From Dudresnaya verticillata (Eukaryota): a stretch of DNA of 64,000 bases. A model generated the notes under the pieces. The model was not told where the DNA came from. It worked only from the letters and a program-made list of their open reading frames with translations, and searched no databases. The stretch is taken from assembly GCA_977862235.1 (NCBI GenBank), contig OZ374559.1, positions 1,550,001-1,614,000 of the forward strand. Reading direction: 5' to 3'. The translations under genes were made by a program, and so were the position numbers. Below are positions 1 to 64,000 of the stretch, piece after piece. The first letter of the stretch is position 1; the number at the start of each line of letters is the position of its first letter.

Positions 1-925
1 GCGTGGTCCGCTGCGATGCGTTCGGCCAAGCCGCTTCTGTCGATAAACAGCGTGCGCTTGTCGTTAAGCAGCACGCAGTACGGCCCTATCGCTGGGCTCT
101 GGAGCTTATTGGGTTTCTTAACCCCGTCGCTCGCGTCGATGAATACGTAGTCTCCAGCTCGAATGCGGGAGTTGACTTTTGTGACACGCTTGTCGAAGTC
201 TTTCTTGTAACGCCGCTGCGTTTTGTCGAGAGCGCTCGATGCGCTTGCGAAGGCGGCGTCGAGCCGCTTAAGGAAGTCCGCGAGCACGTCCTCACTAGGT
301 TTCGGTCTGGCCGCTGCCTTATGAAACTTAGTGAACTCCGGCGGCGGCCGGGACAGCACGAGGCTGAAGGGTGTCGTCCGCGTCGTGCGATGGACATGGA
401 AGTTGTAGGAATACGTCAACACCGCTGCGTATCGATCCCAGTCGTCCTGGTGATCGTTGATGTAATTCCTCAACATGGCCATGACGGTCCGGTTGTAGCG
501 CTCAACCTGACCGTTCGCCTGCGGGTGGTAGGTGGACGTGAACACGTTGTTCAGTCCGAGGTAGCGGCACACTGCCTGGAAGAACTGAGAGGTGAATTGC
601 TTCCCGTTGTCGGACAACAGAGACCTCGGTGGTCCGTAGTGGAAGATCCACCTCTCACAGAACTTCACTGCGACGTAGTACGCTGTGATGGTGCGCAGCT
701 GCGCTACTTGAGTCAGCTTCGTGAATCGGTCCGTCATGACGAGCAGGAATCGCTTTCCTGACTTCTTGTTGGGCAGCGGCCCTAGGATATCGATCGCGAG
801 CGACTCGAGCGGCCTCGTGGCCGGGAACAAATTCAACAGTTGAAGGACCTCCGCAAGCTTATGCGGTTCCTGGCACAGTGCAGACAGTTCCGAACTGTCA
901 TGGCTATGTCCGTTGACATATGTGG
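1..925 (-). pseudogene. Integrase core of gypsy element A (disrupted, runs off the window)
   Basis: Minus-strand translation gives AIDILGPLP, VMTDRFTKL, LLSDNGKQF and STYHPQANGQVERYNRT (DDE core). A stop and a frameshift separate it from the upstream pol ORF. Confidence 0.9.
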
Positions 926-3077
926 CTAGTAGTAGCTCTCGCGGAGCGTGTAGAATATCCTGTTCTGGCCAGGGTAGCCAGCCAGGAGGGAGTGGTGAGC
1001 GAGCGTGAGAAGCCGCGGCTGTAGCGCTTCGGGCACCATTATTTGCTCCAACGAGGAGATGACGGGGTGACGCCGGCACAAGATCCCGTCCTCGTCCTCG
1101 AAGAAGTGGCTATCCCGTCGACGGGACTGCCGTGCGAACACTGTTTGGCAAAAGGAATCGCGCCACTTCGCATCCAACAATTCCTCGACGGTTATTGGTG
1201 AAGGGAGCTTCACCGGTTCGACCCGGGTGAGGTCCGTCGGCTCTTGGCTCGCGTCGATGCGGCCGAGGTCGAATAGGTCGACGTCGTCGCAGTCGTCCCA
1301 GGCTTCGTCGTCGGCAAGCCCCGGTGGCTCGCCGCTGTCCGAGGGCTCCTTGGATTCGCTGGCATTGCCGCCCACTGCAGCCGGTCGATCCGGCGCCTTC
1401 CGCTTCGAAGCGTTGGCTTGGGACCGCGTGGTCAGCAAGACCGGCTGTGCCTTCGGTTCGGTACTCGAGGCACCCTCCTTCTGCCGGTCGACCACCGGGG
1501 GGTCATAGGTAGGGACGTCGTCGTCAACCTCCTCTTGCTGCCGTCGAGGCCTCAACAGGCGGGACAGCGCGTCCGGCACCTGGTGTACCCTACCCGGGCG
1601 GTACTCGATCTGGAAGTCGAATTCCGCGAGTCGTAACCGCCAGCGGGTAAGGCGACCGGACGAGTCGTTCAAGTACATGAGCCAGCGCAAGGCGTCATGG
1701 TCGGTTCGTACCGTGAACCGGGTCCCTTCAATGTTGGGACGCAGGGTTGTGATCGACCACACCACTGCAAAGCACTCGCGCTCCGTGGCCGAGTAGTTTC
1801 GCTCTGCTGAGCTTAGTGAGTAAGACCAGTACCCAACGGGGTGTAACTGGCCGTCCTCTTGCTCCTGGAGCAGGGCGCATCCGAGCTGGTACGCCGATGC
1901 GTCCGTGTTGAGGACGTACGGTTTGCCTTCGCGAGGGAGCCGTAGGATAGGAGGCGATAAGAGTGTCGCTCGCAGCGTCTCGAATGCCTCTAGCGCCGCT
2001 GCGCTTGGATTATCGAAATCCACATCCGCATCCTTGCGGGTCATATCCGTCAGCGGACTAGCGATCTTCGCGAAGTTCCTGAAGAAGCGGCGGTAAACGT
2101 TACACTCCCCGAGGGACGACCTCACCTTCGTTAGGGAGGTCGGGAACTGCGCATGGCGGAACGCGTCGATGCTTGTCTTCGACATGCGTAGTTTCCCCGG
2201 CTCGATCACGTGACTGAGGTAGTCCACGCGGGACTGGAAGAAGTGGCACTTCTTCAGCTTCAGGGACACGCCGCCCTTGCGAAGCAGAGTCAGCACGCGG
2301 TCTAGGTGACCGACGTGCTCCGCGATCGACCGCGAGAATATGATCACATCATCGAGATAGATCAAACAACACTGCCATCTAACTCCGCTGAGTATGATGT
2401 CCAGTGCACGCTGGAAAGTCGCAGGGGCGTTCTTCAGTCCGAAGGGCATCCGCAGGTAGCGGAACGTCCTAGGAACGTCGTGAATGTGGTCTTATCCCTG
2501 TCAGCCGCTGCGACAGGGATTTGCCAGTACCCCGCGTTACAATCCAGCGTGGAGAAAATGGCAGCGTCGCCAAGACTGTCGATACAGTCATCCATGCGTG
2601 GGAGTGGGTACGCATCGCTCAGGGTTTTGGTGTTGAGACGTCGATAGTCCACACAAAACCTGATGTGCCATCCTTCTTGGGCGCCAGAACGACTGGCGAT
2701 GCCCACTCCGACGTGGCGGGTTCGATTACCCCTGCACGCAGCATGGTCTCGACCTCGTTCTGTACGAGCTTCCGCATAGCGGGGCCCTGTCGATAGGGCA
2801 TTGAGCGAATCGGCCGCGTGCGGGGTTCCACGTCGATGTGGTGTTGCGTAGCGGCAATCGTGCCTAGCCTCCCGTACCACATGGACTGATGCTTCCGAAG
2901 CATGGCGAGGACTTCTTCGCGGGTGACCTTGTCTTCGATAGACGAAAGGTCCACCTGCGACTCCCAGTCCTCGACGGACTGTCTTTTCTCCGCCGCTGCG
3001 GTTGCTGCCCCCTGGAGATTTGTGGGCTCGGGGCCCCTCGCCATCGACGGCGTGACTGGGGGGGTCATTGCTCCCAT
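926..3077 (-). pseudogene. Reverse transcriptase / RNase H / integrase Zn-finger region of element A (frameshifted)
   Basis: ORFs 2619..3077, 2434..3303 and 926..2449 carry SEWASPVVL, FCVDYRRLN, YPLPRMDD, MPFGLKNAPATFQR, YLDD, TDASAYQLG and TDHDAL in different frames. Confidence 0.93.
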
Positions 3078-4242
3078 TACCGCGGGGCCGCTGCCCTTTG
3101 TGGGGAAGGGTGGTGATATTCATCACCCTCCCGAACTCTTCCGCGACGTCGCGGTCCGGGGTTATTAGGGCGACTGGGTTGCGGACCGCATAGACAGCCA
3201 CGGTACCCTTCGGTAGGGTCCGGGCTTTGTCGTTCCAGTTGCCCAAGATAACCACGAAGGGTCGCCCCGACTCGATGTCGTGCACCCCGTTGGTCAGTCT
3301 CACGCCGTGGCGGAACTACAACGAGGTTTTGGGCTCCGTGTGGATTAACCCACTAGCCCCCGACGTCACCGAGACGAGCATCTGTGAGTAGGCTGGGACA
3401 ACCACCTGCCTAGCGAGGCGTATGGTGTGGGTATCGTGATCCCAGTCGAGGAGCTCCCGCTGGTGCTTCTTCGACAAACCCTTCAATGGGTTCTTCGGCT
3501 ACGTTGCCGGACCGGTTCCCTCGATAGGGTTCCTGCGGCTGAGCATGGGCACCGAGCCTCCTTTCCTCAGCGTCAGCCTTCTCGACTCGACGTCGATTCC
3601 GCTCACGTGCGCGTTGATAAACTGCGTGCCTATAAGTACGTCGACCGCGAGCGTGTCGGCGACGATGAAAGGCACGCGGAACGTCGTGTTACCCAACCTC
3701 ATCGAGAGGTGGACGACGCCGGACAGCCTCAGCGGAGTCTTGTCGGCGCCTGCCAGGGGTGGCGCGGAGTCGATCTCTGATGCGTTTTCCTCCCAGCCTG
3801 CGGGCAGGGCACCTCGAGCGATGAGATTGTACCCGGAGCCGGTGTCCACCGCGATGGTGTGGGGTATCATAACCCGCGGGTCCGCAACGAGGGACCCGGA
3901 CACTCGGTAAATCTCGGAGGACAGGAGGCACACGTACCCATCGGGGGTAGTGGCCGGCTCTGCGTCGATGCAGGGAGCCCCGGTGCCCTCGCGTCGAGCG
4001 TCGGGTACCGCCTGTCCCGCCGTCGGGAAGCTGCGCCCTTTCCGCCTGGCCTGTCGCTTGCGTCGACACCGCGGCGGCCAGGGTGGTTTGGTACGCGTCG
4101 CCCGCGACGTCCCGTCGACCGGGACGCCGCTAGTGTCCTTTGAAGCACCGCTGCGCTCGACGTGGTTCGCTGCCCCCAACGCCGTCAAAGGTGAAAGGGA
4201 CGGTGGGTCTGGTGTTGGACAAGACGGTGCGCGCGACTGCAC
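3078..4242 (-). pseudogene. Aspartic protease and following pol linker of element A
   Basis: VDTGSGYNLI catalytic motif and VDVLIGTQFI in ORF 3499..4242. Confidence 0.85.
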
Positions 4243-4256
4243 GAGCGGCGCCGCCT

Positions 4257-6697
4257 TTATTCTTTTTCCGGATCGACCCGGTCAGAATTATCCTCGGAAT
4301 CCGAACTTTCGTGCTCGATTCCGATTGGGTGTTTCGTAACCCCTGGGGCGCCTCGCGTCGATCGTGGAGGCTTGTCAAAAAGGAGAGGGGAATTGCTTCC
4401 CTGCCCTCTGGCTGTCTCTCCCTTGTGCCACAGTACCGCGCGTCGAGCGCTTGCGGAAGCCACTCGTCGGCGGTGAGACCGGTGTGCTCCTGCACAGTCA
4501 TAACTGCTCGGAGCAGTTCGCGGCGCGGGTCGGCCCTCGGAGGCGTCGATGCCTGAGGTTGACGGCCAGCGGGCTCGTCGAAGCCGACCCGCTTATCGCG
4601 CAACAGGAACCGCGGTGCGTCGCCTTGGTGGTACTCGCGGCGTGGGTCTCGACGATCCCCGCGGTATCCCTGCGGCTCTCCGCGGTACCTTGGGGCGCCC
4701 ATGCGCTGCGGGGACCTCTCGCGTCGAAGCGTCGGTCCCCACCCCGCGGCGCATCGTAGCGCCGAGTGGGGTTCCTTGTCATGGCGCCTGCTGGCGCGCG
4801 CTCGTCGATGAGCTGTTGGAGCATATTGCGCGAATGCGGCTGCGTTTCCATTCGATGGTTGCAGTTCGCATACGCGCAGTACGTCTGCTGTTCCTTCGTG
4901 AGGTACGGGCAAGAATACATGATGTGCTCGACCTCGCGGCAGAACCAGCAGATGTACCATCCCTGTCGATCAGGGATGACTGCGCGTGCCATCGCCTCCT
5001 GCGTTGGAATGAGTGGTGTTATGCGCTTGGGTAGGACCGAGTCGATGCGTCCTGTAATGTCGAGGGTCTCGACGGCCTCGGTCGACCCGGCTGTCGATAG
5101 CGCGGGCGCGACCATCACGGGTTCAAACCCGTCGGCGTCGGGGTCCATCAGCATTGTGCTGTCGATAGCAACGTCCCCGCTGGGATATCTTAGTGGGCCC
5201 TCGATGAGCAGTGTACGGCCGCTTGCCGAGCTGCCACCTGACCTGCCGCGCACCGAGGTGTTCGTAGGCTGCGCTGCCTTTCCCGAACGGGCGCGCGGTG
5301 GGTTGCTCCCTCGCTATGGGCGATCCGACGAACGGTACTAAAATTGGTCTGTTCGACCATAGGCAGCTGCCTGACCTTCTCCGTCACTGCGGTCTTGTCG
5401 TGGGCAGCAGGCCCCTAAGGAACTGATGCGTCAAGTTCTCATCGGAGTACACGCCAGCGCAGGCGTCCGCATACCCTTCGAGGCGAGTAGCGAACTCAAG
5501 CTCGGACTCGGCGTCCCTCTGCTTGGCGGTGGTCAGCCGGTCATGGGCATCTGCGATGACGTCGTCCGTGACGAACCTCTCGACGAGGGTATTAACCACC
5601 GAGGCCCAGCAGGGTGGGGTGCCGCGCTGCGTTGTGCGAACCCCAGAGAACAGGTGAAGTACACCTGCGACGCGGTTCCATCGAGGAACCAGGACACCAC
5701 ACGCGCCGCTGCGCCTTCGGATAGTCCAACGCCATTGAATGCTTGGCGTAGCTGTCGAAGCACACCAAGCAGGCGAATGGGCTCCTTGCCGTCGAACCGG
5801 TCGAGCCGGGGCATCAGGGCCTTCATGCGGCTGACAATCTTCGCAGTGTTGCCGCTGCACACCTGCTGTTGATTGTCCCGCTGATCTACGTCATCGAGAC
5901 GGTACGAGCGGTAGTCGATCGCCTTAGCGAACTCTGGCACCAACGTGGTTAAAGGCTCGATGCCTGCCATGAGTGGGCCCCAATGCCAATAGGCAGAGAC
6001 GGGGCCCTCGTGCTGTCGGGGGGTCGGTCCCCCCTTTGTGTTTTGCCCGTCGAGGGCTTGTTGGAGCAACCTGGGGTCGACCCCGTAGAACGGATTGGGG
6101 TCCCCACTCGGATGGTGCGACCCCGCCGCACTCCTCGGTGGAGATGGCGGTGGTGAAGGAAAGCGATGCCGAGCGATGCCGAGCTCGTTGCTCGGCAAGT
6201 ATGGCAGCGGCCAATTCTTGAACTGCACCCGCTGGTGACTGCGGTCGCGGAGGAGAGCGCTGCGCCGAAGACGGGCCTGTAGCCCGCTGGCGTTGCCGCG
6301 TCGGCGCGCGCTCTATCAACTCAACGCGGCGGCATAGCTCATCGAGGAGCCCCTGTGACCGGGTTATTCCGTCCTCGATGGACGCCAAAGGACCGCGTCG
6401 AAGCGTGTCCAGGTCTTGCTGGCCGTCGGCCTTCGCCGCAGCTATCGAAGCTGTAAGGTGGTCGTACACCTCGGCTAGCGAGTCCATGGTCTCCTCATAC
6501 AGCAGCTGGAGGTCGGCCACCGAGACCAGACTCCCGGCGAGGGCCTTTTGCAGCGCGGCCCTCCGCTCGAGCCTCACATCGTGTAGAGGAGTACCTGAGA
6601 CGCCGATGGTACTCAGTATTGAGGTGCGACGCGTCGCGTCTTCAACGTTTCCGGCAGCGGCCGATGCGGCAGCGGCCGGGTCAGGAGGACTCGACAT
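4257..6697 (-). pseudogene. gag of element A (frameshifted)
   Basis: Fragmented ORFs with IDYRSYRL, FDGKEPI, FLRGLLP and the zinc knuckle CWFCREVEHIMYSC. Motifs parallel the element B gag (LSYRRYRL, FDGSDPV, FIRGLLP). Confidence 0.85.
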
Positions 6698-6745
6698 CCT
6701 TTACTTCGATCGCGTCGATGCGAGAAGTACTTGGGTCTCGACGAC

Positions 6746-6763
6746 TTCTAGGTCAGGAGACCA
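6746..6763 (-). promoter_or_regulatory. Primer-binding site of element A (probably tRNA-Tyr)
   Basis: Minus strand TGGTCTCCTGACCTAGAA, 1 nt inside the LTR end. Complementary to a tRNA 3' end ...GGAG-A-CCA (G72/A73, the eukaryotic Tyr identity). Confidence 0.75.
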
Positions 6764-6764
6764 G

Positions 6765-7536
6765 TGTAGTATAGACGTCGGGTCGATCCGACGTCTGATA
6801 CTTGCTGGTCCGAAGCCGCCACACAGACCCGTCGATGAGTAGCTGTTGGGGTTGGTAGAGCGGTGTCGGCCGGTTGCGCCCCGCAGGTGCGGATCGACGG
6901 CGTCGATGCCGGAGCGCGCACGGGGCGGACCGTACGCGGGTAGGCAGCGGCCGGATCCCAGCGTCCCTGTCGAAGGGCGGCACGAAGCCGACGGAAAGGA
7001 AAAGGAAAGGGGAAAGCCTAGCGAGGCAAGGGGGAAAAGGGAAACCGCCCGCTGGCGTAAGGCAAAGGGATCGAACCCGAAAAGGCTGGGGGCAAGCTTC
7101 AGCGCGAGCTGTTGCTTGCCCGGTTTACTGAGCTGTCGATGGCCGACGGTCTTAAATACCCTACACTATGTGCACTACGACTACTTCTACAGTAGGTGCG
7201 CCCCACAACAAACGCGGGAGGTGTGCGAGCGCGCGCCCATACACGTGTCGACACGTCCGGGTAACGGTTACCCGTGGGCGCGCGCGGGGCGTAACGGGCG
7301 GCGGCCCTCTCAACGGCTCGATGCCGGAGAGCGTCACAGGGGCGCGCCGTGTGCGGCACGGCGCGCGGCCGCTGCCGGCAGCAATGCGGTCGACCGCTAC
7401 TAATTCAACGAAAAAACTAAGGGCACGCTGCCCAACCACGACTCGCCAGCGGGCGTCATCGTGTGCACCATTACAGTGCAGGGCTGCCAGCATACCTTAC
7501 AGTCGCTGCTGGTAGGGTGCTGACAGCTATACTACA
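6765..7536 (-). repeat. 5' LTR of element A (772 bp)
   Basis: Bounded by the perfect 10-bp inverted termini TGTAGTATAG...CTATACTACA and adjacent to the PBS. Contains a TATA-like GGTATTTAAG and an AGTAAA on the minus strand. Confidence 0.88.
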
Positions 7537-8460
7537 GTAAGCCCCGGGACACCGCTGCGAGACAACGTGAGCTCGAAGCAATCTCCCCGCCGCCACTCGG
7601 ATGGCTCCACGCGCGCTCCTTGTGGTGCAAGGGGGGTGAGCCCCTTTTTCCGCTCAGAGCGTGCCATAAGACGTCTACCGACGGGCATCGCAACCGCCGC
7701 TGGAGCGCGCGACCACGTCACGGACGGCCGGCTCAACGGCGTACGGACGCCACAACCGCCGCCGGGCATGGCGGCTCACGCACTGTACGCCCGCGCGGCA
7801 CGCATCCAGATCGCCCATCGGGATCCGGGAGGTGTAAGGCGGGTACCTGTAATGAAGGCCCGGATCCGGATGGGATCTGGATCGGACATCGGGATCAGAT
7901 CGGGATCCGCTACAATGTTAGGCGTGCGCCTGTAAGGCACGCCCACGCGCCAGCAATGCTGGCAGGGATCGGGATCCGAATCCGGATCACCTCTACCAAG
8001 GCGCGCGCACGCCTGTAAGCCATTTCTTACCCGCGGCTGCATGGCGACGACGACTTGTCAGACGCACCGGGGCGCGACACGCGTCCCGAGCGCCACGCAG
8101 TGCCGCTGCAGCCCGCGTCATAGCGATGGTATATTAGGTAACCCGTCTGGGACGTTGAGTAAATCCCGGCAAGCCGGCCTCGGACCTGAAGCCCCTTCGC
8201 TAGTGCGTACTTCCGAAGGCAACTGCGCAGCTCCGCCCGCGCTTCCGCGTCCGCCTACGTCCTTGACACGTCTTTCTCCCTTTCTCTCTCTCCTTTCTTC
8301 CTTTCTCTTTCCTTTCTGTGGCTTTGTCCCATTCTTACCGCCCAGGGCGTTTACAGTCCGCCCTCGGCGTGTTATCTACGCTCTACCACACCCTCGCTAC
8401 TAGCACGCTATCCCCGGGTCCGAACTGCCCGGAGGTGCTACTCGTCCAAGACGGATTGCA
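7537..8460 (+). repeat. Old LTR-like repeat, copy 1; diverged homologue of ~21950-23050; boundaries approximate
   Basis: Shares colinear blocks with copy 2: TGTGGTGCAAGGGG..GAGCCC, a GGATCC-rich tract, CGCGGCTGCATG, TTAGGTAA.CCGTC..AGTAAA and GGGCGT.TACAGTCCGCCC. Confidence 0.6.
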
Positions 8461-8764
8461 CCACACTACTCCGAGGGAGACCGAGCCACGCCAATTCGTG
8501 ATTCTTAACCAGCGAACGGGACGTTCGCTCCTGAGGACGGGGCCGTGTGGTACAGACGCTGCGCGCGAAACGAAGCCGTGGTCTACGTGAAAACAATCGA
8601 GAAATACGAATTTGGAAGTGACTCCATGAATGCGCACGCCACGATGCCAAACGTATTACAGTGCGCATGCTGTGTGCGCGCCACGATGGCATTCGCATTA
8701 CAGCACGCACGCGATACGAAATCGCTGACACCCCCGGCCGAATTTCACGCCAATTCGTGATTGC

Positions 8765-9575
8765 TGTAGCAGTATGGCACCGGCCAGAAACAGCAAAGAA
8801 CAAGAAAAGACAGCTGTCCGATATCACACGCTAATTGGTGGTAGCTCGAAGGAGGTTTGGTAGAGGCTTGGAAAGAGGCGGGCCCTGATGACCCGAAAGG
8901 GGGGGTGCGGAAGCACGGTAAAGACTCGGCGCGACCGACTGAAGGAAGATATAGAGGTTGCGACCCGGTATTTCGTAGAGTACTTGTCGTACGATGTCCG
9001 GGCCTGTACTGGGCGACCCCTGCAGGCGCGGAGCGTCCGAGCGACCAAAAGGTGGAAACTTCCCGAACAACTCCGCTGAGTGTTTATTCTGAGGGCGCCG
9101 GCTATTCCGGCGCCCATAAGTAGGGCTTGACAGCCGAAAAGTCTATCAGCCCGAAAGGGGGTCTAAGTTAGTCTATGATTATAGATACAAGGTTAGTACA
9201 GTCAGTACAAGTCAAAAGTGGGAATGCATTCCAGTTAGGGGACTTGGTGGCGGATACGCCGGTGCGCAAGCCGAGGTCCCGGCTGCACTGTCGATACCCT
9301 GAGCGCAGAGGTGCTCCTCGTCCGTGAGTAGGAGCGCAGCGGCGCGTCATAAATCAACCAATACGAGGCGTCCAACTGGCTTCGTTACAATGCCACGTGT
9401 ATGTCACGTGTACAGCTGTAAGTCCACGTGTACAGCTGTAAGTCCACGTGTATTCCACGTGTCATCCACGTGTACAGCGGTGAAAGGACAGCTGTCCTGA
9501 TTAAGGGACAGTCTGTCCCGCCAAAAGGAAGGCACTCCTGTAAGCCCTCCTTCTGACAGCGTCCATACTGCCACA
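8765..9575 (-). repeat. 3' LTR of element B
   Basis: TGTAGCAGTATGG...CCATACTGCCACA. Near-identical to 20805-21616 and adjoins the PPT. Confidence 0.95.
9394..9472. promoter_or_regulatory. Array of six CACGTG (G-box/E-box) motifs in LTR U3; five in the other LTR at ~21446-21513
   Basis: Counted directly. Interleaved with CAGCTG E-boxes inside a 20-bp tandem unit. Confidence 0.6.
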
Positions 9576-9578
9576 CAG

Positions 9579-9587
9579 CCCCCCTCT
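9579..9587 (-). promoter_or_regulatory. Polypurine tract of element B
   Basis: Minus strand AGAGGGGGG, a few nt before the TG start of the 3' LTR. Confidence 0.8.
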
Positions 9588-9851
9588 GAAGACCGAAGCG
9601 GCCCGCGAGGCTATGATTGGCGGTTTCTGAATCTTAAATCTCCTTCGTGAGCAGTTGAGCGCCCAACGGCTGTGTGTGTAGCGCGCCCTGTGGGGGACTA
9701 AGTCGGGCCAGCGGCTGTGTAGGCCCGGGTTACATACGTGTCATCGCGGGCCATCACCTCAGTGTTCGGGCACGCCCGTCTCGACGTCGGCGGCTCGTGA
9801 GCGTTGCGGCTCACGAGTTTGCATGAGCCAATTTTGGCGCGGCCGCGCGGC

Positions 9852-9858
9852 TATATAA
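9852..9858 (+). promoter_or_regulatory. TATA box upstream of the antisense accessory ORF
   Basis: GGC-TATATAA-GC in GC-rich context, followed by a pyrimidine-rich leader, ~480 nt before ATG 10335. Confidence 0.6.
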
Positions 9859-10334
9859 GCAGAGGGTTGCAACCCGATTACGACTTCTCACGTCGCGGCA
9901 TCGACAGCCCGCATCAGCTCCACGTTCCCCAACCCGAGTCACTGCGCTACGCCCGTCAGCTTCCGTCTTCTCTCTCTCTCTTCCCTCATCACCCAGCCAC
10001 TGCTTTCTCAGCGCGCGCGCTCTCCTTCGGCATCACCGGCCGCGGCGCGCCCGTCAGGCAACTCCGTGCGGCTCCAACTTGACGTGGGTTTCGTGCTGCT
10101 GCACCACTTCGGCGTCCACTTGCTCTTCACGCTGCAGCGCGTCGTTGTCCTGTGGACCGCTGTCGGCGTTGGGCTCAACCTCAGGTAGAAGACTTTCAAG
10201 TTTCAAGTTTCAGGTAGAAGACCTCAATACTCAAGTGGAACATCTCACGGAGAAGGTAACTCAGGCAGAAGGCCGCAACTTCAGGAAGAAGATCAACAAC
10301 GCGGCGCTCCGCTTCGTGACAACCTTCGGCCAGC

Positions 10335-12665
10335 ATGGCGACGCCACCCAACCTTCCTTACGGGCAGGCGGGCTCTAGCTCCGCCGAGCTCGGGTTTGGG
10401 GTTGATGCGGCAGGCGTGCCTTTGTCTATTACCAAGAGCCGCGACTGGCTTCTCCGGACGGACCTCACCCATATTCGGGCCACCGCCGGTGCGCGTCGTG
10501 AGGACATTCGCCGTTATGGCCGTCATCGTGCTCAAGCCCGCTCGTGGGAGTTCCTCATTCGTGAGCGGATTGGCATCCTGCGAGGGACCAATATCGCGCT
10601 TCCGCCGCTTCCAACCAACCACGAGTGGGACCTCGCGATGGTGTGCTTCCTCTTCGAGCAACGTTACGTGGAGCACCACTCGCAAGCCTTCATGGAGTTC
10701 ATGCCGGAGCTAATCGAGTTCCACGCGAAGGGAGGCTACAGCCTGGAGCTGGTCGCTTTTGAAAGGCCACTCATCCGCCCCGGTCGGGATAACTATCCAT
10801 TCACGATGGCGCGCATTACGCGGTGGGACGAGACGTCCAACTTCAAGTACGCGTTGGATAACCAGCAGACAGCGATGTCTCGCGAACTCCTTCGCTTCGA
10901 GCGTCGCCATCGTCATCGGACCGGTTGCTTCGTGCCGTCACACTGTCAAGAAGTGGTGGCCATCAAGCCCGAGTTCTACACGGGGAAGTACGTCCCAATT
11001 CCCACGGATCATCGTGAGTACGAGGTTTCCTACTCTATGCCGGTCGGCACACCCCCAGTCGTGGCGTATAGAGGCCTTGATATGATGCACGAAAGCTATC
11101 ATCATGGCCTCTTGTGGATGATCTTCCGTAACGAATGGGTGGTGATGGTGGCGCAGACCTTCATGTATGAAGCCCGTCGGGGGTACTTGTATTACATCAA
11201 CGCACGTCTGCGCACCGAGATCCGGGGACTTGGGATTGGCTTACTCACCACGACTGCTGTCGATGCTACGGACTTGGAGGCGCTCCTCGTGTTTGTCGAA
11301 CGCATTCGTTGGAGTCGTGTGAGCAAGCGCAACCGCTATCTGCCGGAGAACACCGGGTTTGTGACGCCGGTGTACGACCGTGGTGATTGGGTCGACTTCG
11401 ACCCGGTGCAGTGGCACCCTCTCCTACCGGAGTATCTGCTGCAGCCGCAACCCGCCGAAGGTGAAACACTTCTCGTTGACATCGGCGAGCGCATGACTGG
11501 TTACACCAAAGACTGGCAAAGTGCTTCCGGCGAGGCTCCCGCGACACCTGCTGACGTGCCGCCGATGGACACTACTGTGTCGGGGCAGCCCCAGGGTCCG
11601 TACGCACCCAGAGTGCGAAACGTCGCAAGAGCCGATGCCGCAATTCGGGACTTGTTCAACCGTCGAGGTCTTGCCATCCGCCTGGCTGTCCATTGGGAGG
11701 TGACCCATCTGACTCTCCACAGTCTCGCGGATTGGGTCGAAGACGTCCTTTGCGACTACGAGTCGAACTGGGTGAGCTCACCGGGGCCCATCGAGGCGTT
11801 GAAGGCGTCGTTGGCCGTGCTTCCGCCTATCGGGCAACAGGCCGTGGTGGAGTCGGAGCAAGCTCAGGAAGCCCCGACGAGTGTCGTGGCACCAGGCCCT
11901 TCGGCAGCGGCGAGCGCGCCGAGTATATCGGGTTCAGCAGTGGCTGGTCCTTCAGCAGCGGCGAGCGCGCCGAGCGCTTCAGCTTCCGCTTCCGTCTCAA
12001 GAGACCCGTGACTTCAGAGCCGTTCCCGTTTGGGCTTGGGTCATCAAGGCCGTCGCGCTGTTTTTCTGCCAAGTGCGGGGGCTCCCGTGGCACCAGCCGG
12101 TGGTGGGCAGGGCGCGGATCCGCGCGAAGGCACGCTTTCCAATACGTCAGCTGTTCCTCGCGAGAGTTCTCCCGTCGCTACCTCGCGTCCACCGACCAAT
12201 GTTCCAGCCCCTGCAGCTTCTCAGCTGGCAGTAGGGGTCGTTGATGAGAGCGCTCCGACTTCTTCACCCATGGAGGTAACGGTGGACCTACCCGTGCCAG
12301 AAGTGCCTGCGGGCCATGCTTTACAGCTCGAGGTGACCCTTCCTACTAGCGCCGTCGAGGCTCCTCCGGCGGCGGCTGAGCCGCAAGAGGTTATCGTGAA
12401 GACGGAGCTGCTGCTCAAGGAGGAGCTTGAGGAAGAGGAAATGGGTGTCCAGGAGGTTGACGCGCCGTCTGGCGAGGGAGGTGTTGGGCCTAGCGAGGCG
12501 GGAGGTGAGGTTCCGGCGCGGGGAGTCGGGGCTCGGCGCGGCCGCGGTCGTCGCATCGTGCGCGAGGTCCGTCGCGTGACCATGATGCCAGGGCAAGGCC
12601 CTGTTGCGAACCCACCGTTGCGCCCGAACGAGGTCATCGACCTGATGGACTCTGACTCGGACTGA
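10335..12665 (+). CDS. Antisense accessory ORF of element B, function unknown: 558 aa to an in-frame TGA at 12009-12011, 776 codons if read through
   Basis: ORFs 10335..12011 and 12030..12665 are in the same frame, separated by one TGA. The N-terminal ~480 aa are aromatic-rich and look globular. The tail is A/S/P/E-rich and ends NEVIDLMDSDSD. Confidence 0.8.
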
Positions 12666-13209
12666 CGTCCTTTCCACTTTGTAGTGCTCGCATCGGACGC
12701 TCCCTAGGGATAATAGATAGGTGTGAGTGGGGCAGCGCCCGATCAGCTAGTGGGCCTTTCCGCGTTGTAACGCCTGAGTAAACTTTGCATTGACCGAGTA
12801 CCCTTCTCCTCCCGCGCGGCGGCATACCATCCTCGCTCTGACTTAGCGTAGAGACCATCGCGTGTCCTTGACTGGGGGAATTTTTCCCATAAATTAGAGT
12901 ACAGTGCATACTGTAGAGTGCACAAAATTAATGTTAAGCGGCGCTCCGCGATGTCATTGGTGCGGGGCTTCGCGGCGTGTGTTTCGTGGCGGCACCGGAA
13001 ATGTAAACGACCATGGCTGTGTCTTTTGGCATAAGCGCCACCAGGAGGCGCTCGCCGTGAACCAGAGCTGGGGAAGCGTCGCAGCCACTACTGACTGAGC
13101 AACAGCGTGGGCTTCCGGCTCTTGAGTAAGTTAGTCGCTGTACAGCGTAGGTCCGTCTGTACACGTATGTAAAGTGTGCTGGTGTCAATCGGCACCACTC
13201 CTATTCATT

Positions 13210-13370
13210 TCAGCTCCGCAGAGCGCAACTATCCAGGCTTCTGCCAGCTTCCATCTATCCACATCCGCTTGTCCAGCATCTATCCGATTTTAGCTCCGCA
13301 GAGCGCATCTATCCAGGCTTCTGCCAGTATTCATCTATCCACATCAGCTCGTCGGAGCGCATCTCAAGGC
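13210..13370. repeat. ~81-bp tandem repeat (2 copies plus a partial) between pol and the antisense ORF
   Basis: AGCTCCGCAGAGCGCA(A/T)CTATCCAGGCTTCTGCCAG...CATCTATCCACATC occurs twice. Confidence 0.85.
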
Positions 13371-13448
13371 GTCGTGCCTTGTTTTCCTTAGCTTGGCTCG
13401 CTAGCCCGCACATCAGTACGGCAGCAGCCCTAGGGGTAGTAACCCACC

Positions 13449-16400
13449 CTATGATTCGTAGGGTATTCCTTTGGCGCGGTGGTAGCGCGCTACGAGATTA
13501 TGGGGGAGGTTTCCCCTTGGCTCCCACATGTCCTTGGTGGCAGGGGCCTGATACCAACGTATCCGATATAGCTGTTCCAGCGGGGCGTAATCAACGATGC
13601 GATCATATACGTGCTCTCGAGCCGGGGTTTTGCGTAAACGGGAGAAAGAGCGCGGAGGCTCGATTGGAGGGAGAGTAGGCTCGACGCCACGACTGGCCAA
13701 GGTAGACCCAGGCGCAGGCGGCGCGACTATTGCCGGGTTCTCCCCTTGGGCGTCCAACGACTCGTGCGGCGTGGGCGCTAGCGTTACGCGATCTAACGAG
13801 ATTGTCTCGCGTTCACCCTTCACGTCTATCACGACCACATGAGTGCTTCGCTCGACGACCTTATATGGGCCCAATGCCTTTGGCAGCAGTTTGCCTTCTT
13901 GTGCCACGCCGTCAGCGTTTTTGAGCTTTGTCTCTCGCTGTACAAACACCCACTGTCCGGGTCGTATCTTCTCATTAGCGGGACGCATCCTATTATTGAA
14001 GTTGACTTCATAGCGCTTCTGAGCCAGGCGTAGGCGAGGGAGTGCCGTCTCTACTAGCTTTTCAAGCCGGCGAGTTAGACGCTTCTTGACATTGGTAGCC
14101 GGCACGTTTGCCACATCGACCGTCTCGGCGCGCTCCATTAGGAGGGAGGTAGGAGGGCTCGACAGAACGAGATCTCCAGGGGCGAACCCAGTTGCCTTGT
14201 GGACAGTCGTGTTATAGGCGTATGTCAACGCGGGGGTGAACTCATCCCAATCAGTCTGATCCTCAGCGATGAAGTGACGTAATCCAGCCAGAAGAGTGCG
14301 GTTAAAGCGTTCCGTTTGCCCGTTCGACTGGGGGTGGTAAGTTGACGTAAATAGATTGCGGATCCGCAGAATGCTATACACTTCCATAAAGAACTTCGAT
14401 GCAAATTGGGACCCGTTGTCCGAGAGTAGATATCGTGGCGGTCCATACACGTAGACCCAATGGTCACAAAAGGCTTTCGCCACTGTATAGGCCGTGATGG
14501 TCTTCAACGGGACCGCCCTGGTAAGCTTGGAGAAGCGATCCGTAATAACGAGTAGGTACTCATTACCTTTGCCTGAACGGGGAAGCGGGCCCAATATGTC
14601 GATGCCAACGAATTTGAGAGGCATGGTTGCCGGGAATAACTTCATAAACGAAGTGTGCTTCCGCAGTTGTACTTTCTCCCTGGAACAGGCCACGCAGTTG
14701 CGTACAGTTGCATAAACCCTTAATGCCATGTCGGGCCAATATACTTGACGTCGCAGATTTTGGTACATGCGCGTGCCGCCTGGATGTCCGGCCATTACGG
14801 GGTAATGAGCGAGATGCAATACTCGCTCTTGTAGCGTTTCGGGTATGAGCACCTGCCGTGCGCCATCAATAGGTGCTTTCCGGACAAGCAGTCCCAACTC
14901 GTCTTCGAGGTAACAACCGGGTCGGCCACCCTCGATTCCAGCTCTAATCCGCAGGCAGAAGGGATCTGTTTTCTGGTCATGGAGGAACTCCTCGATAGTC
15001 AAGAGGGACAGTGATTTCTCCTCCACATCCTTCTCGGCGGTCGCCACTAACGATTCGTCTGCAGACGTAGGTTCGTCGAAGGGCTCGATCTCCCACGCTT
15101 CGACTGGACCATTAGCCCATAAGGGGGGAGTAGTTGTCCCAGAGGTGTCATCCTCTATGATATAGCAGGGGATTTCCAGATCTGGTTCACGGCTCGTATA
15201 GCCAAACGTAGGAAGGCGTGAGACAGCGTCTGCTATTTGGTTCTTCTTACCCTTCTTGTATTGGACTGTAAAGTCGTACTCGAGTAAGCGTAAGCGCCAT
15301 CTCGCTAGGCGTCCCGACGCGTCGGTCATACTCATAATCCACTTCAGTGCTTGATGATCTGTGTACAAATCGAAATGCGTTCGCTCCAAGTATGGACGTA
15401 ATATCTGCACGGCCCATACGACGGCGAGGCATTCTTTCTCTCCGACGGAGTAGTTCTTCTCAGCGGGCGTCAGCCGTCGACTCCAGAAACCAATGGGATG
15501 TCTTTCCCCCTTATCGTTCATCTGCATGAGTGCACAACCTACTTGATATTCGCAAGCGTCGGTGTCGACGGAGAGATTACTCCCCAGCTTTGGCAGTTGT
15601 AGGATAGGTGGGGCGATCAGCGCGCGTTTCAACAGCTCGAAAGCTTCCGTTTCCTTTTTGCCGAAGGGCGGTAGATCAAACTCGACTTCTTTATGTAGGA
15701 TTGCATTGAGAGGTGCGGCGACTCGCGCGAAATTCGGGACGAACCGTCGGTACACATTACATAATCCGAGGAAGGGTCTCAGTTGTGTCTGCGTTCGCGG
15801 CTCTGTAAAGCCCTCTATTGCTTGAGTATTCTTGGTTGCCACCTCTAAGAGGCCGGGACGAATCACATGTCCGAGATAGTCGACACTCTTAGTAAAGAAG
15901 TTACACTTCCGCAGTTTCAGCGAGACGCCAGCATCCTTCAGGATAGTGAGTATCTCCCTTACGTGGGTAAGGTGTTCGTCGACGTTCTTCGAGAAGATAA
16001 TTATATCGTCTAGGTAGACCAAACAGGTTTCCACCTGAAGCCTGAGAGTAGGATATCGACTGTACGCTGAAACGTCGCGGGGGCGTTACACAGCCCGAAT
16101 GGCATTCGCTTGAACTGGAAGCATCCGGCATGAAATGTGAACGCAGTCTTGTGTTGGTCCTGTAGACATACTGGGATTTGCCAATATCCTGAATTACAAT
16201 CCAGAGTCGTAAACAGCTGGGCGTCGCCCAAGGAATCGAGGTATTCGTCCATTCGTGGAAGGGGATATGAATCCTTAATAGTAATGGAGTTCAGCCTACG
16301 GTAGTCCACGCAGAAGCGCAACGAGCCATCGGGCTTTTTGACTAAGACCATGGGGCTTGAATACTCCGAACGGGCGGGCTCTATAACGCCTTCACGGAGC

Positions 16401-17718
16401 ATCTTCTCCACTTCCTCTTGTTCCGCCTGTCTGGCCTTTGGACCAGCCCGGTACGGTTGGGTAAACACGGGTGTCGACCCTTCCTTGCGTTCTATACGGT
16501 GTTCCGTTACCTTAATCGTTCCGAGTTGACCACTCCACATAGGGGCGAATGGCTTAAGCATCTTGCGAACGCGCTTTTGATCCTCGACCTGTAGGTGTGT
16601 TAAGTCCAAATCGTCGATTGTTATCGCTTTCACCGCTTCCGTCACGCCGGGCGTCGCTGACGACTGTTGTATTGCAGCAGCAAGCCCTGCCCCCCCCCCA
16701 CATTGGAGAAAGACTCGGAATGCGAGGCCGTGTCGGGAGCAAGAGACGGGGCGTTCCCAAAGGACAAAGCGTACACCGGCGTGCTAGAAGGCGCGGGTAT
16801 CGCGCGGCCAAGTCGTTGGCGCTTCGTGAGCTGTTGGGGCTTCCGCGAAAAATTCGCTACCTTGACATGGAACAGGCGGTTCGGTGCGATGTCGGCGATG
16901 CCGTTGGACAGGAAGATTCCTTGTGTCTTGTATAAAGGTTGGAATGCATCCATGAAGTGTGTACCCTGGGCTGGGCATGTAACCGCAACCCAGGTTTCCG
17001 ATTCCGGAGGTAGTAGGATAGCGTGAGCGACGCGGATGTGCCGCTGCACGGGGCGAGGAGGTATCTCCGTAGTTTCGGTTGGTCTGTCGGGACGGAGTGG
17101 ACCACATTGGCGTCTTAGAATGGGGTGTTCAGACCGGTCACGGAGTATCACCGTTTGGTTGCGCACGCGCAGCGGGTCGACGTGATTATCGATAAAGGTA
17201 CATCCGAGAATCATGTCGACCGCTAGCGCGTGTGCAACAACAAATGGTTGACGTACCGTGTAATTCCCAATCCGGACCAGGAGAGAGATACTTCCAAGGG
17301 TAGTTAGTTTGTGCCGGCTGGCCGACACTAAATTACAGATTGCTCGTGAAGTCGACACCTTCTTCAATTCTTCCTTCTACAGGACATCAGCTCTGATGAG
17401 GTTGGGACCTGCTCCAGAATCCAGTACGGATAATACGCGAGTGAGTTTTTCAGTGGAAGTCCCGACGCCCGCAGCCACTTTATAATTGTAGCGTGACAGC
17501 GCGCATACGGGATTCCTACAATACTCTTCGAACGTACGCCCTGGGGGGAGGCCAATCGGGCGAGCTAGTACCGGCTTGGGTAGAGCGAGAGGTGTCTCGA
17601 CATCCGACCGTTCCGATGAACCGGGAGCTGGCAAAGCGCCAAGCGGGTTGCTACCCTCAGTTTTCGGATGATCGGGGGGCTCCGGGGTGGAACCCCAGTC
17701 CCCCCTGGCTAGTTTTTC
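13449..17718 (-). pseudogene. pol of element B (protease-RT-RNase H-integrase-chromodomain); one in-frame stop and two frameshifts
   Basis: VLDSGAGPNLI, FCVDYRRLN, YLDD, TDACEYQVG, H..GH..C..C, SDNGSQF, GQTERFNR, GPYKV, and the C-terminal chromodomain YDRIVD..YRIRWY..DMWEP..L. Lesions at ~17377, ~16690 (homopolymer) and ~16030. Confidence 0.95.
17674..17718 (-). promoter_or_regulatory. Putative -1 programmed ribosomal frameshift signal at the gag/pol junction
   Basis: G-AAA-AAC directly before the gag TAG, then a 6-nt spacer, then the hairpin GGGGGG-A-CTGGGG-TTCCA-CCCCGG-AG-CCCCCC. The -1 frame is open into the protease. Confidence 0.75.
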
Positions 17719-20507
17719 GGCTGTGAGCCGGGCTTGCTAGCCGGGGAATGTGGTAAAGGGGGTGGTGGAGGAAAAGGGCGTCCGCCCATGCGAGGTGATC
17801 TGGGAGAGTGAGGCCGCGGCCTGTCGATCGGGTGGTTCAATCCCGCCTTGAAATTCACTTGGCGATTTTGATGGAACTGATTTCCCGGCCTTCCGGCGTT
17901 GTCTGGCCCTGTCAAGGTTGGCGGAGGAGACTCCTTGGCGAAATTCGGGAGACGGCCTACGACGGCGAGCCAGTCCTTTTGTTGCCGCGACAGCGCATAG
18001 AAATTCTGGCGCATCAGCGTGGCAAATTCCAAATCGTCCGTACGACCTAAATGAGGGCAGTTGGGCTTCTTGTGGCCCACACCAAAGCACTCAAAGCAAA
18101 TATAGTTCGGGAGATCATCGACTGTTACCCATCCGGGGCGCTGTACCTTGGAGGGTTGCGCCCATGCGGGGAGCCTCGGATTTTGGTTAGACAGAACCGC
18201 TTGAACTGCTTCATAACGGCTTCTGCCCTCACTAGGCTCTCTGGACCATGTATCTGTCGGCGACATCGAGGACGGCCCGGCGTCGCGTTCGAATGCGGCA
18301 ACTGCCTGCCCGTTAGCATCTGAGTCACTACTCGAAGAGTCATTATCCGAATAGGAGTGGGATGTTACCCGAGCGACCGGTTGCCCTTGTCGAACCAGCA
18401 GAGTTCTGCTCGACTTGCCAGGGACGGCGCGTGTCGTCAACTTCTTACGGGGCAGCAGCCCGGAGGACTTCTCCTTCCTTCGACTGGCTCCGAGGAGCGC
18501 GCGGTGGGAATCACCTTGGGCGGTGGCTAGCTCCACGTAATCCGCGAGTCGGGCCGTTGCCGGGTCCAGTGAGGTGGTACTCAGCAATGGCTTGACAGCG
18601 GGTAGCAACCCTCGGATGAACCGTGTGATGAGGTCCTGCTCTGAGTATACTCCGGCGACTCTTCGTGCGTTATTCTGGAGCCTCCTTGAGAATGATACCT
18701 CATCCTCGTCGGGCTCCTGGGACATGCGGTCCATCTCGGCAGCTATGCGCTCGATGTACACGTCATTTGCGAAGCTTCGCAGTAAGTAGTTCATTGCCTC
18801 CGGCCATTCGGCGAATCCCCCATTATCGTCGCCCGCGACGTCGAAGTTCGCCTCGAAGAGATATTTGGCGTCCTTCTCGAGAAACGCCGGTATCACTAGG
18901 ATCGCGGCTCCCTCACTGACATGCGCTTGGTCTAATTGACGCTTCAGCGTGGCTAGGAAGCCGATTATTGATACCGGGTCACTACCATCGAAGCGTCGAC
19001 TGCGCATCACGGACTTGATCCGCTTAATCTTTCGGGACGTCGATTCCGTTACCTCGGGTCCCCGGTAAGGGTCAAGGTTTAACAACCGGTATCGTCGATA
19101 CGAAAGAACGTTAGCGAACGCTGGGTTCCGTGGTACCAACTCCTTTAGGCCTGACCGGCGGGGTCCTATCCAAGAGGACCTGGGATGGCTTCGGGAGTCC
19201 GCTCCGTATGCACCCTCCGGCTCGGCGTCACGATGCGAGGACTGCCGTTGCTGGCTGTCCACTTGTCGGCCATGCCGCGTTACGGGTCGCGACCGATAAT
19301 CTCGTGACGGGGAGCCGTCCCGGTATCCACTTCGACTTCGTCCCATACATGGGTTATCGCCATGTCTGGTACTGCAGAGGCACTGACTGTGCGTGTCCGG
19401 CTGTCTAGGAGGATACCTCTCCTCGCAATGGTACGGGTCGTCACCCCTTCTTCCATCCCGATGCGGCGAAAGTCGGCGTCGGTCGCGTGTCCCTCGCGGA
19501 ACAGGAGACCGACGTCTCTGGATTTCAGGGGATTCATCCCGTTCACGCATCAGTCGCCTGACGCGAGCATCCAAAGTCGCGACTCTTCGCCTTTCTTCAT
19601 CGAGTTCCTTACGGAGGAGCTCGATGGCTTCATTCTGTTCGGCGCACCGCGCGCCGTCTGCGTTATGATCAACGCCTCTAAATGCCTCAAGGGCGTCGTT
19701 CCTCGACTGGTCAACTTCTCGGGAAAGCGTTCCCACAGTGTCGTGGACTTCCTCGACACGCTCGACCAGCGAATTAACTCGAACGCGAAGCGTCGCGAGT
19801 CCTTCCTCTTGCGGGATTTCGGCGTTTCCAAGACGAATTCGGGACGTTATCTCCTCTTGACATCTGGTCAGCACTTCTTCATTCTGGCGAACGGCCGACT
19901 CATCGATATATCGTTTGATTCTCGAGAGTGACTCGTCCACCTGGACTTCTAAAGCTGCTGCCAGCTCGGGACCGACTGTCCGTTCTATTCCATCTTGGAT
20001 CATCCTTCCGATTTCTCGTTCAGTGAAGCACCGTTCGGCGGAAGAATTGGCCTTCGCCCGGATAGGCATCCCAATGTCCAGGGGAAGGCTTGACTCGGTC
20101 GGAGTGAACCCACGGGCGTTTACCGATGGTGGCAACATGCCCGTAGACTCACGCGTTCTGGGATTGCGATCCATACTTTCACTCGAGACTTTCGTACTCG
20201 CTCCTACTCGAGGTGTAAGGGTTGCAACCCGTTCTTCTTCGTTCAAGGCCCGGTCTCCGCCGGACCCGGGCAATTCTTCTTGAGCTATCCGAGCCGATAA
20301 CTCCATTTCTTCAGGGACGCTTCCCGCTTGGTCACGGGGAGGATGTCCCAGGGTACCCGCTGAGGGGCTGCGAACTAAAGCGGTTGCTACCGTAGTTGCA
20401 CGGGTGGTCTCCCCGGTCAGCCGGACGGAAGATAAGCTCGCCGTTCGGCTGTTGGTGCGACGGCCGGTGAGGCCAGGTCGCGTGGTTTCGCCATTTGATG
20501 TAGGCAT
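17709..20507 (-). CDS. gag of element B (intact, ~930 aa)
   Basis: Long ORF with a coiled coil, an R/S-rich linker, a capsid-like region (FDGSDPV..FIRGLLP) and the knuckle CFECFGVGHKKPNC. First ATG at 20507. Confidence 0.9.
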   Translation of the reverse strand: MPTSNGETTRPGLTGRRTNSRTASLSSVRLTGETTRATTVATALVRSPSAGTLGHPPRDQAGSVPEEMELSARIAQEELPGSGGDRALNEEERVATLTPRVGASTKVSSESMDRNPRTRESTGMLPPSVNARGFTPTESSLPLDIGMPIRAKANSSAERCFTEREIGRMIQDGIERTVGPELAAALEVQVDESLSRIKRYIDESAVRQNEEVLTRCQEEITSRIRLGNAEIPQEEGLATLRVRVNSLVERVEEVHDTVGTLSREVDQSRNDALEAFRGVDHNADGARCAEQNEAIELLRKELDEERRRVATLDARVRRLMRERDESPEIQRRRSPVPRGTRDRRRLSPHRDGRRGDDPYHCEERYPPRQPDTHSQCLCSTRHGDNPCMGRSRSGYRDGSPSRDYRSRPVTRHGRQVDSQQRQSSHRDAEPEGAYGADSRSHPRSSWIGPRRSGLKELVPRNPAFANVLSYRRYRLLNLDPYRGPEVTESTSRKIKRIKSVMRSRRFDGSDPVSIIGFLATLKRQLDQAHVSEGAAILVIPAFLEKDAKYLFEANFDVAGDDNGGFAEWPEAMNYLLRSFANDVYIERIAAEMDRMSQEPDEDEVSFSRRLQNNARRVAGVYSEQDLITRFIRGLLPAVKPLLSTTSLDPATARLADYVELATAQGDSHRALLGASRRKEKSSGLLPRKKLTTRAVPGKSSRTLLVRQGQPVARVTSHSYSDNDSSSSDSDANGQAVAAFERDAGPSSMSPTDTWSREPSEGRSRYEAVQAVLSNQNPRLPAWAQPSKVQRPGWVTVDDLPNYICFECFGVGHKKPNCPHLGRTDDLEFATLMRQNFYALSRQQKDWLAVVGRLPNFAKESPPPTLTGPDNAGRPGNQFHQNRQVNFKAGLNHPIDRPRPHSPRSPRMGGRPFPPPPPLPHSPASKPGSQPKN

Positions 20508-20785
20508 GGCGCCTGAGTACACTTACTCGCCCGTTATCGGCTTGATAGCTGCCCGTGGGAGTATACCGTTCCGGACGGACAGCTGAACGAGCTGTAGCTT
20601 TCGGAAGTGCCGATGAGGGCGGGGGACAGTTTTCCCCAGGCTTTCACCGGACAATCCGTACTTCTCTTGTTTTTCCGTCTTGAACTTGACGCTTCTTGGG
20701 GAATCGTCCCGTGGTTGAAGTGGTTGAAACCAGAAAATTCGAAAAGATTGTAGCAGCAATGGAAGGGAACCGACCTAGGAAACGA

Positions 20786-20803
20786 TTCTAGGTCGGGAGA
20801 CCA
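20786..20803 (-). promoter_or_regulatory. Primer-binding site of element B (probably tRNA-Tyr)
   Basis: Minus strand TGGTCTCCCGACCTAGAA, 17/18 identical to the element A PBS. Confidence 0.8.
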
Positions 20804-20804
20804 C

Positions 20805-21616
20805 TGTAGCAGTATGGCACCGGCCAGAAACAGCAAAGAACAAGAAAAGACAGCTGTCCGATATCACACGCTAATTGGTGGTAGCTCGAAGGAGGTTTGG
20901 TAGAGGCTTGGAAAGAGGCGGGCCCTGATGACCCGAAAGGGGGGGTGCGGAAGCACGGTAAAGACTCGGCGCGACCGACTGAAGGAAGATATAGAGGTTG
21001 CGACCCGGTATTTCGTAGAGTACTTGTCGTACGATGTCCGGGCCTGTACTGGGCGACTCCTGCAGGCGCGGAGCGTCCGAGCGACCAAAAGGTGGAAACT
21101 TCCCGAACAACTCCGCTGAGTGTTTTTTTCTGAGGGCGCCGGCTATTCCGGCGCCCATAAGTAGGGCTTGACAGCCGAAAAGTCTATCAGCCCGAAAGGG
21201 GGTCTAAGTTAGTCTATGATTATAGATACAAGGTTAGTACAGTCAGTACAAATCAAAAGTGGGAATGCATTCCAGTTAGGGGACTTGGTGGCGGATACGC
21301 CGGTGCGCAAGCCGAGGTCCCGGCTGCACTGTCGATACCCTGAGCGCAGAGGTGCTCCTCGTCCGTGAGTAGGAGCGCAGAGGCGCGTCATAAATCAACC
21401 AATACGAGGCGTCCAACTGGCGTCGTTACAATGCCACGCGTATGTCACGTGTACAGCTGTAAGTCCACGTGTACACACGTGTACACACGTATATTCCACG
21501 TGTCATCCACGTGTACAGCGGTGAAAGGACAGCTGTCCTGATTAAGGGACAGTCTGTTCCGCCAAAAGGAAGGCACTCCTGTAAGCCCTCCTTCTGACAG
21601 CGTCCGTAGTACCACA
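20805..21616 (-). repeat. 5' LTR of element B
   Basis: Matches 8765-9575 and is followed by the TSD ATTGC. Confidence 0.95.
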
Positions 21617-21949
21617 ATTGCGCGCGCCATGATGGCATTCGCATTACAGTGCGCGCCCGATACGAAATCGCTGACACCTTCGTGATCTTCCCGTTGTTTC
21701 CTGCGCGTAATGGCGCCGAGGCCCACAATGCGCGTGCACCTCCGTATGTATCGCTCGCGCACTTCGTAACCGCTACCATACGTGAGACGACCGTTCGTTG
21801 GCACCGAGGCCGTTACCAATCATTCGACTACGAACCGTCTCCCGCATTGACATGTATTCTTGCTCACATAATATTACTTAGCCAGGCGTCTGGCACAACC
21901 TCCGAGGGTTTCCAGTAAGCGACTAGCGCCCGGACCTCGGAGTCTTCGG

Positions 21950-23050
21950 TAAACGCCTGTTTATTCGAGTTCGGTGTCGTCGTCTCCGGGACCGCGGATA
22001 CGGTCGAGCTTCGCTTTCGATAGCCTCTCGCACTCGGAGCCATCCCCGGTGATCGATCGCTCGAGTTCTGCCTTCCGCGCACGAATACGCTGACACCGTG
22101 GTGTGGTGCAAGGGGAGGCGAGCCCTTTTTCGCTGAAAGCGGTCGGACTAAATACGTCGACCGACGGAGAAACCGCCACCGGCGCTCACCACCGCCGTTG
22201 GCGCGCGAACACGTCATCGACGGCTTGCTGAGGCGCGCGCGCGCACTGCGCGCCGCGCGCCACGCGGGCACCGTACAGTGCTGGGCCGACGTGGCGCCCC
22301 GGGGCACTGTAGCGCGGATCCGGATGCGATCCGGATCCGGCATCCAGATTGGCTATCTGGATCGCCTAAGCTGTAAGGTATGCGCCTGTAAGGCTGCGGG
22401 TATCAGCATTGCTGGCCCGATCCGGATGGGATCAGGATCGGACAAGTACCAGATTAGATCTAAGGCACACGCTCTACAGTGCGCGCGCGCGCGCGGCTGT
22501 AATACACACGCGTCCACGTGTACGTGTAAGCACCCACGCAGGGGATTGTACGGCGATCTATCAGACGCGCGGCTGCATGCGACGCGTGATCTGTCAGACG
22601 CGCCTCAGGACGACACGTGTCCCGAGTTCCCGCGCTACACGCACGCCGCCGCGCCGCCGTACTATACTTAGGTAAGCCGTCCCAGACGTCACAGTAAACG
22701 CCCGGGAAAGCCGGCCTTGGTCCAGACTTCCCCGTTCCGCACGCGCGTACTCTACCGCTGCCTACGGCTAAGCGTCTACCTCCCGTGCTTCCACGTCTAC
22801 CACCGTCCTTGACGTGTTCCCTTTCCGTTCCCCTTTTCCTTCCTTCACACCTTCCGCCTCGGGCGTCTACAGTCCGCCCAAGGCGTGTTCCTTTGCTCTA
22901 CCACCAAGTCGCCCACGGCGGGCCTACCTACCGCCGAGGGCGCAGCTACCCACCGAGCCCCGAACTGCTCGGCGGTCCATCGTCTACAGACGCTTTGCAC
23001 CACACGTGGTCCTTCGTGATGGTCGCTCCGCTCTACCACGATACCACCCC
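21950..23050 (+). repeat. Old LTR-like repeat, copy 2; boundaries approximate
   Basis: Colinear diverged similarity to 7537-8460. Confidence 0.55.
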
Positions 23051-23063
23051 TGTTCCTTTCTTC

Positions 23064-23131
23064 GTTAGGCTATGAGGCCACATGTTAGGCTATGAGGCCA
23101 CACGTTAGGCCATGAGGCCACACGTTAGGCT
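23064..23131. repeat. 20-bp minisatellite, 3.4 copies
   Basis: GTTAGGC(T/C)ATGAGGCCACA(T/C) head to tail, no spacers. Confidence 0.9.
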
Positions 23132-23884
23132 CCTAGGCAATTCCTTACACTGAGAGACTCCCCGGCATCACGGTGGACTTCGTTATACCACACGCGGTGC
23201 GCGCGCATGCCAAGTGTCCAGCGCACAGCGACATACACGGCTTGCGCAGCTCCCGCAAGCTGACTTAGTATACGGGGTGAAAACCCCTGACAGTAGAGCG
23301 CCAAGCAGGCTTAGGAGCTTTAGGGTACCCCCGCTTTCGCACCCGGTGATACTACCGCTAGCGAACCGGGCTACGCAATCCGTTCGAGGGCCTGTTGTGG
23401 GCATGGTTCACCGGCGTCACCGTCTTCGCTGCCATTTGTGTCTGAGGCGCAGTACAACGCTGTTCAGGGTTTTATAGTCCACCCGGCCCCACATCGCGTC
23501 ACCGAGGCACACCTCGCTCTACCATACGTGCCCACGGCTTCACCGCTGCTTCCTGCTAACGCCCGCGGGGGACCGCTCCGAATGCCGGTCAAGGCAGCCC
23601 TTGTTTTTGGGGTTTTGCACTACAAAATCCACTTAGTCTTTTATGTCCTTTTGAGTTCTGGTCTAGGAGCCGCACTCGGTGGTGCGTGTCGAGATACTAC
23701 AGGATGAACGCTCCTGAAATCCGAAACCTTGCAAGGTAGAATGTATGGTGTCTAGGTCGACATTGTGAGTAGCCGAATGGACTCCTGCAAATTATAACTG
23801 AGACCTTCTAACGTTTCAGCGGCGGTTAATCACTGAGGGGGGTTCCTGTGAAGGCTGAACCAGAACCATACAAAGGGTTAGGAA

Positions 23885-26800
23885 GTGGCACCATAAATGG
23901 ATTCACTTACTGTACTAACTTTTCCTCCCAGAACTTGGCATTTGTCTTGAAAAGGATCAAAGCATCAAAACGTTGAGGCGTGTGACGTCATTAGAGCATT
24001 TCATTTTTAGCTAGATCTTGCTCAGAACTCGCACCTGAGCCACATCCCGATGCCAGAATGAGAACTTCCCATTACACACCGCAGCAAGATTGATCAGACA
24101 CTAGCCCTGAGCTTCAACAAAATCACGCGACTGTTGCCTGCCCCACATTTTGCTCATGGCTCTCGTGGTGTTTGTGATGCGCCACAACCCATTGCAACAC
24201 AACAGAGTACATCAAGACTACATGTACCAGCTTTAACACAGATCGTGATTAACGAAACTGTAGAACATAGCTGCGATCATCCCGTCTAGTCCCGGAGCTC
24301 GCCCAGGACCCCGATCTCGCCATGAAGAGCCACCGGCGCTCCCAACCGGGCCTTCTTCTCTCGCTAATTTTGTGGTTCCCAACAGGGGAGCCCCTACCCG
24401 CCGTACACTCTTGGAGAGTCTCCTTTCACATGAATTTTAGATAGGCCTCCCTAGTAGGATTCCTATGCATGAAGGTCTCTGGAGACCGTGGAGACCTCTC
24501 TATCATCAAGTTTTATGTCTGTGCCTAATTCCACCACACAATATCATGCGACGCAGTCGTTGTGAATAGTGACGGAGTACTCGCCCACCTCATAGATTGA
24601 CCTACCCGGTGGTTGGTCTAAAACTAGATTAAAGGTCCCGCCTGGGGCAGAAGTGCAAGGGCAGCTCCAACAAATCTATCGCGTGCTCAGAGAAACCAGC
24701 ATCAGTGGAGTAATCCTTTTTGTTGTCGTTGACTGCGTAAGACTAGACCATTAAAATGCTGGCCTGGATGTCGATACGGCCTGCAAGCGTACTATGTCTA
24801 AGAAAGATAGCGGGTAGACTCATAGGAATTGGCTTGTGGTGTCAAAGTTTGGTGGCGTACGGTTTGCCGAGATCCTGATGCAACCGATCCCTTGCGTGGT
24901 CCATGAGACGGTATCAGGGGACAAACCATCTTCAGCGCGCAAACTGTGCCAAGACGAATATTGAATAGAGTGTTGACGAAGACCCTTTCGCTCGTTACTT
25001 TTCCATCTTTCACGGCCTGCACACCGAGTGATTTTCCTTTGAAGGAAACATGTCCCTGGAATGCGTGGCAGTTTCTGCAAATGCCTATCTTCCCTCCCGA
25101 CCCTGTGTATGCCGGAAATGGTTCGGACTGTATTTTCGCATACAACTCCAGCCCAACGTCGACCCCCAAGTTTCCATTCACGCTCGTTGTCTCTGTCCAC
25201 CTCTTTATTCTGGTGCGAAATCCTCTCCACTTGATAGCATACTTCTTCTTTTTCCTGGTGATCCCCGCCCCGATGACCGGCCGCAGACCATAGAAACCGC
25301 TCACGAAGTACGATGTTGCCGATGTCACCGTCACTGCACTTGTGGCGGACGCCGCAGGACGAGCAAGTCGGTTTTCGGCGTCATACCTCGGAGGTAGCAA
25401 CGATGCACGCACGTGTTCATACCGTTCATATTTGGCATTGAACGCGAGACGCATATGTACGTTCCCGCGTACCTGCGTTACCCAGTTCACTCCCACGAAC
25501 GCGCCCGCCTTAATGCTTCCGACGAATGGGATGCTCAAGCCGAAGCTCAGGCCCGGAATGAACCATCTCGCAAGCTCTCCAGTTCTCTTGCTTCCGTCCA
25601 GCGAAGCCTGGGCGTCAAGAGAAGCAGACAGTGAGGCTGTGAGCCTTTGATCCCACTCGAAGCGTATGGCCGATAAGCGTGTCAGTTTAAAACCGCTGAT
25701 CTTGGCATTCAAACTTGCAGAAACTTCCAAATGTACATTGTCTGCAATCTTTTCTCTCCTCTTAAACAACGTCAGCTTATCAGATGTGGGCAATTGGAGT
25801 GAACCAGTTGCATTTCTGAAATCCGGATACAATCGAGCATTGCGAGCTGCAAGTCTAGAGCTATCAAGACAGTCATCAAACTCAAAGGATTTGAGTTCCT
25901 CCTTTGCCGCCTCTGAAGCTTTCTCTTCATGGACTTTGATGTCGACTTCTGGTACCGCCTCCTCACCTGCAATATTAGCCATCGTAAGCAACACAGTGTC
26001 CCCGCCAATGTTCTGGGATTCCTTGATTTCGAAAAACCAGTAGCTATCCGCTTCGTCCGCATCAGGACCGGGGGATAGTTCCTCTGCGCAACCAATCTCC
26101 AAGTCAGCCTGCTCAATTGCAAAGACAACTCCTTTCTTGAAATCAGTCTGATCTAGCTTGTCGCCTGAGAGGCGGACCGTTCCCTCTTCAACAGTACCAG
26201 GGAAGTCGCAAGATTCAATTTTGATGTTGTCCTTGCTGAGTTCATCCCAAATCACAGTGTCGTGCTTCAAATGGACAGAGAAGTCGACGACATGACGAGT
26301 TGCTGGATCATCTGGGGATGGATCAGTGAGAGCATGGCCGTGGATAACTGAGGTGCCCCCGCCTCCTTTGGGGCCAGCATGGCAGCGAGAAACTGCCTCT
26401 GCCATGGGAAACAAGGCGAAGGCAAACAACAGAAAGAACAGACATTTGGATATGAAAGCAGAGGACAGACGCTGCATGGTGGATGCCTTGATGAAAAACA
26501 GGAATTGAGAGAGTTTTGTGGGCAACTGAGTGAGTCTTGAACAAGGGGATAGGGCTTCAACAAGAAGCAGCTTCCCAACTGAAAGCGTCCCTTTGTTGGA
26601 CTGCAGCTCTCGTCGTCTACGACTTTCCCAATACCCTATCACGAGAACAGCGATATGCTTTATACCGTTTTGTGATGAGCAAGAGCAATACTTGCAGCCT
26701 GACCCCCTGCGATTGCAGTATGAGATTCACAGCTGGATCAGAGTAAGCCCACACTCGCTTAGAGTTTTGAGAGTAGCTTTCTCGAAAGATACTCCCAAAA

Positions 26801-27531
26801 GGTCTCGAGGGCAGAGTTTGATGCCTAGGTGACGAGGAGATAGTGATGGGATAGAGCAAAGTCGTCACGAAATGAGTGAGAGAGCGGCGTTCTGCTTGCG
26901 ATAAGAGGATGTACCAGCAGGTAAGAAACATATTCCATATAGCAGATTCCAGCTGTACGATACAGAGCGATGTGGATGGCATTTTGACCATGATTGCAGT
27001 GAAGGAAGTTTCCAAATTGAACACGAATGCATCTTCGCTTAAGAGTTGGAGGGGGTTACCACGTAGAAACGAGCCTTTGACTTTTGCATTCAAAACTAAT
27101 GACGATGGATTCAATAATCGAGACATTAGACCGGTACTGTTACAGTAGCGTTTGATGGTAGTCATTCAGAGCGATGGGGTTCCGACAACCTCAGTTGCAT
27201 CCAAAGACTCCATACTGATCTCTTCTTGACACATGCTCGCAAGGATCCTATTGCGCTGTTCTGATACTGAGAGCTATGTATTATCCGATGTACAGTATTG
27301 TCGCTGTGCGCTTTTTTCCCGTATGGCTTAAATCACTGCGAATCTTTTCGATTGTCAGAGGTACGTCCCAACTCGTTTAGAAAAGTGCTAGTGGGCTTCC
27401 ACACCATGACTCTGCTTTGCTATTAGGGCGAAGCATGTAGAGACTGAACCGGGGGCCTCGTTGGCGGTGTGAAAAGCCATAGCGGACCCGACCATCATTA
27501 AAAAGCTTTAAAAGCCACCCAAAAGGTATAT
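23885..27531. repeat. Left arm of a large inverted repeat
   Basis: Reverse complement of 29175-32819. Mirrored ORF coordinates all sum to 56706. Confidence 0.97.
24798..26477 (-). CDS. Secreted protein of unknown function, copy 1 (559 aa from the likely ATG)
   Basis: Intronless ORF. MQRLSSAFISKCLFFLLFAFALFPMAEA is a signal peptide in a CCACCATG context. Acidic N-half; basic, beta-strand-rich C-half with Cys pairs. Confidence 0.85.
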   Translation of the reverse strand: MQRLSSAFISKCLFFLLFAFALFPMAEAVSRCHAGPKGGGGTSVIHGHALTDPSPDDPATRHVVDFSVHLKHDTVIWDELSKDNIKIESCDFPGTVEEGTVRLSGDKLDQTDFKKGVVFAIEQADLEIGCAEELSPGPDADEADSYWFFEIKESQNIGGDTVLLTMANIAGEEAVPEVDIKVHEEKASEAAKEELKSFEFDDCLDSSRLAARNARLYPDFRNATGSLQLPTSDKLTLFKRREKIADNVHLEVSASLNAKISGFKLTRLSAIRFEWDQRLTASLSASLDAQASLDGSKRTGELARWFIPGLSFGLSIPFVGSIKAGAFVGVNWVTQVRGNVHMRLAFNAKYERYEHVRASLLPPRYDAENRLARPAASATSAVTVTSATSYFVSGFYGLRPVIGAGITRKKKKYAIKWRGFRTRIKRWTETTSVNGNLGVDVGLELYAKIQSEPFPAYTGSGGKIGICRNCHAFQGHVSFKGKSLGVQAVKDGKVTSERVFVNTLFNIRLGTVCALKMVCPLIPSHGPRKGSVASGSRQTVRHQTLTPQANSYESTRYLS

Positions 27532-29174
27532 ACAGTAGATCCGCAATAATTGAGTACCGGTATTTGCATGGTAAATCAGTCTCCCACCACGGGAACCTTC
27601 AAAATTTAACCACAAATCAGTACCTATTCCCACTCGCTATTTGCATGGATCATTCTCGATCAGAGGTTGTCAAGAATAAGCCAGGCAGAGGGATCCACGT
27701 TTGCTATGCCCTGTATGTAGCAGGAGATTTGTAATGGAGGACAAACCGGGCGCTTATCGCCACATCACAGCCAATGTAACAATTTAATTCGCAACAGGTC
27801 AACAATGGAGGCAATGAAGGTGATGATGAGGAATGCGAGGCTTCAATTAGCCTGCCCCCATTGGCGATGGTGATGAAAGCCGTTGCTAGACGCAAACCCG
27901 GAGCATTGCGTGCCACACCGTAGATATCTGTATTTGGTGCTCTCTATGAGCAGACGTCGTTTTGATTGACACAACAATGCACCTTACAGTTCCGATAGTT
28001 GCATACGACCGCCTATTGAATGGGCTTCCTCGTCAGTATGCAATTATCGCGGACCTACGGCATATTTCTGTTATGTACCATACGGTATTGCACAGCAAGT
28101 GGGAAGGGACGAAAACGAATGACACTCGGTGCTTGAGAGTTGTAAACGTGCGGGAACAAGCAGCTTGTTTTACCTCGCACGTATGAACAAATTCGCAGCG
28201 CCACAGGATGCATAAGCACACAGTGCCGCATGTGAGTTTGTAGAAGCAGGTGAAGACCCTACAGAGCCTCCCGGGAATTGCGTTGGAGGACTAACGTTCG
28301 TTCCCACCTCGTCATCTAGTGTTCTAACTGCTTCGCTCCCGTCCTGGAACTTGCGAACGCCACCACCCCTCCTATTGGTCGTCCGGTGCCAGTTGGGTAC
28401 ATTTCACATATCCTCAACTACGCCCTGAGCTACATATAATATTGCGTCAGTTGCCTGCGCAAGACACTAGGCCGCCTCTTGCATCGGGACCCGACCCTAC
28501 GCCTTCTGGCCCAGGTGAGCAATGCGATTGATGCAATACTGTAGCAATGCGAGTTAGGCACACCACCACCCCCTCTGCGACGAACGGGTGCAAGTTCAAG
28601 AGTACGATAGTTGCGTCGTGCTGCCGAAGTATGCACACTCAAACCTTTACCAGATCGCCAGTTCGATCTCCAACATCGCAGATCATTCTAAACAGCGCCT
28701 GTATCCGCTTACCCATGCCCCTCATTGTGACATCTATGCTACCGCTTTCATCCAAGCGTTAGCCATTGTGGTGGGCATCACTGTCGTTCGGTGAACTGCA
28801 TTGTAGTTTTGGTGTGGAGTCATGCTGGAGAGACAACTAGCACGACAAAATGCAAGGTGATGAAAGGTTTCTGCATCACAAGCCGTTCTGATATGAATGT
28901 TCCTGTAACTGGACCTTTTGTGTGTGGCCGTTGGGTTCGTATTCCAGGGCGGTTCTCCAAGGTATCTTTCTCTATCTTCATCCCCTTCTACAACCCCACA
29001 TGGGGCACTGTGTGCTAATGCAACATGTGCACAGCGAGTATGTTCATACGTTCGACGTAAAACAACTTGTTACTTCACGAAAGTTACTACGCACAGCACC
29101 GAGTGCTGAGAAGACAACCATTCGTGTTCGTCCCTTCCCACTTGCTGTGCAATACTGTACCGCGACAAAAATAA

Positions 29175-32100
29175 ATATACCTTTTGGGTGGCTTTTAAAG
29201 CTTTTTAATGATGGTCGGGTCCGCTATGGCTTTTCACACCGCCAACGAGGCCCCCGGTTCAGTCTCTACATGCTTCGCCCTAATAGCAAAGCAGAGTCAT
29301 GGTGTGGAAGCCCACTAGCACTTTTCTAAACGAGTTGGGACGTACCTCTGACAATCGAAAAGATTCGCAGTGATTTAAGCCATACGGGAAAAAAGCGCAC
29401 AGCGACAATACTGTACATCGGATAATACATAGCTCTCAGTATCAGAACAGCGCAATAGGATCCTTGCGAGCATGTGTCAAGAAGAGATCAGTATGGAGTC
29501 TTTGGATGCAACTGAGGTTGTCGGAACCCCATCGCTCTGAATGACTACCATCAAACGCTACTGTAACAGTACCGGTCTAATGTCTCGATTATTGAATCCA
29601 TCGTCATTAGTTTTGAATGCAAAAGTCAAAGGCTCGTTTCTACGTGGTAACCCCCTCCAACTCTTAAGCGAAGATGCATTCGTGTTCAATTTGGAAACTT
29701 CCTTCACTGCAATCATGGTCAAAATGCCATCCACATCGCTCTGTATCGTACAGCTGGAATCTGCTATATGGAATATGTTTCTTACCTGCTGGTACATCCT
29801 CTTATCGCAAGCAGAACGCCGCTCTCTCACTCATTTCGTGACGACTTTGCTCTATCCCATCACTATCTCCTCGTCACCTAGGCATCAAACTCTGCCCTCG
29901 AGACCTTTTGGGAGTATCTTTCGAGAAAGCTACTCTCAAAACTCTAAGCGAGTGTGGGCTTACTCTGATCCAGCTGTGAATCTCATACTGCAATCGCAGG
30001 GGGTCAGGCTGCAAGTATTGCTCTTGCTCATCACAAAACGGTATAAAGCATATCGCTGTTCTCGTGATAGGGTATTGGGAAAGTCGTAGACGACGAGAGC
30101 TGCAGTCCAACAAAGGGACGCTTTCAGTTGGGAAGCTGCTTCTTGTTGAAGCCCTATCCCCTTGTTCAAGACTCACTCAGTTGCCCACAAAACTCTCTCA
30201 ATTCCTGTTTTTCATCAAGGCATCCACCATGCAGCGTCTGTCCTCTGCTTTCATATCCAAATGTCTGTTCTTTCTGTTGTTTGCCTTCGCCTTGTTTCCC
30301 ATGGCAGAGGCAGTTTCTCGCTGCCATGCTGGCCCCAAAGGAGGCGGGGGCACCTCAGTTATCCACGGCCATGCTCTCACTGATCCATCCCCAGATGATC
30401 CAGCAACTCGTCATGTCGTCGACTTCTCTGTCCATTTGAAGCACGACACTGTGATTTGGGATGAACTCAGCAAGGACAACATCAAAATTGAATCTTGCGA
30501 CTTCCCTGGTACTGTTGAAGAGGGAACGGTCCGCCTCTCAGGCGACAAGCTAGATCAGACTGATTTCAAGAAAGGAGTTGTCTTTGCAATTGAGCAGGCT
30601 GACTTGGAGATTGGTTGCGCAGAGGAACTATCCCCCGGTCCTGATGCGGACGAAGCGGATAGCTACTGGTTTTTCGAAATCAAGGAATCCCAGAACATTG
30701 GCGGGGACACTGTGTTGCTTACGATGGCTAATATTGCAGGTGAGGAGGCGGTACCAGAAGTCGACATCAAAGTCCATGAAGAGAAAGCTTCAGAGGCGGC
30801 AAAGGAGGAACTCAAATCCTTTGAGTTTGATGACTGTCTTGATAGCTCTAGACTTGCAGCTCGCAATGCTCGATTGTATCCGGATTTCAGAAATGCAACT
30901 GGTTCACTCCAATTGCCCACATCTGATAAGCTGACGTTGTTTAAGAGGAGAGAAAAGATTGCAGACAATGTACATTTGGAAGTTTCTGCAAGTTTGAATG
31001 CCAAGATCAGCGGTTTTAAACTGACACGCTTATCGGCCATACGCTTCGAGTGGGATCAAAGGCTCACAGCCTCACTGTCTGCTTCTCTTGACGCCCAGGC
31101 TTCGCTGGACGGAAGCAAGAGAACTGGAGAGCTTGCGAGATGGTTCATTCCGGGCCTGAGCTTCGGCTTGAGCATCCCATTCGTCGGAAGCATTAAGGCG
31201 GGCGCGTTCGTGGGAGTGAACTGGGTAACGCAGGTACGCGGGAACGTACATATGCGTCTCGCGTTCAATGCCAAATATGAACGGTATGAACACGTGCGTG
31301 CATCGTTGCTACCTCCGAGGTATGACGCCGAAAACCGACTTGCTCGTCCTGCGGCGTCCGCCACAAGTGCAGTGACGGTGACATCGGCAACATCGTACTT
31401 CGTGAGCGGTTTCTATGGTCTGCGGCCGGTCATCGGGGCGGGGATCACCAGGAAAAAGAAGAAGTATGCTATCAAGTGGAGAGGATTTCGCACCAGAATA
31501 AAGAGGTGGACAGAGACAACGAGCGTGAATGGAAACTTGGGGGTCGACGTTGGGCTGGAGTTGTATGCGAAAATACAGTCCGAACCATTTCCGGCATACA
31601 CAGGGTCGGGAGGGAAGATAGGCATTTGCAGAAACTGCCACGCATTCCAGGGACATGTTTCCTTCAAAGGAAAATCACTCGGTGTGCAGGCCGTGAAAGA
31701 TGGAAAAGTAACGAGCGAAAGGGTCTTCGTCAACACTCTATTCAATATTCGTCTTGGCACAGTTTGCGCGCTGAAGATGGTTTGTCCCCTGATACCGTCT
31801 CATGGACCACGCAAGGGATCGGTTGCATCAGGATCTCGGCAAACCGTACGCCACCAAACTTTGACACCACAAGCCAATTCCTATGAGTCTACCCGCTATC
31901 TTTCTTAGACATAGTACGCTTGCAGGCCGTATCGACATCCAGGCCAGCATTTTAATGGTCTAGTCTTACGCAGTCAACGACAACAAAAAGGATTACTCCA
32001 CTGATGCTGGTTTCTCTGAGCACGCGATAGATTTGTTGGAGCTGCCCTTGCACTTCTGCCCCAGGCGGGACCTTTAATCTAGTTTTAGACCAACCACCGG

Positions 32101-32819
32101 GTAGGTCAATCTATGAGGTGGGCGAGTACTCCGTCACTATTCACAACGACTGCGTCGCATGATATTGTGTGGTGGAATTAGGCACAGACATAAAACTTGA
32201 TGATAGAGAGGTCTCCACGGTCTCCAGAGACCTTCATGCATAGGAATCCTACTAGGGAGGCCTATCTAAAATTCATGTGAAAGGAGACTCTCCAAGAGTG
32301 TACGGCGGGTAGGGGCTCCCCTGTTGGGAACCACAACATTAGCGAGAGGAGAAGGCCCGGTTGGGAGCGTCGGTGGCTCTTCATGGCGAGATCGGGGCCC
32401 TGGGCGAGCTCCGGGACTAGACGGGATGATCGTAGCTATGTTCTACAGTTAGTTAATCACGATCTGTGTTAAAGCTGGTACATGTAGTCTTGATGTACTC
32501 TGTTGTGTTGCAATGGGATGTGGCGCAACACAAACACCACGAGAGCCGTGAGCAAAATGTGGGGCAGGCAACAGTCGCGTGATTTTGTTGAAGCTCAGGG
32601 CTAGTGTCTGATCAATCTTGCTGTGGTGTTTACTGGGAAGTTCTCATTCTGGCATCGAGATCTGGCTCAGGTGCGAGTTCTGAGCCAGATCCAGCTAAAT
32701 TAGAATGCTCTAATGACGTCACACGCCTCAACGTCTTGATGCTTTGATCCTTTTCAAGACAAATGGCAAGTTCTTGGAGGAAAAGTTAGTACAGTAAGTG
32801 AATCCATTTATGGTGCTAC
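29175..32819. repeat. Right arm of the large inverted repeat
   Basis: Reverse complement of 23885-27531. The spacer 27532-29174 is unique. Confidence 0.97.
30229..31908 (+). CDS. Secreted protein of unknown function, copy 2 (identical to copy 1)
   Basis: Identical translation in the ORF track (30064..31908 vs 24798..26642). Confidence 0.85.
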   Translation: MQRLSSAFISKCLFFLLFAFALFPMAEAVSRCHAGPKGGGGTSVIHGHALTDPSPDDPATRHVVDFSVHLKHDTVIWDELSKDNIKIESCDFPGTVEEGTVRLSGDKLDQTDFKKGVVFAIEQADLEIGCAEELSPGPDADEADSYWFFEIKESQNIGGDTVLLTMANIAGEEAVPEVDIKVHEEKASEAAKEELKSFEFDDCLDSSRLAARNARLYPDFRNATGSLQLPTSDKLTLFKRREKIADNVHLEVSASLNAKISGFKLTRLSAIRFEWDQRLTASLSASLDAQASLDGSKRTGELARWFIPGLSFGLSIPFVGSIKAGAFVGVNWVTQVRGNVHMRLAFNAKYERYEHVRASLLPPRYDAENRLARPAASATSAVTVTSATSYFVSGFYGLRPVIGAGITRKKKKYAIKWRGFRTRIKRWTETTSVNGNLGVDVGLELYAKIQSEPFPAYTGSGGKIGICRNCHAFQGHVSFKGKSLGVQAVKDGKVTSERVFVNTLFNIRLGTVCALKMVCPLIPSHGPRKGSVASGSRQTVRHQTLTPQANSYESTRYLS

Positions 32820-35034
32820 ATCTGCGCGACAAACGCAACACGTTGAAGCGCGTGATTCGCAGTGTGGTGTAAAGAACGGCGACTGAATGCTGTCTGCCAT
32901 TCCTTGCCCGAAAATTGCATCAAAAGCGAGGTTGAGCGCGCTGAGAAGCTGCTTGCGTCAACTACAATTGATGGCGACGAAAGGTTTTGCCGGTGGCTGT
33001 TGCCGAGGTTGAAGAACGACCGTCGGAAAGATACAGTATGTTTAAACTAGGCTAGAGTCGGATGCGTTGAGTCTTACCGTCCGTTGAGGGTGCCCAGGCT
33101 GGATACCAAGGACATTGGCCATGGCCGGGGCTTTATGGCACACTTTTGCAGCCTATTTCTCGTCGCGGCGCAATCGGTTCCGTGACCCGACTCACTATCG
33201 CAACATACCGACTCTTTCATAGCAATTGGTCATCGTTTTACCGCAACAAAGCAAAAACTTCTGTCCCGTATCTCACGTAGTGTAAATGCTGGTTTGCGTT
33301 GTGTGCGCAGGTATCCTCCGGAATGAGGGTACCCTCCCCTCCAGCTGGGACTGCCATTCTTTTGTGGCTCAATTGTCTCCTCTCGTTGTGCGGCTGGTAT
33401 GAATCAAGTTGGTACTGTGGTTTCCTGGATGTAATCGGACACTACGCCACTGTCTGTGATGCCCACGAAGTTTCCGTCAGTCCTAATTCCGCGATCCCTT
33501 GCAACTTGATGTTTTTATCGAGGACCCCCTTCTCGTCGATTCTTGGTCCGCACTCACTGACTACGAGTACGGGATGTATCTCTGATCAAGTCCTGGCTTT
33601 TTTGAACGCACAAACTTCGGTTACTACCGAAACCTATTTTGTCAACATGATATCGACTTACATCCTCTCGTTCATTACTTATATGTATGATGGTGTTGAT
33701 CTCGGATTCCAGACCAACCCTCAAAGTTTGGCTGAATTCCTCGCAGACAATCAGTGTGCTTCGCCGCTCTGTGAGAAACTTTCGGTTCTCCTTCATCCCA
33801 TTCCTTTCGGTGTTCAATATGTTGCTGTCAGTGAACAAGGTGTGTGAATCAATTTCACCTTCCCAGCGACGTATCTAGCTCTATATGGCAGTCTCGTCCC
33901 CTTGTGGGATACTCCTGATGCAGAGAGAGACCCCCAATCCCACGACTGAAACAACAGTACCACCATCTAAATGCAGAGCTATTTTTGTCCTAAGATCGGC
34001 ACTTGTCAAGATTATGTGAATATGAAGAATTAGTCTTCGTCAGTGATAGGGGAAACTAATTACGAAAATAACCGCCTAGAGAGGCTTTTGCAGCGGGAGA
34101 ACCGATTCGAGTTCCGCCGCCATTGATATCTCTCTGTCGTCAACTTGCTCCACGTTCGGCAGCATCGCCCTGCAGAGAGCCAAAGCCTTTCGAGTTTCAT
34201 TATTCAACAATGGTTGTGCAAATAGGGGAGGTGTAGGCTAGAGGATGCAAACTGTAAAATTTACCAAGCTATCCCAACAGCAGTTTGACGGAGCGACAGA
34301 TTGTCCTCCCCGAGAAGAGATTTTTTGCTAGGCTCTGAGCAAGTCAGACAGTCGGTCTAATGGTCGCATCCTTGTCGTCAATTGGGGCACTTGTCTAAGC
34401 AGAACAGGCAGAAGCGATCTCCTTCAAGAGCACATAACTTCTATATTCGCTCCGCTCCATGCCTTTACTTGCAGACGCAGAGACTCAGCGCAAGGAAGAA
34501 AGTTAAATTGCTGCAAATCTCTCGTAAATTGCGGGGTCCTAGTCCATGTGGCAAAAATGCAAATGATATGGCTTTCAACTCAAGTTGGTGCTATTTTGTG
34601 ATGTTAAAAGGTCCCAATTGCAATTATCAATATGTTAAGGTGCTAAAGTCTCGACGAATCTTTCTTGTCTAACGACATCATCGATAGTCTTTCGCAGCCA
34701 TAGTATTACACCTTGACAAGAACAGTGCAGGATTAGTGATTTTTGTTATACTCGATGACAATAAAGCATTTTACACTCTTTGTTCCCAGGTTTGGCCCAG
34801 ATTAGCTGTAGGTGCTATAAAAGACAGGCAATGAAGCTACCGAGCGACGGGCACATCCCAGCACCAGAAGACACCTCACAGCTTCGATTCGTTGACCATC
34901 ACCAGATACAAAAGCTTCCAGGAAGCGCAGTTCATCATACCATCTATCCAGACTATTTTGTGTGATTCGACCTTCTCCTCACAGCAAGCTCTATATCGCC
35001 CAAAAGGATGCGGAAGGTACGACTACAGGACTTA

Positions 35035-35298
35035 AAAATGCTGCAGTGGAGTTCTCGCTTCTGGTGGAAGGTATAACACCATCTGTGGAACTCGCTCCTA
35101 TGACTACACAACAAGATTCACAAATGCTGCGGCAGAGTTCTCGCTTCTGGCGGAAGGTATGGAGCCAGCTGTGGAACTCGCTCCTACGAATATAGGATCC
35201 AAAAATGTTACAGTAGAACCCTTAATTCTGGAGGAAGGTATGGAGACTGCTGTGGAACTCGTTCCTACGACTGCAGGTTCCACAAATGCTGCCGCGGG
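35035..35298. repeat. Diverged ~81-85-bp tandem repeat (3 copies plus a partial), probably the relic of a repeat-coding gene
   Basis: AAATG(C/T)T...TTCTGG(T/C/A)GGAAGGTAT...CTGTGGAACTCG(C/T)TCCTA recurs at ~35036, ~35122 and ~35203. Confidence 0.75.
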
Positions 35299-37240
35299 CA
35301 ACTGAGGTCAAGGGGGTCAAGGTGTTAAGAAAATGAAGTTTGAAAAATTCTACTGTTGAGATGGGTAGAGTTCCATCCTGTAGATACCGATACCAACAGT
35401 AGTGGAAAGAAAGAGGGAACGGTGTTCTAGTCTTGAGAACTAGCGAACTTGAAGCTCATATTCAGATTCATAACACTAGCTGTTTGTAGTTGTTTGGATT
35501 GTCGTTTGCTTGTATGGGCTGCCGACTTGTTTTTCTGAGCCGGATCCTTGGACCTTAATACCTGTGTACGTTGACAATGATGGATTGCAAGTAAAGTCCT
35601 TCAACGCGTTGAACAACGCCCTCCTGGATGGGAGAAGGGTGCAGAGTCGGATGAGTCTGCAATGAAAGTCACGAGTGTTCACAATCCTCTCGTTGTTGTT
35701 GTCGTCAGCGTTGCGAACAAAGGGATGCTTGCTTGCTGATGCTGTTGTTGTTTTGTTGAGATGGCGTAGCAACAAAGGATCCTGCAGTGCTTCATATCGC
35801 GATTGGTATATTTGCAATGGCATTTTGTCTTTGACTGGAATGCAGTAGCCGCAATGGTAGCTGCTGATGGGTCATATCATTGGATACAGACGTGGTCATC
35901 TCCTTCGTCAACGGTTAATGAGGTCTTCAATATGGACGGCGAAAGCAGCTGCGATATAGCTTCCCAACTACCGGAATCGCTCCGGATGTTCTGAAGCTTG
36001 AGGTGTTGCTAATGAAATGCTCCTTCGTCGCCTCGGGCAGATGCTGTGTCCTTTAGTGTGAAAGAGGAGCACATGAATTGTCTTCTGTGGCTCTTGGTGT
36101 CTCAACCATCTGTGGCTCTATTAAGAGCATTTCAGTGTACTCTATCGATAACGTGATTCCTTTTTTGTGGTTCAACAACGTTCTGGCAAGTCGGTCATTA
36201 GATCCTTCTTGACAGGCCGATCTTTCGGAACATACATTCGTCAGTATTCTACTCAGCACATGTAGTGTGCTGTAACGCAAAATGCTCCACTGCCATTTTG
36301 CGGATGTTACGGCTATTGCGATGCGTCAAGAGACTTGAAATAAATGCACTGATAGGACAAGATTCCAGAAGAAGGACAGCTAGTTCACCAAACTTCCAAC
36401 TTCCTCTGCGATATCCTTTCTTCTGCTCCCAGGATCTCCCCGCTTCCACCTAGATAAACCGCTCTGCCCCTTGTTACCCTTTGTCTCACATACCAAATGC
36501 AGTGCGTGGACTTGGTATTCTTTTTACAGCGGAGATTCCATAATCGATGCATTTCTTTGTCGCCACAAACTTTCGCTCCACCTTTTTACAAAGAGTTGAA
36601 TGTACAGCGAGAGTCCCGCACATTGGGGCAGCAAGATCGCGTTGTAATTTTATTGAGTCTTTAACAAGGTCGTGGTTAGTTTAAAGAAGGCTCTCCTTAT
36701 GCAGAGGTCGCGGAAATTTTCGTATTCACTGGCCTTGGTCCCCAGCTAGGAGTGCAGCCCATTGACGATTTCGTTTTCTCTAAAAGACGGACATCTCTGG
36801 TAGTGAGATCTAAATTAAGTCTACATTGTGTTGCAGTTCTTGCAAACCGGCGTAAGCTGGTTACTTTGACCGCCTAGATTCCAGAGGACTATGGGTATTC
36901 GCGGAGCCACTGAGAGCACTCAATAGGAATAAATACTCGCCGTTGAGCCATCGGAAGGGGTCAGCCATCCGGACCTGTAAAATCTTTAGGAAAGATGATG
37001 GCTCCAAAGCACTAGTAGGCGCACTGCTAAGATCAATTTCAGTTCTACACAGATAACCCGATCTAGAGTGTGGCCCATACTATTCCCATACGCACCTCAA
37101 ACAGAGTAGAAATGCCTATCAACGGTGTTGTGTTCGACTATTCTGATAAGCAGTTGTGTTAAGTTGTAACGATCCAGCACTTCGCATTTCGAATATGTAC
37201 TGAGATCTGTCGAGGGCATTCGATGTCTAGGCATTGGAAA

Positions 37241-37278
37241 GGGAGAGAGACAGAGAGAGAGTGTGTGTGTGTGTGTGA
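37241..37278. repeat. Compound (GA)n(GT)n microsatellite
   Basis: GAGAGAGACAGAGAGAGAGTGTGTGTGTGTGTGTGA. Confidence 0.9.
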
Positions 37279-37476
37279 GGACTTTACTCAAAGAGCAACA
37301 CAGTCCACGATGGGGTCTAGGCCTACTTGGAATGAGCAGTAGTATCAAGTAGCTTGCGAAGATTGATTGCTACTGTAACAATTTGCAGAACTACCGAAGT
37401 AGGGCGAATGACAACAATGAGCTTCGCAACGGCCGTAGGGGGTGAAGAGTATCCCTTTATTCCGAAGATTCACAAG

Positions 37477-37760
37477 AAGCCCCTTTAGTGGGCTTAAGCG
37501 GTAGCATTTCTAACTCGGTGGTCGAGAAGCCTACGCCGGTTAACGGCAACCGCTACGTACTGAAGCATTGAGGAGGTGAGACGCGTGAGGAGGGAATTTT
37601 TCTCGGCAGAGGGGACAGTACCCTTTGTCATAGCGACGAAGTTCGCGATACGTTGCGCGCCGCGGTCGAACCTAGGACCAATTGCGCCATAGATGTCCAA
37701 AACCATGGGATGAAGCTCGAAGTTGCTCGTTTCACAGAGACGGCGGTAGTGATGTACCCT
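37477..37760 (-). mobile_element. 3'-terminal fragment of a CRE/R2-like non-LTR retrotransposon
   Basis: HYRRLC..LHPMVLDIYGAIGPRFDRGAQRIANFVAMTKGT is clearly homologous to the C-terminus of ORF 52783..53805. Confidence 0.85.
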
Positions 37761-38624
37761 TTCGAACAGCCAAGAATCTGGTAATGCGCTGAAGTCCTCG
37801 ATCAAATCCCGGACTAATCGCTCCATAGATATCTGTCGCCCTAGGGTGGACCTCAAAGGAGTCCTTTTCCACATAAACTGCGGCAGTGCGCGCACCTTGG
37901 CTTTCTCGCGAGATAGGATGGTAGAATGAGGTACAGAAGAGGATCGATGAGAACTGGAGTCCCGACATACGACTGAGACATCAAATGACTTCGGTGGATG
38001 CGAAGATACGAACGTCGACGAAGAGGTTCATACAGAACTGGTCACGGCGATGGAAAGAGAGAAAAGAGAGGTGGACCTTTACTAAGTTGAACAAGAGTAT
38101 CAACCCAAGTGCAAGAATAAATAGAACTATTCACACAGTCTGTTCGCTTCTGTTCGTTTACAGGGTGGCTTCCTCCCGTAAAGCGCATGTCCTTGCTCTG
38201 CTCAGCAAACCTGCACCAGCTCTTCAGCTGCTAATCGACGTCCCCTTCGGGTCCCGCTTGTTGATGTAGTTCCGGGGGCCTCGTAGAGCCCGTCTAGCTT
38301 GCCTTTGGTACAAATAAACACGCTCTTCTGTTTCATTTGCTTCAAGGGCTCTAAGTGCCTCGTGGACAAAACAGGAAACTAACCGAGGACAAGGGTCAGC
38401 GGCACAAGTCCTCTTCGGCAGCTCTCTCGCCAGATACGCGGAGTGCTGTAACAAGTGCACATCGATTAGGGTTGCGTTGCTACAGGACGTGCGTCCAGTC
38501 CTTGTCTAATGGCACAAGCTCGCGCAGAGTTAATTCAAGTCTATCTATCGCAACGCACTTTGACCCCTCTCTCAGCGCATTCGTCAAGGCGTTTCCACAT
38601 GTCTTTCGCAACGGCTTGTCGCAT

Positions 38625-40511
38625 TTATACCCGCCGCTCGGACCCATCAAACAGCGGCACTGTCATAGAGAACCGTTCGCGGTAGGTCAGTTTCTGTTCC
38701 TCCAGAATCCCGAGCGCCACTTGTTCGCCGAGCAGAATGCTTTCGTAATAGTCTGAAAAGTAATGCACACCCGCCCAGTTCCGCCCTATTGCAATGTTCG
38801 AGCAAAGCTTGTTCAGCTCCCCGCCTACCGTGAGATTAGCTTTCACTGGCTCCAGCGCACTCCCATCCTCATTCACAACGAAGCAGTGCGGCAGTTCAAA
38901 GTCTGTATCGAAGAACGCCTTGAGGATCGTTACGCACGCCCCACCTACGGTCGCGTGGCCCGCCCCGTAGCTGGGATGCATCGGGGAGCCTTCAGGATAC
39001 GCCATGGGCAAGAGCGCAGAGTTGCTGCGGTCCTCTACCCGCAAATCTTTCACGCGCCTTTCGCCATCATCGTACTGGTTTTGCAGTTCGTTCTCTTCCA
39101 TCACCCGGTACAGCAAGTCCTTGTCCAACGCGTCGAACAGCGCCTTCCCAGCTTGCGCAATCACATTGCTGTGCGATTTCCCGATGTAGCGGTCGAGCAC
39201 GCCGCCGACCGCCTCGGGCCTTGGGCGTCGGTGAACGTTGAATTTCTGAAACCGCACCGCCTTCAATGCGCGCGTGGTGACCTCTGCGAGCAGTGTGAGA
39301 ACGTGCGGGGGCCCGAAAAGAGCGAAGCCGGACTGCTTGTCGATTGCGTCTTCGTCTGTGAACGGGAGCCCCTGGTCGAACGGGGCGTGCATATCAAGTA
39401 GGACGAGGCAAGCGTTGAGGTAAGCCTGGTACGCAGCGTCATGATGCACATACGTGGCCAGGTCGCGCGGGGTGGTGATGAAGCGGAAGGGGACACGGCG
39501 CGAGTAGAGCTCCTTTCCGCGGACATCGGCCCCATTCTGAACGTCAAGGAAGGCGGCCCAGGTGGTCATGTAGTCCTTGCCGGGCTTTGCGACGCGGACG
39601 CGCTGGTCCATTCGCATACCGCCGTACTGGATGTAGCCGTCCTCTGGGACGCCATGATGGCCCAGACCGGTGGTACCGATGATGAGAAACTGCGAGAGGT
39701 ACGGCCCCTCATCGTCGCCGGGGGTGATGCCGCGAAACAGCGTCTGCAGGCTGAGGTGGAAGCGGCGGCGCGCCTGTTGCGCGCTGGAAAGGTTGCGGTG
39801 ATATCGGCTCTGACGGGGATGGTGATGATGGCGGCGGCGGCGGCGATGATGATATTCACGCAACCAGGGCATGTCGTTCAAGCCGGATATTGCGTCGTCG
39901 ATAACGGCGATGATGTCCGGGATGGCATCCGGACGGTAGCGGTGAACCCTGCTAACGTGGGCCTTGCGCAGGGTGCGGCGACCGAGTTGAGAGAACCACG
40001 ACAACGGAACGTCCCTGAACAAGGCCATCCAGAAGAGCTCTGCCATCTCGAAGTGGAGCTCGTCGCTCTCCAAGCGCGGTGCGGGGGGCATGGTGAGTGC
40101 GCGAGCGTCGGGACCCTGGAGATCGTAGGCGGCGCCGGCAGCCATGGACTCCCAGCCGCGCACCGAGACGCCGCGGGCGATGCGGGAGACGAAACCGGGG
40201 CTGCCGGGGCCGAGCGGGAGGGCTGCGATGAGGGGCGGGGAGCCATTGCGGATGGCGCGGACGAAGGCGTCGTAGTCTGCGCCGCGGGCCAGCAGGCCGG
40301 TGCGCGGGCAGTGGCGCAGGCCCTTGGTGAAGACGGCGACGTACGTGCGATGGCCGGACGGCGAGCGGAAGAGGCGCTCGTCGGCGTTGCGCAGGTGCGT
40401 CGGGTGCGGACGGCTCAGGGCTAGCTCAGCCGCGCGCAGACGCAGCTCGTACGCGGACGAGGCGCGACGGGTGGGGGCGTGCGAGGACCGGGAGCGTCCG
40501 GTGGACGACAT
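38625..40511 (-). CDS. Vanadium-dependent haloperoxidase (bromoperoxidase type), paralogue 1, 628 aa
   Basis: Vanadate motifs KAVRFQKFNVHRRPRPE, SPMHPSYGAGHA and GRNWAGVHYFSD, plus FTKGL, GPYLSQF and RDLATYVH. Intronless. Confidence 0.97.
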   Translation of the reverse strand: MSSTGRSRSSHAPTRRASSAYELRLRAAELALSRPHPTHLRNADERLFRSPSGHRTYVAVFTKGLRHCPRTGLLARGADYDAFVRAIRNGSPPLIAALPLGPGSPGFVSRIARGVSVRGWESMAAGAAYDLQGPDARALTMPPAPRLESDELHFEMAELFWMALFRDVPLSWFSQLGRRTLRKAHVSRVHRYRPDAIPDIIAVIDDAISGLNDMPWLREYHHRRRRRHHHHPRQSRYHRNLSSAQQARRRFHLSLQTLFRGITPGDDEGPYLSQFLIIGTTGLGHHGVPEDGYIQYGGMRMDQRVRVAKPGKDYMTTWAAFLDVQNGADVRGKELYSRRVPFRFITTPRDLATYVHHDAAYQAYLNACLVLLDMHAPFDQGLPFTDEDAIDKQSGFALFGPPHVLTLLAEVTTRALKAVRFQKFNVHRRPRPEAVGGVLDRYIGKSHSNVIAQAGKALFDALDKDLLYRVMEENELQNQYDDGERRVKDLRVEDRSNSALLPMAYPEGSPMHPSYGAGHATVGGACVTILKAFFDTDFELPHCFVVNEDGSALEPVKANLTVGGELNKLCSNIAIGRNWAGVHYFSDYYESILLGEQVALGILEEQKLTYRERFSMTVPLFDGSERRV

Positions 40512-41201
40512 GGTGGGTGGGGGTGGGACGGGGTGGGAGAGAGGGGGCGGGAGGGTGTGGCGGGGGTCGACGGGGGGGGGGGGGGGGGGGTGGGCGGGCG
40601 CGGCGCGGTGGGGCGGGTGTGCGGCTTTGTTTTGGGTTTTTGACTTTTAATATTTGTTAGGCGAAAGGAACAGTGAGACCGCGGCGCGGCAGCGCGACTC
40701 GCGCGAGGGAAGGCGTTTCCGAGCGACACGCGCTCAAGCCGCTGTCGATAATGCGAACGCAGCCCTCCACGCTTGCCCGGCGCGGAGCGACGCAGAGGAA
40801 CAAGAACGACAACAGCAGCAACAAGGAACGGCCGACGCAGACATGCCGCCAGGTCGTGTAACAGCGTCAACTCCGCTCGCAGCTCCGGTCCTTGCGTGCC
40901 GCGACGTCGCCCAAACCAACTGCCCGCAGCGCCGTCTCAACCCAACTGCCCACCGCGCCAACTTCGCGCTCCACCCGACGCCGAGCACCACACCCGCCGC
41001 CGCCCGCGCCGCCGCCCGCTCGAGCTCTCGCATCACCAGCGAGCGCAGCTGCTTGCGCAAGTGCGAGGCCGGCCACGCGGCGTCCGCCCGTTAAACAGCC
41101 CGTCTCGACGTCGCGGAACACACCCCGTCGCGAGATATCTACCCGAAAGGTACAGCTTTACTTAGTGCCATGATGCCACGGCTTAACAAACAACGTTGCG
41201 G

Positions 41202-42926
41202 TCACGCGCGCTTGTTCGAGATGACGTGCTTCGTCCCGTCGAACTTGGCCACCGTCATCGAGAACTCCTCCCCAAACGTCCCCATCTGCTCCTCGAGCAT
41301 CCCGATCGCAAACGCCTCCCCGAGCAGGATGCTCTCGTAGTAGTCCGAAAAGTAGTGCACCCCGGCCCAGTCCCTGCCCACGCTGATGTTCGAGCACAGC
41401 TTGTTCAGCTCGCCCTCCACCGTTAGCTTCCCGTCCACGGCCACCTCCCGCAGGCTACTCCCGTCCTCGGTCGCCTCGAACGCCACGTCAAGCTCTGTGT
41501 CCGTGTCAAAGAACGCCTTGAGCACCGTCACGCACGCCCCGCCCACCGTCGAGTGCCCGGCACCGTAACTGGGGTGCATCGGCGACCCCTCCGGAAACGC
41601 CATGGGCAGCAGCGTTGACCCGTGCTTGTTCTGTACCAGCGCGAGCACGTCTGCCAGCGCCTCGCTCAGCGATTGTCCAACCTCCCCAATGCCCCCGTCC
41701 TGCACCCCGCACTTGAACCGGTCGATGATCCCGCCCACGCCCTCCGGACGCACGCGCCGGTGCAAGTTGTACTTGTTGTACACTACGCACTTGAGAGCCC
41801 GCTGTGCAACCTCCGTCACCAGCGATAGCAACCGCGGTCCGCCAAACGTGGCAAAGCCCTGCTGTTTATCCACCGCGTCCGGCTCTTGGTACGGGATGCC
41901 CTTGTCAAACTTGACTCCCGAACCGAGCAGGATGAGACCCGCATTGAGGTACGACTGGAACAGCGCGTCCACATGCACGTACGTGCAAAGATCGCGCGGC
42001 GTTGCGATGAAGCGGTACTGCGCGCCCGGCTCAAAGTCGTCTTTTCCATTGAGCGCGGCGCCGTTCTGCACATCGAGATAGGCGTCCCATGTGGTCATGA
42101 AGTCGACGTCCTTCTTCACGACGCGCACACGCTGGTCGACGCGCACGGCGCCATAGCGGATATAGCCGTCCTGCGGGCGCTCAGCATCCCCGAAGCCGGA
42201 TGTTCCCCGCAGCAGAAACTGTGAGATGTACGGGCCGACATCGTCGCCGCGCGTGGTACCACGAAAGACGTTGTGCAAGAAGTAGGGCCCGCGCTTGCGG
42301 CGGGCCTCCTCGGGAGTGAGGCCTTCTGGACAGTCGGTGACAAACGGGAGGTTGTTGAGGCTCGCAACGGCGCTGTCGAGCAGGGCAGCATAGTCGGGGT
42401 GGGCGGCGGCGCAAGTGGCGGTTCCGGCTAGCTGGGAAAACAAGGTCAGCGGGGCATCGCGCAGCAGGGCCATCCAGTAGAGCTCGGCCATCTCGAGGTT
42501 TAGCTCGTCGGAGACGAGGCGCGGAGCGGGCGGCATGTCGATGGCCTGCATGTCCGGGCCCATGAGGTCGAAGGCGGAGCCGGCGCCCATGGCCTCCCAG
42601 CCGCGCACAGGGCATCCTTGGGCGATAGGGGAGGCGAAGGCGGTGCCGTCGGGCGGGCCGAGCGGGATGGCGCGGATGTTCTCCGGGGTCGGGTGTGTGA
42701 CGGCGAGGCGGAAGGCGTCGTAGTCGGCCGGGTTGGACACCAGCCCCGTGCGCGCGTTGTGCGGCAGCCCCTTGGTGAACGAGCCCAGCAGCGACGAGGC
42801 GTAGGTGAGCTCGTCCGGCGACGCGGCGTACTGCGGGTAGGCGCGGTCGCGCGACAGCGCGGCGGCGCGCACGCGCACGTCGTACGCGGCGGCGCGGCGG
42901 TCGTTGTCGGGCGTGGGTTTCGTCAT
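41202..42926 (-). CDS. Vanadium-dependent haloperoxidase, paralogue 2, 574 aa
   Basis: KCVVYNKYNLHRRVRPE, SPMHPSYGAGHS, GRDWAGVHYFSD, FTKGLPH and GPYISQF. Colinear with paralogue 1. Confidence 0.97.
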   Translation of the reverse strand: MTKPTPDNDRRAAAYDVRVRAAALSRDRAYPQYAASPDELTYASSLLGSFTKGLPHNARTGLVSNPADYDAFRLAVTHPTPENIRAIPLGPPDGTAFASPIAQGCPVRGWEAMGAGSAFDLMGPDMQAIDMPPAPRLVSDELNLEMAELYWMALLRDAPLTLFSQLAGTATCAAAHPDYAALLDSAVASLNNLPFVTDCPEGLTPEEARRKRGPYFLHNVFRGTTRGDDVGPYISQFLLRGTSGFGDAERPQDGYIRYGAVRVDQRVRVVKKDVDFMTTWDAYLDVQNGAALNGKDDFEPGAQYRFIATPRDLCTYVHVDALFQSYLNAGLILLGSGVKFDKGIPYQEPDAVDKQQGFATFGGPRLLSLVTEVAQRALKCVVYNKYNLHRRVRPEGVGGIIDRFKCGVQDGGIGEVGQSLSEALADVLALVQNKHGSTLLPMAFPEGSPMHPSYGAGHSTVGGACVTVLKAFFDTDTELDVAFEATEDGSSLREVAVDGKLTVEGELNKLCSNISVGRDWAGVHYFSDYYESILLGEAFAIGMLEEQMGTFGEEFSMTVAKFDGTKHVISNKRA

Positions 42927-44517
42927 GGGTGGTTGCGGGGGGTGGTCGTGGCGGTGGTTGCGGAAGTGGTTGTTGAGATGGAAGGGGACTGTTTATGTAC
43001 GATGAAGGGCGAAGGGCGGAAATGGGGTTTTGATCACACTGACAAAATCTCGCGACTGAGCATCTCTCGACAGCATTGCTGCTGCTTCTTTGAGACTTAC
43101 TTATCGATTCGCGCAAACTTTCTCGGCGCGACTGACCACTGTTTGGGTATCTTTAACCTCACCTCCGCGAGCCAAACGACAGCGTTGACAACAGGACACG
43201 TCTCCAATATCCCTCTTTAGAAGCTTCCTGATTATGAGCGTACGCGAAAGGCTTGTCCCCCCTTGCGTTAGTCCTGCCACGGAAAGCATGAGCAACGCGA
43301 TGGCGTCGTGCTTTCGATGTGTAACCCCTGGGCGCTCAACACGCGGAAGCGCCCGCAGGCTAATAGCCCCGACGCCCGACCCGCTGTGGCGTCGTGAGGT
43401 GAGCTCTGTACAGAGTACGGACGCCTGCTGAGTACTCAGCCGACTCGCCGTGCTGATGCTCCGAGTGATGCGCTCTACTGTAGCGTACGCTCACCATGCA
43501 GACCCAGCGCACATGCGCCGGGCTGCCATGCCTTTCTACATGATTGGCCTGCTGCCAGGTCCTACGACTAAGGCGAGGACCTGGGCGACTTTCCGTCCAT
43601 CGCCGGCGATGTCGGGATGGCTGGTGCCTGTGGCGGCACCTGTCCATGGCTGTTCGGAACGGAGCTTGCGTACGCAAGTCACATTTACTGTGGGTTGCAC
43701 AGAGCTGTCCAGCTGTAGTATTAATAAAGGCAACCCGCTGGCGTCGAACGACGGCGAGGGCATGCGACCACTGCATCGGACCCGACCAGCGCGGTATACC
43801 CATCTACTCGCCTTCCTCTTTCCGCCTCTATCCTTCACTTTCTCTTTTCGTCTTCGCGTACGCGAGACTGTTTCGGACACGGACGTGCCCACTTGTCACA
43901 GATGACATCAGCACTCGCCAATTCAAATGGAAATGTATCTCAAGTGTCTACTTGAGTCATGCTGGTAACCAATAGTGTTATGGTGCTGTAATATGCCGCG
44001 GCTGTTTCCGTGCTAGTCTGTCTATGTACGATGGAGAGTTTGTGCAGTTGAGTTGGGAAAACAAGGAAGAAAAACACTCGGAAAAGTGTTTGCAAGTTTA
44101 GTCTACAGGCAGTCCTCAGTCTGTTCACTTTCATTGCTATGGACCTAGTGAAGACGGTAACTTCGAATTCCGTCGTCTGGAATAGAGGAGACCAGATCTT
44201 GAACTCGACCAAATACCTTCAACCTTACAATTCTCCACTTCCTTTTCCATCTTCCATGTCCATCAAGCAGTTTTAGAGTCTCATTGTATCTCATTTTGGA
44301 TATATGCGTAACAAGAGCTGGTCATTGACTCGAGTATATTGGTTTAAGAGGAAATCGCTGAACGCGTAGACGGGTTACTCAAATCGTATCTTCACAAAAC
44401 CATGTTCAGCCCAGTGCTAACCCATTGTGCTCCCTGCGCACTGAAATGATGCTAAGGACAGCAAAATAAAGCAGGGAAGGAACGCACCAAAGTAAGTAAG
44501 AAAGGACAGAAACAATA

Positions 44518-44589
44518 CTCCTCCACGGGAAAACCAACCCCAGCCTCCCGAGTGAGAGTCGGAAATCCTAACCACTCGACCATAGAGGA
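44518..44589 (-). tRNA. tRNA-Glu(CTC)-like sequence with a degenerate T-loop (probable pseudogene)
   Basis: TCCTCTA-TG-GTCG-AGTGGTTA-GGAT-T-TCCGA-CT[CTC]AC-TCGGG-AGGC-TGGGG-TTGGTTT-TCCCG-TGGAGGA-G. 72 nt; acceptor and anticodon stems pair, but the T-loop is TTGGTTT rather than TTCGATT. Confidence 0.8.
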
Positions 44590-46690
44590 TCTACTGCGTG
44601 CTCTCTCACACTGGTGTGCCCTGCTTGTGCACTGCTGCTTTTTCTACGACCACGTCTGTGCTGTCTAGATCAGGCAAGTCTTGACTGCGGATGCTTCTAA
44701 TGAAAGGATCAGTGCATTCAGCAGACTACATCAACTGCATACCAAATGTAGAGCTAGCAATACGATAGACTGACTTGACATATACTGTTCAAACATAATC
44801 TCAAGCTAGAGATGCTTCCGTTTCTTACGAGAACAAGTCAATTAGCGGTACAATTTCACTACAAACGTTCTGAGAAGCCTGTCATGCCATACTCTTCACA
44901 GATTGAGTGTACGAGCGAGTGCATACCTGAGTTCGGGAGCAATTGACGACGAGCCCCCCACACTGATTGCCTAACTTTGCTTCCAACAGGGAACAACCCT
45001 CAGCATTATGTACATCTTGAAGAGCAGGCGAATGTGGGCAATTGCCGATGTGTCAGAGAAGCACATGACAGTGCGGTTGGTAGTATGGTGACTGCCACAC
45101 TGCAAGCGTCAAGTTTCTTTCTAATGGTGGCTTCGACAGATGTTGTTTACAAGCAGCTTGAGAGCAGTGCGGTTCAAAGTGGAACACAGAGAGCCCTCAG
45201 TTTTATCTTGTCGGATCACTTTCTTCCTCAATTGTCGCTCTTTCTCCTCTGAGAATACCTAATTAGGCTCCGTATACGCTTTTTTTAAACATCTGCATCA
45301 TCACTGCTGACACTTCCATCCTCGCCATACCAACCCTATCATAATCTCGTTTTGCAAACATGACACTGCATCCGGGTTGTTTTATTCGCGCAAACTGAGT
45401 AAGTTTGTTGCTCCATAGCACACTTCTACTTGGACTGCGTTCAACCTCACCCACAGCTCTCCGCTTCGTTTCGCTGGACGACTTCGATTAATAAGCTACG
45501 GCTACCTGTGTCGCCAGCACACAAACCCCACTGAATTCCCTATGTAGACCAGGAGACATCCCCAGCTTGTAACTGAAACATAATAATTAGAACATACCGC
45601 TCTACAGTCTACTTTAAAATTCATGAAGCCGTTGTCCTTCTCCACAACTCTGTCCCTCTTCTCACTCTGAAATCCAATGTAGAAGAATAATCACCTTAAT
45701 CGCCATTGTTTTCTTTTTCACCGTCCTAAGGGCGCTTCAATCTCTTGGATGCCAGCCTTTAGTCACGACTCAACCTCCCAGACTAAGCCGGACCGTGCTG
45801 ATGTTAAGCGTCCGGATTCCAACGAGATGGGCTCACTCCTCGCTGTATCTGCACGGCAAAATGTAATTGCGCCCGGAGGAAGTACAAAGCGCTCCCGTAC
45901 CGAAGCGATGCGCATCTGAATATTTGAAAGGCGGCGGCAGAACATTCAAATTAGGGCGCCCAAGAGAGCGATTTAGAAGCTCATAAATTTTTACCATCAC
46001 ATAAATAGAATAACAAAGCCGAAAAGCTCTCCCGCTCAGTTCATCCAATCTACACAAACACACGCACACACACACACATTCCTAACCGTAAGTAACTCTG
46101 CTTATATGCGACAGGGCTGAACACGCCAATATCCAGGTGATGAAGAGGACGTCCAACAGAAGGCCAAGATCGAGGCAGAACATGGGCAAGAACGAATCGA
46201 GTCAGACTGGTGGTCAGTCCTCCTGCTCATCCTCCGTCCATCGAAATGTACAGAACATGGTGCTTCACCTCCGCAATATGTTCACTAAGAATGTTGTTCT
46301 GCGCAATGTTCAGGAAATCGTTATCGGCTCGTCGAGTATGTCGAAGGGAAGGGCATCCACCAACTCAACCTTCAAGCCTGGTCAGCATCGTTCTACTGTC
46401 GGAAAAGGACAATTGTACCAGTACTCCACCAAAGGCTCTTCAAATAGGATGAAAGAGAACGCGGGGCAGTCTCTTGACCGGAACGGAAAGGAAACAAGGC
46501 ACAAATCTTCGGAAAGCCAGTCTAATATGACTGCAGGAATTAAGAGGCATGTCGGTGGTAAGAAGAAGCGTACGCTCAAAGAGGGGAATAAACGAGAGCC
46601 CCCTAAGGGTTGTTGTTGTTGCCGTGAAGAGGGTTCATTGTCACGTACGGCGGGAAGAAGGAAATGTACGAACCATCATTCGAGTCCATC

Positions 46691-48534
46691 CATGACAATA
46701 ATGAAGAATGAGTGCAAGGAATGTTCATCTAATGTCAAGAATCCCTTGTACGGTTCACCTTCAGAATTCAGGAAAATGGTCACCAAGCGCCTTGTGGGTT
46801 CTGCTGAGGCTCCAATTGATGGAAGATACAGGAGTAAGCTTGGTCATACCATCTTCATTGAGAACATCAACATTGTGATTGGATCTGAGCGGCATTAGGT
46901 GAAGGCCGATGATAGTGCCATACATTCTATGTGTGGATATTTCCATATATATATGTATAGCACTCCGTTCTCAATGATCCGATGAATCCAATTCTCTCAC
47001 TCTCAGCCTCATCCGCTCTATTCTCCGCTACAGTCAATCAATGCAAATTGTTCCAGATTAATCGTAGAACTTCATGTACGCCATTTGGAGGAGATTAGTG
47101 TTCTTTAGTCCCGATCTTCTCGACTTTTATCCGGTCTATACTTTACCGACTCTGTCGGGGCTACTGGTACTTCCTTCTTTCTCGCCACTTTATCGCAATC
47201 AAGATAGCCATGACCGTTAGGTCTAACGTGATATTGCGACTTTATTATTCATCTATCAAGAACAAGAAGGAAGCTCTAGAAGCTTTCCCCCGTCAGAGAT
47301 AACTAGTTTACCATGTTTGTCCAGAAAAGGCGTCAGAGGTGCTTAGATGCCAAAGGTCACGACATGTGCTTCATAAAACCTAGAACAACAGTAGATCGGA
47401 ACAGTAGAGCTAGCAGTACGGCGGTACACGCAAGCCTGTCCAGTGCCGCAGTTGATAAGGCGCTCGTAGTAGAAGTCCATTCCAGTGAAGGATCCCTTCC
47501 ACAGAGCAGCGTGGTTAAACTGTCCATCCCCGGCCACAGTCTTGTAGCTGCACGAGCCCCGGTAGCCCGCAAGGAGCTCCATGGAGCGAGTCCTGATAGT
47601 CGTGAGGTAGGAAACTGGAGTTCTACCCTCGCATAGGATGAAGGCACCTCTGTAGGGACTACCTGGAACCTTCTCAGAAGTGTCCATTTTGGCCATCTTG
47701 GAGTCATGGTCCAGAACTGTGTCCGTCGCTTTGCTTGCCTTCACATCTCCCTTGAGCTCGACACCGGCCTTCAGAGCGCCATCTTCCTTGATTTCAACGT
47801 TTTCGCAGTGAGCCACACCGGCAAAGAACAGAACTGCTGCGGAGAGGACGAGAACGGCTTTGTAGGACTTCATAGTTGGAGCAAGTATCGGTGCCTGTTT
47901 GGCTGAGATCAATTTCTTTTACTCTTCGGACGGTTGAGTTTGGGTTTTGAGAAACGTAGTGAAGCGAAGCCAATGGGGCATTTATATATCTCTTGAAGTT
48001 TCTTTTGTCTGCTCGATTGATTGTAAAATAGTGTACGACTGGGAAACTTCCCCATTCGCATTCGAGTAAGCAGTGGACAAACTGGCGTCTTAAGGACTCA
48101 TACATTTCAGGTGCATAAGCATGTGCTCCACTTTGTTTGTTACCAGAACTTACCAACTCTGCAATAGTAATATTGCTATTTCTTGGTTCGTATAGCTGGG
48201 ATTCCATTTCGTATGAGTGGATGGCAGCTGGCCTGTATCGTCATTTAGAAAGCTGATCTATTGTTACTGACAACCGCTACAGAGCGAATATAATCGTATG
48301 CATTCAGCGTTGTTGCTAAACCGTAGATTGGATTTTCGCAACTGATAGGATTCAGTGTTGTTGAACCCTATTCATTGTTAAGGTTATGATGTCTTTCGTA
48401 ACTGAGAGGAATATTATCAATTGGTTTCGCTTGTTCATTTCAGCTCCCCACTAGGTAAAACTGTTTGACAACTTAATGGGAACCTACCTCGAGGATATGC
48501 CCCTACTTACCACGTCACCAGCCTCTATCTGGCA
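46691..48534. repeat. Segmental duplication, copy A (direct repeat of 59939-61759)
   Basis: Colinear from CATGACAATAATGAAGAA to CAGCCTCTATCTGGCA and includes the small secreted-protein gene. Confidence 0.93.
47343..47873 (-). CDS. Small secreted Cys-rich pre-pro-protein, copy A (176 aa)
   Basis: Signal peptide MKSYKAVLVLSAAVLFFAGVAHC, charged pro-region, 6-Cys C-terminal domain. TATA-like ATATATAAA upstream at ~47982-47990. Confidence 0.88.
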   Translation of the reverse strand: MKSYKAVLVLSAAVLFFAGVAHCENVEIKEDGALKAGVELKGDVKASKATDTVLDHDSKMAKMDTSEKVPGSPYRGAFILCEGRTPVSYLTTIRTRSMELLAGYRGSCSYKTVAGDGQFNHAALWKGSFTGMDFYYERLINCGTGQACVYRRTASSTVPIYCCSRFYEAHVVTFGI

Positions 48535-51451
48535 CACACACTATTTCCAACACGTTCACCAGAGTACAATATTGTTTCATCCATTAACTGCCTGCACACG
48601 ACCGCGTGGAAAGCTGCAATTGTTTATCGAAACCTGACCTCTGACGAGATAGGAAGCTGTTAACATGAAATACGGAGGAGCGTAAGGGTTGTGCTTTCGA
48701 ACAATGAATAAACTCGAAGCCATTTTGAACCCAAAGCCATTTTGAGAGATCGCTTGACCCCTTCAGGTTGTAGAGGGTAGAAAATAGATGATTTTTTGAT
48801 AGCTTTGGGCATCTCTCTGTTACCAGCTTCAAACTTCCGTGCATGCCATAAAGAAGCCTTGCAGGGATAGGATGGTTACTCTGTAGGTAAAGATTGTTGT
48901 AGTAATAGAAATCTCACGAGGTCTTGCCTACGTAAGTATTCTTCCTTGCTATCCAAGCACCGATTTTTGAAACCTCCTTCAGCATATAGATTATAGCTCC
49001 ATCTAGGTGCCGCTAAACAAGTTGACCTAGTTAAAGGAACAACGTCTGACAACCTACTCTTAGTATGTGTTTTGGGGTTATCGGGTGCTGTGTCTGTGCG
49101 CTACAACAAGTGTTGAGATAATTGGAACAAGAATTCGAATATCTCTTTATTCATAATTGGGAAGACGAGCGGCACGACCTTTCTTTTCAAAGAGATGCTT
49201 GCTTGCTTGGTTTTAGGAATATCTATTCCAACACTTGCGAAACAGAATATTCATTGGATGAGCAATAACGTTGCACATGGAGTGGGATCTACCATATTCC
49301 AAATCCTTGACATGTGCTCGTGAGTGCAGGATTTTGTTACGCTTGTTTTCGCGTTTAGGAATCATTGACCTCAATGATCTTTGCAAATGGGACGCACAGG
49401 GCGCGACGCAGTGAAGTTGTACCGATCCACGAATAATGAGGTGGTATTTAGGGCAGCAATGTCGGCCTGATTACATAATTAACCTTCATACGAGATTCCG
49501 AAAAGGGTCCCTACGTAGACATCTCAGGCCTGTGAGAAGCAAAGGCTCGTTAGAGCTGATATTAAATAACGCAGGGGCACTGTGCTGATTTCAAAATAGA
49601 AGCCGATAAACGTTTTCATTATGTTCATAACATAGTACAATTGTTCTGTCATCTATCATAAGATGTAGCTATTGAAGTTTAGTGCAGGGAGGTGCCCTTC
49701 TACGACGTTCATCCCACGTATTCCGCGCATGCGGTTTTGGCTTTATTTCTTGTTCCGTAAAGCGCTCAGCAATGTATTGTTGTAATACAACAATGCTCAA
49801 TCTATCTCGATCCATTGTACATAGAAGAGGCAGTAGGACATTTACTGCTTTAGAAGTTGCTCGAGGAAGGGGAGCGCATGACAATGCTTCTGCTCTATTA
49901 AAGAGAGAGGGACCTTTATTGAAGGGCAAGAGAGAAGCCCCTTGACGCGGCTTAGGAACCAGAGCTAGCATACAGAGACGGAGCAGCTACACTAGCTTGC
50001 GACGATTGGTTATTAAACAAAACGAGTAACAAAGAGGACTGCACTTTACGCATGGAATGGATAATTTTGCGAGTAACAAATCATTTTCGTCTATTGCTTT
50101 GCCAACTCTTTGCGATTACTGTGGGCATTAATGTCGAACCTACGGACTTCCCGTGAGGTTTAGACAAGGCAAGTGAAAATACATCCGAATGGAACTCACC
50201 ATAGACGTTCTCCGTACTGGCAGATGAAGCCGGCGCTTCAGACGAGAATGCTTCAATTTTCTGCATACAAGGCCGCACCACAGGCTGCGCCTCGCCTCGG
50301 CGCAGAGCTGCACATGGTAAATGTGAAGCACTCACTCTTCTCAACGGATTATAACACAATTCCAGCTGCGCATGAAAACCCTACAAGGCCTCTCCTGTTT
50401 TTATTTCCGCGCTCCCTGTGCTAAGAAGACAACTTGCTGGTTCATGCCGCGTTGTGCGTAAGGCTGTACACTTTTGTAGCTGGCGATTATCTCTCATCTC
50501 CCTGTTGTACACCAATATAGATCATATGCAGCAGTGCGGCTTGAAATGGCAGTACTCGAGATATTTGCTGCAGATGCTTGGTGCAGTTGTTCCAACGCTT
50601 CAGGACTTTTCCTCTTTACCATTTTGTCATAAGCCTAACAATCTAACCGCAGAGCTCTAGTGTATAGGGTGATACGTAAAGCGCCCTCCAGCTGATATAA
50701 CCAAATCCAGCTCGTGTCTCATCTGGTAAAGACAGAATGCATACTTACTACAAATGGAGATCGACAACACATATTGTAAAGAAAAAACATTGATTGCTGG
50801 ATAAAAACACCTAAAGTGCAAGCAAGGAACGCAATCACAGAAGAGAGCGCACCAAGTTTCAAGAAGCTCGCGTTTTGAACATTTACGGGGAAAAGACCAT
50901 AATTAGCAATACATTATGGGGCAAGATATTTACGAACATTCTAAATGAGTAAACGCCACAGGGGGAGTTGGAAAAGCACTTTGCACTGCAGAAAGTTTGC
51001 CGTGGATAACACTCACTGCAACATATTGCAGAAACATACTATTTCATGGATAGTTTGAGTTTTCAATGCAGCACCATGAATTTGTTTCATGTATTGGTAC
51101 TAGACCTTTAATAACATTGGATAGATGTATGGTAAAGAAGCTAAGTCACGCATTGTGGAATGATACTGTACAACAATGCGGCAAGCAGTGTCTTTGTTTC
51201 TGGTAGAGCAAAAAGTACCCATTACACCATTTGCGGATTCTATTTTCTCCTCTGATCCAGAAAGCCGCTCTGCAGCTTTCGGCACAGCACCATAGCTATC
51301 CGCAACAACATACTTTGCAGATCAGCGCAGCCCAACTAAAGGCGCTATATAAGAATGGTTCATTCAGCCTAACTAGTTTCTTCGATAAACCCCACAGGAA
51401 ACCATACAGTCCAGCTCACTCTCTTCACAAACCCATTCAGCTACATCAAAT

Positions 51452-52051
51452 ATGAAGTCCTTCAAAACCATTCTTATTCTCTCTGCAACTGTTTTGCTGT
51501 TCGCCAGTCTGGCTCATTGTGCAAAGGTTGAGATGAAAGAAGATGTCAAGAACAATGCCGAAGCTGACACAGTCATCGACGAAAGTAAGAGAGACATCGA
51601 ACTAGATACCGGTAATGCTCTGGAGGCCGGTGTAGAGCTCAAGGGAGATGTAAAGGCAAGCAAGGCGACGGACACCGTTCTGGACCATGACTCCAAGATG
51701 GCCAAACTCGACACCTCTGAGAAGGTTCCAGGTAGTCCCTACAGAGGTGCCTTCATCCTATGCGAGGGTAGAACTCCAGTTTCCTACCTCACGACTATCA
51801 GGACTCGCTCCATGGAGCTCCTTGCGGGCTACCGGGGCTCGTGCAGCTACAAGACTGTGGCCGGGGATGGACAGTTTAACCACGCTGCTCTGTGGAAGGG
51901 ATCCTTCACTGGAATGGATTTCTACTACGAGCGCCTTATCAACTGCGGCACTGGACAGGCTTGCGTGTACCGCCGTACTGCTAGCTCTACTGTTCCGATC
52001 TACTGCTGTTCCAGGTTTTATGAGGCGCACGTTGTGACTTTTGGCATCTAA
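51452..52051 (+). CDS. Small secreted Cys-rich pre-pro-protein, copy B (199 aa)
   Basis: Signal peptide MKSFKTILILSATVLLFASLAHC, same C-terminal domain. TATATAA upstream at ~51347. Confidence 0.9.
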   Translation: MKSFKTILILSATVLLFASLAHCAKVEMKEDVKNNAEADTVIDESKRDIELDTGNALEAGVELKGDVKASKATDTVLDHDSKMAKLDTSEKVPGSPYRGAFILCEGRTPVSYLTTIRTRSMELLAGYRGSCSYKTVAGDGQFNHAALWKGSFTGMDFYYERLINCGTGQACVYRRTASSTVPIYCCSRFYEAHVVTFGI

Positions 52052-52766
52052 GCACTTCATTCATCAGAAGCTGCCTGACGTCTCTTTCTGGACGAACAGG
52101 GTAAACTATTTAGCTCTGACTGGGGATTGCTTCTAGAGCTCCTTCTTGTTCTTGATGTGTAAGTCCTGTTAGTAACTATTAGTAAAGTTGGGACATCACG
52201 TTAGCCCTGATTGTCTTGGCGCCCAGATTGCGGCAAATTCATGAGAGATTAGTCAGGCCCAATAGCTCCTGATGTGCAGAAGAAGCGTACCCCGAAGAAA
52301 GCCGAGAAGACTTAACGAAACAATGCAACGCTGGCTTCCTCCAATCGGAGAGAGAAACCGCTATTAGCTACTAAACATGAGCCCCAAGTAAGCAAATAAG
52401 AAGGTGCGAAAAGCTTACATGAAGTTCTACGATTATTCAGCAGCAGTCGGCATAATGCAGTAGCAGTGAGTGACTAGTATCGGAGGACACAGAAGACAAG
52501 ACGGGGATAGAGTGCAGGGAGGATGGATTGTCATGGACGGAAGGTGTATAATTACTGCAGTGAAGTTGAAGATGCGGCCATTAGCCATGATGCAACACCG
52601 GCATGAATGCGGCGGTAAACTATTATAGTTCGTTTAGATCCATAAATAGTAGACTCCGTTACTGCACTCCGCTCTGCTTTACCTGGCTGCCAGACTTGGC
52701 TTTCGGAAAAGGCGTGGTATGGTCAATGGAGAAGAGATGGAGACCTTTATGCACAGGAAAAAATAC

Positions 52767-53774
52767 AGCCCCGTAAGGAGGCTTATCTAAAACTCATCTG
52801 AAAGGCGACGGTCGAAGAGTAAACGAGAGAGGTGAGGTGGGTGAGAAGAGATAGTTTCTCAGATATCGGCGAAGTACCCTTCATAGTAGCTAGGAAATTC
52901 GCCACGCGCTGAGCGCCTCGATCGAACCCAGAACCAATGGCACCATAGATGTCCATCACCATAGGATGGAGATCTATCCGGTTGGTAGAACATAAGCGAC
53001 GATAATGACGGGCTTTCGCTTGCTCGCGGCGGTGAATAGCTTGATGTTGAGAGCGAGGCGTGTTGGGCAGTGTAGTTGGATGGTGTGGGGTCACCACGGA
53101 GACGTCAAACGCTTGCGGGAGGGGGGCAAACGCAGGGTCATCAACATAGAAATCCATACGAAGATGGTCACGTCGGTCTTCTTCGAAATGGTCTTCAGTA
53201 CGTTGTAATTGACGGGCATAGCGACGCCTTTCTGAAGCAGTGCGTGTAGAAGACGCCACAACTCGGGAATCCCCAGTCTCCTCTAGATAAGAAAAGTTAC
53301 GTTCAAGCTGAACAGTAACGCCATGGTTCCGAGCAGTATTACGAAAGAAAGCCCCAATTTGATTTCGGAGGGTAGCATGGCGGCGAATGCTGCCAGTTCC
53401 CGATCGACAGATTGTGGCATGGTGTCCAAAGATATCAAGGAGGGGAACTTCAGCGGATGTGCCATGGAGACAAGCAGGACAAGGGCGATCACCACGGAAG
53501 ATCGCCACACGCAGTCTGAGTTTGAGCATGGTGAGCCATATGTCGGGTTGCACGCGGGTAGAAGAAGATGCATATGGGAGGGCACTGAAAGGGCGGCTAG
53601 AGTTGACAGTAGAGGTAGATTGAATCCGTACTCGGGCACGAGAGCTATGCTGAGCAGTCATCTGGGACATGAGGTCGTGGCGCATTTTCGTTGAACATAG
53701 GGAAGAAGATCTTGGGACAATGTCGGAACGACACCATGGCCTATGGGAGATGCGGCCGATAAGATAGAAGAAAC
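52767..53774 (-). mobile_element. CRE/R2-like non-LTR retrotransposon, 3' part (CCHC finger plus restriction-like endonuclease), left of the copia insertion
   Basis: LRLR..CPAC..D.FGHHATIC, RRHATLRN, RMD, AFDVSVVTP and REQAKARHY match the RLE-clade endonuclease layout. Confidence 0.88.
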
Positions 53775-54179
53775 AATAAAGGAATGGTGTTTGGATCAAT
53801 AGCAAGTTGGCAGTAGCAGCGGTATCAGAGGAACAGTGGATTTACAGAACAGAGTAGAACAGATTGTGTTGAGTAGATGAAATGTTGTCCTTGTATCGAG
53901 AGGGTAGAAAAAGAGAGAACGAGGCGGTACTTATAGGCAGGCGAAGACTGCCTCTAAAACTTAAAACGACCGTTGACTAAAGTTAGAAGAAAGTGCTCAC
54001 TGAGAACCATTGTGAATACAACTACATAAAACATAAACATGGTTCATCAGCATGAATACAACCGTAGAATAGTATCTGCAGTATTAATACGACTGTAGAA
54101 TCATTTCATCAGTATGCATACGACTGTAGAATGATTGCATCAGTATGCATACGACCGTAGGACAATTAATGTTTTCATT
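53775..54179 (-). repeat. 3' LTR of the copia element
   Basis: AATAAAGG...GTTTTCATT. Adjoins the minus-strand PPT AAGAAAGCGGGAGGAG (54180-54195). U3 holds ~30-bp tandem repeats. Confidence 0.95.
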
Positions 54180-54203
54180 CTCCTCCCGCTTTCTTAGCTG
54201 AGT

Positions 54204-57200
54204 CTAACCAGTGAACTGGGTTGAGTTGCGAAAGAGATTCTCTGTGAAATTCATGCTGAGCTCTCCAGAAAACATTGTCAGCTGTAATGGTTGAACAAGC
54301 GGGCTGTTAGCCTTAGTGAGTGGATCTGCAAGGTTGGTCTTGTCAGGAATCGAGATGATGCGATTCACTTTGTGCGTCTCAAACTCATATCGAATGACGC
54401 TGACATCTGCCCGAATGGAGCGATCAATGGAGTTGCGGCAGGTTGATAAAGTCTCATATAAATCCTTGGAGTCAAGAGCGACCATCAGGTCAACTTCAAC
54501 GTCGAGAAGCGTCTTGTAGGCACTAACCAGAACTTTGCCTTCATCGATTGCTTCACCAGACGCTAGTATTTCTGCAGCTCCAATAGATTTGACTGGTCTC
54601 TTTGACTTGTGTGAACACCATGAAAGTGTATGGAATATAGAACCCATTTCGAAGTCACCGATAAGTAGACCTGATATAAAACCAAGCTGGCCATAGTCAG
54701 AACTGCGACTAGCGTCTGCAAACATCAGAACGGATAGAGGGTACTCTTTCTTATCTGCTGGTCGCTTGTAAATGATGGTACTTCCAAGTTTTTGCAGCAG
54801 TCTCAAAGAGTTGATTTGAGAGATCATATCGTGTACAGTGGTTTGAGGTACCTTCTGCTGTAAATGACTGGCATAGAAGGCACAGAATGGCGACGCGGCA
54901 ATTTCAAGCCATCCAATCGAGCTGTTGACTGATCGGAAGGAACTAGTTTCAACAGCATTTAGAACTTCATCTCCTTGCTTTCTTCTTTGTCGATCAATGG
55001 GGTAGCAGTTTAAGTTGTCCAACTTGTCATCAGCTTGTATCCTTATAGAGCATTCATCATCTTGAGCAATGTGGAGGCCAAAGAAAAGGAACGATCCCGG
55101 ACCGTAAACAATTGTCCCGAGCTCATAGCGCTCCTGTATCTTTCCAATAGTTGACCGAACAGTTGACTGGTCACCAGCAAAGAGTACATCGTCCACAATT
55201 TTGACAGCAACGAGTTGCAATGAACCAATTGCGTCCTTCTTGTAAAACAACTGTGGAACATAAACGAGTTAGCGGAGACCGATCGATGTTAAGAAATTGT
55301 CACTTTGCTCCTGCCACTTAGCATTGGCGTTCACAAGACCATATGCTGCAGTCAACAACAACCAATAGTGCTTCTTGTCGTCGCTTTCTCGTGGCGGAAC
55401 GACATAGACGTCTCGCTTTGCTTCTCCTGTTTGCAGAAACGCGCTCTTAAAATCGATCTTGGCCAAGAACCACTTGAACTGAGCAGCGAGGGACAGCAAA
55501 ATGCGAATACCAGTTGGCGGACAGGTTGAAGAGTCTGTTTTCAACTGAAAGCGTTCTTTGTCCTTGTTACCATGTGGCGCTATGCGTGCTTTCATTTTCA
55601 TCGAGCCATCATCATTATTCTTAACTTTGTATATCACATGGCTTGTGATGACATTTGCATGCTTTGGGATATCAGAAGCATGGACCATCTTGACTGTTTT
55701 CTTAAAGGCCTCTTCTTCTTTTTTGTAAGCATTTAACAATGGAAACGTTGGTAGCCCTTGAGCCTGGTAGCGCATAAAATCTTTGTGACCGAAGGCAAGA
55801 GTATACGACCCAAGAACCTCTTGCAGAGAACTTGTGAGCGTTTGATCTGATATTTGTACGTTGTTGGTTGCTATTGCTTCATCTGAGCTATAGCGCCAGG
55901 TCTCATCCGATAACTTGAGACATTCTTTGTCACCATCATTGTAATCAATGTTGTACTGGTTGTCATCTTCGTTAATTGATGCCACTTTTCCAGTGTAGAA
56001 CATATCGTCGAGGGGCCAATATACATCAATGACGTCACCAACGTCGGGATGTGAGCTGAGAATATCTCCGTCATCGTTTTCGTATCCCACCTCCTCTATA
56101 GTGGTAGTCTCAAGCTCTTCATTTGATGCCACATCTTCTTTAGAACAGAGCTCATCAATGCTGTCATCCAGACTTTTGGAGAGAGCATCAATTGCTTCTT
56201 GGATGGAACTGCCTAGTGTATCCACAGGTAGGGCAGGACGGACATCTTCAACAGCTGCTTGGACTTGGCGTCCACGTTTTCCAGGAACTGAAATGGTTCC
56301 AGACGTTTTATCGAACGATAAAATCACCTTCGGAGATGACCACTTGCCGCGCTTGGCATTTTGTTCTTTGATATAAACTTGTACGGTATCTCCAACATTG
56401 AATGGTATATCAACAGTTGACTTGGAGTGAAGGATGCGGGTTAATTTTCGCTTAGCCATGAGGTCATCGTGGGCCTTGGAAATTTCTTCAGGAACTTGTG
56501 CAGGAAATTCTCCGGATGTTATAGGTCTCGTATAGCCTTTCGCCAACTCATGAGCAGAACATACGTCATTTCCGTACAGATCATTTGATATTCGTAGTGC
56601 CTGCTGCACTAGGAGTCTTTGGTGCTCAGCAGAGTCATTTGTACATCCTTCTTTCAGGCGTACGTAGACATCTCGAATAACTCTGTGCTTAGATTCAATG
56701 ACATTTTTTTTGTGGCGACGCGGAGGTATAGGGCGAGTTTCAATGTCTTGACTTTTCAGATAATGTATGAACTCGGTGTTGTTGAACGCTTGGTCAAATA
56801 GAACACATTTTGGGGTCCAGAACGGTGTTATCCATAGAGATTCGAAACAATTAATAGCTTCCGTCATAGTCATAGTGCTTACAACATCGCCGGTCGAATA
56901 TCTTGAAGCAGAGTCCATGAGATGAAACACACGGTTCGTATCAAGGTGGAAATGATCAATGCATACAACGTCGTTAAAGTTCCTGCTCATGGAGCTTAGT
57001 GAGACCTTCCGGGTGTCTTTTGGTTTAGAAGTAGTTAAACAACTTGAGCATCTGTCCAGGACACGGGAAAGATATTTCTGTACTTCAGCATTCCAAATGT
57101 TGTTTCGCTGGAGCAATATCTTGATATCAGAATAAGAAGAGTGTCCACAGACGTGTTGATGGACCTTATCAACAATCTTCTTGATGTCTCCAAAGGGACG

Positions 57201-58645
57201 AGTGTCTTGGTTTTGGTTGATCTGAGCAGTGGCACAATAGAACTTGTTCGTGACACGAGATGACAGGTTGGAACTGTTCGGTAGGAATACGTTATAGGGT
57301 ATGTAACTGTGGAATCCATTGTCTTGGAGACCGATTTAATCTTCAGATGTTGGCCTAACGAGCCTGTTATCGCCAACATGAACAATGTCACAATGCTTCG
57401 TGACATTACAGCCGATAATCCATTGCGAGGAGCCTTCAATGATTAGGTGTCGGATAGACACTAGGTTGTTCTTATCAGTGCGAGCCATTAAAGTGACCGA
57501 TTCGAGAATTCTCCTTGCCTCACTGGAGTGTTGCCCTGCACCGTATTGCCAAAAGGCACAAGACTGAAGCTGTTGGGGTATAGGGTCCAGATTGCCTTCC
57601 CAGTCCGGTAGGATAATGGGCTGCAGTATCATAAACTCGGACATGCCTAGACCACTTTACGGACCACAGTCATCAAGTAACGGGCCTGTAAATTCTTCGC
57701 TTATCTCATTGTGGGAATCGAGTAGATGCCCCATGTTGAAGGTCACGGTTTTCTTCGGTGGTTGGGAGTTCGGTTTTGCATCAGAAGGAGAAGGATTATC
57801 AGTAGACTTGACTCCAGGCTTGAGTTTACCGTCATCTGTGTGATCAGAGTGCCAGTGTCCGAATTTGTGACACTTACGACATTTGCTGCGGCTTTTAAGA
57901 TCTGCAAGCTGATCAGGTGTAAGCCTTCTGCGATTCCTTGGGAAGTTCGGTCTTTTGAACTGATTGTTCACAGCATTTGCACACAGGGGACGAATATTCT
58001 CAGTCATGACTTGGTCACACTGCCTCAGAACAGAAGCTACTTTCTCGTATGAAACTGAATCGAGAAAATCATCAGTTGTAGCTGTAGGAGCTATATTTGT
58101 GTTGTTCGAAGCTGCTGCAAGAACAGAAACTCTTTGACCGTTATCCACGGCAGAATTTGCAAGTAGCATAAAAGCAGTAAGGGCTTCTGGGAGCTTTGTT
58201 GTACTGGAGCCAGCATTGAATCTGGAAACTTGAGCGTCGAATCGTGATTCGAAGTTTTTGTATGTCTCCGTGGTTCCGCGCTTGGTACTAAATAGGGCAA
58301 TAAAGTTTTGGTAAACTCACTGACAACCGAGAGTGCATCTCGTTTGTATACAGCATTCACCACAGCTTCTGAGCCAGTACCAGATTGGATCTCAGTATCG
58401 GGAATGGATTTGCATAGATCTTTTGCTCTTCCATAAAGCTGGGACTGAAGCATTATACCACGAAGTTCCGTGGGTATCTTGTTTGAGTTAGAGTCTGGGA
58501 GCCTGTTATGGAAAGCATTCCATAAAGAAACAGAGAGTGAGTACTCTTCTTGGTTGCCTTTGCCATCTGTCCAAGGAACATTTTTGATATCCCAAGAAAA
58601 CCTTGGGCGAGTCGGCAGATACGCCGATGATGAGCCTGGGCCCAT
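54204..58645 (-). pseudogene. Copia gag-pol polyprotein with a Tudor-like domain between IN and RT; several stops and frameshifts
   Basis: Pieces 58091..58645, 57657..58169, 57336..57644, 55269..57116 and 54204..55250. Confidence 0.92.
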
Positions 58646-58648
58646 AAC
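58636..58648 (-). promoter_or_regulatory. Copia PBS of the half-tRNA-iMet type
   Basis: Minus strand GTTATGGGCCCAG abuts the LTR. It is complementary to the anticodon arm of initiator tRNA-Met (CTGGGCCCATAAC), as in Drosophila copia. Confidence 0.85.
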
Positions 58649-59053
58649 AATAAAGGAATGGTGTTTGGATCAATAGCAAGTTGGCAGTAGCAGCGGTATC
58701 AGAGGAACAGTGGATTTACAGAACAGAGTAGAACAGATTGTGTTGAGTAGATGAAATGTTGTCCTTGTATCGAGAGGGTAGAACAAGAGAGAACTAGGCG
58801 GTACTTATAGGCAGGCGAAGACTGCCTCTAAAACTTAAAACGACCGTTGACTAAAGTTAGAAGAAAGTGCTCACTGAGAACCATTGTGAATACAACTACA
58901 TAAAACATAAACATGGTTCATCAGCATGAATACAACCGTAGAATAGTATCTGCAGTATTAATACGACTGTAGAATCATTTCATCAGTATGCATACGACTG
59001 TAGAATGATTGCATCAGTATGCATACGACCGTAGGACAATTAATGTTTTCATT
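58649..59053 (-). repeat. 5' LTR of the copia element
   Basis: 405 bp; two substitutions seen by eye relative to the 3' LTR. Confidence 0.95.
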
Positions 59054-59938
59054 GAAACACTGCATTTGTCACGATATTCACGGAGTAGTTGCTGTTCGCG
59101 AATGTTATGAAGAGACGGGGCGAGGAAATGGTGCAAAGTAGGAGAATCAAAAGGTACCAGGAGTCGGATCCAGGCGAGAGAGGACAGGACGGAGGTGATA
59201 TAGCTGCAGTGGGCAATGTGACGAGCATTGGTAAGACCTAGTCCACCGTGCCGCATGGGGAGCGAAACCAGATCCCAGGATTCATCCGACAGTGGAAAGT
59301 GTGTGTGTTCAAACACTCCACGCAGGCCAGAGTCATACGTTATTGAAATAGCTTGGGTTAGTTGCGGGGGAGTGCATCGCAGTAGGTATGAAAGCTTGGA
59401 AGTTCCGGCACAGTAGCGTAATGAATGAAAAACGAGTTCCGGATCATTAAGCTGCTTCAGTTGGGCCCAGAAATATTGGATGGGCTCATGCTTAGCCCCA
59501 CTGCGATGTGCAGATTGAAACCAATTTTGGGGCCTTGGGTCTTTAGAAACTGGATAACATCGAAAGCAATAGAACGGGGAACCGCAACATGAATGTCATC
59601 AGCATATGCAGCAAGACGTTTGATGGAGGCGAACGTAGAGAGCATGCTGATGAGCAGGGGATGAATCGCGAGAGCAAAAAGTAACATGCTCAACGGATCA
59701 CCCTGCTGTGTACCTGTCCGACTGAACAACTGAAACTGACCAAATAGAAGAACGGGGTCAGTCGAGAAAAGGAAATGCACAAACTTTGCAATGCCAGGAG
59801 CTCTTTCGATAACTTCACTGAGAATAAGAGAACGCTCAACACAGTTAAAAGCGTTGGTGGCATCAAGCTTAAGAAGGACATAGTCTTGCTCAGTATTAGA
59901 CTCCACGAAAGAACGTATGGCGTGAAAAATAGATTCGG
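59054..59938 (-). mobile_element. CRE/R2-like non-LTR retrotransposon, 5'-truncated RT part, right of the copia insertion
   Basis: AESIFHAIR, KLDATNAFN, GTQQGDPLS, YADD and SLPMRHGGLGL. Confidence 0.9.
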
Positions 59939-61759
59939 CATGACAATAATGAAGAAAGAGTGCAAGGAATGTTCTTCCAATGTCAAGAATCCCTTGCACG
60001 GTTCAGCTTCAGAATTCAGGAAAATGGTCACCAAGCCTTCTGGGTTCTGCTGAGGCTCCGATTGATGGAAGATATACGAGTACGCTTGGTCATACCATCT
60101 TCATTGAGAACATCAACATTGTGGTTGGATCTGAGCGGCAGTAGGTGAAGGCCGATGATAGTGCCATGCATTCTATGTGTGGATACTGATACTTCCATAT
60201 ATATATGTATGTATAGCACTCCGTTCTCACAGCACGGATGAATTCAACTCTCTCACTCCCTGCCTCATCTGCGCTATCCTCCGCTACAGTCAATCAATGC
60301 AAATTGCTCCAGATTAATCGTAGAATTTCATGTACTGTACGTCATTTGGAGGAGACCAGCATTCTTGAGACCCGATCTTCTCAACTCTTACCCGATCTAT
60401 GCTGTCTCAACTCTGACGGGGCTACTGGACCTTCCTTCTCTCTAGCAACTTTATCGCGATCAAGATATCCATGACCGTTAGGTCTAACGTGATATCGCGA
60501 CTTTATTATTCATCTATCAAGAACAAGAAGGAAGCTCTAGAAGCTTTCCCCGTCAGAGATAACTAGTTTACCATGTTTGTCCAGAAAAGGCGTCAGAGGT
60601 GCTTAGATGCCAAAGGTCACGACATGTGCTTCATAAAACCTAGAACAACAGTAGATCGGAACAGTAGAGCTAGCAGTACGGCGGTACACGCAAGCCTGTC
60701 CAGTGCCGCAGTTGATAAGGCGCTCGTAGTAGAAGTCCATTCCAGTGAAGGATCCCTTCCACAGAGCAGCGTGGTTAAACTGTCCATCCCCGGCCACAGT
60801 CTTGTAGCTGCACGAGCCCCGGTAGCCCGCAAGGAGCTCCATGGAGCGAGTCCTGATAGTCGTGAGGTAGGAAACTGGAGTTCTACCCTCGCATAGGATG
60901 AAGGCACCTCTGTAGGGACTACCTGGAACCTTCTCAGATGTTTCGAGTTTGGCCATCTTGGAGTCATGGTCCAGAACTGTGTCCGTGGCCTTGCTTGCCT
61001 TCACATCTCCCTTGAGCTCGACACCGGCCTCCAGAGCGTCATCTTCCTTGATCTCAACGTTTTCGCAGTGAGCCACACTGGCAAAGAACAGAACTGCTAC
61101 GGAGAGGGCGAGAACGGCTTTGTAGGACCTCATAGTTGGAGCAAGTATCGGTGTCTGTACGATTTCTTTTGCTCTTCGGACGATTGGGTTTAGGTTTTGA
61201 GAAAATGTAGTGAAGTGAAGCCATGGCGCAATTATATACCTCTTGAACATTCTTTTATTCGACACGATTGATTGTAAAATAGCATACGACTGGGAAACTC
61301 CCATTAACGCAAGCAGTGGAAAGGCTAGCCTCATGTGGACTCATACGTTTCAGGTTCACAAGCATGTCCTCCACCTTGGTGTTTACAAGAATTTACCAAC
61401 TCTGCAATAGTAATATTGCTATGTCTTAGTTCGTACAGCTGAGATTCAAATTCGTATGAGTGAATTGAAGCTGACCTGCATCGCCACTTAGAAAGCCGGT
61501 CGAATTGTACTACCAAACACAGAGCGGATGAAATCGTGCAGCGTTCAGCGGTGCTGAACCTTATGCTAGCATTTTTTGTACCCGGTAGGATTCAGTGTTG
61601 GTAAGCCTTATGATATCTTTCATAACGGAGAGGAATATTTGCAATGAGTTTCGCTAGTTCAGTTCGGCTCGTCACTCGGTAAAGCTGTTTGATGACTCGA
61701 ATGGGAACCTGCCTCGGGGATATGCCCTTGCTTGCGACGTTTCCAGCCTCTATCTGGCA
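59939..61759. repeat. Segmental duplication, copy C (direct repeat of 46691-48534)
   Basis: Colinear with copy A. The left edge coincides with the 5' truncation point of the non-LTR element. Confidence 0.93.
60603..61133 (-). CDS. Small secreted Cys-rich pre-pro-protein, copy C (176 aa)
   Basis: Signal peptide MRSYKAVLALSVAVLFFASVAHC; C-terminal domain identical to copies A and B. Confidence 0.88.
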   Translation of the reverse strand: MRSYKAVLALSVAVLFFASVAHCENVEIKEDDALEAGVELKGDVKASKATDTVLDHDSKMAKLETSEKVPGSPYRGAFILCEGRTPVSYLTTIRTRSMELLAGYRGSCSYKTVAGDGQFNHAALWKGSFTGMDFYYERLINCGTGQACVYRRTASSTVPIYCCSRFYEAHVVTFGI

Positions 61760-61774
61760 AGAACCGCATTCAAC

Positions 61775-61833
61775 GCATTCGGATGCTCTCCAGACCTACT
61801 TATAGCATTCGGATGCTCTCCAAACCTACTTAT
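61775..61833. repeat. 30-bp tandem duplication
   Basis: GCATTCGGATGCTCTCCA(G/A)ACCTACTTAT occurs twice. Confidence 0.9.
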
Positions 61834-64000
61834 TGGTTTCTTCCAATAACTGATTGGCTACGGGATCGGCTCCACTGAAATCGTATAGCGCGACCTGATA
61901 TTTTCCGACGACGGAACGGTTCACATAAACTATGTTTGAAGCATAATGGCTTTCTGGCTGCGCTTATATCGACAGACTTTATGTTGAGCATAGACATCAC
62001 AAAATGCGTATACCCCAAAGCCTCCTAGAGAGAGCCCATCGCTCGCCCCTTTAGCTGTAACAATGAACATTGTAACATAACACCGAGTAATGGTCTTTTT
62101 GGATGATCGCAGATATCCCTCTACTACCAGCTTCGCCCAATGAGAATGGCGTAAAACAAACCCCTACAGTTTCACATTCCGTAGATAAAGATTGTGCAGG
62201 GGGGAAATCTCCAGTTCGTTTTCCTCAGGCTATGAAGATATGCTAAGTTTCGAATTCTCTGCCCATACTTTCGTGTAAAGAACCGTCTACATGCGGGGCA
62301 ACAAGGAATTATCCGCCGTGTCTGGAAAAACGTTGAAAGTCGCTTCTTTTCCCGACTGTAAAATCTTGTTGCCGGTTTCATATCGCCTGGGATCATATCA
62401 AGCATCCGAGGAGGAGCAAGTGCGGAATTGCTACTTTGTGTAGTGTACTCCATCATCCATCTGGGAGAGGTGACAGAGTACGCATTTGCATATGCCCCTT
62501 TCCGGTATTGCTTTGTTTGCGACAGGGGGAACTGCTTTGTTGGTGCAGAGCTGTCGTTTACAAAATTTTGTACAGCGAGCGAACGAAAATGATCTCCGCA
62601 AACGTTCATATGTATTCGCGGCGCCCTCGGAATTATGGCATTGTAATGCTGGGATTTCGTCGCTTTGTTCCTGACATCAACCGCTCTGTACTGAAACTAG
62701 TTTCACCCGACGTTACAGCTAGCCCAGCCCGTGCTTTTGTTTGAACAGACCGAAGGTAACACTCTCCTTTTTCTTCTGAAAGAATGGGATATCTGCAGCA
62801 GACTTCCGCCTAGAAAACCTGGTAGCAAATCCTGAGATAAGCTCGATATTGTAAAGACGATTACTGCATATGGTTCATGTTCTCACGTGGGGCTCTGCAA
62901 ATAAATCTGTTAATCCCCTCGCAACTTCGATTTGAAGTATGTAGATACCTACACAAGTAGGATCTTAAGTAGGGAGCATCACAGCACTACACCAAGCAAA
63001 GCCACACTGAAGCGGAATAGCTTAGTGGTTTCTTTTTGCTTGGACCGCCATGGAGGTCGTGGGATCGAGTCCCGCGGGTGCGTGCACGTGCGAAGCTGGA
63101 GAGTAGTCTGCCAGTACAACATTAAATATATATGGAATGCGAAACCGTAAGAATGTACCTTTACCCAAAGGTGGAGAAGGTCCGATGGATAATTTGGCAA
63201 GAAGAAGGGTTCTATTATTCTTCGATCTTCGTGAAGGCGAGCAGTATAATCGTTCTTTTACGACGTATCTATTCCACTGTTTGCGCAGAAAGAAAAGTCG
63301 TTGAATGAGCATTAACCTTCCACATCGAGTGCGGTCTGTATGCAATGTGGCATGCATAGTTCTGAGCTGCGCTCGTGAGCACAGGGTTTTCTTACACTGG
63401 TCTTCTTCTATTGGAATCGGTGGGCTTTTCAAAGGGGATCCAAAGGGTACAACGCAGTATAGGTCTACCCATCTACGAAATAATAACATCCTTGTCTAAA
63501 GGTTCTAATCTCTAGTTCTTAGGGAAGCAATGTCGACATGACGATTGAACATATTCGGGCTCTTAATGGACTTCGACTTTGACTTCCAAGGTCTATAGCA
63601 AACCAAATCCTCATCCGATTCTACTGTTGGATGCCCTTTTTTACAGTTTAAGGGAGATGGTCTGCGCAACGTTCTCTCATGCTCATGCTTGGGTCCAAGC
63701 TTGGACACTTCCTATTCGGTTTTAATCACCTCTCTGTCTGCGAATGGCGATAAATGAAACTTCCGGTTAAATACACCATTGCAGCTTCCTTTCATGCATT
63801 GGATTGCAGTCTTATCTATCAGTGTCAGAGAACGCTTACTGTTTCCCGAAATGCATTTCAAGGTTGCAGACTGGCACAGTTGAATCGCTGCCATTGTCGA
63901 GGGCATTACATGCTAATTGTTCCATATTGTGTAATACCGCAGGACAAGGGCGATGTGTTTTTCTCGGCATGGAACGGAAAAACTTTCTGGTCATGTTCAT

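Follow-up and report, generated by a model that had tools for sequence, protein, structure and literature searches.

The copia retrotransposon in this window, by which we mean the whole stretch of 64,000 nucleotides analyzed here, is confirmed to carry a real single Tudor barrel within its pol frame, at 55890..56048 on the minus strand between integrase and reverse transcriptase (RT). Residues with which the plant protein RDM15 binds histone H3 are present in this domain, and it is therefore likely to tether the integration machinery to marked histones. Our full account is more tentative and in its entirety possible rather than probable: an old, undescribed copia lineage of red algae would have acquired its H3K4me1/R2 reader from a small multi-Tudor protein of the host and would aim integration at monomethyl-K4 chromatin, a short peptide tether would have replaced the reader in one subclade, and the lineage would integrate ends with two additional bases outside TG...CA. 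In the Tudor copia, the integrase of a retrotransposon has independently gained a histone reader whose ligand can be predicted with unusual precision, down to all seven RDM15 contact positions, and a nested Tudor-less subclade serves as the family's built-in control. Chromatin marks of red algae are little charted. If the Tudor steers insertion, the insertion sites of the family would form a natural H3K4me1 map in these organisms, and the element would be a reader-guided one aimed at a mark that is not tied to heterochromatin in plants.

A Tudor barrel in a copia polyprotein

The element spans 5279 bp on the minus strand (53775..59053), and is both the sole copy and the sole family-profile Tudor match in the 64-kb window. 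It is assigned to Ty1/copia because of its order of gag, protease, integrase, RT and RNase H; these domains lie between two LTRs, the RT is of the RVT_2 type (PF07727, E 6e-15, 55.9 bits against a cut-off of 31.6), and a primer-binding site, a polypurine tract and a 5-bp target-site duplication are present. The copy is dead but young, with three stops and one frameshift in its coding region and two mismatches between the LTRs, each of 405 bp (5′ LTR at 58649..59053, 3′ LTR at 53775..54179, both minus strand). A 31-bp imperfect tandem repeat of about three copies occupies the U3 of each LTR (58922-59041 and 54048-54167). The duplication reads GAAAC on the plus strand, at 53770..53774 beside the 3′ LTR and at 59054..59058 beside the 5′ LTR; a 6-bp reading suits the window copy alone and does not suit the other junctions, and reading-frame continuity of the interrupted host element across the insertion does not single out the 5-bp duplication. 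The primer-binding site (GTTATGGGCCCAG, 58636..58648, minus strand) contains the ATG that starts gag, is found identically after the 5′ LTR of the related locus L011 and with one change in L021, and is presumably an internal tRNA-iMet site like that of Drosophila copia. The polypurine tract lies at 54180..54195 (minus strand). Contigs of near-identical copies occur in public runs, 10 of the 12 listed runs holding part of the element, some a small share; they include marine metagenomes, and no RNA run is among those listed.

All coding regions lie on the minus strand. Gag (57700..58645) has a CCHH-type zinc knuckle at 57840-57881 and the frameshift near 58316; the gag of the intact relative P0002, with which the window element shares 56% by tblastn, gives a weak zf-CCHC match. 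The aspartic protease region (57336..57699), for which the family motif is DDGAPYS, is degenerate and interrupted in the window copy. An open reading frame of 688 amino acids (55269-57335) covers integrase from its zinc finger onwards together with the first half of RT. Within it, the zinc-binding and catalytic core of integrase (56412..57161) is recognized by family-conserved motifs and by rve matches in relatives, with the HHCC motif at 57039-57161 and the catalytic residues D, D and E in CIDHF, FDQAF and VIESKH. The integrase C-terminal SH3-like barrel (56226..56411, residues 1-62 of the structural model) is separate from the Tudor; a conserved helix (model residues 65-97) and an acidic disordered linker (pLDDT below 50 at 98-117) make up 56049..56225 between the two. 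Behind the Tudor, a short variable linker (55851..55889) ends in a loosely conserved motif of a small residue, N or H, E and a hydrophobic residue, which Tudor-bearing and Tudor-less members share and which we infer to be a candidate cleavage site between integrase and RT. RT and RNase H follow at 54204..55850, with a stop at 55269-55271, the RT motifs KARIAP (55575-55592) and IVDD (55188-55199) and the RNase H motifs FADAS, AEILA, DSKDL and ADPLTK.

The sequence-only reading had picked out 53 amino acids between the integrase C-terminal region and RT as a Tudor/Agenet-type segment of the PDS5/MSH6 kind, set off by acidic linkers. These residues are the exact, in-frame minus-strand translation of 55890-56048, and the upstream linker has a median of 0.2 net negative charges per residue in 55 members. 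In Pfam the segment matches PF21743 (PTM/DIR17-like Tudor) at 28 bits against a cut-off of 27.2 (E 1.8e-6), and three more Tudor families besides, with LBR_tudor at 23.4 bits (cut-off 22); these Tudor families stand alone, with no Chromo match, and identity as a chromodomain was rejected. The best of seven sequence matches in the PDB is 7DE9, the Arabidopsis RDM15 Tudor with H3K4me1 (E 1.8e-7, gapless), and identity to the RDM15 and MSH6 Tudors is 34-36%. An AlphaFold2 model of 208 residues, built on a 42-sequence alignment, places the integrase SH3-like barrel, a long helix, the disordered acidic linker and a separate five-strand barrel in that order; pLDDT of the Tudor barrel is about 95, and the pTM of 0.37 for the whole model fits independent domains. 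The barrel that had been predicted was thus found, and 7DE9 is also its top structural match, being the only one of 1398 Foldseek matches with E below 0.001 (rmsd 0.6 Å over 52), with a VIA-align Z of 9.5 (rmsd 1.1, 56 aligned). The integrase C-terminal barrel matches PFV integrase (Z 7.4) and the MVV integrase CTD (Z 6.7) in VIA-align, generic Tudor barrels scoring up to Z 8.5 against it, above the retroviral integrases; its SH3_11 match in the relative P0032 is weak. The ESM Atlas gave leads only, namely unnamed clusters at 0.90-0.91 for the 53-mer with Tudor families lower, and a best score of 0.75, nothing useful, for the linker-Tudor stretch. Throughout the family the Tudor begins a median of 71 residues behind the integrase C-terminal barrel (n=53).

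Distribution, loss and origin of the domain

Relatives were sought with residues 425-1400 of P0002, a region that includes the Tudor and so carries a small possible bias towards carriers, and 7991 candidates were scored. The 76 matches comprise 67 close ones (the query and 66 at 41-59%), among them P0053 from the red alga Gracilariopsis chorda, and nine distant ones (24-28%). P0053 is the sole close relative bearing a species name, and a host among the red algae is accordingly likely for the window element. After three close matches ending before or within the Tudor site were left out, 64 relatives span it; the Tudor is present in 54 and absent in 10, and none of the nine distant copia matches has one. 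Seventeen of 21 loci fetched by integrase and RT patterns have a Tudor match, and the other four end before the site. Median pairwise identity among 55 carriers is 45% for the Tudor, 48% for the integrase core and 52% for RT, against 11% and 21% for the upstream and downstream linkers. The domain is thus retained in related copias, as the sequence-only reading had proposed to check, and is conserved like the integrase core. The accompanying proposal to compare dN/dS was only partly informative: among 14 Tudors, synonymous sites are close to saturation in 73 of the 91 pairs, where pN is 0.24-0.51, which speaks for constraint between families, while the 18 close pairs of decayed copies (dN/dS 0.34-1.04) are uninformative. 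The Tudor is under purifying selection in the sister elements. In two of the distant polyproteins, P0076 and P0077, the interval from integrase to RT, where the family has its Tudor, contains C2H2 zinc fingers.

A tree of RT-RNase H (67 rows, quick search, distant outgroup root) left out 10 of 77 sequences: the broken window copy, five with a short RT and four lacking RT. The 10 Tudor-less elements (P0025, P0032, P0036, P0037, P0042, P0048, P0054, P0057, P0058 and P0060) form one clade with an SH-aLRT of 100, nested among carriers (support of 97 with 22 carriers), which is most simply read as a single loss in descent from an ancestor with the Tudor. The Tudor is therefore a lineage trait, already there in the common ancestor of the elements sampled and lost once. 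In the interval where the Tudor would lie, nine of the 10 have the motif hydrophobic-T-H/Y-x-P, usually followed by S-T-F/Y-DP, which occurs anywhere in the protein in just two of 55 carriers. Their linkers are of low complexity, often with an M-x-T/L-R-S motif. Ty5 uses a peptide tether, and by analogy our guess is that the short motif could be an alternative tether of this kind.

The ends of the lineage are also unusual. The integrated window element reads AATG...TATT with the duplication directly outside, and the usual, though not universal, copia termini TG...CA are absent. The ends of other insertions in public contigs coincide with these, give or take one or more bases that match by chance; the 3′ ends of related loci are CATT in four of five and CACT in the fifth, the left ends are TGTGAA in two of two, with a canonical-looking TGAA two bases in, and a purine is the first of the five bases following the 3′ end in all five related loci and in the window (loci and positions L006:5417, L013:2971, L014:4161, L018:7550, L020:5380, L011:2578 and L021:2897). 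From these ends, the lineage seems to insert termini with two bases outside TG...CA, possibly reflecting integration without 3′ processing.

The plant proteins that the domain resembles are unlikely donors in red algae. In the available text of the respective preprints, no MSH6-Tudor was observed in red algae (bioRxiv 2024.10.15.618488) and the origin of the PDS5 Tudor is placed in the common ancestor of charophytes and land plants, on the streptophyte line (bioRxiv 2025.05.08.652912); because of this absence and this streptophyte gain, MSH6 and PDS5 are best regarded as related to the donor, which would have been another protein. A donor search of 1.84 billion representatives returned 1044 matches at E 0.001, the best 150 of which were examined (149 of them new). 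Among these best 150 of 1044, P0087, P0092 and P0100 are small proteins with three to four Tudor units and basic tails, show no polyprotein homology and score 78-82 bits on the family Tudor profile. Identity of their best units to the copia Tudors is 42-44%, on a par with the 43% among the copia Tudors themselves; the other matches in this set reach at most 40%. On these similarities the three proteins are candidates for the donor, or may themselves be derivatives. A tree built from 129 Tudor units (56 columns), with 11 of 124 branches starred, gives neither donor nor direction of transfer.

Predicted histone binding and possible role of the Tudor

In the available text on RDM15 (PMC8184781), W616, Y623 and Y641 form the aromatic cage, D643 and D645 account for monomethyl selection, and E647 and Q654 hold H3R2. 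The gapless alignment places W, Y, Y, D, D, E and E at these positions in the window Tudor, so that the peptide-binding residues agree at six of seven positions, the remaining one being changed from Q to E. On the minus strand, the cage residues are W at 56016-18, Y at 55995-97 and Y at 55941-43, the acidic pair is D at 55935-37 and D at 55929-31, and the R2 pocket is E at 55923-25 and E at 55902-04. A cage of W/F/Y/Y had been expected; the actual arrangement is W/Y/Y with two acidic residues, as in RDM15. Across 55 family Tudors the binding positions hold W in 53, Y/F in 55, Y/F in 55, D in 55, D/E in 47, E in 52 and E/Q in 54; the pattern W-[YF]-[YF]-D-[DE]-E is found in 45, and the cage is intact in 53, its tryptophan being lost in the other two. 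Conservation of the seven positions is 0.91 against 0.52 in the other 46 columns (rank test p 2.5e-4, the sequences being non-independent). The equivalent of D645 is the least conserved of them, with D in 35 of 55, and strict monomethyl selectivity may vary because of this.

We think it probable, though well short of certain, that the Tudor on mature integrase binds H3 R2-K4me1, docks the integration complex and biases insertion sites. The domain, presumably captured from a host multi-Tudor protein, sits behind the C-terminal barrel of integrase on a tether that is flexible and acidic, and it would stay on mature integrase if the protease cuts at the motif downstream of it. It would then bind the H3 tail at monomethyl-K4 and R2, as RDM15 does, several copies per intasome would provide avidity, and docking on nucleosomes bearing H3K4me1 would bias the sites of insertion. 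The position of the Tudor is that of the chromodomain in chromoviruses and CoDi-A, an analogy that counts for a targeting role; a whole subclade prospers without the Tudor, which counts against this explanation.

A smaller but appreciable chance attaches to the Tudor being a methyl-lysine reader that does not select sites. It could act as a nucleosome tether, bind another ligand (H3K4me0/2, another lysine or a non-histone protein) or help to evade silencing by competing with a host reader. Conservation of the domain fits any ligand-binding role, the D645 position varies, and RDM15 itself acts in silencing according to the available text (PMC8184781). The insertion sites that we observe are also repeat-rich. 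The window copia sits inside a decayed non-LTR-type retroelement (RVT_1 at 59457-60002), and of the 29 other open reading frames in the window seven have a Pfam match, in every case to a retroelement domain. Beside related insertions, none of 12 open reading frames has a Pfam match, and the flanks match neither the window nor one another by tblastx. In Chlamydomonas and land plants H3K4me1 marks gene bodies, according to the available text of a study that does not cover red algae (bioRxiv 2025.06.06.658275), and a literature search found no red-algal map of this mark. If H3K4me1 marks host gene bodies, the insertion sites seen, a small sample, do not show that preference; the cause could be that insertions into genes are selected against or that the mark is distributed differently. 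What speaks against a reader without site selection is that family members keep the R2 pocket and acidic pair along with the cage, which points specifically to the H3 R2-K4me1 pincer, and that the domain occupies the position of known targeting readers.

The surroundings of the element contain further features of their own. The interrupted non-LTR-type retroelement lies at 52783-53769 and 59059-61759, with a related copy at 46691-48534; towards its 3′ end are motifs resembling CCHC and a D-x(n)-D endonuclease, of the kind known from CRE/R2-type elements, with no Pfam match. A young gypsy with near-identical LTRs (8764-21423; open reading frame 13449-16085, minus strand) has a pol ending in a chromodomain-like region (PF00385, E 4e-4, below cut-off), making it a second reader-bearing retrotransposon in the window. 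A perfect inverted duplication of 3276 bp (24256-27531 and 29175-32450), with an open reading frame of 642 amino acids per arm and no Pfam match, is either a recent foldback structure or an assembly artefact. Elsewhere, a GC-rich tandem pair of related long open reading frames (38625-43152, minus strand; 71-75% DNA identity in parts) has no Pfam match, and a tRNA-Glu(CTC) gene is found at 44518-44589 (minus strand).

Further from our preferred reading, and improbable, is that the barrel works inside the particle, in contact with RNA, cDNA or Gag or as the N-terminal part of RT, its chromatin role having been lost. The cleavage site between integrase and RT is only a candidate, and Tudor-like barrels such as that of LBR can bind other partners. 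The most conserved surface, however, is the histone-binding one, and the Tudor is strongly acidic (median net charge of -8 in the family) and so poorly suited to nucleic acid. Lastly, it is barely credible that the segment is a captured fragment evolving neutrally or that it arose by duplication of the integrase SH3-like barrel: both barrels open with a VGD-x-V-x-V strand and share a common fold class, but the family Tudor profile gives about 2 bits on the integrase barrel against up to 82 bits on non-transposon Tudor units, and the Tudor is as conserved as integrase with its binding positions kept, on which grounds duplicate and neutral insert were both rejected.

Comparison with known systems

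A reader on an LTR-retrotransposon integrase is a known concept, and a copia with a Tudor was not found in print in our literature search, which covered sources outside subscription papers and Repbase; the word "tudor" is absent from the main text of the Bostrychia genome preprint. The sequence-only reading had thought the architecture undescribed for copia, which holds for what we found. An integrase Tudor in a gypsy element was nevertheless published in 2025: in the available text (PMC12477816), Gypsy-10_Ec32 of Ectocarpus, with a homologue in Tribonema, has a Tudor at the integrase C-terminus and is called the first transposable element with a Tudor. Compared by description, both are LTR retrotransposons with a Tudor at the integrase C-terminus, but Gypsy-10_Ec32 belongs to the gypsy superfamily, its Tudor is terminal, with no ligand named for it in the available text, and its host is a stramenopile.

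Among copias that occur in red algae, GalEa-like elements, including PyRE10G and CoPorcru, share with the window element the ADxxTK end of RNase H, a 5-bp target-site duplication, a single open reading frame and a KAR-type RT motif, and the available text on them mentions no reader domain (PMC5445492, PMC3587641). They differ in their primer-binding site and LTR ends. As far as the available text goes, the GalEa primer-binding site is complementary to the tRNA-Met 3′ end in metazoans or is a hairpin site in fungi, neither of which is that of the window element, and the GalEa LTR borders TGT...CA (PMC5445492) are not matched. The GalEa motifs KARLVA, YVDD, TRPDI and ADxxTK correspond in the family to KARIA, [IV]VDD, ASPF and ADxxTK, TRPDI not being present in the window element.

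The Tudor domains of RDM15/PDS5C (7DE9, available text of PMC8184781) and plant MSH6 share with the copia Tudor the fold, the W/Y/Y cage, the acidic pair and the R2 pocket, but belong to host chromatin proteins. Chromoviruses and Chronos (Ty3/gypsy) resemble the model proposed for the Tudor copia, in which an integrase-fused reader biases target sites, and differ in their RT-RH-IN order, chromodomain and association with heterochromatin; since the window element has neither gypsy order nor chromodomain, membership was rejected. H3K4me1 targeting would give the opposite address to that of chromoviruses, because this is a gene-body mark in green plants. The idea of a copia analogue of chromoviruses, put forward in the sequence-only reading, stands insofar as a reader lies behind a copia integrase; the concept itself was already in print, since CoDi-A and CoDi-I diatom copias have a chromodomain at the integrase C-terminus in the available text (PMC2774666, PMC5348765). 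Membership in CoDi-A/CoDi-I was rejected in view of the missing chromodomain match. Compared by description, CoDi-A and the Tudor copia have in common the copia order, a Royal-family reader at the integrase C-terminus and a proposed role in chromatin targeting; the reader is a chromodomain in the diatom element and a single RDM15-type Tudor here, the two belong to different host groups, and the diatom element is associated with a heterochromatin mark, whereas the mark predicted for the Tudor copia is H3K4me1.
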